Part shown: positions 1 to 64,000 of the stretch, piece by piece
Position numbering within the stretch: the stretch's first letter is position 1
Layout: the number at the start of each line of letters is the position of its first letter
NCBI GenBank assembly: GCA_001785985.1
Contig: MFVE01000005.1
Coordinates: 16,556 to 80,555, forward strand
DNA: 64,000 bases
Source: Candidatus Nomurabacteria bacterium RIFCSPLOWO2_01_FULL_42_17
GTDB lineage: Bacteria; Patescibacteriota; Minisyncoccia; Phycocordibacterales; UBA9973
Direction of reading: 5' to 3'
Program-made: the position numbers and the translations under genes
The notes under the pieces: generated by a model
Seen by the model: only the letters and a program-made list of their open reading frames with translations
What the model was told of the DNA's origin: nothing
Database searches by the model: none

Positions 1-691
1 TTAATTTATTCAAATCTAGATTTTTGAAAATAGAATAAATCGCTTCCGCGCCGATATTGGCCTCAAAACAAGTGCCATATTTCAAGGAATAATGATGGAA
101 AGAAATTTCATTTAAAACTTTCCCTTCATAAATTTCTCCTATTTCTTTTTTGGTGATGGAAAGCAGATTTTTCAATTTCTCCCGAGTGTCATCGTTGTTG
201 GCATTTTTAAATTTAACTTTATATTCTTTTTCTAGGCCAGTGATGACGGCTTCTTTCTCGGCCTCATGAACTTTAGTGATAATATAGCCAGCAAAATAGA
301 TCACCTTTTCAAGGTCTGAAACAGATATATTCAGCAAGATGCTCATGCGAGAAGGCACTCCGCGCAAAAACCAGATATGCGACACCGGCGTAGAGAGCTC
401 GATATGCCCCATGCGTTCACGGCGAACGATCGAGCGAGTCACTTCGACTCCGCATTTTTCGCAAATAATATCTTTATAACGGATTCGGCGATATTTTCCG
501 CAGTAACATTCATAATCTTTTTCCGGCCCGAATATTTTCTCGTCAAAGAGGCCTCCGCGCTCACTTCTGCCAGTGCGATAATTTATAGTCTCGGGCTTCG
601 TTACCTCACCGTATGACCACTCCTTGATTTGTTCAGGGGAAGCGAGTCGTAGCGCGATCGAATCAAATTCAGTTGTGTTTAAGGTTTTCAT
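1..691 (-). CDS. rpoC: DNA-directed RNA polymerase subunit beta' (N-terminal part; gene continues beyond window start)
   Basis: Reverse translation from an ATG at 689-691 gives [41 protein letters not shown]...[23 protein letters not shown]...RERMGHIEL, matching the rpoC N-terminus including its Zn-finger. It lies 7 nt downstream of the rpoB stop, the canonical rpoB-rpoC order. Confidence 0.9.
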
Positions 692-698
692 ATGATTT

Positions 699-3600
699 TT
701 ATTCTTTGCTTACGCCTTTTCTTAAATTCACATCAAGCGCTAGACCTCTTAAATAATTTAAGAGCACATTGAATGACGCGGGAGAATTCGGCGGTCTGAT
801 TTTTTCATTTTTAATAATAGAATCAAAAGTCGCGGATCTACCGAGAATGTCGTCAGATTTGATCGTGAGCATTTCACGCAGTGTGTACGCCGCGCCGTAA
901 CCTTCGAGCGCCCAGACTTCCATTTCTCCGAATCTCTGTCCTCCGCCTTGAGCTTTTCCGCCGAGAGGCTGTTGAGTAATGAGCGAATAAGGCCCGATAG
1001 AACGCATGTGAATTTTGTCTTCCACCATGTGGTGCAGTTTGAGCATATACATACAACCGACAGCCACATCTTGCTCGAAAGCTTCTCCGGTGCGTCCGTC
1101 AAAAAGTTTTAATTTTCCATTCTCTGGCAAACCTGCCTTTACTAACTCTTCCTTTATCTCCTCATGCTTGGCCCCGAGAAATGGCGGAACAATCGCCTGA
1201 TAATTGAGAGTGTTCGCGGCCATGCCGAGATGCATTTCTAAAATTTGTCCCAAGTTCATACGAGAAGGAACACCGAGAGGCGAAAGAATAATATCAATTG
1301 GTGTACCATCCGCCATATAAGGCATATCTTCCTCCGGCAGAATGGTGGAGATGACTCCCTTGTTTCCATGTCTTCCGGAAAGCTTGTCGCCCACGGAAAT
1401 ATTTCTGATCTGGGCAACTTCGATGACAATCTTTTTTATAATCCCCGCTTCGAGCGTGTGTCCGAGGTCACGAGAAAAGATCTTTACTCCAATGATGCGT
1501 CCGCGTTTGCCGTGTTCTACTCGCAGTGACGTATCTTTGACATCACGCGCTTTTTCCGCAAAGATCGAACGCAAAAGCCGTTCTTCTGGAGTCAGTTCCG
1601 TCTCGCCTTTGGGAGTAATCTTGCCGACTAAGATGTCATTTTCTCTCACTTCCGCTCCAATGCGGACAATTCCGTCTTCATCGAGATCTTTGAGCTTGAG
1701 TTCGCCGACATTTGGTATGTCACGAGTGGTGATTTCAGGGCCAAGTTTCGTATCACGAACCACGCAAGTAAATTCCTCGACGTAAACGGAAGTAAATTTA
1801 CTCTTTTTGACTAAACGTTCAGAGACGATGATCGCGTCCTCATAAGTTGAACCAGACCAAGAGAGAAAAGCCACCAGAATATTTTGTCCGAGAGAAATTT
1901 GTCCGCCGACGGTGCTACTCGTATCGGCCAATATATCGCCTTTTTTTATTTTATCCCCCACATTTACGAGCGGGCGCTGGTGGAATACGGCAAAGTTGTT
2001 ATTCCTCATAAAATTAATCAGATTATAAGTTTTGTCCCCGCCCGCATGACTCGCGTCAGCGTGTCGGGCAGGTTTTTTCTCCCCGCCTGCAACGCTATGC
2101 GTAGCATTGCGGGCAGGTGATTTGCCTTCTACCACTATCTTTTTCGCATCTAAGTAAGAGACAACCCCGTCTTCGGTTGCGATAACTAATCGCCCTCCGT
2201 CTCGCGCCGCCAACTCTTCAATACCGGTCGCAACCAGCGGAGCTTCCGGCAAAACGCAAGGTACAGCTTGCTTCTGCATGTTTGATCCCATTAAGGCTCG
2301 GTTCGCATTGTTGTGTTCCAAAAATGGAATCATCGAAGTGGCGATAGAGAAAGCTTGATTGGGAGAGACGTCAATAAAATCAACTTCCTCTCGAGAAATT
2401 TCTCCTGGTTCTGTCTTGATTCTGGCTTCAACTTTTTCTTTGGTTATCTTGCCGGACTCATCATAAGGAATTCCCGCATGCGCAATGTTATATTTTTCTT
2501 CCTCTAGCGCATTTAAATAAACCACCTCGTCAGTCAACTTGCCATTCTTGACTTTGATATAAGGAGTTTCGATAATTCCGAAGTCATTAATCTTGGCATA
2601 AGTGGCAAGGTGTAAAATAAGTCCGATGTTTGGACCTTCCGGAGTATGAATCGGGCAGACTCGGCCGTAGTGCGAAGGGTGCACATCGCGGACTTCCAGC
2701 CCCGCGCGTTCGCGTGTGAGACCTCCGGGTCCGAGCGCGGAGAGGGTGCGCAGATGCTCTATTTCATAAAGCACATTTTCTTGCGCCATAAATTGAGAAA
2801 GCTGGTTGGTAGTGAAAAATTCTTTGATGCGAGCTTGAAGTGGACGCTGATTGATGATCGCGATCGGCATCGCGGTATCGACATCAATAATAGACATGCG
2901 GTCTTGGATATTTCGCTTTATCTGCATCATACCAGTGCGAACTTTTTGCTGTAAAATTTCTCCGACAAAACGCACGCGCCTCTGGCCCAAGTGATCGATG
3001 TCGTCCGCCTTGGCGTCGGCTGTATTGTTCAAAGAAATAATGTGCGCAATAACTGTCGCTAAATCTTCCTTGGAAATTGTGCGGCGCGCCATCTCGGCTT
3101 CATCCATCCCCTTGCCGAAACGTTGGTTGAATCTGAATCTTCCGACTGGAGAAAGATCATATCGTTCAGCCGTAAATAATGAATTGATGAATTCTTTGGC
3201 ATTGTCCGCAGTGGCCATATCGCCGTCTCGGAGACGTTTGTAAATTTCAATATAGGCCTCATTTAAAGTCTTGATCCCGTCTTTGGAGAGAGTTGTTTTA
3301 ATAATTCCCTCTGCCGTAGCATCCCCGCCTGCATCGATTTGCGAAGCATTGCGGGCAGGCTTTGAAAAAGCCTTGACGATCGCCTCGTCGGTCTCATAAC
3401 CCATCGCGCGTAGTAGCGCGGTCGCCGGGAATTTTCTCTTTTTGTCTATTCTGATATAAATTCCTCCATCCGCTTCGGATTCTATCTCGATCCAAACTCC
3501 GCGAGCTGGGATGATCTTGGCGCCGAAATATCTGTTACCCTTGCTTTCAGATTCCGTAAAGAAAACTCCGAAACTGCGCGCGAGTTGCGGCACAATCACG

Positions 3601-4004
3601 CGTTCTACGCCGTTAATGATAAAAGTTCCGTGCGAAGTCATCAAAGGAAACTCAGACATAAAAATCTCTTGTTCTTTCACTGTGCCTAAAATTTTATTCG
3701 TCAATTTTACTCGCGCCTTCAGCAACCCTTGGTAAGAGAGCTTGTTGATTTTTGAATTATTTTCGTCCATCTTCGACTCACCGAGAGAAAAAGAAGTGAA
3801 TTCGAGTTGAAACTTTTTACCGGAATAATCATTGATAGGAGAAAATTCTTTGAAAACTTCGCCAATACCCTCTTCTATCAGCCACTTAAAAGATTTGATC
3901 TGCGCTTCGATCAAATTTGGAAATTCTACTAGCGGTTTTTTATACCTTGAAAAATACTTCTTCGGACGCTTGGTTATTGTATGCATATTGCTTGATCCAA
4001 ACAA
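699..4004 (-). CDS. rpoB: DNA-directed RNA polymerase subunit beta
   Basis: 1101-aa ORF with RpoB hallmarks throughout (…[37 protein letters not shown]…). Confidence 0.97.
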
Positions 4005-4157
4005 GGCGATAAAATGCGAAAGAAAAACAGACGAAAAAATGCTTTTCTTCAGCTTCTTATGCTTTATTTAGAAATGATTAAGTTAAAACCCTAGTAATAT
4101 AAACCTATAATACACACAGGATTCCATCCGATACTCAATCAATGAATCTCAAGTAGC

Positions 4158-4835
4158 CTACTCTATTTCGTAATTTTTGTCAACTCTTTTCTTCCACTCT
4201 TCTATTTTTTTATGATTTCCAGAAAGTAGAACTTTTGGAACTTTGTAGTTTTTGTTTTTGTATTTCAAAACTTCCGGACGGGTATAGACTTCACTACTAG
4301 AGACTCTTTCTTCTTCTAATGATTCATATTTACCCAAAACTCCGGGAATCTGCCGAGAAATAGAATCAATCAAAACCATGGCTGGAAGTTCTCCACCAGT
4401 CAATACATAATCCCCTATCGAAATCTCTTCTGCGCGCAATATTTTTTGCACTCGAGCATCTATGCCTTCATATCTACCGGAAATCAGAATTATGTCCGTA
4501 TATTTCTTGGCAGAAGTTTTCGCGTATTTTGTCGTGAATTTTTTACCACTGGTTGAGAATATAATAGTTTTTAGCTTGTAGCTTGTAGCTTGTAGCTTTT
4601 TATAAATAGCTTGAACAGCTTTCAAAATAGGTTCAGCGCGCATAACCATTCCGGGCCCCCCGCCATAAGGCTTGTCGTCTACTGGCTTGTAATTATTTTT
4701 GGGTGCTTTTATAAAATCTCTAGGATTATAAAAAAGAATTTTAATCTTTTTATCCTTGATCGCCCGCCCAATAATAGATTCTCTTAAATAAGAATCAAAC
4801 ATCTCCGGAAAAATTGTGATTATATGAAAACGCAC
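4158..4835 (-). CDS. trmD: tRNA (guanine37-N1)-methyltransferase
   Basis: MRFHIITIFPEMFDSYL…YGGGPGMVM… is the TrmD SPOUT fold. It contains an in-frame AGCTTGT x3.5 repeat insert. Confidence 0.9.
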   Translation of the reverse strand: MRFHIITIFPEMFDSYLRESIIGRAIKDKKIKILFYNPRDFIKAPKNNYKPVDDKPYGGGPGMVMRAEPILKAVQAIYKKLQATSYKLKTIIFSTSGKKFTTKYAKTSAKKYTDIILISGRYEGIDARVQKILRAEEISIGDYVLTGGELPAMVLIDSISRQIPGVLGKYESLEEERVSSSEVYTRPEVLKYKNKNYKVPKVLLSGNHKKIEEWKKRVDKNYEIE

Positions 4836-5191
4836 TAGATTCCTTTCAAATCTTCCATCGCTTCGTCCACTGTCTTCATCGAAATGGGAGCGCTTGCACT
4901 ATTTGCCCCCACTGATCTATCTGATCTCTCTGGTCTGGTGCTTCCCTCTGGTTCGTTGATTTTCAAATTAACGCGAGCATTATTTTTCATACCGATGATT
5001 CGCAAAAGAGTGCGGATAGCTTTCGCCGTGTTTCCCATTCTTCCGATGATCTTGCCCATGTCCGCCGGATTAACGGTTAGCGTTATCAGCACGCCCATTT
5101 CATCCACAGTCCTCTCAATCTTTATATCGTTCGGATTGTCGACAAGAGCTTTAACTACGTATTCCAGAAATACCTTATCTGCTTCTTCCAT
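4835..5191 (-). CDS. KH-domain RNA-binding protein (YlqC/UPF0109-like) with C-terminal extension
   Basis: GKIIGRMGNTAKAIRTLL is the KH GXXG loop. It sits between rpsP and trmD as in the conserved rpsP-ylqC-(rimM)-trmD cluster. Confidence 0.7.
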   Translation of the reverse strand: MEEADKVFLEYVVKALVDNPNDIKIERTVDEMGVLITLTVNPADMGKIIGRMGNTAKAIRTLLRIIGMKNNARVNLKINEPEGSTRPERSDRSVGANSASAPISMKTVDEAMEDLKGI

Positions 5192-5311
5192 AATATTTTT
5201 CCGCCCAAGGCGGATCAGCCTAGGGCTGAAATTAATCTTTATAATCGTGCAGTGTTACGACTTGGTTAGACTGCCTATCCGTATTGTATCAAACTACTTT
5301 TTCGCTTTCAA

Positions 5312-5349
5312 CCCGGTAGTGAGACTTTTACTAAAGTTCTACTACCGGG
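5312..5349. repeat. Stem-loop CCCGGTAGTgag…ACTACCGGG (member of a GGTAGTGAG hairpin family)
   Basis: Perfect 9-bp inverted arms. Related hairpins occur at 23395-23435 and 29175-29202, each between co-directional minus-strand genes. Confidence 0.6.
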
Positions 5350-5363
5350 TCAATTCTTTTCTC

Positions 5364-5684
5364 TTACTTTTTTGCCTTTAATTCTTTGCGTTTTACCGTC
5401 GGCTTTTTCTTCGGCAGCACATTTACTTTCTTGCCTGCTATTACTTTGTCATGCACTAAAAAATTGTGAACGGTATCGGAAAGTTTCGCACCCTTAGAAA
5501 GCCAATATTTTATTCGGTCATTAACAAAGCTGATTCTTCCGCTCTTGTCTATCGCCTTTGGATTATAAGTGCCAAGCAATTCTAAAAATTTTCCGCTCTT
5601 GGTGCTGTTTTTGGAATCAGTCAAAACCACCCGAAAAGCCGGATCGTTCTTTCTACCTATTCTCTGCAATCTTATTTTTAACAT
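5364..5684 (-). CDS. rpsP: 30S ribosomal protein S16
   Basis: MLKIRLQRIGRKNDPAFRVVLTDS…GTYNP is the S16 signature. Confidence 0.92.
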   Translation of the reverse strand: MLKIRLQRIGRKNDPAFRVVLTDSKNSTKSGKFLELLGTYNPKAIDKSGRISFVNDRIKYWLSKGAKLSDTVHNFLVHDKVIAGKKVNVLPKKKPTVKRKELKAKK

Positions 5685-5817
5685 AAAATGAGTCTATCAT
5701 ATAAAGACGCTAAATTGCAAGACTATTTTAATTTTTATGCTATATTAAAAAGGCCTGTCCCGTTAGAGATAACGGAATTCGCGCTATATTATATAATTAC
5801 TTCACGAAAAAATATTT

Positions 5818-7824
5818 ATGAAAATCTCTAACGGGATGAAAAAAAATCTAAAAAATAACCACCAGAACAGATTGCAGGGCGTTATATCCATTTCCTCAAA
5901 AGGCACTGGTTATGTAGCCGTTGGTGACAAGAAGGACGATCAGGATCCGGAAATTGATGCTAAACATTTGAATACGGCTCTGCATGGAGACCTCGTAGAG
6001 ATAATTCTCCACCCAAAAAGCAAAGGTAGGCAAACAGCGGAAGTTTCAAAAATAATCTCCCGAGCGAAAACTCGTTTTGCTGGAGTTTTAGAGCAGGAGG
6101 GTCATATGATTTTCTTGAAACCGGACGATACAAAAATGTATACGGACATTCTAATTCCGGAGAATATGCTCCACGACGCAAAAGCTGGACAAAAAGTTTT
6201 TGTAGAGATGGTCTCATGGCTTGATCCCCGCAAAGCGCCAGAAGGAAAAGTCACTAAAGTTTTGGGTCAGCCGGGGGACAATGATGCAGAAATGCATGCG
6301 ATCGCGATAGAGAAAGGTTTTGATTCGCAATTGCCAAAAAAAGTTCACGAAGAAGCAGAAAAAATAAAAGCGAGTGGCATCCAAGAGATTGATTACGTAG
6401 GACGAAGGGATTTCAGAAAGACTTTAACCTTTACCATTGACCCATCGGATGCAAAAGATTTTGATGATGCTATATCTTTTAAAGAGCTCCCTCTCCTTAA
6501 CAAGGAGAGGGCGGGGGGTGAGGTGAATTACGAAATAGGGATCCACATCGCGGATGTTTCGCACTATGTGAAAGTTGGTAGCGCCTTAGATATCGAGGCG
6601 CGCGAACGCGGCACTTCGGTTTACTTGGTAGATAGAACCATACCAATGTTGCCAGAGATACTCTCAAACGATTTATGCAGTTTGGTGCCAAATAAAGATC
6701 GGCTCACCATGAGCGCAGTCTTTGTGATAGATAAGAATGCAAAAGTGAAAAGCGAATGGTATGGACGCACGGTCATCCATTCTCAAAAAAGATTCACCTA
6801 TGAAGAAGCCGAAATTTCAATCAATAAATCGGGAACTCCCCTGCATAAAGAATTATCTATTTTGAATAATCTGGCAAAGCTCCTAACGAAAGAAAGATTC
6901 GCGCAGGGCGCCATATCGCTCGATCAAGAAGAGGTAAAATTTGTTTTAGATAAAAACGGAGTGCCAATAAAAGTGGTCAGCAAAGAACGCGGGGATTCGA
7001 ATAGACTGATTGAAGAATTCATGCTTTTGGCAAATAAAAAAGTAGCGGAGGTATTGTCTCCAAAAAAAGTAAAGGGAAGCGAAAAGAAAGACGAAAGCGT
7101 ATCTATATATCGCGTCCACGATCTGCCGAGCAAAGAAAAGATGGCCGACTTGGCATTCTTTCTGCGAAGCTTGGGGCATAAAATAACTCTCCAAGATGGC
7201 ATTATTCCTAGCTCTGAAATAAATCATCTCTTAAAAAAATTGGAAGGCAAGAGTGCAAATGAGACAATCAGAAATACGGTGAGTCGAGCAGTGGTGAGAT
7301 CTATGGCTAAAGCCATTTATTCTACTTTAAACATCGGACATTACGGACTCGCATTCCCCTACTATACACACTTTACTTCTCCGATCAGGCGATATCCGGA
7401 CATCATGATTCACCGATTGCTCTCTGGTTATCTCGCCAAGAAAAAAGTCGGGAAAGACAGACTGCTCGAATATGAAAAAATCGCTAGGATTTCATCCGAG
7501 CAAGAAAAACGCGCCTCGGATGCAGAGCGAGCTTCTATCAAGTACAAACAAGTCGAATATATGAGCAAGCGTTTGGGTGAAAGTTTTGAAGGAGTGATCA
7601 GCGGAATCACAGAATGGGGCATTTATGTGGAAGAAATAGAAACAAAATGCGAAGGCTTGGTGCGGGTGAGAGATCTAAGTGATGATTTTTATGTCTTCAA
7701 TGAAAAGAAACTAGAATTAATGGGCCAAAAAAAGAAAAAAAGGTATCGCTTGGGCGATCGTGTTAAAATCAAAGTAAAAGGTGTTGATTTGGAGCGCAAA
7801 ACTATAGACTATATTTTGATCTAG
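5818..7824 (+). CDS. rnr: Ribonuclease R (cold-shock/OB, RNB and S1 domains)
   Basis: 668-aa protein with RNB catalytic motifs (…DPSDAKDFDDAISF…, HYGLAFPYYTHFTSPIRRYPD) and a C-terminal S1 domain. It carries an in-frame GC-rich palindromic insert at 6487-6527. Confidence 0.9.
   Translation: MKISNGMKKNLKNNHQNRLQGVISISSKGTGYVAVGDKKDDQDPEIDAKHLNTALHGDLVEIILHPKSKGRQTAEVSKIISRAKTRFAGVLEQEGHMIFLKPDDTKMYTDILIPENMLHDAKAGQKVFVEMVSWLDPRKAPEGKVTKVLGQPGDNDAEMHAIAIEKGFDSQLPKKVHEEAEKIKASGIQEIDYVGRRDFRKTLTFTIDPSDAKDFDDAISFKELPLLNKERAGGEVNYEIGIHIADVSHYVKVGSALDIEARERGTSVYLVDRTIPMLPEILSNDLCSLVPNKDRLTMSAVFVIDKNAKVKSEWYGRTVIHSQKRFTYEEAEISINKSGTPLHKELSILNNLAKLLTKERFAQGAISLDQEEVKFVLDKNGVPIKVVSKERGDSNRLIEEFMLLANKKVAEVLSPKKVKGSEKKDESVSIYRVHDLPSKEKMADLAFFLRSLGHKITLQDGIIPSSEINHLLKKLEGKSANETIRNTVSRAVVRSMAKAIYSTLNIGHYGLAFPYYTHFTSPIRRYPDIMIHRLLSGYLAKKKVGKDRLLEYEKIARISSEQEKRASDAERASIKYKQVEYMSKRLGESFEGVISGITEWGIYVEEIETKCEGLVRVRDLSDDFYVFNEKKLELMGQKKKKRYRLGDRVKIKVKGVDLERKTIDYILI
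6487..6527. repeat. GC-rich palindromic element inserted in frame in rnr (CCCTCTCCTTaacAAGGAGAGGG + GGGGGTGAGGTG)
   Basis: Inverted repeat in an AT-rich gene, encoding LPLLNKERAGGEV. Homologous copies occur in ligA (28098-28138) and recG (54194-54230). Confidence 0.8.
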
Positions 7825-7825
7825 C

Positions 7826-9751
7826 ATGTTGAAAAAAATTAAATCGAAAATTAAATTAGGGTTGTGGATAGTATTTCCAATAATTCTGGGCGTTTCGTTG
7901 GCGTCGTTCACATTGCTGGTTTTTAAAAATTTTAATGGAGAAAAAACGATTCAGCCTGAGGGCAACGTAGCGGCAGTAGCACAAGCGGCAGTAGAAGAAA
8001 AACCAAAATATTTCTATTTGAACAAGACAAGTGAGAAACACAGCGAGGAACTCAAAGTCGGGGCCTTGGCATACTTGGTCGGCGACCTAAACACTGGCGA
8101 GGTGATCTTGGCAAAAAATCAAAACCAAAAACTTCCGATTGCTTCGATTTCTAAACTCATGACTGCGCTAGTGACAAATGAGATAATGACATCTGATGAT
8201 ATTGCGCAAGTAAGCAAAAAAGCGCTCCACACCGAAGGCACCAATGGCGAGCTTCGCCTGGGAGAAAAAATAAAAACTTCGGAACTTTTGTATCCACTCC
8301 TTTTGGAATCTAGCAATGACGCGGCCGAAGTGTTGGCGGAGCATTTCGGACGGGATTCTTTTATAAGGAAAATGAATCAGGAAGCGCAAAATCTGAAAAT
8401 GTCTGATACGAAGTACGAAGACCCTAGCGGACTCTCCCCCAACAATCAATCCACCGTTTCTGACATATTCAAACTGGCGGGATATTTGAATCGAGAAAAA
8501 GGAGAACTGCTTTCAATAACAAATAAAAGAAGTTTCTCCAATAAAAAGCACAGCTGGTCGAACATCAGCCAATTCTTGCACAAGGACGGTTACTTCGGAG
8601 GAAAGAGCGGATACACTGACCCCGCCCGAGAGACGGTCGTTTCACTCTTTTCCCTTCCCCTCGCAAAGTCCGGCACTCGCCCCATCGCGATCGCCCTACT
8701 CCACAGCCCCAATCGCTCGAAAGATATATCGAATATTTTAAACTACTTGGAAAAAAATATTTATTACGGGGGAGAAGCTGATGCAAGCACTGATTGGATA
8801 CAGCAAAAAATAGGAGCGCCGAATATCAAAGACCCGGATTTTGTCACGCTGACTTTTGGCGGCGATCTGATGCTCGACCGCGGAGTCAGAGCTTCAGTCA
8901 TAAAAAATTTCAACAACGACTATTCCGCGCTTTTTGAAAAATTAGCAATGCTGAAAAAATCAGACATAGTTTTCGGGAACCTAGAGGGCACCGCTTCGGA
9001 CCAAGGCAGAGATATTCACAATTTATATTCTTTTAGAATGGACCCCGCCGTTGTGCCCGCTATGAGAGGTGCGGGTATTAGTATCCTGTCTGTCGCCAAT
9101 AATCACATCGGAGATTGGGGACGTACTGCATACGTTGATACTCTAGCGCGCTTGAAAGAAAATGAAATACTTTATACTGGCGGCGGAAATAATAAAAAAG
9201 AAGCTGAAACACCTACGATTATCGAAAAACATGGAATGAAAATTGGATTCTTGGGATTCTCGGACGTAGGGCCGAGCTCTATGGAAGCCGGAGTGGACAA
9301 GGCGGGACAACTCCTTGCTAACGACCCGCGTTTTGGTGAAATAATCCAAAATGCTTCGAAACAAGTTGATCATCTTGTAGTTTCTCTCCACTTCGGCGAT
9401 GAATACAAGAACAAGCATAACGCCCGGCAAGAATATTTAGCCCACAAAGCAGTAGATAATGGGGCGAAAATAGTAATAGGACATCATCCACATGTCATAG
9501 AAGATACGGAAATTTATAGCAGAAAAGATTGCACTCACAGTTCGTGCATGAGTTTTATCGCTTATTCGCTCGGGAATTTTATCTTTGACCAATCTTGGAG
9601 CAAGCCCACAATGCAGGGCATGCTTCTCCAGATAAAACTAAGCAAGGACGGCTCGATGACAGCGAAAAAAGATACTGTGCAATTAAATTCCGCCTTCCAA
9701 CCGGATCAAATAATCAAAGACAAGGAAGAAAAAGTTAAGTTTCAGGAATAG
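7826..9751 (+). CDS. Membrane-anchored D-alanyl-D-alanine carboxypeptidase (S11/PBP5-like) fused to a CapA/PGA_cap (poly-gamma-glutamate capsule synthesis, metallophosphatase-like) domain
   Basis: N-terminal TM segment. SxxK (ASISKLM), SxN (ESSND) and KTG-like (GGKSGYT) motifs. The C-terminal half (TLTFGGDLMLDRGV…VANNHIGDWG…SLHFGDEY…GHHPHV) is CapA-like. Confidence 0.7.
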   Translation: MLKKIKSKIKLGLWIVFPIILGVSLASFTLLVFKNFNGEKTIQPEGNVAAVAQAAVEEKPKYFYLNKTSEKHSEELKVGALAYLVGDLNTGEVILAKNQNQKLPIASISKLMTALVTNEIMTSDDIAQVSKKALHTEGTNGELRLGEKIKTSELLYPLLLESSNDAAEVLAEHFGRDSFIRKMNQEAQNLKMSDTKYEDPSGLSPNNQSTVSDIFKLAGYLNREKGELLSITNKRSFSNKKHSWSNISQFLHKDGYFGGKSGYTDPARETVVSLFSLPLAKSGTRPIAIALLHSPNRSKDISNILNYLEKNIYYGGEADASTDWIQQKIGAPNIKDPDFVTLTFGGDLMLDRGVRASVIKNFNNDYSALFEKLAMLKKSDIVFGNLEGTASDQGRDIHNLYSFRMDPAVVPAMRGAGISILSVANNHIGDWGRTAYVDTLARLKENEILYTGGGNNKKEAETPTIIEKHGMKIGFLGFSDVGPSSMEAGVDKAGQLLANDPRFGEIIQNASKQVDHLVVSLHFGDEYKNKHNARQEYLAHKAVDNGAKIVIGHHPHVIEDTEIYSRKDCTHSSCMSFIAYSLGNFIFDQSWSKPTMQGMLLQIKLSKDGSMTAKKDTVQLNSAFQPDQIIKDKEEKVKFQE

Positions 9752-9774
9752 TACTGAGGCAAGACCTCAGTGTT

Positions 9775-11925
9775 CTATTTCGCGATCTGGGTGGCTTCTT
9801 CGAATTTTACAGAAAGGAGCTTGGAGGCGCCGTTCGTGCCGATGGTGACTCCATAGAGCACGCCGGCGCGAGACATCGTCTCGCGATTGTGAGTGACGAC
9901 GATGAGCTGAGAGTGTTTGGAAAGTTTTTCGAGCATATCTCCGTATTTGCGGGAATTTGATTCGTCGAGCGCCGCATCCGTCTCGTCCAAGACAAGAAAT
10001 GGCGGAGGGTTTACTTGCGACATTGCAAACAAAAGCGCGATGGACGTGAGCGATCTCTCGCCTCCAGAGAGAGCGTGAAGCTCTTTGACCTTTTTGTGTG
10101 GCAGAGAAACATTTATATCTATTCCCTGCTCTGGAACAGTTTCTTCCATTGCCTCGCCATAGCCTTCGGCGTCGGCGTCGGCGGGTTCGTCTAGATCATC
10201 TTCAATACTTTTTTTCCTCTTTTCTGGTACAACGACAGCCAAAGACCCTGTCCCCCCGCCAAACATCAGCGAGAAAAATTCTTGGAATTCAACATTTATT
10301 TTTTTAACGCCCTCTTTAAATTCCACATCTATTTTCTCTTTCAGATCGGCGATGAGTTTTTGCAAAGATTCGATGCTTTTAGTCAAATCTTCCATTTCTT
10401 TAACCAAAAATTCATCCCTCTCGGAAACTTCCTTAAATTCTTTCATAATTTCCGCGCCACTGCCCATACCCGCATCTTCCAACTTTATTTTTAGGCGTTC
10501 AATTTTTTTCTTTTGCTCTTCCGACGGATTATTTTCATTACTTTCTGTAATTTGATAATCCTTGTAAGCCAAAACTTCCTGTCCGATGAGCGCCACACCT
10601 TCCTTGATCTCATTATGAAATGCCTCCGCCCGGCTCTTAAGATTTGCTTCCTTTATGTGGACAAGTTCCAAGGCGGAAGATAACTCCTGATGCCTAACTT
10701 TAAAGCTAAATCTTTCTCGTTCCAAATCGCGCAAGTCTTCCATCTCTTTATTTATGGCCTGTTTTAACGCTTCTATCTGACTAGTCAAACTTTTTTCTTT
10801 ATTTTCTATCTCCCTCACTTGCGCCAAAATATCAGTTTGCGAGTTTTTTAATTCTATTAATTCTTTCTCGCTGTTTTCTCTATTTTCTATCTGTTCTTTG
10901 CTGATCTCGCCTAATTCTTTTCCACAAGTCGGACATCGGCCAGAAATTTTAACCCTGTTCGCTTTTGCTTCAATCATTCCTTCTATTCGCCCCAGTTTGC
11001 GCTCTAATTCGCTTTTTAACCCACGATTTTCATTTAATTTCTGCTCCACTATTTTTAATTCTGCTATTTTTTTGTTTCCCTGAGCGGAATTAGCATCTTC
11101 GGTGTGAGAAATTTTTACAGAAACATTTTTTAATTCATCCGTGATTGCCCTCTTTTCAGCTGATAAATTTTCCTTCTCTGCATCTAAATAAACACTTTCT
11201 TTTTTTAGATATTCTCTATAAAGAACACCTAACTCCTTTTGCATTTCTTTCACTTTCTCAAATTTTTCCACCTGTTTCTTCAAAAAATTCAAATGGGGAG
11301 CATTTTCTCGGCGCAACATTCCTACTTCTTTCATATTTTCTTCTGTCCTTTCCAATTTCCTGACAGAATCTTTTATTTTGTACTGGTAAATTTTGAGTCC
11401 GAGCGCGTCTTCCACCATTTCTTTTCTATCCTTTGGGCTGGCATTCAAAATCCTATCTGCTTCGCCCTGCGAGATGATGTGATGTCCGGATGAGCCGATG
11501 TTGACTGATGCCAAAAGATTGTGAATATCTTTTAGACGCACTTCCGTGCCATTTAAAATATATTTATTTAATCCATCTGAAAAAACTTCGCGAGAAATAC
11601 TGATCGTGTCATAATTTAAATTTATATTATCTCCTCCGTCATTTTCGAGCTTGAAAATCTTGTCAGAATTATCAAAATGGATCACGACGGACGCGCCCCT
11701 CCCTTTAGGTAGATTTTTAGACCCTTTAAAAATAAGATCCAGGCCCGACTTGCCGCGCATAGACTTCATCGACTGCTCGCCTAACACATAGCGGATAGCC
11801 TCCACCACGTTTGATTTCCCAGAGCCATTCGGACCGACGACGCAGACGATACTGTTCTCGAACTCCAAAATAGTTTTTTGAGCAAAAGATTTAAAGCCAT
11901 TTAATTCTAGTTTTTTGAGTCGCAT
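9775..11925 (-). CDS. SMC-family ATPase (716 aa) with SMC-type heads and a central CxxC zinc-hook in the coiled coil
   Basis: N-terminus MRLKKLELNGFKSFA…VVGPNGSGKSN (SMC Walker A). C-terminus LSGGERSLTSIALLFAM…LVLDETDAALD (ABC signature, Walker B/D-loop). Mid coiled coil has ISGRCPTCGKEL, a Rad50/SbcC-like hook. Confidence 0.75.
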   Translation of the reverse strand: MRLKKLELNGFKSFAQKTILEFENSIVCVVGPNGSGKSNVVEAIRYVLGEQSMKSMRGKSGLDLIFKGSKNLPKGRGASVVIHFDNSDKIFKLENDGGDNINLNYDTISISREVFSDGLNKYILNGTEVRLKDIHNLLASVNIGSSGHHIISQGEADRILNASPKDRKEMVEDALGLKIYQYKIKDSVRKLERTEENMKEVGMLRRENAPHLNFLKKQVEKFEKVKEMQKELGVLYREYLKKESVYLDAEKENLSAEKRAITDELKNVSVKISHTEDANSAQGNKKIAELKIVEQKLNENRGLKSELERKLGRIEGMIEAKANRVKISGRCPTCGKELGEISKEQIENRENSEKELIELKNSQTDILAQVREIENKEKSLTSQIEALKQAINKEMEDLRDLERERFSFKVRHQELSSALELVHIKEANLKSRAEAFHNEIKEGVALIGQEVLAYKDYQITESNENNPSEEQKKKIERLKIKLEDAGMGSGAEIMKEFKEVSERDEFLVKEMEDLTKSIESLQKLIADLKEKIDVEFKEGVKKINVEFQEFFSLMFGGGTGSLAVVVPEKRKKSIEDDLDEPADADAEGYGEAMEETVPEQGIDINVSLPHKKVKELHALSGGERSLTSIALLFAMSQVNPPPFLVLDETDAALDESNSRKYGDMLEKLSKHSQLIVVTHNRETMSRAGVLYGVTIGTNGASKLLSVKFEEATQIAK

Positions 11926-11929
11926 ATTT

Positions 11930-12625
11930 TTAATCCAACCAATTCTTGACTTTCAGCGCTGCTTCGGCTGCTTTTTGTTCTGCTTCTTGTTTGGATTGGC
12001 CCTTGCCTTCGGCAATCAAATTAGGCCCGAAATAAATACCTAAGGTAAAATGCTTGTCGTGGTCAGGACCTGACTCATGCAACACTTTATAGGCCGGTGT
12101 GACATTCAAAAATTCCTGCGCGCGCTCTTGCACCAGAGATTTCGCGTCGCGCCACAACTTTTTTGACACTATCTCGGGTGTCTTGGGTAAAAGGCACTTA
12201 TTCACAAATTTACCTACCGCATCGATCCCTTGGTCCAGATATAGAGCGCCGACATATGCTTCAAATGTGTTGGCTAAAATATAGGACCTGGCCTTGCCAT
12301 TATCTTTGGCCTCACCTTTGGATAAAAGCAGATAATCATTCATGCCGATAGCAGTAGCAACTTCCGATATGATCACAGCATTCACCAGAGCAGAACGCAA
12401 AGCTGTCAATTCCCCTTCCGTATAATTAGAATACTTTTTATATAAAAAATCAGTCACGATCAGTTCTAGCACTGCGTCACCAAGAAATTCCAGCCTTTCA
12501 TTATGTGACAGCGACGTCTTTGGATTTTCATTTATATAAGAACGATGAATAAAGGCCTGCTCGAGAAGCTTTTTATCCTTAAAAATTATTTTTGTTTTTT
12601 TCTCAAAATCTGAAAAATTTATCAT
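11930..12625 (-). CDS. rnc: Ribonuclease III
   Basis: ERLEFLGDAVLEL is the RNase III signature, followed by a C-terminal dsRBD. Confidence 0.92.
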   Translation of the reverse strand: MINFSDFEKKTKIIFKDKKLLEQAFIHRSYINENPKTSLSHNERLEFLGDAVLELIVTDFLYKKYSNYTEGELTALRSALVNAVIISEVATAIGMNDYLLLSKGEAKDNGKARSYILANTFEAYVGALYLDQGIDAVGKFVNKCLLPKTPEIVSKKLWRDAKSLVQERAQEFLNVTPAYKVLHESGPDHDKHFTLGIYFGPNLIAEGKGQSKQEAEQKAAEAALKVKNWLD

Positions 12626-13650
12626 AGGTTTTTATTATTTTTTATCCCGACGCCTTCAGGTCGGGACTCCGACTTTGCGTCGGAGCCACTTATTATCTCA
12701 ACTGCCTTTCCAATCAGCGGAATAATGTCATTATAAATACGAAGTTCCGGTATCGTGGACATCTCGAACCATTTAGCCGCATCAAGTCCGCCAGAATTTT
12801 CGAGCACCAGCTCTTTATATTCAGTATATGCTAAAAAATACACAACTTTTTTTAAAGTTTTACCGCTGGTGGGATGCGTCGCGACATATTCATTAACTCC
12901 GAGTCTTTCTTCTATTTTTATATCCAGCCCGATTTCTTTCTTGATTGCTTTTATTGTTCCCTCCTCTAGATTTTCAGCTATTTTAACTTTACCTTTCGAC
13001 AAAGTCCAATAGCCAAAAACATCGTGCACCAAGGCAAACAAAATATTTCCATCCTTCTTATTGTCTTTATGCGTATACACCAATGCGCCGGCTAAATTCT
13101 CCACCGGCAATTTGGTGATGTCGACCGGCTCTGGATGCTCCTTGGAATCGGCTCCACTCCTCTTCTTGTCATGATTTTTTTGGTGTTCTTTCTGATGATC
13201 TTTGTCGGGCTCGCCGATTTCTTTATAAACTGCTCCGAGCACGCCATTGACAAACTTGCCGGAATTTTCGCCGCCAAAAGTCTTGGCCAACTCTATCGCT
13301 TCGTTGATGGCCACTTTCGGAGGCACTTGCGCCCTATCGCCAAACAATAATTCCGTCAAACCAATGCGCAGAATATTCCTATCTACCACTGAAATTTTAT
13401 CTATCGGCCAATCCGGCGCGGCTTTTTCGATGATTTCATCGATCTTGGCTCGCTTCTTTAAAATTTCATCTATGAGAGCAAATACAAAAACATCATCCTC
13501 GAGCCCCGGGGCAAATTCTTTTAAATTTCTTTTTAATGCTTCTTTTATTTCTTGATGGGAAGTTGTAGCATCCTTTTTGTCCGCGGGCAAAAAGTCCCAC
13601 TCAAAAAGAGTCTGGAGAACTATTGATCTTGAAAGGTGCCTATTGGCCAT
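12622..13650 (-). CDS. nusB: Transcription antitermination factor NusB fused to a C-terminal Nudix-hydrolase-like domain
   Basis: The N-terminal 140 aa are NusB-like. The C-terminal domain has a Nudix-box-like motif GKVKIAENLEEGTIKAIKKEIGL in a Nudix-type fold context (GYWTLSKGKV…). Confidence 0.8.
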   Translation of the reverse strand: MANRHLSRSIVLQTLFEWDFLPADKKDATTSHQEIKEALKRNLKEFAPGLEDDVFVFALIDEILKKRAKIDEIIEKAAPDWPIDKISVVDRNILRIGLTELLFGDRAQVPPKVAINEAIELAKTFGGENSGKFVNGVLGAVYKEIGEPDKDHQKEHQKNHDKKRSGADSKEHPEPVDITKLPVENLAGALVYTHKDNKKDGNILFALVHDVFGYWTLSKGKVKIAENLEEGTIKAIKKEIGLDIKIEERLGVNEYVATHPTSGKTLKKVVYFLAYTEYKELVLENSGGLDAAKWFEMSTIPELRIYNDIIPLIGKAVEIISGSDAKSESRPEGVGIKNNKNL

Positions 13651-13749
13651 ACATTAGTTCAAAGTTATAAAGTTCATAAAGTTAAAAGAAACTTTACAAC
13701 TTTACAACTTTACAAACTTGCTGATTTTTTTTGCTTTCTACTTTATAAA

Positions 13750-13980
13750 CTAGCTCTTCGCTGCTGATGCCTTCGCCTTTTCTTTCTTTTGTTTCTTTTC
13801 CGTCTTTTTGACTAAATCCAAAACCTTTTTTCCTCGGTAAAAACCGCAAGCAGCGCAAACTGTGTGCCGCCTCTTCAAAGCTTTACAATTTTCACATTTA
13901 GTAAAGCTCGTGCTAGAAAGCGCGTGATGCGAGCGCCTGTTTTTCGTATGCGATTTTGTACTCCTCATTCGTACTACCAT
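13750..13980 (-). CDS. rpmF: 50S ribosomal protein L32
   Basis: …KNRRSHHAL…C..C…CAACG is the L32 pattern. Confidence 0.85.
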   Translation of the reverse strand: MVVRMRSTKSHTKNRRSHHALSSTSFTKCENCKALKRRHTVCAACGFYRGKKVLDLVKKTEKKQKKEKAKASAAKS

Positions 13981-14064
13981 AATGGGCTTATCCTAGCATA
14001 TTGCTCATAAAAAGCAATTCAAAGAAAACTTTAGAATAAAATAAAATATGCTATGATGTAATCT

Positions 14065-15309
14065 ATGGAAAAAGAGATTAATGAAATGGATAAAAATGAT
14101 CATCGAGTGATAGGCAAAGAGTTGGACCTGTTTACTTTTTCCGAACTTGTCGGACCCGGGCTTCCGCTATGGACGCCAAGGGGCACCGTGGTGCGTGAAG
14201 AACTAGACAAATTTGTGGGAGAGCTCAGAGAAAAATATGGCTACACCCGCGTGACCATCCCCCATATTACAAAACGTGAATTATATGAGAAATCGGGACA
14301 TTGGGATAAATTTTCTGATGAACTTTTCCGCATTACATCCCGTGAAGGAAAGGAATATGCATTAAAGCCAATGAGCTGTCCCCATCACACTCAGATCTTC
14401 GACCGCAAGCCGCATTCATATAGGGAGATGCCACAAAGATACGCTGAAACAACCATGGTCTATCGCGACGAACAATCAGGCGAGCTCGGGGGCCTAACTC
14501 GCGTGCTTTCTATAACTCAAGATGATGCGCATGTTTTTTGCAGGCACAATCAAGTCAAAGAGGAATTTTTAAAGATCTGGGATATCGTTGATACATTCTA
14601 CAAAACTTTTGGATTTAGTTTAAAAGTAAGATTATCTTTTCGCGATCCGAAAGAACAAAAAAAATATTTAGGCACAAAAGAAATCTGGGATACTGCAGAA
14701 AATGAACTTCGTAGTATCGCCGAAGAACGCAAGAAAGAATTTAAGACGGATTACTTTGAAGGTCTGGGTGAAGCTGCACTATACGGACCAAAGCTAGACT
14801 TCATGGCAAAAAATTCTGCCGGACGACAGTGGCAGGTGGCGACAATACAATTGGACATGAACCTGCCAGAGAGATTTGATCTAAATTGCATCAATGAAAA
14901 GGGAGAAAAAGAAAGAATAGTAATGATTCATGCAGCCATCACCGGCTCCCTAGAAAGATGCACAGCAGTATTGATTGAGCACTTTGTCGGAGCTTTCCCT
15001 CTCTGGCTCTCACCGGTGCAAGTAAAAGTGATTCCAGTGCGTGAAAATCATAATGAATATGCAAAGGAAGTTTTTGAGATGCTCAAAGAAAATAATATCC
15101 GCGCAGAATTTGATGATAAAGATGAGAACCTCGGCACCAAAGTCCGCGACGCGAAAAATAACAAGATCCCGTACTGGATCGTCATTGGCGACAAAGAAAT
15201 AGAAGCCGGCAAAGTCACCCTCGAATCCCGCGACTCCGGCCAGCTCGGTCAAATATCAACAGAAGAACTAGCAAAAAAACTTTTAGAGGAAATAAAAAAT
15301 AAGAAGTAA
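14065..15309 (+). CDS. thrS: Threonyl-tRNA synthetase, short form (class II catalytic core + anticodon-binding domain; lacks N-terminal TGS/editing domains)
   Basis: ThrRS class II motifs (…MSCPHHTQIF…, …YRDEQSGELGGLTRVLSITQDDAHVF…) in a 414-aa protein. Confidence 0.88.
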   Translation: MEKEINEMDKNDHRVIGKELDLFTFSELVGPGLPLWTPRGTVVREELDKFVGELREKYGYTRVTIPHITKRELYEKSGHWDKFSDELFRITSREGKEYALKPMSCPHHTQIFDRKPHSYREMPQRYAETTMVYRDEQSGELGGLTRVLSITQDDAHVFCRHNQVKEEFLKIWDIVDTFYKTFGFSLKVRLSFRDPKEQKKYLGTKEIWDTAENELRSIAEERKKEFKTDYFEGLGEAALYGPKLDFMAKNSAGRQWQVATIQLDMNLPERFDLNCINEKGEKERIVMIHAAITGSLERCTAVLIEHFVGAFPLWLSPVQVKVIPVRENHNEYAKEVFEMLKENNIRAEFDDKDENLGTKVRDAKNNKIPYWIVIGDKEIEAGKVTLESRDSGQLGQISTEELAKKLLEEIKNKK

Positions 15310-15310
15310 T

Positions 15311-17392
15311 TTAAATATCAATCTCGGCGAGTTTGGCATTGGATTGGATGAAAGATTTGCGCGGAGGGACTTCGGATCCCATTAGGATGTCGAAAATTTT
15401 ATTCGCTTCTTCGGCGTCATCTATGTTTACCTTTTTTAATACGCGGTGCGCCGGATCCATCGTCGTCTCCCAGAGTTCTTCTGGATTCATTTCACCGAGA
15501 CCTTTATAACGTTGGATGTGAATTTTTGCAGACTTTTCTTTCCCGACGCTCTCCTCTTCTCCTTCCTTTGCCTCGCCAGAGTCGTCCTCGACGTCGGCGG
15601 GTTGTATATCGCTTATGTCTGCGCCTTTACCAACAATCTTTATTCTTTCTTCATCTGTATAAGCATAGGAAATTTCCTTGCCCTTTTTTATTTTATAAAG
15701 CGGTGGTTGAGCGATGTAAATATATCCAGCATCAATAATTTGTCTAAAATATCTATAAAAAAGTGTCAGCAGAAGCGTACGAATATGTGAACCATCCACA
15801 TCGGCATCGGTCGCAATGATTATCTTATGATAACGCATCTTTGCCAAATCAAATGTATCTCCGATAGAAGTGCCGAGCGCAATCACTAGAGATTTTATTT
15901 CTTTTGAAGCGAGCATCTTGTCTATACGCGCGCGTTCAACATTTAAAATTTTACCTTTCAGCGGCAAGATCGCTTGAGTGCGACGGTCTCTACCTTGCTT
16001 CGCGCTACCTCCCGCAGAATCTCCCTCGACTAAGAATAGTTCCGACTCCTCGGCATTTTTGCTCTGACAATCTGCCAATTTACCTGGAAGCGTCATTCCT
16101 TCGAGAGCGCCTTTTCGTAGAATGGAATCCTTCGCGGCTTTGGCAGCTTTGCGGGCCTTGAGAGCTAAAATAGACTTATTTATAATGACTTTTGCTTCAT
16201 CGGGATTTTCTTCTAAGAAATTATTAAAAGCCTCACCGAAAACAGTCGCCACCGCTCCTTGGGCTTCCATACTTCCTAATTTTGCTTTGGTTTGACCTTC
16301 AAATTGAATCTCGCGCAGTTTTACAGAAATAGCCACAGTTAAACCTTCCAGCACATCTTCGCCAGTAAATCCTCCTTCGGACTCTTTCATCATTTCATTT
16401 TTCTTGCAGTAAGTATTGAGAGTCCTCGTGAGCGCGGTCTTGAAACCTGTCACATGCGTGCCACCTTCGGGAGTGTTGATATTGTTAGCAAAAGGCACGA
16501 TGCGATCCACGATGTCATCCACATATTGGAGAGCTATTTCTACTCCCACGCCATCCAACTCTTTTTCAACATAAAAAATATTGCTCTGAATCGGTTTTTG
16601 AAATTTATTGTAATATTTTATGAGAGAAATTAGTCCGCCTTCAAAGTAAAAAGAGATAGATGGAAGCTCTAGGCCGAGATCTCGGAAATAAAAGACATCA
16701 CTATCATCCATCCCCTTTTTATCATGTAGTTCTTTTGCGTCTCTCGCATCGATTATTAAGATCTTTAATCCTTTAACTAAATAAGCTTGCTGGCGAATAT
16801 GGTTGACCACCGTATTCCAATCGAATTTAATATCTTTAAAGATTTCTACATCTGGTTCAAAAGTTACAATGGTTCCATGAAGTTTTGAGCTACCAACTTT
16901 TTTCACCGCGGACTTTTTCTTGCCTTGTGAATATTCTTGAACATATTTACCGCCATCTCTATGAACTTCTGCCTTACAAAAAATAGAAAGAGCATTGACC
17001 ACAGAGGCCCCAACTCCATGTAGACCGCCGGAAACTTTGTAGCCTTCTCCGCCGAACTTTCCTCCGGCGTGCAGAGTCGTCATCACCGTCTCGAGCGCGG
17101 AAACTTTTGTTTTTTTATGAGTGTCTACTGGTATACCTCGGCCATTGTCTGCGACTCGTACGCGATTACCTGGGAGAAGCACCACTTCAATATCATTACA
17201 AAAACCGCCCATCGCTTCATCGCGCGAGTTGTCAAAAATCTCCCACACCAAATGATGAAGCCCTTCTGGTCCAGTGGTACCAATATACATCCCCGGACGA
17301 CGTCTGACGGGCTCTAAACCCTCTAAAACCGATATATCTGAAGCGTCATAGTGGTGCCCATTACCCTTCTTTGTTACGTCTTCTTTTGCCAT
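15311..17392 (-). CDS. gyrB: DNA gyrase / type IIA topoisomerase subunit B
   Basis: GHKL ATPase (…LHAGGKFGG…GLHGVGASVVNALS), Toprim (…LVEGDSAGGSAKQGRDR…) and a C-terminal …KGLGEM… motif. Confidence 0.9.
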   Translation of the reverse strand: MAKEDVTKKGNGHHYDASDISVLEGLEPVRRRPGMYIGTTGPEGLHHLVWEIFDNSRDEAMGGFCNDIEVVLLPGNRVRVADNGRGIPVDTHKKTKVSALETVMTTLHAGGKFGGEGYKVSGGLHGVGASVVNALSIFCKAEVHRDGGKYVQEYSQGKKKSAVKKVGSSKLHGTIVTFEPDVEIFKDIKFDWNTVVNHIRQQAYLVKGLKILIIDARDAKELHDKKGMDDSDVFYFRDLGLELPSISFYFEGGLISLIKYYNKFQKPIQSNIFYVEKELDGVGVEIALQYVDDIVDRIVPFANNINTPEGGTHVTGFKTALTRTLNTYCKKNEMMKESEGGFTGEDVLEGLTVAISVKLREIQFEGQTKAKLGSMEAQGAVATVFGEAFNNFLEENPDEAKVIINKSILALKARKAAKAAKDSILRKGALEGMTLPGKLADCQSKNAEESELFLVEGDSAGGSAKQGRDRRTQAILPLKGKILNVERARIDKMLASKEIKSLVIALGTSIGDTFDLAKMRYHKIIIATDADVDGSHIRTLLLTLFYRYFRQIIDAGYIYIAQPPLYKIKKGKEISYAYTDEERIKIVGKGADISDIQPADVEDDSGEAKEGEEESVGKEKSAKIHIQRYKGLGEMNPEELWETTMDPAHRVLKKVNIDDAEEANKIFDILMGSEVPPRKSFIQSNAKLAEIDI

Positions 17393-17443
17393 AAATATAC
17401 CCTTATTATAGCAAAAAACACTATGAAATGCTAGACTAAACGC

Positions 17444-18574
17444 ATGTCGAATTACAATGTAGAGACCCCTGAAGAAAAAGCTTTAAAAAAAGATCTGGAA
17501 CCCAAGACTGATGCACATTCCATGCGGCTGAAACGTTATCTCAGTATGCCGGACCTTTCTCGCACTCCCGGCAGTCCATTAGAAGAAATAGTAAGAAAGG
17601 CAAAAGAAGTATCTTCTCTTAAAAATTTTGATGACATAAAAATACCAGAGATTGTGCCGACGAAGATTCTTTTTGATCTATTCAATATGCCCGAAGGCCA
17701 TCCGGCGCGCAGTCCGTCAGACACTTATTATGTTGATGAAAATAATGTTCTGCGAACGCACGATACAGTGTTTTGGTATTATTATTTGAACCTTCCAGAC
17801 ATTAAAAAAAGAATTGCGAACAAGGAAACCCTCGGAGCCATTTGTTATGGCAAGGTATACCGTAAAGATGAAATTGACGCTCGTCACATGAATGTTTTCC
17901 ATCAATTTGGGGGCTGGTTAATAACACCAGACGATAAAAAAACTATAACTCCACAAGATTTAAAAAACACTTTGACAGAAATCGCGACAAGCATTTTCGG
18001 AAAAATAAATTTTCGTTTTTATGATCACACCTTCCCTTATACTGATCCAAGCTTTGAGATGGAAGCAGAAATTAACGGAAAATGGATAGAAATGTTGGGC
18101 TCTGGAATGGTCAGAAAAACTGTATTGTCCAATCTAGGACTCGAGGGTTATCATGGATGGGCTTTCGGCTTCGGTTTGGAGCGTCTCGCTATCGCTAGTA
18201 TGCAGCTACCAGATATAAGACTACTCTGGTCAGAAGATGAGAGAGTAAAAAAACAACTTAAACTTGGACAAAAATTCTCCGAGGTTAGTAAATACCCTCC
18301 AATTATTCGCGACATTTCTTTCGTAGTTAAAAATGATTTTATACCAAATGATTATTTCGACTTTGTCAGAGAAATCGCTCCAGGTATAGTGGAAGAAGTA
18401 CAGCTGTTGGATAAATATGAAAACGCAGAAAAATTCGGCGCGGGAAAAATAAGCTATGCGTACCGCATCATTTATAGATCTTTAGAAAAAACACTTACGA
18501 GCGAAGAAATCGACTTAATACATAAAAAGCTGGAAAGTGAAACGATAAAAATCTTCGGTGGAGCTATACGCTAG
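17444..18574 (+). CDS. pheS: Phenylalanyl-tRNA synthetase alpha-type catalytic subunit with C-terminal FDX-ACB anticodon-binding domain (mitochondrial-like single-chain architecture)
   Basis: PheS core (HPARSPSDTYY…LRTHDT…GWAFGFGLERLA) is followed by about 110 aa (KYPPIIRDISFVV…KISYAYRIIYRSLEKTLTSEEI) that match the FDX-ACB fold. No pheT is adjacent. Confidence 0.85.
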   Translation: MSNYNVETPEEKALKKDLEPKTDAHSMRLKRYLSMPDLSRTPGSPLEEIVRKAKEVSSLKNFDDIKIPEIVPTKILFDLFNMPEGHPARSPSDTYYVDENNVLRTHDTVFWYYYLNLPDIKKRIANKETLGAICYGKVYRKDEIDARHMNVFHQFGGWLITPDDKKTITPQDLKNTLTEIATSIFGKINFRFYDHTFPYTDPSFEMEAEINGKWIEMLGSGMVRKTVLSNLGLEGYHGWAFGFGLERLAIASMQLPDIRLLWSEDERVKKQLKLGQKFSEVSKYPPIIRDISFVVKNDFIPNDYFDFVREIAPGIVEEVQLLDKYENAEKFGAGKISYAYRIIYRSLEKTLTSEEIDLIHKKLESETIKIFGGAIR

Positions 18575-19512
18575 ACTTGTACAGGGCTAATCTTTCGCCC
18601 GTGCCGAGAGAGAACGCAACCACCAGGACAAAGTGTATTTCCTTCTGAATCGTCAATACACTTCTCGCAAACAATGAAGTGCCTGTGACAGACTGGGTTC
18701 GCGCAGTTTACATAATTTTCAGATTCGCCTTTGCAGCTATCGCACTTCCCTACTATTTTATGTTTGGTGTCGTCAGTATAGAATCCCATAGTCACTCTGC
18801 CATCAAAAACATACAGCTTGCCTTGAAAATCTTCATTAGGATATTTTTCCATATAGCTAACTATACCTCCATCGAGTTGATACACGTCCGTAAACCCTTG
18901 TGTGATCAAAAATCCCGAAGCTTTTTCACAACGCACACCGCCAGTGCACACTGTCAGCACTGTTTTATTTTTTAAATGAGAAATTTGTTCCACCACTTTT
19001 GGCAAATCTCTAAAATTTTCAATCGGTGGCAAAATAGAATTCTCAAAATGCCCGACTTTATGTTCATAAGCATTTCGCATATCAACGATATAAAATTCCT
19101 TCGGCTCGCCGAAGCCTTGCGCGGAGGCGGCTTGGTTTTCCAAAAGCCATTCATGCAACTCCTCTGGTTTAAGATGTATGCCAGTGATTTGATTCGGGTC
19201 TATATCGCAAGTTCCTAAATGTAGTGAGACTATTTCTTTGCGCACTTTGATAGAAAGTTTTGGGAAGGCACTGCCTGTGCCAGCGCTTAATTTAAAATGA
19301 ATGTTTCTAAATCTTTCGTCTTTCTCTAATTGTTTAATATATTCTTTTATGTTTTCTTTCGTACCTTCAAAAGTAGCATTGATACCCTCAGTCGCAATAA
19401 TACATCTGCCTTTGAGGCCTAGTCGTAAGCAGATTTCTTCCTGTATCCCTCGCACATGCTCGGGATCCGCTATGCGGACGTATTTATAAAAAAGAATAAT
19501 TTGATGTTTCAT
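18571..19512 (-). CDS. trhO: Rhodanese-domain tRNA uridine(34) hydroxylase-like protein (TrhO/YceA family)
   Basis: UPF0176 N-terminal domain plus rhodanese active-site Cys (CTGGVRCEKASG) and a C-terminal Cys-rich tail. Confidence 0.75.
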   Translation of the reverse strand: MKHQIILFYKYVRIADPEHVRGIQEEICLRLGLKGRCIIATEGINATFEGTKENIKEYIKQLEKDERFRNIHFKLSAGTGSAFPKLSIKVRKEIVSLHLGTCDIDPNQITGIHLKPEELHEWLLENQAASAQGFGEPKEFYIVDMRNAYEHKVGHFENSILPPIENFRDLPKVVEQISHLKNKTVLTVCTGGVRCEKASGFLITQGFTDVYQLDGGIVSYMEKYPNEDFQGKLYVFDGRVTMGFYTDDTKHKIVGKCDSCKGESENYVNCANPVCHRHFIVCEKCIDDSEGNTLCPGGCVLSRHGRKISPVQV

Positions 19513-19523
19513 TTGTTTAGAAT

Positions 19524-22454
19524 TTATTTATAAATCTCTGCCATTTTACAATATTCGCACTCAGTATTTTTCCCATAAGAATTGTAATTACAAGGCCTAT
19601 TTAGCCACTGCCCTTTTTTGATGAGATTATCATAATCCAGAATGTCTTTCACTAAAAGGCTAATTTCGCTGTCAGTTATCACTCTATCATAAATGGATTC
19701 CTTTTCATCTTTCGCTTCTATAAATTCAAGCCGACTTTCACGAACATTTATTTTGGAATTATTCTGCAGTAAATACGAATACATCGCGAGCTGGCGGAGA
19801 TATGAGCTCAGCCTCCCTTCCTCATCTATCTTTTCTATATCCCCTTTTTTTCGCACACTTCCGGTCTTAAAATCTGTCACGCGTAATTCATCTTTTGAAA
19901 AATATTCTACTAAGTCTATTTTCCCATAAATATTTAAATGCGGGAATCTATGATCTTTGGTGGAAATACTTTTTTCATTCTCATATTTTTGCTCTATTTT
20001 AGACAACCGGCTCTTTACCCATCTTGAAACAATTTTTAAAACTCCTTTATCACCACTCGTTAGCTCTTCTAAGTCTTTTGAGTTCGGAGCTTTTTTAAGT
20101 TTGAGAATTTTATCAATCGCCGAATGCACCGCATTCCCATGTTCCAAACTCTCGCTTTTTGCTTCTGGCAACTGAAGTAAATTCCTAAAATACCATTTCC
20201 AAGGACATTCAAAAAAATTATTTAGAAGAGAAACAGACACTTTCCTGTCCTCATAGTCTTTAGCAACTAACTTTATTAATTCTGGGAGCCCAGTATTTTT
20301 TACATTTTTTTTAATATCAGAGGTTAAAACATAAGCTTTGGCACTAGTTTTCAAAATTATTTTCTCTGTTTCATCTGCGGTTTGTTTTTCAAAATGCTCC
20401 CCCAAATCTGCCACGATACTGGCAAGCTCCAAATCTCCGCCGGTATATGAATGCAAGGCATAAGAGAGCGTACAGAATCTTTTGGCTCGCGTGATCGCCA
20501 CATAGAGCTGGCGTTTCAAGACCTCTGTATCTTTCTGCTCAACCTTTTCTGCCAACACTTCTGGAAGTGTAAAACCACCATGTCTGCCACTACCCAAAGA
20601 CTTTTCATCCATATGCGCAATCCAGACATAATCAAACTCCAGTCCTTTGGAGCCGTGCAAAGTAAGGACTTTTACCCCCTCGTCTGCCGAGAATACTGCA
20701 AGCGGAATATGTTCGCCATAAGTTTCCAGACGATCTATAAATATTAAAAATTCTCTCAAGGCAATCTTCGGATTCTTTTCTATTTGCGAAAGCGCTAAAT
20801 GTAAAAGTGTACGCACGACTTCTACTCGCACTACCAGATCCGCGTGATTACGCGCCGTATCCAGCAGTAATTCTGAACCAACATTTTGCAACAAAGAATA
20901 TACATTCAAGTCAGCGGATTTTTGGATCCAGGATTTTAGTTTTTCTATCCAAATTTTTACGAGATTTTCATTTTTGAAAAGCGTTTGCTTATCTTCCTTG
21001 ATATTGAGAATAGAAAACTCTCGCATATAATTTTCTTTTATAAATTTATGCGCTTCTAGGGGCGGAATACCGGAAAATTTATTAAAAAAAGATCCCGAAA
21101 TAGCGACTCCATCTGCCGGATACGCGATGATCTTCAAAACTTGCAAAAAAGCTTGCGCTTCCGCCGAATCAAAAAAATTAATTTTGTCTCCTCCTGCTAC
21201 TAGGATACCCATATCTCGTAAAATAGCGATCGCACTGCGCGCCTGTCTATTTTTAGGCACCAGTATCGCCATTTCATTCACATCTTCTTTATTCTTAATT
21301 TTCTCTCTTATCTCTAACGCGCAAGCGATGATCTCGTCTCGCGGATAACTCGCCTCTACTAGACGCAATGGAATATTCTCTTTGAGATTACTTTTTAATT
21401 TCCCTTCAGTGAGAGAACTCTGCAATAGACTATGGGAAAGATCGAGAATTCCCTTTGTCGAACGATAATTTTCTTCCAAAGAAATTAATTTTGCTTTGCC
21501 AAAAGCATTTTTAAAATTCTCAAAATAAGAAATTGACGCGCCACCAAAACCATAAATGAGCTGGCGGTCATCTCCGACCACGAAAATATTTGGCTTTTCC
21601 TCCCCTTGCCAAACTTTCTCCAAGAATTCATTTTGCACTCCAGATGAGTCTTGATGTTCGTCTATTAAAACATATTGATATTTTTCTTTTAAATCAAACG
21701 AAGCTTCTTCAGAAATTTCTATGATTTTTACTAAATTTTCCAAAACATCGTCATAATCAATAAAGTTTTTTTCTTTTTTCACTTCTTCATAAAATTCATA
21801 AAATTTAATGGCCTCCCGCGTGCGTTCTAATCCTTCTATCTTTTTTTGGATATCTTTCTTCAGCTCCCCCTTGGTAGCGCCACGAGAAGAAACATTTTCC
21901 GGATCAGATTCTAAATTCTTAATCTCTTTTTTACTTAAATCTTCAAAAGCCTCCGGGACTAGGCGCTCCCGTTTTAAAAGTGAAATCAAACCCTTTAAAT
22001 CATTGAAGTATCTGGAAGTATCCGACTTTGGACGAATATATTCCCATTCGTTATCCTGCAAAATTGCATCACTAAGCGCTACCGCATCTGCCTCATCCAT
22101 TAATTTTGGCATTTCAGGCAAATCTAAAACACGAAAATATTTTTCAAGAATATCCATCCCAAAACTATGGAAAGTAGAAATATGCACCTTGGAAGCTTCG
22201 ATCCCAATGTAATCACGCAAACGCTCCCGCATCGCTTTTACACCAGAATTTGTAAAAGTAAGACAAAGAATACTGTCAGCTTTGTTATCTGTCTTGGTTA
22301 AAATATTTGCCACCCGAAGCGCTAGGATCTGCGTCTTGCCAGTGCCCGGACCGGCCACCACCATCACCGGACCATCAATCGTGTCCACTGCTTCTTTTTG
22401 AGCTTTATTTAGCTTTTCATATTCTTCTTTAAAAATTTTCTGCGGGCCTTTCAT
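19524..22454 (-). CDS. UvrD/PcrA-family ATP-dependent helicase fused to a C-terminal RecB/Cas4-like PD-(D/E)XK nuclease domain with 4-Cys (Fe-S) motif
   Basis: Walker A VAGPGTGKTQ and UvrD motifs. C-terminal Cys pattern C…(far)…CNYNSYGKNTECEYC (C-x10-C-x2-C) as in AddB/Cas4. Confidence 0.8.
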   Translation of the reverse strand: MKGPQKIFKEEYEKLNKAQKEAVDTIDGPVMVVAGPGTGKTQILALRVANILTKTDNKADSILCLTFTNSGVKAMRERLRDYIGIEASKVHISTFHSFGMDILEKYFRVLDLPEMPKLMDEADAVALSDAILQDNEWEYIRPKSDTSRYFNDLKGLISLLKRERLVPEAFEDLSKKEIKNLESDPENVSSRGATKGELKKDIQKKIEGLERTREAIKFYEFYEEVKKEKNFIDYDDVLENLVKIIEISEEASFDLKEKYQYVLIDEHQDSSGVQNEFLEKVWQGEEKPNIFVVGDDRQLIYGFGGASISYFENFKNAFGKAKLISLEENYRSTKGILDLSHSLLQSSLTEGKLKSNLKENIPLRLVEASYPRDEIIACALEIREKIKNKEDVNEMAILVPKNRQARSAIAILRDMGILVAGGDKINFFDSAEAQAFLQVLKIIAYPADGVAISGSFFNKFSGIPPLEAHKFIKENYMREFSILNIKEDKQTLFKNENLVKIWIEKLKSWIQKSADLNVYSLLQNVGSELLLDTARNHADLVVRVEVVRTLLHLALSQIEKNPKIALREFLIFIDRLETYGEHIPLAVFSADEGVKVLTLHGSKGLEFDYVWIAHMDEKSLGSGRHGGFTLPEVLAEKVEQKDTEVLKRQLYVAITRAKRFCTLSYALHSYTGGDLELASIVADLGEHFEKQTADETEKIILKTSAKAYVLTSDIKKNVKNTGLPELIKLVAKDYEDRKVSVSLLNNFFECPWKWYFRNLLQLPEAKSESLEHGNAVHSAIDKILKLKKAPNSKDLEELTSGDKGVLKIVSRWVKSRLSKIEQKYENEKSISTKDHRFPHLNIYGKIDLVEYFSKDELRVTDFKTGSVRKKGDIEKIDEEGRLSSYLRQLAMYSYLLQNNSKINVRESRLEFIEAKDEKESIYDRVITDSEISLLVKDILDYDNLIKKGQWLNRPCNYNSYGKNTECEYCKMAEIYK

Positions 22455-22464
22455 TGATTTTATT

Positions 22465-23382
22465 TTAGACTAATTTTCGATTGAGGTGTTTGTTTGATTT
22501 CCAAAAGAAAAAACCGATGATGAGAAAGGTAGCGAGCGGAGAAAGATATTCCGGTATGTGAAAACCAAAACTATGCAAGATCATGATAATTCCCAAGACC
22601 AAGATAGAATACATCGCGCCATTTTTCAGATAAACATATTTTTTAATCCGCTCGATATTTCTCAATGTTAATTCGCGCACCAAGAGAGCACCCAGTCCGT
22701 TGCCCAGTAAAATGAGGGGTACCGAAAGGGTGAACGCAAAAGCTCCTAAAACTCCGTCGATCGAAAAAGTCGTGTCGATAATTTCTAGAAAGAAAAGCTT
22801 GCTCAGATCAGAGTGCGCGTTGCCAAGCAATTTTTTCTCTTGCTCCTCGGCATTTTGTTTAAAGCCGTGAGTAATAAAAAACAGACTGGAACCCACGACC
22901 GCGCCAAAACCCATGAGGTTGCTTTCTTTGAGTGCAAACCAAGCAATGAGTGCCAGTAAGATGGAAACTGTAGCATAAAACCAAACCCCCTGCGACATGA
23001 AAAATTTCTCGGCTTTAGGCAACCCGAAATGTTTCTCTTCAAGAAAAAGCCAGTGCAAAAATAAAAAAAGAAGAAAAACCCCGCCAGCCACTAGCAAGAT
23101 GGGGGCTGATTTTTCTATCGATTCTAAAACCAGGGGATCGCTAGACCAGGCGGCTGACAGGATCTGCATCGGATTGAGCGACGTATTGAAAGCCCAAATT
23201 ATTATAAATGGCAGGAGTCCGCGAACCATAAAAACTGCAATGAACATCCCCCAGGTCAAAAACCATCGTCTAGCTTTGGCGCCCATGGTAGCCAACACTT
23301 CAGCATTTATGATAGCGTTATCCACAGACGAAACTGCCTCAAAAAGCGAAAGGCCTACGATTGTAATCAGCGCAGAAAGCAT
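22465..23382 (-). CDS. TerC/DUF475-family integral membrane protein
   Basis: Multi-TM protein with a duplicated …SVDNAI… / …SIDGVLGA… motif typical of TerC-like proteins. Confidence 0.5.
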   Translation of the reverse strand: MLSALITIVGLSLFEAVSSVDNAIINAEVLATMGAKARRWFLTWGMFIAVFMVRGLLPFIIIWAFNTSLNPMQILSAAWSSDPLVLESIEKSAPILLVAGGVFLLFLFLHWLFLEEKHFGLPKAEKFFMSQGVWFYATVSILLALIAWFALKESNLMGFGAVVGSSLFFITHGFKQNAEEQEKKLLGNAHSDLSKLFFLEIIDTTFSIDGVLGAFAFTLSVPLILLGNGLGALLVRELTLRNIERIKKYVYLKNGAMYSILVLGIIMILHSFGFHIPEYLSPLATFLIIGFFFWKSNKHLNRKLV

Positions 23383-23394
23383 TTTTATATTCTA

Positions 23395-23435
23395 CCCGGT
23401 AGTGAGCCCGCCAGCAAGTCGGATCTACTATCGGG
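23395..23435. repeat. Stem-loop CCCGGTAGTgag…ACTATCGGG (GGTAGTGAG hairpin family)
   Basis: Inverted arms with one G.U. Located between truB and the TerC-like gene. Confidence 0.5.
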
Positions 23436-23437
23436 TT

Positions 23438-24223
23438 CTACTCCGATTGCTCCCATTTGCCAATTTTTGTCCTTTTGATTGAAAAGGCTAGAGCGGGAAT
23501 GTTGAGTTTTTGCCCAAGCGAGTGCGCTATCCCTCGCACATATGTGCCACTACTACATTTAATATTAAAATCAGCGATAAAAAACTTTCTCTCCAGCAAG
23601 GACTCCCCTTGCTGGGATTTCAACTTCTGGCGCCAGATTTTTAAGATTTCTTTTTGGCGAAAATCCCCTTTCACCTTTACAACTCTGCGCTCGATGTTTT
23701 CTAAAAACTTTCGGGCACTTATTTTCTTTATACAAAAAAACTTCAAACTCTTTACCTCCACTTCATGCTTCGGACTCTCTACAAATTTACCCGCTCTCGC
23801 GTAAGCAAAAAGCGGTTTGCCCTTTACAGTGCGAGAAGAATACATCGGATAACTTTGCATAAATTTGCCAGTGAAAAATTTTAGATTCTGTTTTATTTTT
23901 TTCTCTAATTCTTTCATTCCAATGTTCGTTAGAATGTTAGAATGTTGTATCTTGCCCAAGATATCATAAGTGTCGGTAGTAAAACCAAAAAGAACGCTAA
24001 ATTTATATTCTTTGGAAAGTTTTAGATATTTTTCTTTTTCTTTTACAGCATCCCCTGCTAGCACTAACAAAAGCCCAGAGGCGAGCGGATCCAGCCGGCC
24101 GGCATAAGTCATCTTTGCATCTTTATATTTTTTATTTTTGGCGCGAAAAGCCTGAAGCGCCTCGAGCGGTGTCTCACCCTCTTTTTTATTCAGCAGTAAG
24201 ATTTTTTTGAGAAATTTTTTCAC
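23438..24223 (-). CDS. truB: tRNA pseudouridine(55) synthase
   Basis: AGRLDPLASGLLLV is the TruB catalytic Asp motif. Confidence 0.88.
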   Translation of the reverse strand: MKKFLKKILLLNKKEGETPLEALQAFRAKNKKYKDAKMTYAGRLDPLASGLLLVLAGDAVKEKEKYLKLSKEYKFSVLFGFTTDTYDILGKIQHSNILTNIGMKELEKKIKQNLKFFTGKFMQSYPMYSSRTVKGKPLFAYARAGKFVESPKHEVEVKSLKFFCIKKISARKFLENIERRVVKVKGDFRQKEILKIWRQKLKSQQGESLLERKFFIADFNIKCSSGTYVRGIAHSLGQKLNIPALAFSIKRTKIGKWEQSE

Positions 24224-24692
24224 GGAGAGAGAATGGCTCTAAATGCGCGGCGATCGCGATGGCTACAGCGATGATCAAAAGATTTTTTATAATATATTGC
24301 CCTTCGAGAGTAGGCACTAAAAATCCGCTCCAGGTCATTGCTGGCAAAAGGAACAATGGCATAAATGTCGTAGCCATGTGCGCAAAGAGCATCGGTATGA
24401 CCACCCGCTCAAAACCACGAATGATAAAAAGAATCCCGATGACACATTCAAATATGCCAAATAGAACGATGAAAGTATCAAACGACATAAAACTGATCGT
24501 CCTTTCAAAAAGACTTTGTACCAAGGGACTAGCAGAAGATACGCCGATAACTTTCAAAATACCGAACCAGAAAAAAATCACAAACAAACTAAAACGAGCC
24601 ATCGGCATCGACGCACGCCTGAAAAAATTAATAAGTTTTATATCTATATCTCGCAGTGAGTTTTCTTTCCACATGCTGAAAGTATATACCAA
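24186..24692 (-). CDS. Hypothetical integral membrane protein (start may lie further downstream; 38-nt overlap with truB)
   Basis: ORF with 4 predicted hydrophobic helices. No recognisable motif. Confidence 0.4.
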   Translation of the reverse strand: MVYTFSMWKENSLRDIDIKLINFFRRASMPMARFSLFVIFFWFGILKVIGVSSASPLVQSLFERTISFMSFDTFIVLFGIFECVIGILFIIRGFERVVIPMLFAHMATTFMPLFLLPAMTWSGFLVPTLEGQYIIKNLLIIAVAIAIAAHLEPFSLREKISQKNLTAE

Positions 24693-24790
24693 AATTTTAA
24701 TTTATCAAAATAAATATAAAATAAAACAAAAGAACAAATTAATACAAACTTAACCTTGCATATTGAGCGATTATATGATATAATTGCCTT

Positions 24791-25459
24791 ATGGCAATAT
24801 TGATTATTGAAGACGAGAAAAAATTAGTGGATATCTTGAAGCGAGCTCTAAAAAGCGAGCGCTATTCCGTGGATGTAGCCTATGATGGCGAGACGGGCTT
24901 AGAGAAAGCGATGAAAAATAATTATTCTTTGATTCTACTAGACATCATGCTTCCAAAGAGAGACGGTTTCTCTGTCTGCAAAGAACTCCGAACGCACGCG
25001 ATCCACACACCCATCATCATGCTCACCGCAAGAGGCAGTACCGAAGATCGAGTGACTGGCCTAGACGCCGGAGCGGATGACTATCTGATAAAACCTTTCA
25101 GCACCAGCGAACTGTTTGCGCGAATTCGCGCTGTCTTGCGTCGCCGCAAAACAACCGAATCAAATATTATTAAAATCGGAAATTTGGTGATGGATAAAAA
25201 GAAACACGAAGTCACCCGCGCCGGCATCACTATTCCACTGACTCCAAAAGAATACAAACTCTTAGATATGCTCCTTTCCAACAGTGGAGAAGCGATAAGC
25301 AGACAGAGGCTCATCGAACACGCTTGGGGGCCGACTTTTAAGGAGACAAATAATGAGCTAAATGTTCACATCAGATATTTGCGCAAAAAAATCGACGGGA
25401 AAAAAGACAAGCATCTAATCCACACCATCCGAGGCGTCGGTTTTGCGTTGAAGGAATAA
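24791..25459 (+). CDS. OmpR-family two-component response regulator (REC + winged-helix)
   Basis: MAILIIEDEKKLVDIL…LLDIMLPKRDGF… receiver domain, plus a C-terminal trans_reg_C domain (…LTPKEYKLLDML…). Confidence 0.85.
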   Translation: MAILIIEDEKKLVDILKRALKSERYSVDVAYDGETGLEKAMKNNYSLILLDIMLPKRDGFSVCKELRTHAIHTPIIMLTARGSTEDRVTGLDAGADDYLIKPFSTSELFARIRAVLRRRKTTESNIIKIGNLVMDKKKHEVTRAGITIPLTPKEYKLLDMLLSNSGEAISRQRLIEHAWGPTFKETNNELNVHIRYLRKKIDGKKDKHLIHTIRGVGFALKE

Positions 25460-25524
25460 AATAAAACCCGAAGAAGTGAAATTATATCTTTTGCGCAAAA
25501 CCTTTTTGTGAGTTTTTCATAATT

Positions 25525-26232
25525 TTAGTCTAATATTACTTTAATGATTCCTAAAGCAGATGATTCAAATAAAGGATTAATATTTCCCAACACATAAATA
25601 ATTTCATTCTTAAAAAAGGCAAAATAAAGTTTTCCATTTATTGTGTTTTTCAAAACAATAGTTCCATTTATTGTGATCTTTTCATAACCCGAAGAATCTG
25701 AGGATATCTTTTCAAAAGTATCTTGCGCCATACTCCGATTATTCATTTGCGCAAATGTACCACTGGCATTACTTTTCGATAGTGAGTTGCCACTATTAGG
25801 ATTTTCCACGAACTGATTATAATTTTTAGCGGTTCCAAAAAAATTAATATCAATGTCAACTTGCGCGACCGCGCCCACTTCACTCTCTTTTCGCACAGTA
25901 GTGTCTCTGCCGACCCAGTAATAAGCACTGCTTCCGTTTTCCTGAAGTCGTTTGACTATCGCACATAGTTTTTGTCCACTTATTCCCGACTGGGTAGATT
26001 CAATACAGCTATCATGGTCGCGAGCAATAAAATCTGAGAAAATATTGCTATTTGCTTGATTCGTGTCTGGATTATTATTTACTGAACTAGATCCAGTGTT
26101 TGCTGTTTTAAAATAATATACTCCCCCGCCTATCGCTAAAATTGCGATGATTGCAATAATCAAGGGAACCACAAAACCTTTTTGTGAGTTTTTCATAACT
26201 TTTATTATATCATACTCTTTCTTATATGCCAC
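25525..26232 (-). CDS. Hypothetical membrane-anchored/secreted protein
   Basis: N-terminal TM/signal anchor (VVPLIIAIIAILAIGGGVYYF) followed by a Ser/Asn-rich region. Bracketed by a 27-bp perfect direct repeat. Confidence 0.45.
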   Translation of the reverse strand: MAYKKEYDIIKVMKNSQKGFVVPLIIAIIAILAIGGGVYYFKTANTGSSSVNNNPDTNQANSNIFSDFIARDHDSCIESTQSGISGQKLCAIVKRLQENGSSAYYWVGRDTTVRKESEVGAVAQVDIDINFFGTAKNYNQFVENPNSGNSLSKSNASGTFAQMNNRSMAQDTFEKISSDSSGYEKITINGTIVLKNTINGKLYFAFFKNEIIYVLGNINPLFESSALGIIKVILD

Positions 26233-26437
26233 CTTACAATCGAAGGGTTGGCGAAGCCCGACTTCGCTAAAGCTATGGCGGGCAAAGGCGGAGGGTGAGG
26301 GATTTGGTCAGGCATCTTTTTCTACTGAAAAAGTGCACGACCCTGCCTCGCGCCGTCGCGCTCCGGCTTTCTCATCCCCCGGAATCGCGCAATGATGAGA
26401 TGTTCGAATGTCATTTAGACATTCTCACAAATCATTG

Positions 26438-26522
26438 CGGAACCGGAGGGATTCGAACCCTCGAGACCTTTCAGCCTACGCGCTTTCCAAGCGCGCGCAC
26501 TCGACCACTATGCGACGGTTCC
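26438..26522 (-). tRNA. tRNA-Ser (anticodon GGA), class II with long variable arm
   Basis: Reverse complement folds with acceptor GGAACCG/CGGUUCC, anticodon stem CGCGC/GCGCG, loop UUGGAAA, long variable arm, T-loop UUCGAAU and discriminator G. Confidence 0.85.
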
Positions 26523-26531
26523 AGACTGGAA

Positions 26532-28637
<2,106 letters not shown>

Positions 28638-29165
28638 TTAATAATCTACATTAATTTCGCGCTCAATCAGGTTCGTGCTAGATGATTCACACGAGCCATC
28701 GCCGCCGAGATTATAGCCTTTAGAGATGATATGAGTCTCTTCTGGAGTAATTTTATCCACAGTCACAATAGCGCAACCTTGCTCTCCTCTGCCCAACCCT
28801 AGAACAGTAAAAGTCCAAAAATCTTCCGGATCCGCCTCCGGTGTCGGAATTTCAACATCAGCGCAAATCATAAACGCAGGTGGATTGTCCGAAAAAGCAT
28901 TAGGGTAATTATTAGGAGGTCCGGGAGTTCGATCGTAATATTGAGCGCATTCGGCGCCAGTATCAGCCGCAAAAAAAGCATCATTGGTATCGCGAGCGCT
29001 GGTGCCAAACTTCACTTCTTTGAGCGCTATATTAGAAATACCCAGGGCGATTGCTAAAAAAATCGCGGAAAGCGTAACTGCAAAAAGTATCACGAATCCC
29101 GAACGAAAGCCTTTGGCTTCGTACGGGACAGGTCCTTTATTTTTTTTTATTATTATTTTTATCAT
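28638..29165 (-). CDS. Minor pilin / PilX-like pseudopilin (T4P cluster)
   Basis: N-terminal hydrophobic prepilin-like helix (GFRSGFVILFAVTLSAIFLAIALG) and position within the pilin operon. A9 tract in codons 5-9. Confidence 0.5.
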   Translation of the reverse strand: MIKIIIKKNKGPVPYEAKGFRSGFVILFAVTLSAIFLAIALGISNIALKEVKFGTSARDTNDAFFAADTGAECAQYYDRTPGPPNNYPNAFSDNPPAFMICADVEIPTPEADPEDFWTFTVLGLGRGEQGCAIVTVDKITPEETHIISKGYNLGGDGSCESSSTNLIEREINVDY

Positions 29166-29174
29166 ATTACTTGT

Positions 29175-29202
29175 AGGGTAGTGAGCTTCGCTCTACTACC
29201 CT
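29175..29202. repeat. Stem-loop AGGGTAGTGAG…CTCTACTACCCT (GGTAGTGAG hairpin family)
   Basis: Inverted repeat between two minor-pilin genes. Confidence 0.5.
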
Positions 29203-29629
29203 ATTCTACCCAATTAAATAAACTTTCGGAAAAAATTACATGAAAAGTGCCCGAACCTTGAGTCCAAGAAACATCCGAAGAAATTTTTACTTCATCTGAA
29301 TTGGTGACGGTTTTGCTTATTATACGAGAAAAGCTAGTACTGGTAGGAGGATCGAGAGGAGGGAGGGCATCATCTCTAAAACTGCTCCAACCAGCCTGAG
29401 CGCCATCTGCGTCATAGAGGACAGCAGTGTCGCGCAGATTTCTAACGTATTCGATCCCCTCTTGCGCCAAATATCCGGCTATTATTTTTTGTTTGCTGTA
29501 ATTAGTATTAGAAATACCGGATGCCAAAACGGACATTATCCCTAAGAGCGACACGGTAAAAATAGACAGAGCCACCAGCGTCTCTACTAAAGTAAACCCG
29601 CCATTATTTTTTTTAAATAATTTAATCAT
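29201..29629 (-). CDS. Type IV minor pilin (PilV-like), prepilin N-terminal methylation domain
   Basis: …NNGGFTLVETLVALSIFTVSLLG is a class III signal peptide (G|FTLVE). Confidence 0.7.
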   Translation of the reverse strand: MIKLFKKNNGGFTLVETLVALSIFTVSLLGIMSVLASGISNTNYSKQKIIAGYLAQEGIEYVRNLRDTAVLYDADGAQAGWSSFRDDALPPLDPPTSTSFSRIISKTVTNSDEVKISSDVSWTQGSGTFHVIFSESLFNWVE

Positions 29630-30237
29630 ATATCTGATATATCTAGAAGTCTTTGAGAGACTGAAGTTTGTAAAGAAAAAGGTGTGACAGGATCTTTAAG
29701 CATTATATGGCCGACTAATTTAATGGTAATAAAAGGTTGCTGTTCATCGCCTTCCGAATGGGGTTCGGCGCCCACGACTGTAAATCCAGAAGCTCCATCA
29801 ATCACAACCTCGGGCGGATTTAATTGCACCCAAGTTCCTGCCTCTCCGCCTTTAGTAGATTTACTTATATTAAAAGTAAGACCGCCATCTGTTGATTCTA
29901 TCTTGTACCCCCATTGATCATCTTCATCTGATGGATCCCCATGAGGAGCCTCTTCAAAAAAAATATTCCCGCCAAGCTCACAGCTCCGAGCGGTGTCTAT
30001 ATTGGAAAAATCGCCACAATGATACATATATCCCGTCCTTAGATTTCGAGACATATCTTCCATAATAAAACTCAAATTATCCATAATGGAGCGCATATCT
30101 TGCGACTTATTGTGGAGCAAATTAGCATTTAAAAGAGCGCCCATACCGGAGAGGACGATGACCACAAAAAGAGACACAGCGATCATCGTCTCGATTATGG
30201 TATATCCGCCTTTAGTTTTATAATTATTTTTTTGCAT
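29626..30237 (-). CDS. Type IV pseudopilin (PilW-like), prepilin N-terminal domain
   Basis: …KGGYTIIETMIAVSLFVVIVL prepilin motif. Confidence 0.65.
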   Translation of the reverse strand: MQKNNYKTKGGYTIIETMIAVSLFVVIVLSGMGALLNANLLHNKSQDMRSIMDNLSFIMEDMSRNLRTGYMYHCGDFSNIDTARSCELGGNIFFEEAPHGDPSDEDDQWGYKIESTDGGLTFNISKSTKGGEAGTWVQLNPPEVVIDGASGFTVVGAEPHSEGDEQQPFITIKLVGHIMLKDPVTPFSLQTSVSQRLLDISDI

Positions 30238-30239
30238 AA

Positions 30240-30875
30240 TTAATTTACTTGAATTCTTCCTGATAGATATATTTTAATTTTAGCATTGGCTGATTTCGGC
30301 GAAGCAATACTGATTTGCACATAGGAAACAGCAGAAGAAAAAGAAGTGCTTGATTTTATTTCTGCGCTCGAGCTGGGTCTAGAAAAAGAAATAGTTAGAT
30401 CGTCTAAGGACTCAGAACCGCCGGATTGATAAAAAACATCTAAACTGGAAATGTAATTCCCCCTGGTAATAGTAATCGGATCTATGCATTCCCCTGTGCA
30501 GTCCGAGCCATCAAACAAGCCATCTTCGTTGAGATCAGAAAAATAAATAAAACTTTCATCATCAGCTGCTTTATCTATGTGGACTCCATAGGCAGGTTTC
30601 CAGGTTGAATCTATCTGCAACTGCTGGGTCAAGGGCGGCAATTTGCCGGACAAAGATGACTTTTGCGCTTCCACAATCTTCAAAGCAATATCGCTGGCTA
30701 AATTTTTGATATCGACTTTCGCTTGAAATTCCCCGTAATTAAAAATGACAATAGAGGCCATGACAGAAAAAATACTCAACACAACAATGAGCTCTACATA
30801 GGTCATTCCTCTATTCAGCTTATTAGCTTGTAGCTTGTAGCTTGTAGTATTTGGTATTTTAAAATTAAAAATCAT
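30240..30875 (-). CDS. Type IV pilin-like protein with prepilin leader
   Basis: …NRG|MTYVELIVVLSIFSVMASIV. The leader contains the in-frame TSYKLQA repeat insert. Confidence 0.6.
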   Translation of the reverse strand: MIFNFKIPNTTSYKLQANKLNRGMTYVELIVVLSIFSVMASIVIFNYGEFQAKVDIKNLASDIALKIVEAQKSSLSGKLPPLTQQLQIDSTWKPAYGVHIDKAADDESFIYFSDLNEDGLFDGSDCTGECIDPITITRGNYISSLDVFYQSGGSESLDDLTISFSRPSSSAEIKSSTSFSSAVSYVQISIASPKSANAKIKIYLSGRIQVN

Positions 30876-40399: not shown

Positions 40400-40411
40400 T
40401 CCCGTTAGAAA
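40400..40411 (+). promoter_or_regulatory. TCCCGTTAGAAA motif 7 nt upstream of comFC start codon
   Basis: gtgTCCCGTTAGAAAatcagcATGAGTTTT. The same motif abuts the pilB ATGAGTTTT start. Confidence 0.45.
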
Positions 40412-40417
40412 ATCAGC

Positions 40418-41101
40418 ATGAGTTTTTTAAACACTATCTTGAATATAATTTTCCCTTTAAAATGCATAGTCTGCGGGGAAAATGGGAAAGATTTTTGCCT
40501 AGAGTGCCTTTCGGATGCTCCCCCAGCCCAACGTGAAAGCGAAAAGTGGATTTTCCCTATTTATGACTACCGACATCCGCCCATCAAAAAAGCATTGTGG
40601 CTGCTAAAATACAAAGGCAAAAAAAGACTGGCGAATATTTTTGCTGAAGTTCTTTATGAAAAAATCTTGGAAGAATTGGCGGATCTGTCAGTGATGGAAA
40701 ACTTTAAAAATGCCCTTTTGATCCCCATTCCCCTATCGAAGAAGAGGCGTCGAGAGCGCGGATATAACCAGGCCGAATTAATTTGCAAAGAATTAATAAA
40801 GCTGAATCATCTACGCTATAGCGTAGATGGAAAATCAAACTTCAGTTTAGAAAATAATATTTTGATCAAACCAAGAGAGACAGAACACCAAGCGCGCATT
40901 CATAATAGAAAAGAGCGATTGAAAAATATTGTGGGTTCATTTTCCATAAAAAATGTAGAAACAAATGCGAACCTCCTGAAAAATAGAAATATAATTTTGA
41001 TAGACGACATCACCACCACCGGCGCGACTTTAAATGAAGCCAGAAAAACTCTTAAAAATGCCGGCGCACGTAAAATCATCGCCTTCACCATCGCGCATTA
41101 G
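40418..41101 (+). CDS. comFC: Competence protein ComFC (phosphoribosyltransferase-type)
   Basis: N-terminal Cys4 (CIVCG…CLEC) plus a C-terminal PRTase motif (IILIDDITTTGATL). Confidence 0.85.
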   Translation: MSFLNTILNIIFPLKCIVCGENGKDFCLECLSDAPPAQRESEKWIFPIYDYRHPPIKKALWLLKYKGKKRLANIFAEVLYEKILEELADLSVMENFKNALLIPIPLSKKRRRERGYNQAELICKELIKLNHLRYSVDGKSNFSLENNILIKPRETEHQARIHNRKERLKNIVGSFSIKNVETNANLLKNRNIILIDDITTTGATLNEARKTLKNAGARKIIAFTIAH

Positions 41102-41120
41102 GATATGCTAATATTAATCA

Positions 41121-41675
41121 ATGATCGAAATACTGCTGACATATAAATACGCGCTCATCATACCGCTCGCCATCATCGAAGGGCCGATCATTGCCGTGGT
41201 CTGCGGATTTTTGGTAACGCTGAAAGTTTTTAATATTTTTTTAGTTTATCTGGTCATAGTGCTGGGCGATATCGTCGGGGACGGAATATTTTATTACATC
41301 GGGCATTCTGGCAAAAGACTCTTGCGCTATTTTAAAGTAACTGAAGAAAAGATGGAAAAAATAAGAAATTATTTTCATCACAACCACATCAAGGCGATCG
41401 TCATGTCCAAGCTCGTGCATGGCGTCGGATTCACCGGCCTCATCACCGCGGGCGCATCGCACGTGCCGTATAGAAGATATCTAAAAACCTGCGTGATTAT
41501 CTCTATCGTTCAATCAGCGCTGATGCTAGTGATCGGCATATTGTTTGGAAATACTTATGTGGTTATAGGAAAATATTTAAACTACTACGCCGCGGGGGCA
41601 AGTGTGATAGTCTTGTTGATTCTGTTAGTAGTCTTCATCCGGAAATACAAAGTAGGCACAAAAACTACTTTATAA
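41121..41675 (+). CDS. DedA/VTT-family membrane protein
   Basis: Multi-TM protein with a DedA-type motif (…GFTGLITAGASHVPYRRY…). Confidence 0.7.
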   Translation: MIEILLTYKYALIIPLAIIEGPIIAVVCGFLVTLKVFNIFLVYLVIVLGDIVGDGIFYYIGHSGKRLLRYFKVTEEKMEKIRNYFHHNHIKAIVMSKLVHGVGFTGLITAGASHVPYRRYLKTCVIISIVQSALMLVIGILFGNTYVVIGKYLNYYAAGASVIVLLILLVVFIRKYKVGTKTTL

Positions 41676-41686
41676 TACTTTTAATT

Positions 41687-42880
41687 ATGCTTGCGCCAAA
41701 AAATAAATTGAATATCGCGATGGTCTGCGATCCGATCGGCAATAGCAAGGCTGGCGTAGTCGTCTCCACCCTGCGCTTTGGGAAATTATTGAAAGAGCGC
41801 GGACATCATGTCATCTTCATCGGCGCTCGATCTAAAGACCATAGAGAACACAGCGATTATAACGACATAAAAACTTATCGTTATCGCAGCATTCCCCTGC
41901 CGAAATCCGGCGGCTGGACTATGGCTTTCCCCAGAGTCAATGAAATAAAAAAAGTTTTGCAGGAAGAAAAAATCGATGTGGTTCATATAATTCTGCCGAT
42001 GATGGGCGGGCTCGTCGCCATCCTCGCGGCGCGCTCGCTCGGCATTAAGATCGTGGCTCATTCTCACTCCCAACCAGAAAATATTTTCGCGGAGATGCCC
42101 GGATTCATTCGCCCCATGCTTTATGCTCTCTGGAATAAATATCTGGCTTGGATATACAACAAGGCAGAATATATTATTTATCCTTCGGAAATGGCGCGCA
42201 AATTGTTGGAGAAATTGAATAAAAAGGAAAAAAAGACAGCCGTCATCAGCAACGGAATAAATACAGCAGAATTCAAACCTAGCGCAATCGGTGATTTTTA
42301 TAATCGATTCAAGATACCGGATAATTCGACCAAGTTATTATTTGTGGGACGACTGTTCCCAGAAAAATCCATCGACACTTTGATCAAAGCAATACCTTAT
42401 ATTAGACAAAAACACGTAGATACGCATGTGATGATAGTCGGCGCTGGCCATCTGCGAGCAAAGCTGGAAAAGTTGGCGCGGGAGCTGGAAGTCATCCAAC
42501 ATGTGACTTTTTTAGGCTTAGTCAGCGATGAAGATAAAGTCTTGGCCTACAACGCCTGCGACATATTCGTCTTGCCATCGATTGCCGAGCTAGAAGGCAT
42601 GGTAGTCTTGGAGGCGATGGCCTGCGGCAAGCCGATCATTATAGCGGATGCGGAGATGAGCGCGTCTAGATATTTTGTAGATGGCAACGGGTTTTTGTTT
42701 AAAAAGTACAATTATAAAGATCTGGCGGAACAAGCGCTAAAATTGATCCTAGACGCTGATCTGCGCAAAAAGCTGGGTGAAGTTAGTCTAGCGAATAGTA
42801 AAAATTACGATATTCATCAAAGCGTGGCCAAACTGGAAGAAGTCTATTACTCCGCCCTAAAAAACGAAGTGAGCCCCTGA
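41687..42880 (+). CDS. Glycosyltransferase family 4 (GT-B, group 1)
   Basis: 397 aa with a C-terminal GT4 EX7E region (…SIAELEGMVVLEAMACGKPII…). Confidence 0.85.
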   Translation: MLAPKNKLNIAMVCDPIGNSKAGVVVSTLRFGKLLKERGHHVIFIGARSKDHREHSDYNDIKTYRYRSIPLPKSGGWTMAFPRVNEIKKVLQEEKIDVVHIILPMMGGLVAILAARSLGIKIVAHSHSQPENIFAEMPGFIRPMLYALWNKYLAWIYNKAEYIIYPSEMARKLLEKLNKKEKKTAVISNGINTAEFKPSAIGDFYNRFKIPDNSTKLLFVGRLFPEKSIDTLIKAIPYIRQKHVDTHVMIVGAGHLRAKLEKLARELEVIQHVTFLGLVSDEDKVLAYNACDIFVLPSIAELEGMVVLEAMACGKPIIIADAEMSASRYFVDGNGFLFKKYNYKDLAEQALKLILDADLRKKLGEVSLANSKNYDIHQSVAKLEEVYYSALKNEVSP

Positions 42881-43710
42881 TGAAAGAATATCTTCTGAAA
42901 AATGAAATATACTACAGGACGAACGAATTTACCCCGGGCAAACTGACCTTGGTATTCATCCACGGAGTTTCCGGCTCCTCCTCGGCTTGGTGGCCGTATG
43001 AGAAAATATTCGAGAATGAACATCAGAATAAATATAATATTTTGACTTATGATATTCGCGGACATGGAAAATCAAAGAAATTTTTTCATTATTCTGATTA
43101 TCAAATAGAAAAATTCGCAGATGATCTCCATGATCTAGTGCTCCATCTAAACATTCCGAAATTTATTTTAATCAGCAATTCTTTTGGTGGGCTGATCCAT
43201 CTAGAATATCTAAAACTCTGGAGAGAAACTGTCATGGCGAATGTTTTTACTTCGCCGGAGATATATTTATACGAAACCTTCGTTGCAAAAATCATCAGAC
43301 CGGTCCTCAAAGGATTCACATGGATCCGAAGTCTTCTGCCTTTTAACCCCAAACCCCGCGGACATGTAGACTATAGCAAACATCTAAATTCGACCGACTG
43401 GGACATCAAGAGAAATTTGGCAGATATGATGAACACGACCCTGCTCGTGCATTTTTATACTCTTCGGCAATCTTTAATATTAAATCAAAAATACGAACTG
43501 GAAAAAATAAACGTTCCGACTCTGATCATCCATGGAGAAAAAGATTCAATGGTCCCCTTAAAAAAATCGATCAATATGTCGAAGGCAATAAAAGACTCCG
43601 AATTCATCAGCATCCAAAAGATTGATCATAACACCGCTCATAATGCTGTCAAAGAGATGTCAGAAGCGATAGAATCTTTTATTGAAAAGAATCGAAGTAT
43701 GCTAAAATAG
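42880..43710 (+). CDS. Alpha/beta-fold hydrolase
   Basis: LVFIHGVSGSS (oxyanion), nucleophile elbow ISNSFGG, and His near the C-terminus. Confidence 0.75.
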   Translation: MKEYLLKNEIYYRTNEFTPGKLTLVFIHGVSGSSSAWWPYEKIFENEHQNKYNILTYDIRGHGKSKKFFHYSDYQIEKFADDLHDLVLHLNIPKFILISNSFGGLIHLEYLKLWRETVMANVFTSPEIYLYETFVAKIIRPVLKGFTWIRSLLPFNPKPRGHVDYSKHLNSTDWDIKRNLADMMNTTLLVHFYTLRQSLILNQKYELEKINVPTLIIHGEKDSMVPLKKSINMSKAIKDSEFISIQKIDHNTAHNAVKEMSEAIESFIEKNRSMLK

Positions 43711-43714
43711 GCGT

Positions 43715-44353
43715 ATGGAAACTTATAAAAATCTTTTGACCAATAAAAATTTTCTCATATGTTTCTGCGGTGGCGTGATCTTGTTTGTCACGAGCTTGGT
43801 GGTGCAATTTTTTGTCAGCGGTTATGTGAATAGCCTGCCCACCGTGCCTGTGACAGATCTGATATTGAGCAATATCAGAGTCCACGACGTGGGCGGGATT
43901 TTTGTTTATGGATCAGTCTTGCTGTTTTTCTACGGCTTTTTATTGGGATTTAGACATCTCCACTACATGCCATTTGCCTTGAAGAGCGTGGGCCTTTTTA
44001 CTCTGATCCGATCTCTCTTTGTCATCCTCACCCATATCAGCGCTTTCCCGACTCGCATAGCCATCGAATCGCCTTTTTTTAACAATGCTCTTTTCAGCGG
44101 TATTTTCACCGGAAATGATCTCTTTTTCTCCGGACATACCGGACTGCCTTTTCTCTTGGCGCTAATGTTTTGGGAAAAGAAAAATATCAGAATAATTTTC
44201 CTCGGATTTTCTATTCTTTTTGCGATCGTCGTGCTCCTCGGGCATATCCATTATTCCATCGACGTCCTAGCGGCCTATTTCATCACCTACGGCATCTTTC
44301 AAATCTGTAAAGTTTTATTCAAGCAAGAATGGGCATTGTTCTTGAAGAAATAA
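43715..44353 (+). CDS. PAP2-superfamily-like integral membrane protein
   Basis: 5-6 TM segments. Motifs …SGHTG… and …HIHYSIDVLAAY… resemble the PAP2 C2/C3 boxes. Confidence 0.45.
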   Translation: METYKNLLTNKNFLICFCGGVILFVTSLVVQFFVSGYVNSLPTVPVTDLILSNIRVHDVGGIFVYGSVLLFFYGFLLGFRHLHYMPFALKSVGLFTLIRSLFVILTHISAFPTRIAIESPFFNNALFSGIFTGNDLFFSGHTGLPFLLALMFWEKKNIRIIFLGFSILFAIVVLLGHIHYSIDVLAAYFITYGIFQICKVLFKQEWALFLKK

Positions 44354-44556
44354 ATTTACTAGAAAAATTCAGACACCCTTTCTTGGCATACTTTTTATAA
44401 AGCAATCTATCTGGCACAGCTGTGCCAGCGAACTGCTCGTCGATCAAGAAAATAATAGAAAGAGTACTTTCTTTATTTTCTAATCTCCTGCGCAAGGCTT
44501 TCTAAAAAGTACGCCTGCGACGAGTAAGTCTGAATTTTTCTAGATTCTTTGGACTC

Positions 44557-44673
44557 TAGTGCAAGCAAAAGTGTTCTCTAAAATATCGTACGGAGAGGGG
44601 CGGGTCCGAAAGTCTTAGCAAATTTCAAGCCTAAAAATTATGCGGGTATTTTAGAGAATATTTTTGCTGGAAC
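44557..44673. repeat. Left arm of 117-bp inverted repeat bracketing the fibre cassette
   Basis: Reverse complement of 47741-47857 with 2 mismatches over 117 bp. Contains an internal 13-bp inverted repeat (TTCTCTAAAATA…TATTTTAGAGAA). Confidence 0.9.
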
Positions 44674-44676
44674 ATT

Positions 44677-47223
44677 TTAAATTTCTGGAGCGGGTTCTGT
44701 GGATTCAGAGTCCTCAACTACATCAGCCTCTGGTGCAGATGCTTCTTCCGATTCGGGTTCAGGTTCGGGAGTTACTTCAGGAGTAGATTCAGATTCCTCC
44801 GTCTCAGACGGAGGCGTTACCTCTGCATCAGAAACTTCAGAAGTTTCATCAGCCGGCTCGTCCACCGTCTCTTCCGCTACAGGCATTTCTTCATTGCTTT
44901 CTTGCTCAGAAGCCTGCCCTGTACCAGAGCTCTGCTCTTGGTTCGGGGAATTTCCATCATTTCCTAACATAGCATCCAGCTGACTTCTAGTATAGCAAGA
45001 AGTGCCGTTTGCATCTTTCAAACAAACTTCATCTAGAGTGGCCTTTTCTGCAAAGATATTTGTAATCCCATTCCCCACATCCCCCATCCAAGCAGTGAGT
45101 TTGGCATAGACATTGTCAAAGAAAGCAGTGACGAAAGATTGGTTAGATGAGCCTTCGAGCGGAGTGATGGTGCCAGAGATGGCGTTTAGGTTTAGATTGA
45201 GTTCATCTAGTTTGGTATTCGTCGCTTGGAGACCTAGCACCATATAGCCCAGAGTGTTCACAGGGTTCACGATGGTGCCTTTGTAGTGCATGGCCCAGGG
45301 TGCTTCATCTGCCATGACACCGACATATTCTGTGATGGTGTCTCCGGTTCCCATGCCTGGTTTGTAATGGAATTTATATATTTTGGTATTGAGGATTTGA
45401 GTGAGAGCTTCATTTGGATCATCTACTGTGCTAATGACGTCCTTTAATTCACGGGAAGAGGCAGCCGATGCCCAGGAAGTGATGCCGTCTCCTCCTGCAT
45501 CGGTGAGCTGTTGACCAGCAGAGCCTACTGCAGTGGGTAAGGTTAGAGTCCAGGTGCCAGCCGCTGCGGCTGTCTGCATTGTGACTACTCCAGATGTTCC
45601 TCCTGCTAAAGACATAGTACCTGCTCTGGAACCTGCTGTACCTAATGTAAGTAATGCGACCGGAGAATTATTTCCAATTCCGATTACTGCGTCTGTGTCT
45701 ACAGTGGTGCCAGTGGCATTTACGTTTAGGCCAAAAATTGTGTTGCCGATGACGAGCTGGTTGGAAGTTGTAGCCGAGGGAGCGTCAACATCATAACCTA
45801 TGATGAGATTATTAGAACCAGAAGTAATGGCATCACCTGCTCCTAAACCAATCGCAATATTATTATCCCCCGTCGTCACTGCCGTCAGAGCGTTGTATCC
45901 AAAAGCAGAGTTGTCATCTCCGCCGTTTGAGGTGTCAAGAGCGAGAGAACCGAAAGCGGAGTTGCGGGTGCCGGTTGTTTCTGTTGTCAGAACATTATAA
46001 CCAAAAGCAGAGTTATTGTCGGCGGTGGTATTAGCGTCAAGCGCCAAAGCTCCAAAAGCTGCATTTTGAGTGCCGGTTGTGTTGACACCCAAAACGTTAT
46101 AGCCAAAAGCGCTGTTGTTGTTGGCTGTAGTATTGGCACTAAGCGCAAAAGCTCCAACAGCTGTATTTTGAGTGCCAGTGGTGTTAGCATTAAGCGTAAA
46201 TGATCCGAAGGCTGAATTATTGTTGGCGGTGGTATTAGCACTAAGCGCTAAGGATCCAAATGCGGAATTTCTAATTCCAGTAGTATTAGCGCCCAAAACA
46301 TCGGGGCCAAAAGCTGCATTTTGAGTGCCAGTGGTGTTAGCGGTTAAAACATTATACCCAAAGGCAGAGTTTAAACTACCAGTGGTGTTGGCATCAAGTG
46401 CGAAAGATCCAAAGGCCGAGTTTGAACCACCGGTGGTGTTGGATATTAAAGCGTTATACCCGATCGCCACATTATCATCTCCCGTAGTGATAGCTGTGCC
46501 TGCATCAGCACCAACCGCCGTATTTCTTAATCCACTTGCAGCTGTAAGAGAATCAAGTGCGGTGCTTCCAAGAGCAGTGTTGCCATCGCCTGCAGAAGTT
46601 TGAGTAAAACCTGTAAGTGTTGCTCCATTCGGGATGGTGAGAGTTCCAGTGCTGGAGGTGATGGTGAGGCCGTTGATACTTGTAGCTGTGGCAACTCCAA
46701 GAACTGGAGTGACCAATGTCGGAGAAGTAGCTAAAACCAAAACCGTGCCACTGCCTGTGGTCGTCATTTCTCCGAGAACGCCAGCGTTGTTGTAGAGAAC
46801 TCTGCCGGATGTACCGCTGGTAATGGAAGTGGTGCCTACTGTGAGTCCGGTACTTAACGTCGCCCAAGTGAGTACTCCACTCCCATCCGTCTGCAGGTAT
46901 TGGCTAGCAGTACCGTCATCTGTGGGAAGAGTTAGAGTATATGTGCCAGCGATAGCAGCTGGTTGAATGATGATTTCACCAGAGGTACTGCCAGTGAGAG
47001 TGAGAAAATCTGTGGTGACTTCTGCTGCCATAGACTTGGCAAGACTTTGGACGTTGCTGTCGATTGAATTTAATGTTCCATTGAGTTGAGCGTCGAAGAA
47101 AGCTCGGGTGACGAATTGAGAGGGGTTTAGATTATCTGCCCCCCCCCCTCGGTCCTGCTGGACCTTGAATTCCCTGAGGGCCCATTGGTCCCTGGGGTCC
47201 TTGAGGTCCAGCGACGTAAACAA
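44677..47223 (-). CDS. Phage-tail-fibre-like surface protein with Gly/Asn-rich NTTGxxNxAFG repeats and C-terminal intramolecular-chaperone (Peptidase_S74/endosialidase chaperone) domain plus acidic tail. Probably the 3' part of a gene fused to 47132-47443 via a G10 tract.
   Basis: More than 12 tandem repeats (…NTTGTQNAAFG…). Ser-Lys dyad motif SSRELKDVIS…DDPNEALTQILNTKIYKFHYK typical of auto-cleaving tail-spike/fibre chaperone domains. The annotated Met start is probably not real. Confidence 0.75.
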   Translation of the reverse strand: MFTSLDLKDPRDQWALREFKVQQDRGGGADNLNPSQFVTRAFFDAQLNGTLNSIDSNVQSLAKSMAAEVTTDFLTLTGSTSGEIIIQPAAIAGTYTLTLPTDDGTASQYLQTDGSGVLTWATLSTGLTVGTTSITSGTSGRVLYNNAGVLGEMTTTGSGTVLVLATSPTLVTPVLGVATATSINGLTITSSTGTLTIPNGATLTGFTQTSAGDGNTALGSTALDSLTAASGLRNTAVGADAGTAITTGDDNVAIGYNALISNTTGGSNSAFGSFALDANTTGSLNSAFGYNVLTANTTGTQNAAFGPDVLGANTTGIRNSAFGSLALSANTTANNNSAFGSFTLNANTTGTQNTAVGAFALSANTTANNNSAFGYNVLGVNTTGTQNAAFGALALDANTTADNNSAFGYNVLTTETTGTRNSAFGSLALDTSNGGDDNSAFGYNALTAVTTGDNNIAIGLGAGDAITSGSNNLIIGYDVDAPSATTSNQLVIGNTIFGLNVNATGTTVDTDAVIGIGNNSPVALLTLGTAGSRAGTMSLAGGTSGVVTMQTAAAAGTWTLTLPTAVGSAGQQLTDAGGDGITSWASAASSRELKDVISTVDDPNEALTQILNTKIYKFHYKPGMGTGDTITEYVGVMADEAPWAMHYKGTIVNPVNTLGYMVLGLQATNTKLDELNLNLNAISGTITPLEGSSNQSFVTAFFDNVYAKLTAWMGDVGNGITNIFAEKATLDEVCLKDANGTSCYTRSQLDAMLGNDGNSPNQEQSSGTGQASEQESNEEMPVAEETVDEPADETSEVSDAEVTPPSETEESESTPEVTPEPEPESEEASAPEADVVEDSESTEPAPEI

Positions 47224-47443
47224 CAGGCTTTGTTGTGTTAGAGGAAGTGGGAGGTGCAGGAGGCGTAAGAATAGCAGGTGTTGGGACTGTCTTTACATAA
47301 TTCCTGAAGGCAGTGAGAAGCTCTGCGCTAGTAACAGCTTGTACTTTAACCGGAGAGAAGCTAAAAACAGAAAAAACCAAGATAAAAAATCCTAGTAATA
47401 TCTTTACTGACAGAAATTTTTTCCTGAATTCTTTTTGAATCAT
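47132..47443 (-). CDS. Signal-peptide + collagen-like (Gly-X-Y) N-terminal module of the fibre protein; terminates just after a G10 tract (frameshifted relative to 44677-47223)
   Basis: MIQKEFRKKFLSVKILLGFFILVFSVFSF (signal/TM) …GPQGPQGPMGPQGIQGPAGPRGGGR*. One fewer G would fuse it in frame to …ADNLNPSQFVTRAFF… of the fibre ORF. Confidence 0.65.
   Translation of the reverse strand: MIQKEFRKKFLSVKILLGFFILVFSVFSFSPVKVQAVTSAELLTAFRNYVKTVPTPAILTPPAPPTSSNTTKPVVYVAGPQGPQGPMGPQGIQGPAGPRGGGR
47139..47148. repeat. Homopolymeric C10/G10 tract at the junction of the collagen-like and fibre ORFs
   Basis: ctgCCCCCCCCCCtcgg is the longest G/C homopolymer in the window. Its length sets the reading frame between the two ORFs. 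Confidence 0.9.
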
Positions 47444-47446
47444 TTT

Positions 47447-47677
47447 TTATTTCAAGTTTTTTTCTATAATATCTACCCTCGTTTTTAGTTTGTTATAGTC
47501 TTCATATTTGACTTTGTTTAAAGACATATCGTCAAGCCTTCTATTTATCCCTCCAATATGATAAATCAAATTATTTTCAACTCTGGCCATATTTCTACTT
47601 GCTTCTTCAAAACCATTGGCAACCATAATTGCTAATTTATCAACGGTCATTTTTTTATTTTTTACGTCCTTCTTCAT
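47447..47677 (-). CDS. Hypothetical 76-aa protein, first gene of the fibre cassette
   Basis: ORF about 60 nt downstream of the right inverted repeat. Predicted helical/coiled-coil. No recognisable motif. Confidence 0.4.
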   Translation of the reverse strand: MKKDVKNKKMTVDKLAIMVANGFEEASRNMARVENNLIYHIGGINRRLDDMSLNKVKYEDYNKLKTRVDIIEKNLK

Positions 47678-47740
47678 ACAGGCAATTATATCATGGAAGT
47701 GTCATGAAAAGTATAAAAATGTGGATAACCCACACACCTA

Positions 47741-47857
47741 GTTCCAGCAAAAATATTCTCTAAAATACCCGCATAATTTTTAGGCTTGAAATTTGCTAAG
47801 ACTTTCGGACCCGCCCCTCTCCGTACGATATTTTATAGAACATTTTTGCTTGCACTA
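47741..47857. repeat. Right arm of 117-bp inverted repeat bracketing the fibre cassette
   Basis: See 44557-44673. Lies in the 5' leader/promoter region of the cassette operon. Confidence 0.9.
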
Positions 47858-47878
47858 GTCTGCGACGAGTTTGTAATT

Positions 47879-49084
47879 TTACCCCCACAAGTCCCAAATC
47901 ATTCCAGCAATATTTCTAGGCTTGCCTTCGAGAGCATAGTAATGCAGATCGATAAAAGGCAGGGTGTTGCATTCAATGATGCCCCATTTCTGAGAGGATT
48001 CTTCTTTGGTCGGATCAGGAATGATGCAATCAAATCCCACTACAGGCAGGCTCACTATTTTCTCCGCTTTTTCTAAAATAGGAATGAAGCTCGGGTGCAG
48101 ATCATCTATCATCTCGACAGTTTTGCCCCCAAAAAGTCTGCCGATCCTGTGCGTCAAAGACAGAGATACCCCTTGCGGTAAAATATCATCAAGCTTAAAT
48201 CCCGAGCGCAAAATATGATCGCATAATTCTTTTGAAATACGTATCGGTTCGACCCGGCTGTGACGATTTTTATCTTTTTCAATAATGAGCTCTCGGATTG
48301 TTTTCTTGCCATCCCCTACTAGAGTCGGAGCATGCCCTCGATAAAATCCAGCGAGAACTCCCCCCACAAAGGTCGCTCGACAGACACTGCCCTGCAAATG
48401 CTCTTCGACGATCAAACAAGGACAGATCGCTCCGGCTATCCGCAACCCTTCTTGAAACTGCTCTAAGGTATGAATATTAGTGACAGTATGTCTGCCCCGA
48501 GAGCCCACCCGCGGTTTGACGATTATGGGTTTTTGAAGCTTGGAAAATATTTCTCTGATAGTTTTACTTTTATTTTTCGGACTGAAAAAATTAAAATCAA
48601 AATAAGCTGGGATTGGGAGATTGTGCTTCTTAAATTCTCGCTTCATGATGACTTTATCATCCCAATTTACTCGCATCTCGGGAGATTCCGGCCTGGTCGG
48701 GATACTTTCAAAATAAATATTCCGGCCGTTTAATCTAGCGCGATAAAAATCTAAGGGTTTATTTAAAAATATCACTTGTTCCATCAGGATTCCCCTCTTT
48801 TTCGCTTCTTCCCAGATGATCCTAGAACGGAAACTGGCCGAACGCTCTATATCCGGAGAAAATTTAGCGAGTTTGAAAAAAGCGAAAGTTCTAAATAAAA
48901 ATTTGGGAAAGGAATCGGCAAAATCTTTTACAAAAAATGGAACGTATTTTATAAACTTTTTCAAATAATTATCTAAGGTGACGGAAACCACGCTCTCCAA
49001 AGCAGAAAGAGCGTGGTTGATCGGAGCATCAGCGCAATACGAACAAGAGCCTTCTTTGATATGAGGTTCAGAGACTGACAACAC
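47879..49084 (-). CDS. ATP-grasp-fold protein (RimK/cyanophycin-synthetase-like ligase)
   Basis: 401 aa whose central region (…IIVKPRVGSRGRHVT…LIVEEHLQGS…) matches an ATP-grasp nucleotide-binding pattern. Confidence 0.5.
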   Translation of the reverse strand: MLSVSEPHIKEGSCSYCADAPINHALSALESVVSVTLDNYLKKFIKYVPFFVKDFADSFPKFLFRTFAFFKLAKFSPDIERSASFRSRIIWEEAKKRGILMEQVIFLNKPLDFYRARLNGRNIYFESIPTRPESPEMRVNWDDKVIMKREFKKHNLPIPAYFDFNFFSPKNKSKTIREIFSKLQKPIIVKPRVGSRGRHTVTNIHTLEQFQEGLRIAGAICPCLIVEEHLQGSVCRATFVGGVLAGFYRGHAPTLVGDGKKTIRELIIEKDKNRHSRVEPIRISKELCDHILRSGFKLDDILPQGVSLSLTHRIGRLFGGKTVEMIDDLHPSFIPILEKAEKIVSLPVVGFDCIIPDPTKEESSQKWGIIECNTLPFIDLHYYALEGKPRNIAGMIWDLWG

Positions 49085-49180
49085 TTTTTAATGATCTCCT
49101 TTAATCATAAAATTAAGTTCTAAAAAATTTCTAATAACCGACCAGAATATTATAACAATAAGCGAAGAGCATAAGCAAAT

Positions 49181-50047
49181 TTATTTGCTTAATGTCTGAG
49201 TGCCATTGTTATATGGTAATCCATATACCACCTTTTTATTCGAAGCCAGTATTTCTGTGATCTGATCTATTATTTCATTGGGAGTAACAGTGGCTTTGAT
49301 CATAAAACGCACCGCCCCGAGACTTTTCCCCTTTTCAATATCGCTTTCTTGCCCCAAGTTGGACAGCAAGATCACCGGTATGTGCTTGGTCTTTGGATCA
49401 CTTTTGATTCTGCGCAAAATTTCAAAACCATCTATGCCGGAGAGAATGATATCGAGCATCACGATGTCCGGCATTTCTCTATTGATGATTTGTAAAGCCT
49501 CTTCACCTTCATTCGCATGAAAGAAAACGCATTTTGTGCTAGAGAGCTTGCGCGCAATTATATCATTCAAAAATTGATCGTCTTCTACCCAGACTATTTT
49601 TTTACCTTCCAGACTGACTGCATTCGACTTTTGGTTCATGACGCCCTCTAGGGAATTTTCTGGACTCCCAAGTTCCTCGCTTTTTCGAAATTGCGCCCTC
49701 ACTTTGACCAAGACTTCTTCCGGGTCAAACTGAGCTTTGACGATATAGTCTTTTACTCCGAGGGCCAGCGCGCGGTTGATCTCGACCGGCTGTCCAGAAT
49801 TAGAAACGATAATGACGGGGATGAGGGCCAGGGCAGAATCTTTTTGTTTTGCCTCGAGGATCTCGTAGCCATTCATATTTGGCAAGATAATATCGAGCAA
49901 AACCAAGTCCGGCTTGAAAGACCCCATCTGCTCAAAACCTTCTTGGCCGTCTCGCGCGAGCATAGTCTCAAATCCTTCACTGGTTAGTTTTTGGTTTAGA
50001 ACATCTCCCAAAAAAACATCATCTTCAATTATTAAAATTTTTTTCAT
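49181..50047 (-). CDS. Response regulator with two tandem receiver (REC) domains and no output domain
   Basis: KILIIEDDVFL…LVLLDIILPNMNGY… and …KIVWVEDDQFL…IVMLDIILSGIDGF…. Confidence 0.8.
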   Translation of the reverse strand: MKKILIIEDDVFLGDVLNQKLTSEGFETMLARDGQEGFEQMGSFKPDLVLLDIILPNMNGYEILEAKQKDSALALIPVIIVSNSGQPVEINRALALGVKDYIVKAQFDPEEVLVKVRAQFRKSEELGSPENSLEGVMNQKSNAVSLEGKKIVWVEDDQFLNDIIARKLSSTKCVFFHANEGEEALQIINREMPDIVMLDIILSGIDGFEILRRIKSDPKTKHIPVILLSNLGQESDIEKGKSLGAVRFMIKATVTPNEIIDQITEILASNKKVVYGLPYNNGTQTLSK

Positions 50048-50090
50048 CTTTTATAATTCTTTACTTTAAAAACTTTATAACTATTTAGGA

Positions 50091-51359
50091 TTATACGGGG
50101 ACAGTGAAATAAAAAGTGCTCCCCTTGCCTTCGACACTCTCAAACCAAATCTTTCCGCCGTTTTTCTCAATGATAGTTTTGGCGATGTACAGACCAAGTC
50201 CTGAGCCATCGGTCTCTTGTTTTACCGCATTTCGAGCCCGGAAAAACTTTACAAAAACATCTTTCTCTTGATCTTTGGGTATGCCGATGCCACTATCGGA
50301 AATGGAAATAACCAAATGGTCCGTTTCCTTTTTCGCATCTATTTCAATTTTGCCTCCATCTATTGTATATTTAATCGCATTTTCCAGCAAGTTTTGCAGA
50401 ACTGCGCGCATGGTCTCTGGGTCAGCATATACCTTTCCTAGATTTTCAAACTTGCTTTTGTATGCAATGGAAATCTTGCGCTTAGAAGCGGTCGGGCTGA
50501 CTTCGAACAGAACATTGTCCATCAGATCAATAATATCAATATGTTTAAATCCATAATGAATTCGGCCAGACTGGATCCTGTCAGCGACCAACATGTCATT
50601 GACTAGGGTGATCATCCGGGTATTGCTCTCATAAGTTTTCATTAAAAAAGTTTTTTGCTCGTCATTCAGAGTCCCCAGATCGCCAGAGAGCAACATGGAG
50701 AGAGTCCATTTTATGCCAGAGAGAGGCGTTCGCAACTGGTGCGCGACGACAGATATGAAATCTGACTTTATTTTATCAAGCTCTTGGAGCTTTTCATTGG
50801 CTCTGGTTAACTCGAGATCCCTGCGGATGAGCAATCTGGCGCCTTTCTGCTGTTCAGTTAGAAGATTCTTCAGATCCTCCGTGCGTTCTTTGATTTTATT
50901 TTCAAGATCATTATTTAATTTTTGAAGCTCCTGCGTCTTTTGAAGCACCCGAGCCTCAAGTTCTTCTTTGGAAAGATACCCAATTCGATACCGCTCCAGA
51001 TAGCCCTCGGGTATATAAGATATTATCGTTGGACCAACCAGAGCGACTGAATATAACTTTTCTAGTTCTGTATAGATAGCCTCTAAGCGATTCTCGGTAA
51101 AATCAAAACCGAAAGATTTAGAAAGAACATCAATAATTCTTTTAACTACATCTTTAAAAAGATCGGGAGCAAAAGATGCTGGAAAAACGCTCCCAGTTTT
51201 TTTCGCAAAGAATCCTTTTTTTTCTACTTGCAAAAATATTTCTTTGATCGGCCTGTCTCCGACAATTTCCTCTATTCGAGAGGCATCAAAAAGATCAGAC
51301 AAACTGCGTATGAGAAGATTGGCAAATTTAAATATAATTTCTTGCTCTTTCTCAGTCAT
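50091..51359 (-). CDS. Cytoplasmic sensor histidine kinase (coiled-coil + HisKA + HATPase_c)
   Basis: H-box SVVAHQLRTPLSG. N, G1 and G2 boxes (…DSGIGIP…GSGLGL…). Confidence 0.85.
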   Translation of the reverse strand: MTEKEQEIIFKFANLLIRSLSDLFDASRIEEIVGDRPIKEIFLQVEKKGFFAKKTGSVFPASFAPDLFKDVVKRIIDVLSKSFGFDFTENRLEAIYTELEKLYSVALVGPTIISYIPEGYLERYRIGYLSKEELEARVLQKTQELQKLNNDLENKIKERTEDLKNLLTEQQKGARLLIRRDLELTRANEKLQELDKIKSDFISVVAHQLRTPLSGIKWTLSMLLSGDLGTLNDEQKTFLMKTYESNTRMITLVNDMLVADRIQSGRIHYGFKHIDIIDLMDNVLFEVSPTASKRKISIAYKSKFENLGKVYADPETMRAVLQNLLENAIKYTIDGGKIEIDAKKETDHLVISISDSGIGIPKDQEKDVFVKFFRARNAVKQETDGSGLGLYIAKTIIEKNGGKIWFESVEGKGSTFYFTVPV

Positions 51360-51384
51360 ATTTCATATATTGTTATCTTGTCAA

Positions 51385-51717
51385 TCAATTAGCAACCAGC
51401 CCGGAAAGTTTGCGAGTAGAAATAACAAAGAAAATCATACCGACACTCATCAACAAGTGATGAATGTCAAGGGTTGCACCAGCAACGATATACATGTGCC
51501 CATAAAATGTTGACCAGATAATAGCGACAACATTGGCAGCCATTCCTAAATTGAAAAATCTGATAGCCGAAGAAAGTTTACCACCAAGAGATTTATTAAG
51601 GCGAAGAAGAGAATAAATAGCTACAATTCCTACAAGGATAGCGATAGTATCTAATACAGTTTGAAACTGTAGCACACCGGAAGCGACAGGAACCATCTCA
51701 TGAGTTGTTGGCATCAT
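51385..51717 (-). CDS. Hypothetical small membrane protein
   Basis: 110 aa with 3 predicted TM helices. Sits between the HK and the FIST gene. Confidence 0.35.
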   Translation of the reverse strand: MMPTTHEMVPVASGVLQFQTVLDTIAILVGIVAIYSLLRLNKSLGGKLSSAIRFFNLGMAANVVAIIWSTFYGHMYIVAGATLDIHHLLMSVGMIFFVISTRKLSGLVAN

Positions 51718-51747
51718 ATAAATATAAATTAACTAATAATAATTTTC

Positions 51748-52968
51748 TTAATCCGCTAAAACACAGATAACCACGGTTTCATTATGAAAAGCTGAATTGC
51801 ATTGCTCTATATTTTTGACCTCGCCTCCAAGTGGAGCTTGCTCGCCATAAGTATAAAAACCAATCAGAGGAACTTCTTTGCCGATCGCCTGCTGGATCGC
51901 ATTTATTTCGTCTCCGGACTTTTCGCCAAAAAGTTTATTGCGGGCTATGCAGTTGAAGATGATGACTGCTTTTGGAGCACTGCCTTCTAATTGCGCGACT
52001 GCATTTTCGGCGGCAATTTTTGCCACTTTCACCGCTTCTTCGCGACTGCCCACCATCAAACGGACTTCTGAACCTTCTGGGATTTCCGCGGCGCAAGTGA
52101 TCGATCCATGTTCATCCACCGTGATCGGGTCTCGAATCAATAATTCATCGCTGCCGGCTACCTTCATCCCGAGCGGATAGGTGATGGCCAGTTTTGCTAG
52201 CGCTTCGGTACGCATTATTTTTGCTTCTTCTCCAAAGTAATCCTCGTAGATCTTGACTGCTGGAGCGCCATTAATTTCATGAATAACCGCGCCCTCCGAT
52301 TTAGTAACTTTCATGGACTCTCCGACCGGAATCCATCCATGCTTGACTCCGATACCGATCTTGAAATTGCCAACCAGCCCGAGCCCCACGACTGCGCCGG
52401 AATACACTTTGTCATTGACATACTGATATGTCTTCTTAAAAGCAAAATCGTCTCCCGAAGCTCCGCCCACGACCGGAAAATGAGCGCCGAGAGAATCTAA
52501 CACCCCACGCACGATGTCCGCACCATTCCCGACCAGTACGTCAGGCATCATCATGAAAGCCTTGAGAGAATCACCAGCTTGCTCTTTTACTTTGTCAGCA
52601 GCCATCTTTCCAGCCAACCTCGGATTCGCTAAAATATTTTCTCCGACGCCGACAAAATATTTTATTTCCGGAGATTTTATCGCCATGATAGCGACAGAAT
52701 GTTCTTTCATCGGGCCAGCAGTCGTGATCTCTCCGGAAGTCGAAGAGCCAACAAGTAGCGCCTCTTTTGCTACTGATCGCACGCCATCGATCACCTTCTG
52801 TTGATCATATTTAACCGAAGAAAAAACAATCAATAAATCTGGATTCTTGTCACCCAGCTGATCTATCGCATCTTGGCAGGCATTCACGCCGACTGCATAA
52901 GAATCGTCTCCGTATGCCATTCCCACACTCGCCTTCATTCCTTTTGTTTCCATCCCGTTAGAAATCAT
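51748..52968 (-). CDS. FIST-domain (FIST_N + FIST_C) sensory protein. True start is probably the second ATG at 52953 (METKG…).
   Basis: 406 aa with the Gly-rich FIST architecture. The first five codons coincide with the TTCTAACGGG motif that directly precedes the ATG of pilB. Confidence 0.7.
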   Translation of the reverse strand: MISNGMETKGMKASVGMAYGDDSYAVGVNACQDAIDQLGDKNPDLLIVFSSVKYDQQKVIDGVRSVAKEALLVGSSTSGEITTAGPMKEHSVAIMAIKSPEIKYFVGVGENILANPRLAGKMAADKVKEQAGDSLKAFMMMPDVLVGNGADIVRGVLDSLGAHFPVVGGASGDDFAFKKTYQYVNDKVYSGAVVGLGLVGNFKIGIGVKHGWIPVGESMKVTKSEGAVIHEINGAPAVKIYEDYFGEEAKIMRTEALAKLAITYPLGMKVAGSDELLIRDPITVDEHGSITCAAEIPEGSEVRLMVGSREEAVKVAKIAAENAVAQLEGSAPKAVIIFNCIARNKLFGEKSGDEINAIQQAIGKEVPLIGFYTYGEQAPLGGEVKNIEQCNSAFHNETVVICVLAD

Positions 52969-53056
52969 ACCATCTGTACAAATATTGCTATGTATAAAGA
53001 CAGTTAATTATTGTTAATTTTATAATATTATCCCGTTCTGTAAATTTCTAACGGGA
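52953..53056. promoter_or_regulatory. Leader hairpin from inverted TCCCGTTAGAAA motifs ending at the (second) ATG of the FIST gene
   Basis: Minus-strand mRNA: TCCCGTTAGAAAT…(about 80 nt)…ATTTCTAACGGG-AUG-GAA. Same architecture as the pilB leader. Confidence 0.5.
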
Positions 53057-53121
53057 TCCATAAAAAAATTGATTATCTGATAACAGCATTTATTATACCA
53101 ACTGATAGTAAATAGCGCTAG

Positions 53122-53208
53122 CGGATGAGGTGAGATTCGAACTCACGGTCCTTTTTAGGGGACGGCGGTTTAGTAAACCGCTACCTTAAGCCACTCGGTC
53201 ACTCATCC
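53122..53208 (-). tRNA. Class II tRNA (Ser-like: long variable arm, discriminator G) with apparent anticodon ACU (loop UUACUAA)
   Basis: Reverse complement folds with acceptor GGAUGAG/CUCAUCC, D-stem ACC/GGU, anticodon stem GCGGU/ACCGC, variable arm GUCC…GGAC and T-arm GUGAG-UUCGAAU-CUCAC. The A34 anticodon is unusual, so the assignment is tentative. Confidence 0.55.
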
Positions 53209-53298
53209 TGAACACAGAAAAGTATAGCAATAAAAATTGGAAAATAGCAAAAATATGCAAAAATATGCTAGAGTAATTGAGTTTCAGGATATTTTAAA

Positions 53299-53387
53299 GG
53301 AGCCGTGTTGGAGTGGTCTATCAAGCATCTTTGCTAAAGATGTAGGGGCTTTAAAACCCCTCGAGGGTTCGAATCCCTCCGGCTCCG
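53299..53387 (+). tRNA. tRNA-Ser (anticodon GCU)
   Basis: Acceptor GGAGCCG/CGGCUCC, anticodon stem CAUCU/AGAUG, loop UUGCUAA, long variable arm, T-arm GAGGG-UUCGAAU-CCCUC and discriminator G. Confidence 0.85.
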
Positions 53388-53392
53388 CCTTT

Positions 53393-53644
53393 TTAATTTT
53401 TACGATGTTTTTTCTTTCTCCTGAAAAGAAAATTAAAGATCACACTATGTCTGACCTCTTCCAGCATTTCTTTGGTAGTGTCTCCGATGCTGTCAATATC
53501 CTTTTCTACCTTGCGCATAATCTCAGATAAAACATTGGTGGCGCGAATAAGGTAAAACAAAAATATAAAGGCCATGATTCCCAAGACGACGAAGCCGACG
53601 GAAGAAATAAAAAAGAAAATTTGTGATTCTATAATTGCATCCAT
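53393..53644 (-). CDS. Hypothetical small membrane protein
   Basis: 83 aa with one TM helix and a basic C-terminus. Weak. Confidence 0.3.
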   Translation of the reverse strand: MDAIIESQIFFFISSVGFVVLGIMAFIFLFYLIRATNVLSEIMRKVEKDIDSIGDTTKEMLEEVRHSVIFNFLFRRKKKHRKN

Positions 53645-53754
53645 AATTCATATTGTATCATATTAGTTATATATAGGATACTATATATCAACGGCATTCG
53701 GATATTAAATAAGTAAACTTATTCATACTCCTCATTTGTTGCTATAATTCACAA

Positions 53755-55965
53755 ATGGAACTGCACGACAAACTAGAGGTGAAATTCCGTCTAGATCCAA
53801 TCCAAAGAAGAGCTCTCTCGAAGCTCAAGCTCTTTTCAGTTGCTGATTTGCTTTTTCACTTCCCTATTCGCTACAGCGACATCAGTGAGGTAAAAAAGAT
53901 TACCGAACTAACCCCGGGAGACATGGCGACGGTATATGGAAAAGTCTCAAAATTAAAAACCAAAAAAAGTTTTCGCTCAAGAATTCCTATGGCTGAGGGC
54001 GAAATTGCGGACTTGTCCGGTAAAATAAAAATAATTTGGTTCAACCAAGCCTATTTAGCCAAGATGCTCCACGACGGAGATAATGTGAAATTAACGGGCA
54101 AAGTAACAGCAAGTAAGAATGGTGCCTATCTGGCCAATCCAGAATTTGAAAAGATGAAAAATATGCCGATAGATTCGCACGATAGTCTTTTTACACCCTC
54201 ACCCCGGCCCTCTCCCGAAGGGAGAGGGAGTCGGGAGACGACTGGATTATCCTATCCTATCTACGCTGAAACTCGCGGAATAACTAGCAAGTGGTTTTAT
54301 CATGCAATAGAAAAAATACTAAGAGAAAAAACTTTGGATAATATTACAGACTATATACCCGGCGATATTTTAAAAAAATACAGTTTACCAACTCTGAAAA
54401 CCGCGCTGATCTGGATTCATAAGCCAAAAAATGCCAAGGACGCGCAGTCGGCGCGCAAAAGATTCGCCTTCGAAGAAGTTTTCTGCATTCAGCTCGAGCG
54501 CCAACATGACAAGTTTGAGTACAGAAAAAATAAATCTTTCCAAGTAAAAACTTCTGAGAAAAATGTGGCGGATTTTTTAAAACGCTTTCCCTTTGAACCC
54601 ACAAATTCTCAGAAAAAATCGATTGAAATAATCTTGGGAGATATGGCAAAAACTTTCCCAATGTCTCGACTATTGGAGGGCGACGTCGGAAGTGGAAAAA
54701 CTGCGGTGGCTGCCACCGCTAGTTATGTGACAGTGCAAGAACGTCCGAGTGGGCAAAATTTTGGCAATTTGCAAGTTGCCTATATGGCACCGACGGAAAT
54801 TTTAGCAACTCAGCATTTTGAATCTTTTATCGAATATTTCAAACACTTACCGATAAATATCGGACTCATCACTGGGTCTGGTTGTAGAAAATTCCCCTCC
54901 AAAACTCAGGTGTACGGCCCCGCCGGAGGCGGGGTAAACTGGACGACAATCTCGCGAGCACAACTTTTGAAATGGGTAGCTAATGGAGAAATACCTATTC
55001 TCATAGGCACGCACGCACTGATTCAGAAAACGGTTAAATTTAAAAACTTGGCTCTGGTCGTGATAGATGAACAACACAGATTCGGCACAGCCCAAAGAAG
55101 AAAACTGGTTCGCAAAGACAACGTTGCTCCGCATTTGCTCTCGATGACGGCCACCCCTATCCCCCGCACGCTCGCACTCACTATTTATGGAGACCTCGAC
55201 CTCTCACTCCTCGATGAAATGCCCGCCGGCAGAAAAGAAATAATTACAGAAATTATAACGCCAAATAAACGCGAAGAAACCTATGAAAAAATAAAAAAAG
55301 AATTAAAAGACGGCAGACAGCTCTATGTGATTTGCCCGAGAATTTTCGAGCCAAATCCAGAAAAAGAATTAGCGCTCAATGTAAAATCTGCAGTAGAAGA
55401 AGCTAAAAGATTAAAAAAAGGGGTTTTCAAAGAATATGAAATAGGCGTACTCCACAGCAAGATGAGCAAAGAGAAAAAAGAAGAAGTAATGGAAGATTTC
55501 GTTTCCGGTAAAATAAATATTTTGTGCGCGACATCAGTGGTGGAAGTAGGAGTAAATGTGCCAAACGCCACTGTAATAATAATAGAGGGCGCGGAGCGGT
55601 TCGGCTTGGCGCAACTCCACCAGCTTCGTGGACGCGTAATCAGAAGTACACATCAAGCTTACTGCTTTATTTTTGCAGACGCTAAAAGCGACAAGACCAT
55701 AGCTAGATTGAAAGCCTTAAAAACTGCAAAAAATGGTTTTGAACTTGCAGAATTAGACCTGACTCTCCGCGGCGCGGGCGAACTCGGAGGAACCAAACAA
55801 TGGGGCATCACCGACCTCGGAATGGAAGCGATAAAAAATATAAAAATGGTCGAAGCCGCCCGCACGGAAGCGATTCGCCTAATAGAAACCGACCCCGAAC
55901 TTTCTAAGTATCCGTTATTAAAATCTAAGGTAAAAACTAAGGCAGGAGAATTCCACTTTGAGTAA
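53755..55965 (+). CDS. recG: ATP-dependent DNA helicase RecG
   Basis: Wedge/OB N-terminus, DEAH-type helicase motifs (…GDVGSGKTAVA…, …VIDEQHRFG…, …QLRGRV…). Contains an in-frame GC-rich palindromic insert at 54194-54230. Confidence 0.92.
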   Translation: MELHDKLEVKFRLDPIQRRALSKLKLFSVADLLFHFPIRYSDISEVKKITELTPGDMATVYGKVSKLKTKKSFRSRIPMAEGEIADLSGKIKIIWFNQAYLAKMLHDGDNVKLTGKVTASKNGAYLANPEFEKMKNMPIDSHDSLFTPSPRPSPEGRGSRETTGLSYPIYAETRGITSKWFYHAIEKILREKTLDNITDYIPGDILKKYSLPTLKTALIWIHKPKNAKDAQSARKRFAFEEVFCIQLERQHDKFEYRKNKSFQVKTSEKNVADFLKRFPFEPTNSQKKSIEIILGDMAKTFPMSRLLEGDVGSGKTAVAATASYVTVQERPSGQNFGNLQVAYMAPTEILATQHFESFIEYFKHLPINIGLITGSGCRKFPSKTQVYGPAGGGVNWTTISRAQLLKWVANGEIPILIGTHALIQKTVKFKNLALVVIDEQHRFGTAQRRKLVRKDNVAPHLLSMTATPIPRTLALTIYGDLDLSLLDEMPAGRKEIITEIITPNKREETYEKIKKELKDGRQLYVICPRIFEPNPEKELALNVKSAVEEAKRLKKGVFKEYEIGVLHSKMSKEKKEEVMEDFVSGKINILCATSVVEVGVNVPNATVIIIEGAERFGLAQLHQLRGRVIRSTHQAYCFIFADAKSDKTIARLKALKTAKNGFELAELDLTLRGAGELGGTKQWGITDLGMEAIKNIKMVEAARTEAIRLIETDPELSKYPLLKSKVKTKAGEFHFE
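54194..54230. repeat. GC-rich palindromic element inserted in frame in recG (CACCCTCACCCC…CCCTCTCCCgaaGGGAGAGGG)
   Basis: Same family as the rnr and ligA inserts. Encodes …SPRPSPEGRGS…. Confidence 0.8.
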
Positions 55966-56090
55966 AAAGCCGCCTGCCCGCAATGCTAAAGCATAGCTTT
56001 TGCAGGCGGGGGAATTCCATTTTGAATGATGTTATCACTTTGAGACAGCCGTCAATTTTGATAACATTAATATTTGTTAATAACAGGTGC
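55948..56090. repeat. Direct repeat 1 (GAATTCCACTTTGA-hairpin CCGCCTGC…GCAGGCGG-GAATTCCATTTTGA), doubling as a terminator between recG and the Pif1-like gene
   Basis: About 72 bp at roughly 93% identity to 58927-58998, with weaker similarity for another 60 bp. 8-bp GC stem followed by T-run on the minus strand. Confidence 0.7.
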
Positions 56091-56095
56091 AAGCG

Positions 56096-57700
56096 CTATT
56101 CCTCTATCAGCCCTAACTTTACAAGTCTAGAACGAATCCCGCCGACTTGGCGACCAGTCTGCACAGAAATATTTTTTAGGGACTTTCCACTTTTAAACGC
56201 TTGCGCGACTTCTGTTTCTTCGATCTGCGTCCATTTTTTATAAGCATTTTGATGCTTCTCGCGGATTTGTTCTAGCCGACCAATTGCTGGCGCTTCTTTG
56301 ATTAAAGAACTTGTTTCAGGTTTCCATTTTCCACCCAAGGTGATGATAAAATTCTTTCGCATTTTTTCGTTATCTTCGGAGGAAATTCTCGCAAATACTT
56401 CGCAGGCTTGTTTCGACCCTTCTCGAAAAGCAACATCTTTTTCTAAAATCTGCGGATGAACTTTAAAAGCGCGCTCATTTATACCCAAAAGATAGAGACC
56501 CGACAAACGCCGCACCCGAGATAGCGCCACATATCCCTGCCCAAATTCAAACACTTCTGAAAGATCCATCACCGCGGCATCCATACTCATCCCCTGACTC
56601 TTGTGCACTGTGATGGCCCACGCCAGGCGCAATGGAACTTGGGTAATCTTCGCTTTGATTTTTCCATTTTCTTCAACACTCCAATCCATCGGCGCTACAG
56701 TTATATTTCTCCCATTTTTTGTTTTAATAATCGGGTATCCAGTAAATTGTTCAAACTCTATCACTGTCCCTAGTGTCCCATTCACAAATCTTTCTTTCGG
56801 GTTGTTTTTGGTGCACATCACCACGGCGCCCACTTTGAGTTCTAAATCCTCTGGAGAAAGACATCCCCTCTTGAGCGCCGAGATGATTGCTTCCCCACCG
56901 CTCGCAGTCATTAGAAAATGCTTTGATTCCATTTCTATTTTTCCGAGCATTCCCCCATTCACCTGATCCACATTAACATTATGCGAAAAAAGTTTCGGTA
57001 TATTTTCGGGAAAATCCATAGAGACGCTCATGCGCGAATGTATCTGATCAAGATGCGGCTTCTCCATACTACCGCGACGAATAGCGGACAAAACTGAAAG
57101 AAAATCCGCATCATCCTGTCTATGTTGCTCGGTGAGATAGCAGACAACAGGCGAGAGCCTCCGCCAAACATCCGAATCAAAAGCAAAACGCGTTTTATCT
57201 CTTATTCCCTTTGTTTCTTGTTTGATTAAACTTTGTTGCGCGCTTTTTTCATATAATCTTTTTTCTATGGGCGGAAGCTGAAAAAAGTCTCCAACTAAAA
57301 TAACCTGTAGGCCACCAAAAGGCAGGGCGCTCTGCTTGATCTCTCGGCAAACTGCATCAATCATCAATAGAGTTTCGGCTCGAAGCATTGACACCTCATC
57401 GATGATGAGGACGCGAGTTTTACCAATGCGTCTGTTGAGATATTCACTGCTCCCTATTTTATCTAAATCATATTTCGTCAGAGTTTCTTTTATGCCTATT
57501 CCGCTCCAAGAGTGTATGGTCATGCCACCGATATGAGTCGCCGCGATGCCAGTCGAAGCAGTGATAGCCGGCTCTATATCGCGAGCGCGCAAATATGAAA
57601 CAAATTGATTGATAGTATAAGTCTTGCCAGCGCCCGGTTCACCCGTCAGGAAAACATTCGCCCCGGTTTTTAGTATAGCCAACGCTTCATTTTGAGTCAT
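56096..57700 (-). CDS. Pif1/RecD-family (AAA_30 + UvrD_C_2) helicase with C-terminal HTH-like domain
   Basis: Walker A TGEPGAGKTY, Pif1 motifs (…LIIDEVSML…, …VGDFFQLPP…), and C-terminal …SLKNISVQTGRQVGGIRSRLVKLGL. Confidence 0.8.
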   Translation of the reverse strand: MTQNEALAILKTGANVFLTGEPGAGKTYTINQFVSYLRARDIEPAITASTGIAATHIGGMTIHSWSGIGIKETLTKYDLDKIGSSEYLNRRIGKTRVLIIDEVSMLRAETLLMIDAVCREIKQSALPFGGLQVILVGDFFQLPPIEKRLYEKSAQQSLIKQETKGIRDKTRFAFDSDVWRRLSPVVCYLTEQHRQDDADFLSVLSAIRRGSMEKPHLDQIHSRMSVSMDFPENIPKLFSHNVNVDQVNGGMLGKIEMESKHFLMTASGGEAIISALKRGCLSPEDLELKVGAVVMCTKNNPKERFVNGTLGTVIEFEQFTGYPIIKTKNGRNITVAPMDWSVEENGKIKAKITQVPLRLAWAITVHKSQGMSMDAAVMDLSEVFEFGQGYVALSRVRRLSGLYLLGINERAFKVHPQILEKDVAFREGSKQACEVFARISSEDNEKMRKNFIITLGGKWKPETSSLIKEAPAIGRLEQIREKHQNAYKKWTQIEETEVAQAFKSGKSLKNISVQTGRQVGGIRSRLVKLGLIEE

Positions 57701-58082
57701 GATTTTTTCTTAAACTAGATAAATATTCTTTTATTCTTTCTCTATCTTCATTTTCTTTATCGCCCTTAAAGTATATTTCAATATACATAAATTCAAATCT
57801 ATCATTGTGATAGGCGTAAATAATCCTAATATTTCTATTTCTCAAAGACTTACATAGTATACGCGCTTTTACTATCTTAACATTTTCATCACTATACATT
57901 GTTACAAAATTCTTGCCGAAACCTGTCGGATTTTCAAAAATAAAACGCTCAAATATTTTAATATCGTCATTTAAACTTCTAAATTTCTTAAGAAGCTGAT
58001 CAAACTCTTTTTTAAACTCGGGCAAGTAGTTAGAGTGGTTCATATTCTCCCACAGAAGTTTCTTCTGGTCGATAAAAAGCAA
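57687..58082 (-). CDS. Putative toxin of a toxin-antitoxin pair (small RelE/ParE-like-sized protein downstream of a Panacea-domain antitoxin)
   Basis: 131 aa, overlaps the upstream HTH-Panacea gene by 53 nt. Lys/Arg-rich core …RIIYAYHNDRFEFMYIEIYFKGDKENEDRE…. Confidence 0.4.
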   Translation of the reverse strand: MLFIDQKKLLWENMNHSNYLPEFKKEFDQLLKKFRSLNDDIKIFERFIFENPTGFGKNFVTMYSDENVKIVKARILCKSLRNRNIRIIYAYHNDRFEFMYIEIYFKGDKENEDRERIKEYLSSLRKNHDSK

Positions 58083-58821
58083 ACTCGTATTCCAATTGTT
58101 CTTTATCTTTTGCTATTTTCCAAGGAGTATCTATGTGCGATAATTCAGATATCTTTTTCGCTGTCATATCAGACAACCTATCAAGCTCCCAATCAATATG
58201 GGCAAGCTCCTGCGCTGACAAAGCTGAAAGATCAATACCAATATTGGGATTTATTAAATACTTCGTCTGGTCATATTGATAAAACTTACTTTTTATAGCT
58301 TCAACTTTACCATCATCCTCTAACTCTTTTATTATTTTAGAAAAAATCACTGGCGTAGGGCCATGAGTATTTTTGATATAACGTGCGCCTATTAACTGTT
58401 CATCAAATTTCTCATAATAATCAAAATCAATAAAATATAACAATTTATAAAGCACGGTCTGGCCAATGTTTGGCTTACCTCCTACTTTTGCAAGAATATA
58501 TAAAAGCACTTGTTTAAATTTTTCTACTCTCTCTTGTGGAACTGAAATACGGTCTGCTACTTTAGGGTTGATTTTTTTTATCTTCTTATCTTTTTTGAAA
58601 ATAACTTCAGGTGTAGAAACTTTGCCATTTTGAATATCTATAATAGAAATATCAAAAATACTACTCAACTCATCAGCTTCTTTCAAAGCAAGCTCTCTTT
58701 TCCCCTGTTCAAAGGCAATATATGAAGAACGGGAAATTCCCAACTTTTTTGCGATTTCCAACTGAGAAAAACCTCTCTCTATGCGAAGTGATTTAATAAA
58801 TGCAAAATATTTATTAGACAT
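58030..58821 (-). CDS. HTH (XRE/Cro-C1) + Panacea (DUF4065, SocA-like) domain antitoxin
   Basis: N-terminal …RGFSQLEIAKKLGISRSSYIAFEQGKR…. C-terminal …GKPNIGQTVLYKLLYFIDFDYYEKFDEQLIGARYIKNTHGPTP… typical of Panacea domains. Confidence 0.65.
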   Translation of the reverse strand: MSNKYFAFIKSLRIERGFSQLEIAKKLGISRSSYIAFEQGKRELALKEADELSSIFDISIIDIQNGKVSTPEVIFKKDKKIKKINPKVADRISVPQERVEKFKQVLLYILAKVGGKPNIGQTVLYKLLYFIDFDYYEKFDEQLIGARYIKNTHGPTPVIFSKIIKELEDDGKVEAIKSKFYQYDQTKYLINPNIGIDLSALSAQELAHIDWELDRLSDMTAKKISELSHIDTPWKIAKDKEQLEYEFAFYRPEETSVGEYEPL

Positions 58822-58926
58822 ACCTTAATGTTATTCTAACAATGTCAGAAAGTCAAGCTTGCATGTGTATAACTATTTGACATCTTAATTCCCCTACTCA
58901 AACAAAAAGTTAAATCAAAAGTTTCT

Positions 58927-59062
58927 GAATTCCACTTTGAATAAAAGCTGCCTGCCCGCAATGCTAAAGCATAGCTTTTGCAGGCGGGGAGAATTTCATT
59001 TTGAGTAATTGTAATGTTTTTACTACACTGACGGCCGTTAGTTTGGTAAACATTAATAATTA
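58927..59062. repeat. Direct repeat 2 (same element as 55948-56090), downstream of the GNAT gene
   Basis: See 55948-56090. Confidence 0.7.
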
Positions 59063-59551
59063 GCTTTGATATTTAGGTAGATTTTCTAAAACCATAACTA
59101 CACGAGGTGTACCGTTACCAAAGTAGTTTTCCTTTCGCTCTGTAATTTTGAACCCAAAAGATTCATACAACTTAACCGCCGCTTTATTCTCCGGGTGGGT
59201 CACAAGCCAAATCTTTGAAGCATCCGAGACTTTAGAAAGGAACTGCTTCATGGCTTCCTTGCCTAAACCTTTGCCTTGAAAATCTGGATCAATACCCAGC
59301 ACATTAAGATAAACCACATTGTCCTCCTGCTTTTCATACTGAATCTGCCCGACAATCTTATCCCCAATTTTTACCATATAAAAAAACTTGTTACCTCCGG
59401 AAATTTGTTCTTTGGTGGTTTCGGGCCAATAAGTCGATCCAGCGAGTTTTTGTTCTAAAGCAAAAAAGGTTTCAAGATCTGCTTCAGTACCCTCTACTAG
59501 AGTAATCGGTTCTAATTCCTGTGGATTGTTTTGCTTACTTAAATTTTCCAT
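59060..59551 (-). CDS. GNAT-family N-acetyltransferase
   Basis: …VGQIQYEKQ…LGIDPDFQGKGLGKEAM… is the acetyl-CoA binding motif A. Confidence 0.85.
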   Translation of the reverse strand: MENLSKQNNPQELEPITLVEGTEADLETFFALEQKLAGSTYWPETTKEQISGGNKFFYMVKIGDKIVGQIQYEKQEDNVVYLNVLGIDPDFQGKGLGKEAMKQFLSKVSDASKIWLVTHPENKAAVKLYESFGFKITERKENYFGNGTPRVVMVLENLPKYQS

Positions 59552-59560
59552 ATATTTGGT

Positions 59561-59633
59561 GTCCGCCCTCTTGGACTCGAACCAAGGACAAGACGAGTAT
59601 AAGTCGTCTGCTCTACCAACTGAGCTAAGGGCG
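59561..59633 (-). tRNA. tRNA-Ile (anticodon UAU) candidate
   Basis: Reverse complement folds with acceptor CCGCCCU/AGGGCGG, D-arm GCUC-AGUUGGUA-GAGC, anticodon stem GACGA/UCGUC, loop CUUAUAC, T-arm CUUGG-UUCGAGU-CCAAG and discriminator A. Confidence 0.75.
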
Positions 59634-60296
59634 GATATTATTACTAATTCGAGAAATATACTTAAGGCTCATCACTATATATTCCCACAAATCTCTATTA
59701 TCAAACATAACACAGCAAGTCCCTTTTCCAAAGCCATTTTTATAAGTTATTGAGCTTAATTTAGTCCTTTTAATATATGACTTTCTAAACTGACTGACTG
59801 GTATTTTAAGCTCTTTTGACCAAAAACCAATACTCTTTTTGATATTCATATCAGAATATAAATGCAATTTTATTTTTAAATTTTTTCTTTTAACATTAAA
59901 AAGTTCTAACCATTTGATGAAAAATTTAAGCATCGATGGATTTGTATTTGTAAGAACCACCGAACCCTTCTGCATTTTAGTACCTTCTCCCCAATATAAA
60001 AAGAGTCCTAATAAGAATATCTCCCGCTCAGAGAAAACACCTATATCTTTAGAAACTTTTTGAAAAACTTTTTCCAAACGAGCTTCTCTTTTCGCTCGCA
60101 TTGTATTCCTAAAACGCTCAATGCGAATAGGACTGTCTGCTTGCAATTCTCTAATTCTTTTTTCTGATAATGGCATATTGTAAAGCCACCCGCTTAAGGT
60201 GCTTTTGCTTATTCCAAGCTTATCTTTTATTTGGCTATAACTCATGCCTTTTCGGCGCATGATTAGAGCCTTTTGTTTGTCTAATTTCCTTGCCAT
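59625..60296 (-). CDS. HTH-domain protein with possible LAGLIDADG-like endonuclease motif (3' end abuts/overlaps tRNA-Ile)
   Basis: N-terminal resolvase-type HTH (…GMSYSQIKDKLGISKSTLSGW…). Central …IFLLGLFLYWGEGTK… resembles a single LAGLIDADG motif. Tentative. Confidence 0.3.
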   Translation of the reverse strand: MARKLDKQKALIMRRKGMSYSQIKDKLGISKSTLSGWLYNMPLSEKRIRELQADSPIRIERFRNTMRAKREARLEKVFQKVSKDIGVFSEREIFLLGLFLYWGEGTKMQKGSVVLTNTNPSMLKFFIKWLELFNVKRKNLKIKLHLYSDMNIKKSIGFWSKELKIPVSQFRKSYIKRTKLSSITYKNGFGKGTCCVMFDNRDLWEYIVMSLKYISRISNNIRP

Positions 60297-60365
60297 AAAA
60301 ATATGAACCTATGGGTGATAGGTACTGGTATAGTATACCATGGTTCGCATATTATAGTAAACATA

Positions 60366-60860
60366 CTACACTCCCCTTTTAGTTCTTAAAGCTACAATCG
60401 CTTTTTTGATGGTATCATACATGACTGGAAGCTCTAAGTAGTCGATGACAATTGCAAACCAAGAAAGCCAAGCAGGTATCATGATCGCTGCGGTGCCCGT
60501 AAATTGCGCATAAATAATCTCATCGGTAATCCAAAACAAATGGAGCCACTGGGAGTTAATGAGGAAAAGAAAAAGTATACTGCGCCACTTTGCACTCTGG
60601 GCACCCTGGCCTAGAGTATATTGATGAATATAGAAAATAGAAGCTGAAATAATCGCCGGTATTTCTGTATAATCTATCAACGCAATGACAGTATTCCAAA
60701 ATGCTCCCGGATTCCAAAAAGAATGATCAAATGCTCTCAAGAAAACTACATTCGTGGTCATCCAATATAGATGCACAATCTGCAACAGAAAAAGGATGGC
60801 CGTGATGGGCGCGATGACTTTATAATTTCTGTCGTACCATTGCCAAAATTTTTTCAGCAT
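60366..60860 (-). CDS. Hypothetical integral membrane protein
   Basis: 164 aa, Trp-rich, with 4 predicted TM helices. Confidence 0.35.
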   Translation of the reverse strand: MLKKFWQWYDRNYKVIAPITAILFLLQIVHLYWMTTNVVFLRAFDHSFWNPGAFWNTVIALIDYTEIPAIISASIFYIHQYTLGQGAQSAKWRSILFLFLINSQWLHLFWITDEIIYAQFTGTAAIMIPAWLSWFAIVIDYLELPVMYDTIKKAIVALRTKRGV

Positions 60861-62797
60861 TAAATTGAAACTGGCGCGGGAGTGATGATTTCTTTTTTCT
60901 TTAGCACTATTCCATGGAGAGTCAATATCTTTTCATATTCCTCTTGTTCTAGAGTTTCCACTTCGATGAGCTGATGCGCTATGGCGTCAAAAGCTTTTCG
61001 ATGCGCGGTCAAAACTTGTTCGGCAGATTTCAATCCATCGCTGATGATTCTAGAAACTTCCGCATCAACTTTAGTGGAAACGGATTCAGAATATTCTTTT
61101 TCTATCAACTCGCCATACTGTGACCTGCCACCACCGGAGACGAGCGCGATCGGACCGATAATATCCGACATCCCCCACCTGGTAACCATGGCCCGAGCCA
61201 GATTTGTCGCCACTTGCAAGTCAGAGGATGGACCAGTCGTTATGTCTCCGAAGATCATTTGTTCCGCCACATATCCACCGAGCGACATCGCGATGTCATC
61301 AATAAATTCTTTTTTAGATTGCAGACGTCGCTCTTCGAGCGGAAGTTTCAAGGTATACCCGCCGGCATTGCCCCTGGCGATAATAGACACTTTGTGCACT
61401 GGATCTGCATAAGGCAAAACCGAAGCCACCAGCGCATGACCGGCTTCATGATACGCAGTGATTTCTTTTTCTTTTTTAGAAAGCAAATGGCTTTTGCGCT
61501 CCGGCCCGAGCATAACTTTCTCGATCGCTCGAATGAGATCAAATTGAAAAACTTTCTTGCGATTCTCCCGAGCGGCCAGAATAGCGCCTTCGTTCATCAG
61601 CGAATACAGATCTGCGCCCGAAAATCCGGGAGTGCGTTCGGCAATTAATTTCAAATTGATATCTTCTGCCAGCGGTTTTTTTATCGCATGAATTTTCAAT
61701 ATTTCCTCGCGATCGGCGCGATCCGGCAAATCAAGCAATACTTTTCTGTCAAAACGACCGGGACGGATAAGCGCTGGATCGAGCACATCTGGACGATTGG
61801 TCGCCGCCATCACGATGACTTTATCATTCGGCTCAAAGCCGTCCATCTCCACCAATATTTGATTTAGGGTCTGCTCCCGCTCATCATTGCCTCCGCCAAA
61901 TCCCCCTCCGCGGGTTCGTCCGATCGCGTCTATCTCATCCACGAAGATTATGGCTGGAGCCGCTTTTTTAGCCATTTTGAAAAGATCTCGCACTCGGGAC
62001 GCTCCAACACCCACGAACATTTCCACAAACTCACTTCCAGATAAGTGAAAAAATGGCACTCCGGCTTCTCCGGCGACGGCTCGCGCCAGCAGTGTCTTGC
62101 CTGTTCCCGGAGCTCCGGTCAGAATAACACCTTTCGGAATTCTCGCTCCGATATCTAGAAACTTTTTAGGACTTTTCAAAAAATCCACAATTTCTTTTAG
62201 TTCCTCTTTCGCCTCTTTGCATCCGGCCACGTCTTTGAAAGTCACCCGGTTGTTCTTATCATTCGGATCAGTGATGCGCGCTTTGGACTGGCCGAAAGAA
62301 AGCGCCTGCATGCCAGCGCCCCGCACCTGCCGCGATAAATACCAAAAGAAAAGCAGAATAAAAACTATGGGCAATAGAAATGGAAGAAGATTTAAAAGCA
62401 CAAACATAAATCCGCTTTCGTTTTTTATTTCTATTTCTGTTTTTGCCAACACTTCGCCCGTGACACCATAATTAAAAAGTGTCTGTGACAAAGATGAGCC
62501 GACTTCTTTCTTGGATGTTTTGACCTCGTCGTTTTGATAAGTGATCGTCAGTTTTTCTCCTTCAACTAAAATCTTTTTTACTTCTCCTATGGATACGCTT
62601 TTAGCCAAATCCGATATCGGAATCTCCGGAGCAACTTTGCCGGTATCAGACACAGCCAAATATATCGCCGTAATGAACATGAAGATAATAACCGTGCTGG
62701 CAATACTGCCCCCAAAGTTGCCCATTCCTTTCCCCTTTTTACCTTTATTTTGGCCCGTGTTCTGATTGGCTTTTTTATTTAGAAAATTAAAATCCAT
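60860..62797 (-). CDS. ftsH: ATP-dependent zinc metalloprotease FtsH
   Basis: AAA+ Walker [13 protein letters not shown], and HEAGH zinc site (…[10 protein letters not shown]…). Confidence 0.95.
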
Positions 62798-62854
62798 TTA
62801 AATATGGTAGCATAAAAAAATAAAAAAGTGAAATGTTTTTCAGTTGTAAATTTG

Positions 62855-63252
62855 TGGAGATGGGGGAAATTGAATCCCCGTGCAGAAGGTTTTTGTAAAG
62901 AAGTCTACATACGTAGCGCGCTTTTTGGTTTAAATTAAAAAATTAAGAAACGAGCCAAATATTTTTTAATCGAGTTCTAGATTTTCGTGAAATATTCGAA
63001 CGGATATTTCCTTATCCCGATAATATTGTGCCCCGTCTTATATATCGGAAGTCTATAAGAGAGACATCAGTTACGCCGAAGCGGAAACTGAAGCGAAAGC
63101 AAAGTCATTCATACCGAAGTATGGAGAGACTGCCGCTTTCACTTTGGAAGCTAATTTTGCAATTAAGCTATTGGACGAAGTTTTACGAGATTAGCGTCCA
63201 CACTCGGTATGCATCAATAACAAATGGCCTACTGTCTATGCCTTGCATCCCC
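62855..63252 (-). ncRNA. ssrA: tmRNA (ssrA) candidate
   Basis: 5' GGGGAUG… pairs with 3' …CAUCUCC-A, giving a 7-bp acceptor with G3.U70 and discriminator A (alanine identity). T-arm GGGGA-UUCAAUU-UCCCC. Possible tag frame GCU AAU CUC GUA AAA CUU CGU CCA AUA GCU UAA. Immediately downstream of smpB. Confidence 0.65.
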
Positions 63253-63272
63253 ATATTTTGCTTTCAAGGTTT

Positions 63273-63728
63273 TTATTCTTTACCTCTGATTTCGCGTCTG
63301 ATCTCGCGATCCGTGTCCCGTTTTTTTAGCGTCTCTCGCTTATCAAATTTTTTCTTGCCCTTCACTAGAGCGATTTCTACTTTGATTTTTCTGCCTTTAT
63401 TATACACTGAGATCGGCACGATTGTCAAACTTTTATTCTTCTCGCTTCCTGCCAACCCGGCCGATTCTTTTTTTGTTAGCAACAGTTTTCTATTTCGCAA
63501 TGGGTCATAATCTTTCGGAGCATTTTTGGCCTGATATGGGGGAATATTTGCATTGATCAGATATACTTCTCCCCCGCGAACAATCACAAAAGCTCCCTCC
63601 AGCGACATTTGACCTCCTCGCACTGATTTCACTTCCGTACCCAAAAGCTCAATACCCGCCTCGTATTTTTCTAAAATTTCATAATTAAATCTCGCCTTTC
63701 TGTTTTCTGCGTAAGGAGACATAGTCAT
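63273..63728 (-). CDS. smpB: SsrA-binding protein
   Basis: …NRKARFNYEILEKYEAGIELLGTEVKS… is the SmpB signature. Confidence 0.9.
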   Translation of the reverse strand: MTMSPYAENRKARFNYEILEKYEAGIELLGTEVKSVRGGQMSLEGAFVIVRGGEVYLINANIPPYQAKNAPKDYDPLRNRKLLLTKKESAGLAGSEKNKSLTIVPISVYNKGRKIKVEIALVKGKKKFDKRETLKKRDTDREIRREIRGKE

Positions 63729-63821
63729 ATATTATCACATTGTTGACTTTAAGCCCTAAGTACGCTATTATCCTGTAATCAAAGGTTTCAAAGAGACTTA
63801 TTGAGGTATTTATAATATCCA

Positions 63822-64000
63822 TTGCGTGAAAGAATAAACAACCAAATACGGGCGACGGAACTTCGGGTTTTGGACAGTGAAAATAAAAATCTCGGTGTTT
63901 TTCCAATAAAAGAAGCGCTGGAAATGGCCCAAAAGGCCAGCTTGGATTTGATTGAGATAGGGCCGAATGCGACTCCCCCATTAGCAAAATTAATGGATTT
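63822..64000 (+). CDS. infC: Translation initiation factor IF-3 (N-terminal part; likely non-AUG start; continues beyond window)
   Basis: The frame gives …RINNQIRATELRVLDSENKNLGVFPIKEALEMAQKASLDLIEIGPNATPPLAKLMD, matching the IF-3 N-domain. The nearest in-frame start is TTG at 63822 (ATA is also possible). Confidence 0.8.
   Translation, partial: MRERINNQIRATELRVLDSENKNLGVFPIKEALEMAQKASLDLIEIGPNATPPLAKLMD

Follow-up and report, generated by a model that had tools for sequence, protein, structure and literature searches.

A single gene in the core chromosome of Candidatus Nomurabacteria RIFCSPLOWO2_01_FULL_42_17, an ultra-small CPR bacterium from groundwater, very probably encodes an exported tail-fibre-like protein with an S74 chaperone domain, which is cellular rather than part of a virion and belongs to a family of paralogs that swap modules. 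The gene was analysed in a 64-kb window, i.e., the whole stretch of DNA under study, taken from a chromosomal scaffold of 326 kb, and its features are collected in Table 1. An earlier note on this DNA had proposed S74 homology with a catalytic dyad, beta-helical repeats and a non-prophage chromosome, and every testable element of this interpretation has held.

Table 1 Features of the fibre gene and its flanks (positions in the 64-kb window)
Feature	Position	Strand	Basis or remark
118-nt hairpin-forming element, copy 2	44556..44673	.	begins 4 nt past the fibre stop codon
Acidic low-complexity tail, 91 aa plus stop codon	44677..44952	-	26 E, 5 D, 12 P, 14 S
Post-S74 module: helix, then Cys-x7-Cys beta-hairpin (…ATLDEVCLKDANGTSCYTRSQLD…)	44953..45171	-	AF2 prediction
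Peptidase_S74-type intramolecular chaperone domain, divergent 'GTGDxxTEYVGxMADEAPWAMH' subfamily	45172..45459	-	profiles, fold match
Pre-S74 region: capping-loop-like motif VIGIGNNSPVALLTLG and second junction module GVVTMQTAAAAGTWTLTLPTAVGSAGQQLTDAGGDGITSW	45460..45759	-	read from sequence
Central variable module, ~16 coils of a 17-residue repeat	45760..46581	-	periodicity, AF2, Foldseek
N-terminal stalk domain NLNPSQFVTRAFFDAQLNG…, including first junction module GEIIIQPAAIAGTYTLTLPTDDGTASQYLQTDGSGVLTW	46582..47136	-	conserved in relatives
G10 homopolymer (C10 on the + strand)	47139..47148	-	site of the +1 frameshift between 103-aa leader ORF and 848-codon fibre frame
Collagen-like segment, 7 Gly-X-Y triplets GPQGPQGPMGPQGIQGPAGPR	47147..47209	-	weak Pfam Collagen match
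Pro-rich linker with 'AELLTAFRNYV' motif	47210..47335	-	read from sequence
Sec-type signal peptide MIQKEFRKKFLSVKILLGFFILVFSVFSFSPVKVQA	47336..47443	-	V-Q-A before the predicted cleavage point
ORF76 (A2917_02265), small hypothetical protein	47447..47677	-	stop 3 nt before the fibre ATG
118-nt hairpin-forming element, copy 1	47741..47858	.	between the ATP-grasp gene stop and ORF76

The ORF of 848 aa starting at a TTG (44677..47223, minus strand) was confirmed as previously described, but its 5′ end is not a real start. Over its first ~28 codons, it traverses the collagen-like region of ORF 47132..47443(-) in the wrong frame; the start is an artefact, and the true N-terminus is this upstream ORF of 103 aa. 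The two ORFs meet at the G10 tract with an offset that corresponds to a +1 frameshift. They are one gene, split here by this frameshift, because the corresponding regions of the relatives L019, L001 and L016 are in a single frame and because removal of one G gives an uninterrupted ORF of 921 aa. In L019 and L001, which have full N-termini, and in L016, which unlike them is N-terminally truncated at a contig end, the series of signal peptide, linker, collagen and 'S(Q/N)FV(T/S)…' occupies one frame, and the homologous collagen segment runs in frame into the fibre.

The signal peptide was read from the sequence as a basic n-region, a hydrophobic core (Kyte-Doolittle 2.3-2.4) and an AXA-like site, and equivalent signal peptides are found in L019, L022 and L001. 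The linker motif recurs three to four times at the N-terminus of L022 (as xELFxAFKxYV), and the 103-aa ORF is named 'Collagen-like protein' in UniRef. The Pfam scan of the N-terminal region of the fibre gave no match. The stalk domain is conserved in the paralog P0001/L016 (85% amino acid identity, tblastn) and also in L019 and L001, and the junction module (YxLTLPxxDGxxGQYLQTDGSGxLSW) is shared with giant surface proteins of the Bdellovibrionales.

The presence of more than 12 Gly/Asn-rich beta-helix-like repeats, claimed earlier, could be substantiated by 14 N[STAI]A[FVLI]G motifs, of which 11 are spaced by exactly 17 residues. The repeat unit is N-[ST]-A-[FV]-G-x-x-A-L-x-A-N-T-T-G-x-x, and the self-identity of the region is 47% at a shift of 17 and 55% at a shift of 34, versus ~6-12% at other shifts. 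AF2 folds the repeats into a beta-solenoid with a strand every 17 residues (pLDDT 85-92). The best Foldseek matches of this model are to the Fusobacterium adhesin CbpF (9gh5_A, probability 1.00; 9gh4_A, probability 0.84), and the YadA-like head of BoaA is also listed; the TM scores of these matches are low (0.16-0.41). The central repeats are thus confidently predicted to be a beta-solenoid that would resemble the head domains of trimeric autotransporters. More than 5000 homologs of the repeat module were found, many of which are annotated as 'trimeric autotransporter adhesin' by JGI.

The possible likeness to the trimeric autotransporter heads (YadA-like; CbpF 9gh5, Burkholderia BoaA 3s6l) would lie in the similar single-chain beta-roll or solenoid of the central module. 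The period differs, being 17 residues here and 14 in the YadA-head repeat, and Pfam detected no YadA head, stalk or anchor in the fibre protein. An assignment to the type Vc autotransporters was rejected, as there is no C-terminal YadA-type beta-barrel, the C-terminus being an acidic low-complexity tail and S74 the sole Pfam match. CPR bacteria are not known to have an outer membrane.

The string AASSRELKDVISTVDDPNEALTQILNTKIYKFHYK, quoted earlier for its Ser-Lys spacing, was found in ORF 44677..47223(-). The predicted nucleophile is Ser589 (45457-45459) and the predicted general base Lys594 (45442-45444), with cleavage between Ala588 and Ser589; the positions of the two codons yield a spacing of i+5. 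The proposed Ser-Lys dyad with S74 spacing is therefore present, as S589-S-R-E-L-K594, and both residues are at least 90% conserved in the alignments A1 and A2. A search with the PF13884 HMM, suggested as a check, had a mixed outcome: it gave the only Pfam match of the protein, but the scores of 18.2 bits for the ORF and 21.0 bits for a 206-aa C-terminal piece lie below the Pfam gathering cutoff of 22 bits. The alignment to PF13884 puts Ser589 at profile position 1, and 13 of 21 close subfamily members match this profile at E<=0.01. Neither NCBIfam nor phmmer against PDB returned anything for the fibre protein.

Despite the sub-threshold Pfam score, homology to the S74 intramolecular chaperones was upheld by profile-profile, PDB profile and fold comparisons. 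In hhalign, the subfamily profile A2 aligned to the canonical SDxRxK S74 profile A6 over 104 columns, with a probability of 97.5% and an E value of 6.5e-12. The two best matches of the subfamily profile in PDB were a T5-like L-shaped tail fibre (8hqz_d) and the MyRF ICA (7dc3_A), each with E=0.001. The AF2 model of the C-terminal monomer (pLDDT 70.5) has an alpha/beta core followed by a long helix of 31 residues, in keeping with the S74 fold, whose terminal helix forms the trimeric coiled coil, and the top three Foldseek matches were all MyRF ICA chains (probability 1.00, TMt 0.53-0.55; next match, E 0.64). Confidence in the fold match is moderate, because only the monomer was modelled. Judged from these comparisons, the predicted homology of the domain to bona fide S74 domains holds.

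The region preceding the domain has a pLDDT of only ~30 as a monomer, which would fit an interdigitated trimer. Its motif VIGIGNNSPVALLTLG resembles the V-G-G/N-pi-x-x-P-x-x-x-L consensus of Bdellovibrio MAT (mosaic adhesive trimer) proteins and MyRF (PMC10769870), and the features by which MAT proteins are recognized, a beta-helical fibre with an S74 domain and a capping-loop motif, thus appear to be combined in this protein.

The S74 domain had been described as C-terminal; it is present, but it does not form the extreme C-terminus, since the post-S74 module and the acidic tail follow. In the AF2 model, the helix of the module spans residues 136-168 and the hairpin residues 173-186 of the modelled piece, the two 10-residue blocks covering 171-190 having pLDDT values of 85 and 89. 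The module is conserved in P0001, P0121, P0139, L017-L021 and P0078. A highly acidic tail of about 90 aa is indeed found (91 aa, 44680-44952, 31 Asp plus Glu, no Lys or Arg), but not directly after SSRELK, as 96 aa of S74-like domain and 73 aa of helix/Cys-hairpin module lie between the start of this motif and the tail. Similar Pro/Glu-rich tails occur in the CPR relatives L019, L022, L023, L026 and P0139. The 260 residues after the cleavage Ser are more than in 76% of the subfamily members, and therefore the C-terminal part may do more than chaperoning.

The same genome bin contains at least two paralogs (P0001/L016 and L017) with shared ends and differing centres. The ends of both have 83-87% nucleotide identity, while the centre is an LVIVD beta-propeller in P0001/L016 and a longer array of NTTG-type repeats in L017. 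A stretch of 136 nt in the region of the acidic tail is 99.3% identical to L017, and in the assembly L115 a patch is identical to the paralog. The fibre gene is thus a member of a small paralogous family in which the N- and C-terminal modules are kept and the central binding module is swapped.

It should be noted that cellular S74 fibres have already been described. The MAT fibres of Bdellovibrio are chromosomal, have a signal peptide and an S74 terminus, and self-cleave at S782 (Caulton et al. 2024, PMC10769870). As thousands of bacterial homologs exist in addition to these fibres, the combination found here is not unusual. The S74 subgroup of MAT proteins (Bd3182) shares with the Nomurabacteria gene the chromosomal location, the signal peptide, long fibres of phage-like beta-helical modules that would be trimeric here as well, an S74 chaperone/protease end with Ser-x4-Lys preceded by a 'VGxGxxxPxxxL' capping-loop-like motif, and several paralogs between which the adhesive modules are swapped; in both cases, the bacterium lives on other bacteria. 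The subgroup differs in having a conserved beta-rich N-domain of ~130 aa, where the present protein has a Pro-rich linker and seven collagen triplets; by inspection, the '(F/I)xYQG(Q/K)…' N-domain is absent from the fibre, while it is present in L004-L009 of the Bdellovibrionales and in P0076 and L034 of the CPR. Further differences are the divergent S74 subfamily with 164 additional residues after S74, the monoderm-like CPR host and the frameshift of the gene at G10.

The chaperone domains of phages (K1F endosialidase CIMCD 3GW6, T5 pb1 4UW8, T5-like 8hqz) are homologous, have the catalytic spacing and are likewise positioned directly after a fibre or beta-helix, 3gw6 being only a weak fold match (Foldseek rank 33, E 5.9). 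Unlike the genes of phage tail spikes, the present gene lies outside any virion gene cluster and has a secretion signal in place of a virion attachment domain, and the predicted fragment of ~260 aa is longer than the phage fragments of ~130-150 aa. The MyRF/Ndt80-type ICA (7dc3) is the best structural match and one of the two best PDB sequence matches, and also has an internal S74 domain with polypeptide after it. However, MyRF is eukaryotic, and its domain severs a transcription factor from the anchor in the membrane, whereas no transmembrane segment follows the domain here.

Read with G9 or G12, the gene would encode an exported protein of 921/922 aa with, in this order, the Sec signal peptide, the Pro-rich linker, a collagen-like triple-helix segment, the stalk, a beta-solenoid of ~16 coils, the pre-chaperone region, the Peptidase_S74-type chaperone, the helix/hairpin module and the acidic tail. 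By analogy with K1F endosialidase, T5 pb1, MyRF and Bdellovibrio Bd3182, we infer export, trimerisation, cleavage and adhesion of the fibre: after export, the S74 domain would bring three chains into register and template the trimeric fibre, the chain would then be cut before Ser589 by this residue itself, which Lys594 activates, and the release of a chaperone-plus-tail fragment of ~260 aa would expose the fibre tip. Alternatively, the S74-like domain might only trimerise without cutting, so that the helix/hairpin and the acidic tail stay on the mature fibre, e.g., as a spacer or as a cation- or cell-wall-binding tail. This would fit the more than 100 residues that follow the domain in 32 of the 167 subfamily proteins, some of which look functional (an Ig-like domain after S74 in L022, a second, canonical S74 copy in P0123 and P0131), as well as the Arg that is located one position earlier than in canonical domains (S-x-R-x-x-K versus S-D-x-R-x-K). 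We nevertheless regard it as unlikely: 159 of the 167 members have the pattern W…S-x4-K, and Ser and Lys at the catalytic spacing are hard to explain without catalysis. In addition, it is established that MyRF also cleaves at an internal S74 domain (PDB 7dc3).

A role as a tail fibre or tailspike of a virion was rejected, because Pfam analysis of 40 neighbouring ORFs revealed no phage module and because the N-terminus consists of signal peptide, linker and collagen and has no docking domain. The gene could also be a leftover without cellular role, either of a prophage or as a captured moron. The same S74 subfamily is represented in L099, a true structural module of a phage, where the major head protein gene lies on one side and the head-tail adaptor and tape-measure genes on the other, with a portal gene in the context, and the 17-residue repeat type is found in proteins with a phage T7 tail-fibre N-domain, e.g., P0003 (PF03906). 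The locus is, moreover, an insertion bracketed by 118-nt inverted repeats: the fibre gene is located in a variable islet adjoining type IV pilus genes, and ~6.4 kb including it are an insertion, since in related genomes the ATP-grasp gene abuts a VTT or ComF-like phosphoribosyltransferase gene, which is followed by pilM. Against such an origin stand the Sec signal peptide and collagen-like N-terminus in place of a virion-attachment domain, the family of at least three paralogs, the full-length relatives with signal peptides in other CPR contigs and the lack of any match in genomes of cultured phages. The earlier statement that no phage structural genes are nearby is true for the whole window, the 40 ORFs having cellular functions only, and the chromosomal, non-prophage setting is evident from the surrounding core genes (rpoB, RNase R, SMC, gyrB, pheS, ligA, recG, pif1, ftsH, tmRNA, type IV pilus genes and a two-component system). 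A phage leftover is thus very improbable; the gene product is a fibre of the cell, either secreted or on its surface, and not a virion part, and, by analogy, would most likely serve as an adhesin with which the bacterium attaches to host cells or to surfaces.

The G10 tract is the only G/C run of at least 7 nt in the window, where 0.02-0.03 runs of at least 10 nt are expected by chance. In the alignment with the paralog L016, the window has 10 extra nucleotides exactly at the G run. A tract of G9 or G12 gives the single long ORF, and G10 gives 103 aa and an orphan frame. As in phase-variable (contingency) genes, a long homopolymer in the 5′ coding region thus sets the frame. Because gain or loss of Gs by slipped-strand mispairing would switch the gene on, we regard the tract as a candidate switch for phase variation, with the gene currently in what would be the OFF frame. 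The poly-G contingency loci of Neisseria, Campylobacter, Haemophilus and Helicobacter (reviewed in PMC8355987 and PMC2831843) likewise have G/C homopolymers of at least 9 nt in the 5′ coding part of surface-protein genes, just after the signal peptide, with the tract length setting the reading frame. The present case differs from them in that one tract only was observed in the available sequence and that no length polymorphism was seen among three consensus assemblies; an exact-flank scan of metagenome contigs for the locus found nothing further.

That G10 is a genuine slipped-strand switch, which together with the module-swapping, patch-exchanging paralogs generates a stochastic, switchable repertoire of fibres for attachment to hosts or surfaces, is a tentative proposal of rather low probability. 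If true, it would represent a contingency-locus system in Patescibacteria, a group for which the searchable literature yielded no report of phase variation, and the fibre family would become a concrete candidate for the determinants by which Nomurabacteria recognize their hosts. Another possibility, which may well be considered though it is not probable, is a recently inactivated pseudogene, G10 being a fixed, irreversible loss of function in a fibre gene made redundant by its paralogs. The OFF-frame tract is present in all three assemblies of the population (this one, L115 and L116), the function could be covered by the other paralogs of the bin, none of the relatives compared has a homopolymer at the site, and no other long G/C tract was seen in the ~80 kb of this genome that were examined. 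A dead gene is, however, difficult to reconcile with 848 downstream codons that are still open and free of further lesions in all three assemblies, and with a tract that is unlikely by chance and, at 10 nt, so mutable by slipped-strand mispairing that reversion is expected at appreciable frequency. Finally, the tract might have been miscounted during sequencing or assembly, the real genome having G9 or G12 and an intact gene. Most sequencing platforms make errors in homopolymers of this length, the relatives are all in frame, and GenBank has two uncommented CDSs flanking the tract (A2917_02260 and, going by the accession numbering, presumably A2917_02255), which is what automatic gene calling would produce for a draft MAG. 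Yet exactly ten Gs were found in three assemblies with slightly differing consensus (99.91-99.95% identity), which, provided that these rest on independent reads, speaks against a miscount, an explanation that we regard as unlikely.

The two copies of the 118-nt element that flank the fibre gene are inverted partners, with arms that are 98% complementary and 3067 nt apart. Each copy has terminal inverted repeats of 27 nt, and the RNA of copy 2 has a predicted MFE of -36.8 kcal/mol (+ strand). Only these two copies are present in the window and none beside the paralogs, and the element matched no Rfam family. ORF76 matched neither Pfam nor NCBIfam and is not conserved upstream of the relatives. 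A TATAAT sequence (47685-47690) is located 7 nt upstream of its ATG, and the assembly L116 has a nonsense variant in this ORF.

The earlier note had placed the tail-fibre-like protein at 44677-47223, and an open reading frame of 848 codons is indeed present there, but the gene boundaries drawn from it are wrong, the real N-terminus lying in a different frame in an overlapping 103-aa ORF directly upstream. This leader ORF encodes a typical Sec signal peptide (MIQKEFRKKFLSVKILLGFFILVFSVFSFSPVKVQA), a Pro-rich linker and seven collagen triplets (GPQGPQGPMGPQGIQGPAGPR), and then reads via a run of ten G residues (G10) to a stop; the first ~28 codons of the 848-codon ORF are the same collagen region out of frame. 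One G fewer or two more result in a single ORF of 921 or 922 aa, which reads …GPAGPRGGADNLNPSQF… across the junction. The region is uninterrupted, in one frame, in the full-length relatives L019 (1694 aa; signal peptide, linker, GPQGPQGLQGPQGPRGPTG and NLDSSQFV…) and L001 (…GPQGPQGPQGPTGPRGERGPSG-DSVDMSSFVTRTLFDAQTNG…) as well as in the paralog L016 (…GPRGPSGNVDTSNFVTRAFFDAQLNG…), and a DNA alignment with L016 places exactly 10 additional bases in the window, at the G run. By these four comparisons, the fused form is ancestral. As the G10 tract splits the gene, it appears, from the numbering of the accessions, to have been deposited as two separate 'hypothetical' CDSs, which may serve as a lesson for annotation.

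Features of the fibre locus and of other regions of the window
Feature	Coordinates	Strand	Locus tag / accession	Remarks
Fibre ORF	44677..47223	-	presumably A2917_02255 / OGI95366.1	848 codons, TTG start
Leader ORF	47132..47443	-	A2917_02260 / OGI95367.1	103 aa; UniRef name 'Collagen-like protein'
G10 tract	47139-47148
S74-type domain	45172-45459	-
Ser589 codon	45457-45459	-		predicted nucleophile; Ser662 in fused numbering
Lys594 codon	45442-45444	-		predicted general base; Lys667 in fused numbering
Substitutions in L115	45367-45399			eight, inside S74 domain
ORF76	47447-47677	-	A2917_02265	small hypothetical ORF
Nonsense variant in L116	47605			GAA->TAA in ORF76
TATAAT	47685-47690			7 nt upstream of ORF76 ATG
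Inverted elements	44556-44673 and 47741-47858			118 nt each, 98% complementary, 3067 nt apart
Insertion beside pilus locus	41687-47858			~6.4 kb
PAP2-like gene			A2917_02250
HTH + SocA/Panacea antitoxin-domain protein	58030-58821
ORF overlapping the latter	57687-58082			131 aa
tRNA-Ser	53121-53208			unusual anticodon ACT (ARAGORN)
tRNA-Ile	59561-59634			anticodon TAT (ARAGORN)

With the boundaries corrected, the interpretation of the C-terminal part as an S74 chaperone domain was supported overall. The SSRELK… string is present, and PF13884 is the only Pfam match, but with 18.2 bits for the ORF and 21.0 bits for the isolated piece it stays below the gathering score of 22, so that the Pfam evidence alone is marginal and the question was settled by family-level evidence. 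A search of a representative library retrieved 903 cluster representatives at E<=1e-3 (478 at E<=1e-10), which define a divergent subfamily (…GTGDxxTEYVGxMADEAPWAMH…IVNPVNTLGY…). The proposed Ser/Lys dyad is conserved: each residue is at least 90% conserved in the alignments, and the pattern W…S-x4-K is present in 159 of 167 members, the remaining eight being mostly truncated; among the close relatives, 13 of 21 match PF13884 (E<=0.01). When the subfamily profile was compared with all PDB sequences, the top two matches were a T5-like L-shaped tail fibre (8hqz) and the MyRF ICA (7dc3), with E=0.001 each, and hhalign against 16 canonical S74 domains from PF13884-positive proteins, every one with SDxRxK, gave a probability of 97.5% (E 6.5e-12, 104 columns). 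The Arg is located at +2 from the Ser, versus +3 in the canonical motif, which is why HMMER and hhalign shift the first few columns by one. A single-sequence phmmer search of the PDB sequences with the C-terminal 230 aa retrieved nothing even at E<=10, and a profile is thus needed; an NCBIfam scan of the fused protein had no match. The AlphaFold2 model of residues 560-765 (pLDDT 70.5) has an alpha/beta core followed by a 31-residue helix, and its top three Foldseek matches in the PDB are three MyRF ICA chains (prob 1.00, TM 0.53-0.55 on target), the following match having an E of 0.64. S74 homology can be regarded as established, and catalysis by the fibre protein as likely. It should be noted that two short relatives (P0123, P0131) have tandem S74-type domains, a divergent one with 'DEAPWAMH' and then a canonical one with SxxxxK…GFI(S/A)EDVP.

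The repeats preceding this domain are real and strongly periodic, with 14 N-[STAI]-A-[FVLI]-G motifs, of which 11 are spaced at intervals of exactly 17 residues, and a self-identity of 47% at a shift of 17 and 55% at a shift of 34, compared with ~6-12% at other shifts. The model predicts for them, with high confidence (pLDDT 85-92, pTM 0.71), a regular solenoid to which each repeat contributes one strand. Among solved structures this is matched best by CbpF, a trimeric adhesin of Fusobacterium, in its head (9gh5_A, prob 1.00; 9gh4_A, prob 0.84); left-handed beta-helices matched with much lower scores, and the YadA-like head of BoaA was also listed. Pfam searches with the N-domain alone and the repeat region alone had no match at E<=10. 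More than 5000 database proteins share the 17-residue repeats, and about three quarters of the best 120 homologs also contain PF13884, several having a phage T7 tail-fibre N-domain. The central part is flanked on each side by a copy of a ~40-residue 'junction' module (consensus G-x-I/V-x-x-Q-x-A-A-x-A-G-T-Y/W-T-L-T-L-P-T-…-Q-x-L-x-T-D-G-x-G-x-L/T-x-W), which also occurs in giant surface proteins of Bdellovibrionales, and a scan of GTDB genomes with the N-domain found only distant sharers of modules. The 100 residues before Ser589 were poorly modelled as a monomer (pLDDT ~30), which would agree with an interdigitated triple beta-helix like the one found ahead of S74 in known structures. Within this stretch lies VIGIGNNSPVALLTLG, similar to the capping-loop consensus that has been reported for MyRF and the MAT proteins of Bdellovibrio (PMC10769870).

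The acidic tail was confirmed in its composition (31 Asp+Glu and no Lys/Arg in the last 91 residues) but not in its placement directly after the SSRELK motif, from which it is separated by a 96-aa domain and a 73-aa module. In 127 of the 167 subfamily proteins, no more than 30 residues follow the S74 domain, and the window protein is of the type, represented by 32, with more than 100 residues beyond it. Here it consists of a predicted helix and Cys-x7-Cys beta-hairpin and then the acidic tail; the hairpin is confidently predicted, the two 10-residue blocks that span positions 171-190 of the modelled piece having a pLDDT of 85 and 89. The helix/hairpin module is kept in the paralogs and in P0121, L018-L021, P0078 and P0139, and in the last of these, from a Parcubacteria genome, it comes after a canonical S74 domain and is therefore an independent mark of the position 'after S74'. 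Pro/Glu-rich tails are common among CPR relatives, and in one of these (L022, 2478 aa) an Ig-like/HYR-like domain and a Pro/Glu-rich tail lie beyond the S74 domain. The region past the cleavage site may thus have a function of its own in this clade.

Exact sequence matches assign the window to a 326,489-bp contig of Candidatus Nomurabacteria bacterium RIFCSPLOWO2_01_FULL_42_17, and it is core chromosome in its entirety. It carries genes of information processing and maintenance (rpoB, RNase R, SMC, nusB, gyrB, pheS, ligA, recG, pif1, ftsH, tmRNA), a complete type IV pilus cluster (pilM/pilO/pilB/pilT/pilC), comF-like, VTT, GT4, alpha/beta hydrolase, PAP2 and ATP-grasp enzyme genes, a two-component system and FIST; the absence of phage structural genes near the fibre gene extends to zero phage genes in the whole 64 kb. 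In three genomes of related Nomurabacteria/Parcubacteria, the gene immediately after the ATP-grasp gene is VTT (locus L117) or that of the ComF-like phosphoribosyltransferase (L118-L120), with pilM as the next, and ~6.4 kb of the window are therefore an insertion beside the pilus locus, a variable islet that holds GT4, alpha/beta hydrolase and PAP2-like genes and the fibre cassette.

Relatives of the same S74 subfamily occur in 19 uncultivated viral contigs, most matches having 45-58% identity over the domain. In one of 56 kb (L099), the S74 gene (8825-10384, 54% identity) has the gene for the major head protein on one side and that for the head-tail adaptor on the other, the portal lying upstream and the tape-measure downstream, and its product matches a tail-fibre PHROG; this contig is possibly a CPR phage, likely to have been donor or recipient of the module. 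Viral relatives were found only in such uncultivated contigs, and a tblastn search of 50,697 deposited phage genomes with the C-terminal piece had no match. The S74 module is thus common to phages, plausibly CPR phages, and CPR chromosomes, and the copy in the window is cellular because it has a secretion signal, chromosomal neighbours and paralogs.

These paralogs are at least two and lie on Ga0155678_14 (L016, encoding P0001 = A2917_01120) and Ga0155678_13 (L017). Their assignment to a sister species was rejected since an exact-protein match placed them in the same genome bin, and they are therefore paralogs. Each has N- and/or C-terminal modules in common with the window gene (83-87% nucleotide identity), and over 136 nt of the acidic tail the identity to L017 reaches 99.3%. 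It is in the centres that they diverge, with LVIVD/beta-propeller repeats in P0001 and a longer NTTG-type repeat array (at least 1377 aa) in L017. Both contigs break off within the 5' part of the gene, which is to be expected where paralogs have sequence in common. A further assembly of this population, L115, has only eight substitutions relative to the window, and the patch that contains them (8039-8077) is identical to P0001 (L016 2399-2437), so that the fibre paralogs have undergone gene conversion or the assembly is chimeric.

The G10 tract is the only G/C homopolymer of at least seven nucleotides in the window, for which base or dinucleotide composition predicts 0.02-0.03 runs of ten or more, and it has the same length, corresponding to the OFF frame, in all three assemblies of the population (the window, L115 and L116; 99.91-99.95% identical). 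A phase variation switch is a possible, if doubtful, explanation: classical poly-G contingency loci are matched by the tract in its length, in being the only one in the window and in lying shortly behind the signal peptide of a gene for a surface protein, and the 848 codons downstream remain open. The identical OFF length in the three assemblies suits a recent pseudogene, a tentative reading also favoured in that paralogs could compensate and relatives lack the tract at this site. In 1 Mb of related loci there are 11 G/C tracts of at least eight nucleotides, none of which occupies the corresponding position in a fibre gene; those examined were for the most part in unrelated sequence of higher GC content. 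A miscounted run is less probable because the three assemblies agree, though these may not rest on independent reads, and the remaining probability falls to mixtures, for example transcriptional or ribosomal slippage on the G run. A search of metagenome contigs for the exact flanks with a variable gap over the tract gave 0 matches. In another relative (L049, 610-617), an in-frame G8 run encodes part of 'DAGGDG' just ahead of the S74 motif, and thus Gly-rich fibre sequences can create G tracts with the frame kept. Length variability of the G10 tract would speak for phase variation in this phylum; without it, the protein would be an ordinary member of a very large, already recognised class. Many homologs are labelled 'tail fiber domain-containing protein', 'Chaperone of endosialidase' or 'trimeric autotransporter adhesin' in databases.

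From the established biology of S74 proteins (K1F endosialidase, T5 pb1, MyRF, Bd3182), we infer that the fibre chain would be exported by Sec, that the S74 domain would nucleate a homotrimer at the C-terminus, after which the fibre would zip up, and that self-cleavage ahead of Ser589 would free a fragment of ~260 aa. If cleavage occurs, the post-S74 extension would depart with the chaperone, leaving a mature fibre of ~625 residues, the solenoid module of which might bind a ligand on a host cell or a surface. A trimer is consistent with three separate trimer-prone modules, namely the collagen triplets, the solenoid resembling the heads of trimeric autotransporter adhesins, and S74. The fibre protein has no LPXTG, no C-terminal anchor and no beta-barrel, and for want of an anchor it is no trimeric autotransporter; neither is it a virion tail fibre, since both the gene context and a docking domain are lacking. 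The closest described system is the S74 subgroup of the Bdellovibrio MAT fibres, which are chromosomal, trimeric and self-cleaving, with a signal peptide, an S74 terminus, multiple paralogs and mosaic tips (PMC10769870). The window protein would work like one of these, but it is devoid of the MAT N-domain, and its S74 subfamily is divergent, with a long extension.

CPR/Patescibacteria are thought to live attached to other cells, and to our knowledge almost nothing is known of their host recognition outside Saccharibacteria; a literature search found no paper on phase variation, S74 fibres or tail fibres in Patescibacteria. The Nomurabacteria genome, whose coding capacity is very limited, retains several probably secreted, S74-chaperone-based, tail-fibre-like putative adhesins, predicted to be trimeric, with exchangeable binding modules and adjoining type IV pilus genes. 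In parallel to the MAT fibres, by which Bdellovibrio recognises prey, they are testable candidates for host-specificity determinants, and the main interest lies in the question of the G10 switch and in a family of cassette-swapping paralogs in a CPR bacterium.

The fibre gene and ORF76 are bracketed exactly by the two 118-nt inverted elements, the only copies within the window, each forming a long hairpin (MFE -36.8 kcal/mol) and carrying inverted repeats of 27 nt at its ends. The element is absent beside the paralogs and from the viral contigs and has no meaningful Rfam match, so that a known RNA or mobile element was rejected; the pair could be a MITE-like element, a terminator pair or a substrate for cassette inversion. 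An expression inverton is unlikely because the promoter-like TATAAT and a terminator-like hairpin are both inside the bracketed segment. The proximity of this TATAAT to the ORF76 start suggests a leaderless transcript. ORF76 was rejected as a conserved fibre partner or chaperone, as it is not upstream of any relative and is truncated by the nonsense variant in L116; it may therefore be dispensable or no real gene. Elsewhere in the window, the overlapping ORFs at 57687-58821, between pif1 and tRNA-Ile, may form a toxin-antitoxin pair, and the tRNA-Ser(ACT) adjoins a divergently oriented tRNA-Ser(GCT).

Follow-up and report, generated by a model that had tools for sequence, protein, structure and literature searches.

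The recG–tRNA-Ile–ftsH interval of Candidatus Nomurabacteria RIFCSPLOWO2_01_FULL_42_17 carries two composite direct repeats (~55912-56078 and ~58891-59064; positions refer to the window, the whole 64-kb stretch of DNA that was analysed). Between them lie a Pif1-type helicase gene and a putative toxin-antitoxin (TA) pair, a gene content (helicase, 131-aa ORF, HTH-plus-Panacea gene) that Pfam and ORF annotation confirmed, and a GNAT gene and a tRNA-Ile(UAU) adjoin the right repeat, as a preliminary description of this DNA had proposed. That description placed the repeats at 55948-56090 and 58927-59062; both were recovered there, with homology reaching further left than claimed. The features of the region are as follows.

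53755-55965, plus strand: recG (736 aa; Pfam RecG_wedge, DEAD, Helicase_C and RecG_dom3_C)
55912-55965, plus strand: last 18 codons of recG, PLLKSKVKTKAGEFHFE-stop, the left arm of the left repeat
55966-56029, plus strand: second, partial recG tail, AAAGCCG ... GGGGAATTCCATTTTGAATGA, reading K-A-G-E-F-H-F-E-stop (direct reading; repeat family D1/D3)
56032-56067, plus strand: solo 36-nt operator-like palindrome, TTATCAC...GACAGCCGTC...TGATAAC (nhmmer E 1.3e-8)
56096-57700, minus strand: Pif1-family SF1B helicase (534 aa) with a conserved C-terminal extension (PF05970, E 1.3e-33)
57687-58043, minus strand: putative toxin, ~118 aa from Met14 of the 131-aa ORF (1188 homologs)
58030-58821, minus strand: PanA-type antitoxin, N-terminal XRE-type HTH plus Panacea (DUF4065) (PF13274, E 4.6e-17; PF01381, E 6.1e-12)
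58828-58856, minus strand: candidate sigma-70-like promoter of the TA operon, TTGACT-17-TAACAT (consensus scan only)
58891-58944, plus strand: displaced recG 3' end, 18 codons, PLLKQKVKSKVSEFHFE-stop, without the gene body (by translation)
58945-59008, plus strand: second partial tail of the right repeat, AAGCTG ... GGAGAATTTCATTTTGAGTAA (covariance-model score 61.0 bits)
59016-59061, plus strand: degenerate operator-like palindrome (repeat family D2, 78% over 32 nt)
59060-59551, minus strand: GNAT (RimI-like) acetyltransferase (PF00583, E 7.7e-18; TIGR01575, E 1.1e-15, below its cut-off)
59561-59634, minus strand: tRNA-Ile(UAU) (ARAGORN and Rfam)
59625-60296, minus strand: HTH ORF adjoining the tRNA (HTH_23, E 6.1e-6)

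Each repeat is a three-part mosaic of the recG stop-codon region, a dispersed hairpin element and an operator-like palindrome. The 14-mer GAATTCCAYTTTGA occurs four times with 0-1 mismatch (at 55948, 56012, 58927 and 58991), spaced 64 nt start to start within each repeat, and encodes EFHFE plus the stop codon, the C-terminus of RecG, an identity that had been missed before. This C-terminus (...PLLK.K....EFHFE) is invariant across 120 homologs. In the left repeat the genuine end of recG is followed by a second tail that is split by a 37-nt palindromic element (55973-56009; covariance-model score 60.5 bits); in the right repeat 13 extra recG codons, also overlooked earlier, precede EFHFE-stop, and the second tail is split at 58951-58987. 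The palindromes that close the two repeats both fold as strong hairpins, the degenerate right-hand copy falling under the nhmmer threshold. In 8 loci a PaaX-like gene has the palindrome motif on its upstream side, and in L004, L007, L009, L019, L049 and L082 (L numbers denote loci of relatives) a copy stands on the downstream side as well; the motif is most likely a leftover operator-like site of a PaaX-like regulator cassette, to judge from this association. Over their length of ~170 nt the repeats are 74% identical, with the similarity unevenly spread: 67% in the 54-nt coding tail, 96% (44/46) in the linker and hairpin, 81% in the 21-mer of the second tail and 61% in the downstream palindrome. 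The 38-nt hairpin core is the same in both copies and occurs just these two times in 64 kb, where none is expected by chance. Given these segment identities, the earlier figure of about 93% for the core, with more divergent flanks, was essentially right.

The displaced recG end resembles the recG of other lineages more than the resident gene. Its peptide is identical to the genuine RecG tails of P0019, P0023 and P0050, and its DNA is 93% identical to the L004 tail, versus 67% to the resident one. In the 39 nt upstream of EFHFE, the displaced end shares 34/39 positions with L004 and 20/39 with the resident tail, the median across relatives being 25/39; the nhmmer match of the relic (E 1.8e-10) is better than chance. 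Relic and resident tail differ by 7 synonymous and 4 non-synonymous codon changes, the latter confined to positions that vary among natural tails, and the four EFHFE-stop copies differ at synonymous positions alone. The last 23 nt of the second tail in the right repeat are 100% identical to the recG end of L011. By sequence affinity, the displaced relic thus belongs with a foreign lineage.

The hairpin that splits the second tails belongs to a dispersed family of GC-rich palindromes of 35-39 nt. Members form a 13-bp imperfect hairpin (90.6% of cells paired versus 29-45% when slid) with compensatory changes at 4 pairs. They number ~20 in the 1.35 Mb of relatives' sequence, and metagenome contigs held at least 128 copies. 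Three further copies, absent from the preliminary description, lie in rpoB within the 64-kb window (covariance-model and reading-frame analysis).

2034-2121, minus strand: two copies of the element in tandem, in frame with rpoB
3321-3363, minus strand: third in-frame copy in rpoB

The recG of four relatives also carries an in-frame copy. The 39-nt insertions in L018, L025 and L061 are clean, each present in 1 of 75 aligned recG genes, and no target-site duplication was seen at them. Coding copies use nearly always one frame (P-A-R-N-A...A-G-G); among the metagenome copies, those inside open ORFs number 25/128 in one sense frame versus 0 and 2 in the others. No description of the element was found in the literature searched, and the element, in frame in rpoB and recG, may be coding selfish DNA of a class not described before, carried by these tiny genomes.

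The genes between the repeats do not appear to form one mobile unit. The upstream gene of the TA pair matches the HTH_3 and SocA_Panacea profiles (PF13274 at 63.4 bits against a cut-off of 25.7), in agreement with the first annotation. The putative toxin gene overlaps the antitoxin stop by 14 nt (53 nt from an upstream TTG start) and the helicase start by 14 nt. Its 1188 homologs form a CPR-wide family of typically ~112 aa that starts M-x-H-x-N-x-LPEF, and the AlphaFold2 model (pLDDT 87.6) has two helices, four strands and one helix. Searches of Pfam, NCBIfam and PDB gave no significant match for it, and a PDB profile search returned nothing relevant. Sequence and profile comparisons with RelE, ParE, HigB and MqsR were likewise not significant; membership of the RelE/ParE superfamily was thus not supported by sequence, the best signal being RelE_StbE at E 0.027 in 1 of 22 members, followed by PBECR3 (E 0.092) and DUF4258 (E 0.12). 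Together, a Panacea gene and the small ORF downstream of it make up a conserved two-gene module. L010, L058 and L207-L211 have the pair but not the helicase; its surroundings there are unrelated and include restriction-modification genes. The L010 copy, placed further downstream than the recG-ftsH interval, has 76.6% DNA identity over 57721-58890, a stretch that also takes in the candidate promoter, and it is the only close copy among the relatives of the 54-interval comparison described below. The pair is best read as a self-contained TA module of 1.17 kb, separately acquired and with a predicted toxicity; today it probably shares a transcript with the helicase.

The helicase is 100% identical to A2917_02315 of the same genome and belongs to a family that is ubiquitous in Paceibacterota (>8000 matches). 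The Pif1 assignment stood, and the extra C-terminal HTH once attributed to the protein has a weak match (HTH_58, E 0.07). The proposal that it is a defence gene fared less well: with PADLOC defence-system models, neither the helicase nor its neighbours gave a full-length match, and the helicase matched in part, over the generic P-loop at about residues 3-147 (PDC-S68, RecD-like and similar). An ortholog with 83.5% identity, on par with RecG (85.5%), occupies the same position in L083 (recG, HTH gene, helicase, tRNA-Ile, 164-aa gene, ftsH), and the helicase is also found there in L043 (recG-tail, palindrome, helicase), L051 and L065. All four keep the helicase at this site without the TA pair and GNAT. 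The claim that the repeats enclose exactly three genes as one islet is therefore not supported, for the helicase lacks the TA pair in relatives and the TA pair lacks the helicase elsewhere; judged by gene order, the two are independent of each other. Homologs at 72-75% identity are located elsewhere in other genomes, and the helicase itself would therefore have moved into this spot at some time.

The recG–tRNA-Ile–ftsH interval is hypervariable. Its length ranges from 158 to 7927 bp across 54 relatives, and its content falls into 59 ORF clusters, 44 of them singletons. In most relatives tRNA-Ile lies between recG and ftsH as a conserved right-hand landmark; in L011 its 3' end is 3 nt past the recG stop. 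Neither the TA pair nor GNAT was present in any of the 54 intervals, and tblastn detected no GNAT homolog in 80 relatives' loci; among the loci compared, GNAT stands here in this genome alone. GC content falls to 0.31-0.36 across the TA pair and GNAT. The proposal that the region is accessory was thus borne out, and the suggested synteny comparison showed the TA pair and GNAT to be variable; the block, however, is not one unit of presence or absence, as L083 carries the helicase alone. An empty site lacking the whole block was absent among the relatives compared, the nearest of which has a RecG identity of 85-86%. Relic recG tails bracket an ABC transporter in L056 and a MazG-like gene in L024, and short recG-tail duplicates also occur in L058, L055 and L077.

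These results suggest that the repeats are recombination scars in a variable spot, where a junction between lineages and a separately acquired PanA-type TA module meet. We assign this reading a probability of roughly 0.6, and it is better supported than an integrase-borne islet or a merely common terminator. The mechanism that we infer from the sequence patterns begins with a composite that would form directly downstream of recG in Nomurabacteria, from the recG stop region, a dead second copy with the element and a solo palindrome. The left composite would be the resident copy, joined to recG, and the right one would carry a recG end that arose in another lineage. Such a displaced end may mark a lineage-crossing recombination junction in the interval. 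To the left, the junction would be flanked by sequence resembling L083 (recG and helicase), and to the right by sequence with other affinities (relic, GNAT, tRNA-Ile variant and 164-aa gene): the tRNA-Ile is 98.8% identical to that of L014 and ~80% to most others, and the 164-aa gene is 61% identical to its counterpart in L083 and 75% to that in L011. No genome searched had recG, composite and GNAT arranged as presumed for the donor. The near-identity of hairpin and linker could stem from a crossover or gene conversion at that place, or from the element being strongly conserved, and the 1.17-kb pair of PanA and toxin would have been inserted with the helicase start on one side and the relic on the other. 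In addition, the hairpins probably serve the convergent genes as terminators.

The inner halves of the repeats (the relic, 58891-58944, and the left second tail with its palindrome, 56012-67) both match L004 best and are contiguous there. This pattern fits instead the Campbell-type insertion of a circularised ~2.9-kb segment from a related lineage (palindrome, helicase, toxin, antitoxin and partial recG end) by a single homologous crossover in the hairpin/tail; the three genes would therefore have arrived together and without an integrase. A crossover within the core would leave diverged flanks on both sides of a near-identical centre, as in the 67/96/81/61% profile, and the gene order of L043 could be the donor type. 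We nonetheless regard this course of events as unlikely. For RecG as for the helicase, L083 is the closest relative, which suggests a shared history in place; nowhere else are the TA pair and the helicase linked; and the argument from affinity stands on stretches of ~55 nt.

None of the relic tails in the several genomes that have them exceeds 54 nt. Simple recombination would not lead one to expect this, a hint that the process may be non-random and perhaps site-specific. It is conceivable, if quite doubtful, that the EFHFE-stop region of recG in Nomurabacteria is a reusable docking site to which cassettes are added serially without a cassette-encoded recombinase, the hairpins being where a trans-acting factor would recognise the DNA or direct a crossover. 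Candidates for this factor are a recombinase and the endonuclease-like ORF next to tRNA-Ile, and CPR bacteria would then possess an integron-attC-like or homing-like system.

Site-specific attachment (att) sites often derive from the end of a flanking gene, and the att-like ends suggested by the preliminary description do come from the end of recG; no integrase, resolvase or transposase domain was detected in any gene from 56096 to 60860. A classical integrative islet, that is, a mobile defence or addiction element with the repeats as attL and attR and its site-specific recombinase elsewhere or lost, is improbable in our view. It would explain the direct repeats from a conserved-gene 3' end with a tRNA adjacent, the low GC of the TA genes and the similar tail duplications around cargo in L056 and L024. 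Yet ten cargo genes tested from relatives, ordinary metabolic genes among them, also lacked a recombinase domain, viral contigs held nothing related to the block, and the helicase is found in relatives without the other genes.

We give even less credence to a native locus in which a terminator or palindromic repeat found throughout the lineage simply landed twice, independently, at two gene ends. The suggested repeat search did place the hairpin in a dispersed family, which was inserted at slightly different points of the recG-tail relics in L077 and L081. Furthermore, past the helicase and GNAT genes on the minus strand, CUUUUUAC or CUUUUAUUC comes directly after the hairpin. A simple consensus terminator scan called neither hairpin. 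The full composite is nevertheless more than a terminator. Its homology extends beyond the element to a 54-nt recG relic on one side and the second tail with its palindrome on the other, at a similarity better than chance for the relic; because the homology spans both the coding relic and the operator-like palindrome, the whole composite would have been duplicated or imported. Both hairpins also share the same inner-stem variant and linker, the inner-stem variant being unique to them among the 84 Nomurabacteria loci examined.

Least credible is a homing-endonuclease hotspot, in which the HTH ORF beside tRNA-Ile cuts the conserved recG end in naive genomes and repair from foreign templates leaves displaced tails and cargo turnover: homing endonucleases favour invariant coding sequence such as this target, the relic tails are short with always the same end point, and homologs of the ORF occupy the same position in relatives such as L006, L019, L020, L035, L064 and L076, but of its reported HTH/LAGLIDADG-like character the HTH alone held up, the LAGLIDADG_3 signal being faint (E 0.055, in the L019 homolog, well short of the threshold), and most loci of variable content lack the ORF.

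The favoured reading, scars at a lineage junction plus a TA module, has parallels in several known systems. As in genomic islands at the ends of tRNA or protein genes, the direct repeats derive from the target gene and hold its last codons, the displaced copy differs in lineage affinity from the resident one, and the site is a tRNA-adjacent, recurring hotspot; unlike them, it showed no integrase, its cargo in relatives includes ordinary metabolic genes, and its repeats are mosaics in which an operator relic and a dispersed palindromic element are also present. In naturally transformable bacteria, foreign DNA is similarly placed beside a conserved anchor by homology-facilitated illegitimate recombination or Campbell-type integration, which need no dedicated recombinase and leave mosaic flanks that differ in lineage affinity. 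Here such a mechanism would be read from sequence patterns, and the recurrent short displaced recG ends are not specifically predicted by these processes.

The hairpin element is comparable to Rickettsia palindromic elements (RPE), REP sequences and the GC clusters of yeast mitochondria, all short, GC-rich, dispersed palindromes in many copies with a conserved hairpin and a presence that varies between relatives. As with RPE, the element interrupts essential genes (rpoB, recG) in frame in some of its copies and lies between genes in others. Rickettsia palindromic elements measure ~100-150 nt, in contrast to the 35-39 nt found here. The host is also a CPR bacterium, coding copies keep almost always to one frame, and, in contrast to MITEs, the element has no terminal inverted repeats or target-site duplication. 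REP sequences are typified by a sequence tag and an associated RAYT transposase. The element described here lacks the GTAG and CGTC tags of REP superfamilies (PMC3733652). GTAG is borne by another, unlike hairpin in L055 and L077.

The TA pair is closest to the PanA/PanT (Panacea-domain) type II systems (Kurata et al., 2022; PMC8832971). It differs from them in its partner, here a putative toxin from a CPR-wide family of ~112 aa that lacks a Pfam, NCBIfam or PDB match and shows faint RelE, DUF4258 and PBECR3 signals, and in its position upstream of, and overlapping, a Pif1 helicase gene. It shares with them an antitoxin with an N-terminal HTH and a Panacea (DUF4065) domain, a bicistronic arrangement with the antitoxin first and a small overlapping ORF downstream, and the occurrence of this two-gene unit in varied contexts.

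Direct reading and a repeat search of the window recovered both repeats where the preliminary description had placed them (55948-56090 and 58927-59062; taken here as about 55912-56078 and 58891-59064). The gene content it had reported also stood: recG, a PIF1-family helicase, a 131-aa open reading frame (ORF) with no match in a family search of the locus genes, an HTH_3 plus SocA_Panacea gene, a GNAT gene, tRNA-Ile(UAU) and an HTH ORF. The helicase is 100% identical to A2917_02315 of Candidatus Nomurabacteria bacterium RIFCSPLOWO2_01_FULL_42_17, and the locus is also found on two ENA metagenome contigs. A 38-nt hairpin core is present in two identical copies, one per repeat, with no third in the 64-kb window and none expected by chance, and GAATTCCAYTTTGA occurs four times in the window, twice per repeat and 64 nt apart. 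Identity between the left and right repeats varies by part, from 67% in the first tail to 96% in the linker and hairpin, 81% in the second tail and 61% in the terminal palindrome. The observation itself holds, and its interpretation as a three-gene islet between att-like ends, or as a native block between terminator repeats, is supported only in part. The locus is a mosaic, unusual but open to explanation, that combines a toxin-antitoxin (TA) system of known kind, an uncharacterised partner family, a recombination hotspot and a palindromic element.

The 14-mer shared by the repeats encodes E-F-H-F-E and a stop, and its first copy is the genuine end of recG. This C-terminus (...YPLLK.K....EFHFE) is invariant across the 120 best RecG homologs. 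At the start of the right repeat (58891-58944, forward strand) stand 18 codons, PLLKQKVKSKVSEFHFE-stop, to which no gene is joined. This relic is 67% identical to the resident tail, with seven synonymous and four non-synonymous codon differences, the latter exactly where natural tails also vary. Genuine RecG tails from other lineages have the identical peptide, and at the DNA level the relic shares 93% identity with the recG tail of L004 (L-numbers denote loci of relatives, mostly Nomurabacteria recG loci). An origin by tandem duplication of the resident gene end in place was rejected, because over the 39 nt 5′ of EFHFE the relic matches its own gene at 20 positions, the median relative at 25 and L004 at 34. 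Judged from these comparisons, the relic is the displaced recG end of another lineage and not a local duplication. In both repeats the first tail is followed by a second, incomplete one (K-A-G ... G-E-F-H-F-E-stop), which the hairpin splits. The four EFHFE-stop copies differ at synonymous positions only, indicating that each derives from a once-functional tail. A fifth candidate, TTCATTTTGAGTCAT at 57686-57700, where the helicase begins, agrees with the recG tail at 14/15 positions and would have implied a cassette array. It was rejected because M-T-Q-x-E-A-L is conserved throughout the helicase family regardless of context, and the likeness is microhomology at most.

The helicase, the small ORF and the Panacea gene, described before as exactly the three genes between the repeats, are not one unit: the helicase occupies this place without the TA pair, and the TA pair occurs elsewhere without the helicase. 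In L083 (RecG 85.5% identical) the order is recG, a small HTH gene, the helicase (83.5%), tRNA-Ile, a 164-aa gene and ftsH, with neither TA pair nor GNAT. The helicase also lies directly 3′ of recG in L043, L051 and L065; its family, with the same conserved start, is ubiquitous in Paceibacterota and has members at other places in other genomes. Loci with the TA pair and no helicase are L010, where the match covers exactly 57721-58890 at 76.6% DNA identity, L058, and L207-L211, in which the pair adjoins an MmeI-type restriction gene. Affinities shift on the right side of the junction: the 164-aa gene is 61% identical to that of L083 and 75% to that of L011, and tRNA-Ile is 98.8% identical to that of L014. 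GNAT was absent from all relatives' loci searched.

We consider it somewhat probable (just under 60%) that the locus marks a junction at which different lineages recombined. The resident part would comprise recG, the helicase and the left composite, and the relic, right composite, GNAT and tRNA variant would come from a lineage in which they followed that lineage's own recG. The 1.17-kb TA module would have been inserted at the junction, and the near-identical hairpin and linker may reflect crossing-over, gene conversion or conservation of the element. The main rival is a Campbell-type insertion of a circular helicase and TA segment via the shared hairpin. The identity profile of the repeats favors such an insertion, as does the best match of the inner halves of both repeats to L004; the shared affinity of RecG and helicase for L083 argues against it, and we consider it unlikely. 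An integrase-borne islet (no integrase was found at the locus), a pair of independent terminator repeats and a hotspot driven by a homing endonuclease are less likely explanations. A sliding-window search along recG for a recombination breakpoint was uninformative, the nearest neighbour changing in each window at about 80-87% identity, and the contigs of P0019 and P0050, whose RecG tails are identical to the relic, lacked a GNAT downstream when examined for the donor arrangement.

Of the 80 recG loci retrieved from relatives, the 54 that contained both recG and ftsH were used to survey the interval between them. It spans 158 to 7927 bp and holds 59 ORF clusters, 44 of them singletons. The backbone consists of recG followed, on the opposite strand, by tRNA-Ile(UAU) and then ftsH, between which an HTH ORF and a 164-aa gene, in that order, are optional; in L011 the recG stop is followed after 3 nt by the tRNA 3′ end. 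Displaced recG tails were present in at least five other genomes, always in recG orientation. They bracket a MacAB-like ABC transporter in L056 and a MazG-like gene in L024, and form short tail-hairpin-tail arrangements in L055, L058 and L077; in L081 the hairpin follows a partial second tail, with the sequence beyond it masked. The ten cargo genes tested comprise, among others, an aminotransferase, an oxidoreductase and a SAM synthetase; none is a recombinase. Truncated 3′ fragments of tRNA-Ile(UAU) directly follow the recG stop in L050 (3228-3300) and L040 (about 11182-11200), and ARAGORN detected no intact tRNA on either contig. The L050 fragment carries the palindromic element in its would-be T-loop. 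The locus is a recombination hotspot marked by displaced gene ends. The HTH ORF of the window (59625-60296, reverse strand), which adjoins the tRNA in several relatives too, gives a faint LAGLIDADG-like signal and, read from its long start, overlaps the tRNA-Ile 5′ end by about 10 nt. Upstream of recG, a tRNA-Ser with anticodon ACU (loop TTACTAA; 53121-53208, reverse strand) lies beside tRNA-Ser(GCU), a pair conserved in relatives; A at position 34 is unusual in a bacterial tRNA-Ser.

A 36-nt operator-like palindrome lies 3′ of the second tail. Relatives have it immediately upstream of a 160-aa PaaX-like gene (PF20803), and in six of their loci, L004 (11182-11751), L007, L009, L019, L049 and L082, a direct copy immediately downstream means that the gene is flanked on both sides. 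The left repeat of the window holds a solo palindrome and the right repeat a degenerate copy. Several genomes, including this one, retain only the solo palindrome, as if the PaaX-like gene had been deleted between copies. The 97-aa ArsR/HTH_5-like gene between recG and the helicase in L083 (7705-8095), with direct repeats TATTCTG[AG]TATTCTTGAGAATA on both sides, is a further small regulator enclosed by a palindromic motif of its own.

The antitoxin has the HTH and Panacea domains that define PanA. The family of its partner counts 1188 proteins, mostly of about 112 aa, and their alignment places the true start at Met14 (58043) and yields a 14-nt overlap with the antitoxin. An AlphaFold2 model of the partner (pLDDT 87.6, confident) has two helices, then a sheet of four strands and a helix at the C-terminus; neither sequence nor Foldseek searches returned a significant match, and RelE-type signals were faint. 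Its conserved pairing suggests that the partner is toxic. No relative of the Panacea protein was present in the viral contigs searched, and a search for the genomic place of P0121, a 99%-identical toxin homologue, did not find it. In L207 (2090-4378), two tandem HTH+Panacea/small-ORF pairs lie by an MmeI-type restriction-modification gene, upstream of rplT and infC.

The genomes of CPR bacteria are very small and contain few recognisable mobile elements, and the ways in which these bacteria exchange and shuffle genes are poorly understood. The locus offers a sequence-level case: a hypervariable interval anchored at the invariant recG end, with gene ends of foreign affinity marking the junctions. 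It also exposes a CPR-wide, uncharacterised protein family that pairs with the promiscuous Panacea antitoxin domain. Should the ordinary reading be right, the message would be narrower: repeat-bracketed blocks here need synteny checks before being called mobile islets.

The hairpin element extends beyond this locus. A profile, followed by a covariance model derived from it, recovered about 20 copies across 1.35 Mb of Nomurabacteria loci, and an exact-core scan recovered at least 128 copies on at least 120 metagenome stretches. Its consensus reads CCTGCCCGCAATGC, inner stem, ATA, inner stem′, GCAGGCGGGG, and folds as a 13-bp imperfect hairpin with compensatory changes at four pairs; pairing is 90.6%, vs. 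29-45% when the partner columns are slid. The window holds further copies in rpoB:

Hairpin element copies within rpoB
699-4004, reverse strand: rpoB, RNA polymerase beta subunit, with three in-frame element copies
2034-2121, reverse strand: two tandem element copies, in frame, encoding peptides of 12 letters each
3321-3363, reverse strand: third element copy, in frame, encoding a 12-letter peptide

The recG genes of L018, L025 and L061 each contain the element as a clean 39-nt insertion that keeps the frame and lacks a target duplication, and recG of L003 also carries a copy; across 75 aligned recG genes each insert is essentially unique at its own site. Among the metagenome matches listed, about one fifth lie inside ORFs, nearly always in one sense frame, and about 70% outside long ORFs. 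Target-site duplication by the element was rejected, because the in-gene insertions have none and only synonymous sites differ among the tail copies. This short GC-rich palindrome, tolerated in frame within the essential genes rpoB and recG, affects gene calling and protein alignments in metagenome-assembled CPR genomes and could mark recent DNA turnover. Other GC-rich palindromic coding inserts (e.g., ...GTPPSQGER...) occupy a variable RecG loop in L018, L019 (9001-11208, near codon 150), L024, L043 and L049, which suggests that these genomes carry several families of in-frame palindromic inserts. An Rfam search (E ≤ 1) of 52500-61000 returned tRNAs only, the hairpin pattern had no copy in the viral contigs searched, and the literature searched gave no description of the element. 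A second hairpin family, CCCCGTAGTAAGC-TNT-GCTTTACTACTGGGG, lies directly 3′ of the recG stop in L055 (3650-3700), L077 (8115-8160) and L061 (about 11270-11330), and carries a GTAG motif like that of GTAG-tagged REP elements. For the hairpin element itself, the closest analogues are the Rickettsia palindromic elements, REPs and mitochondrial GC clusters.
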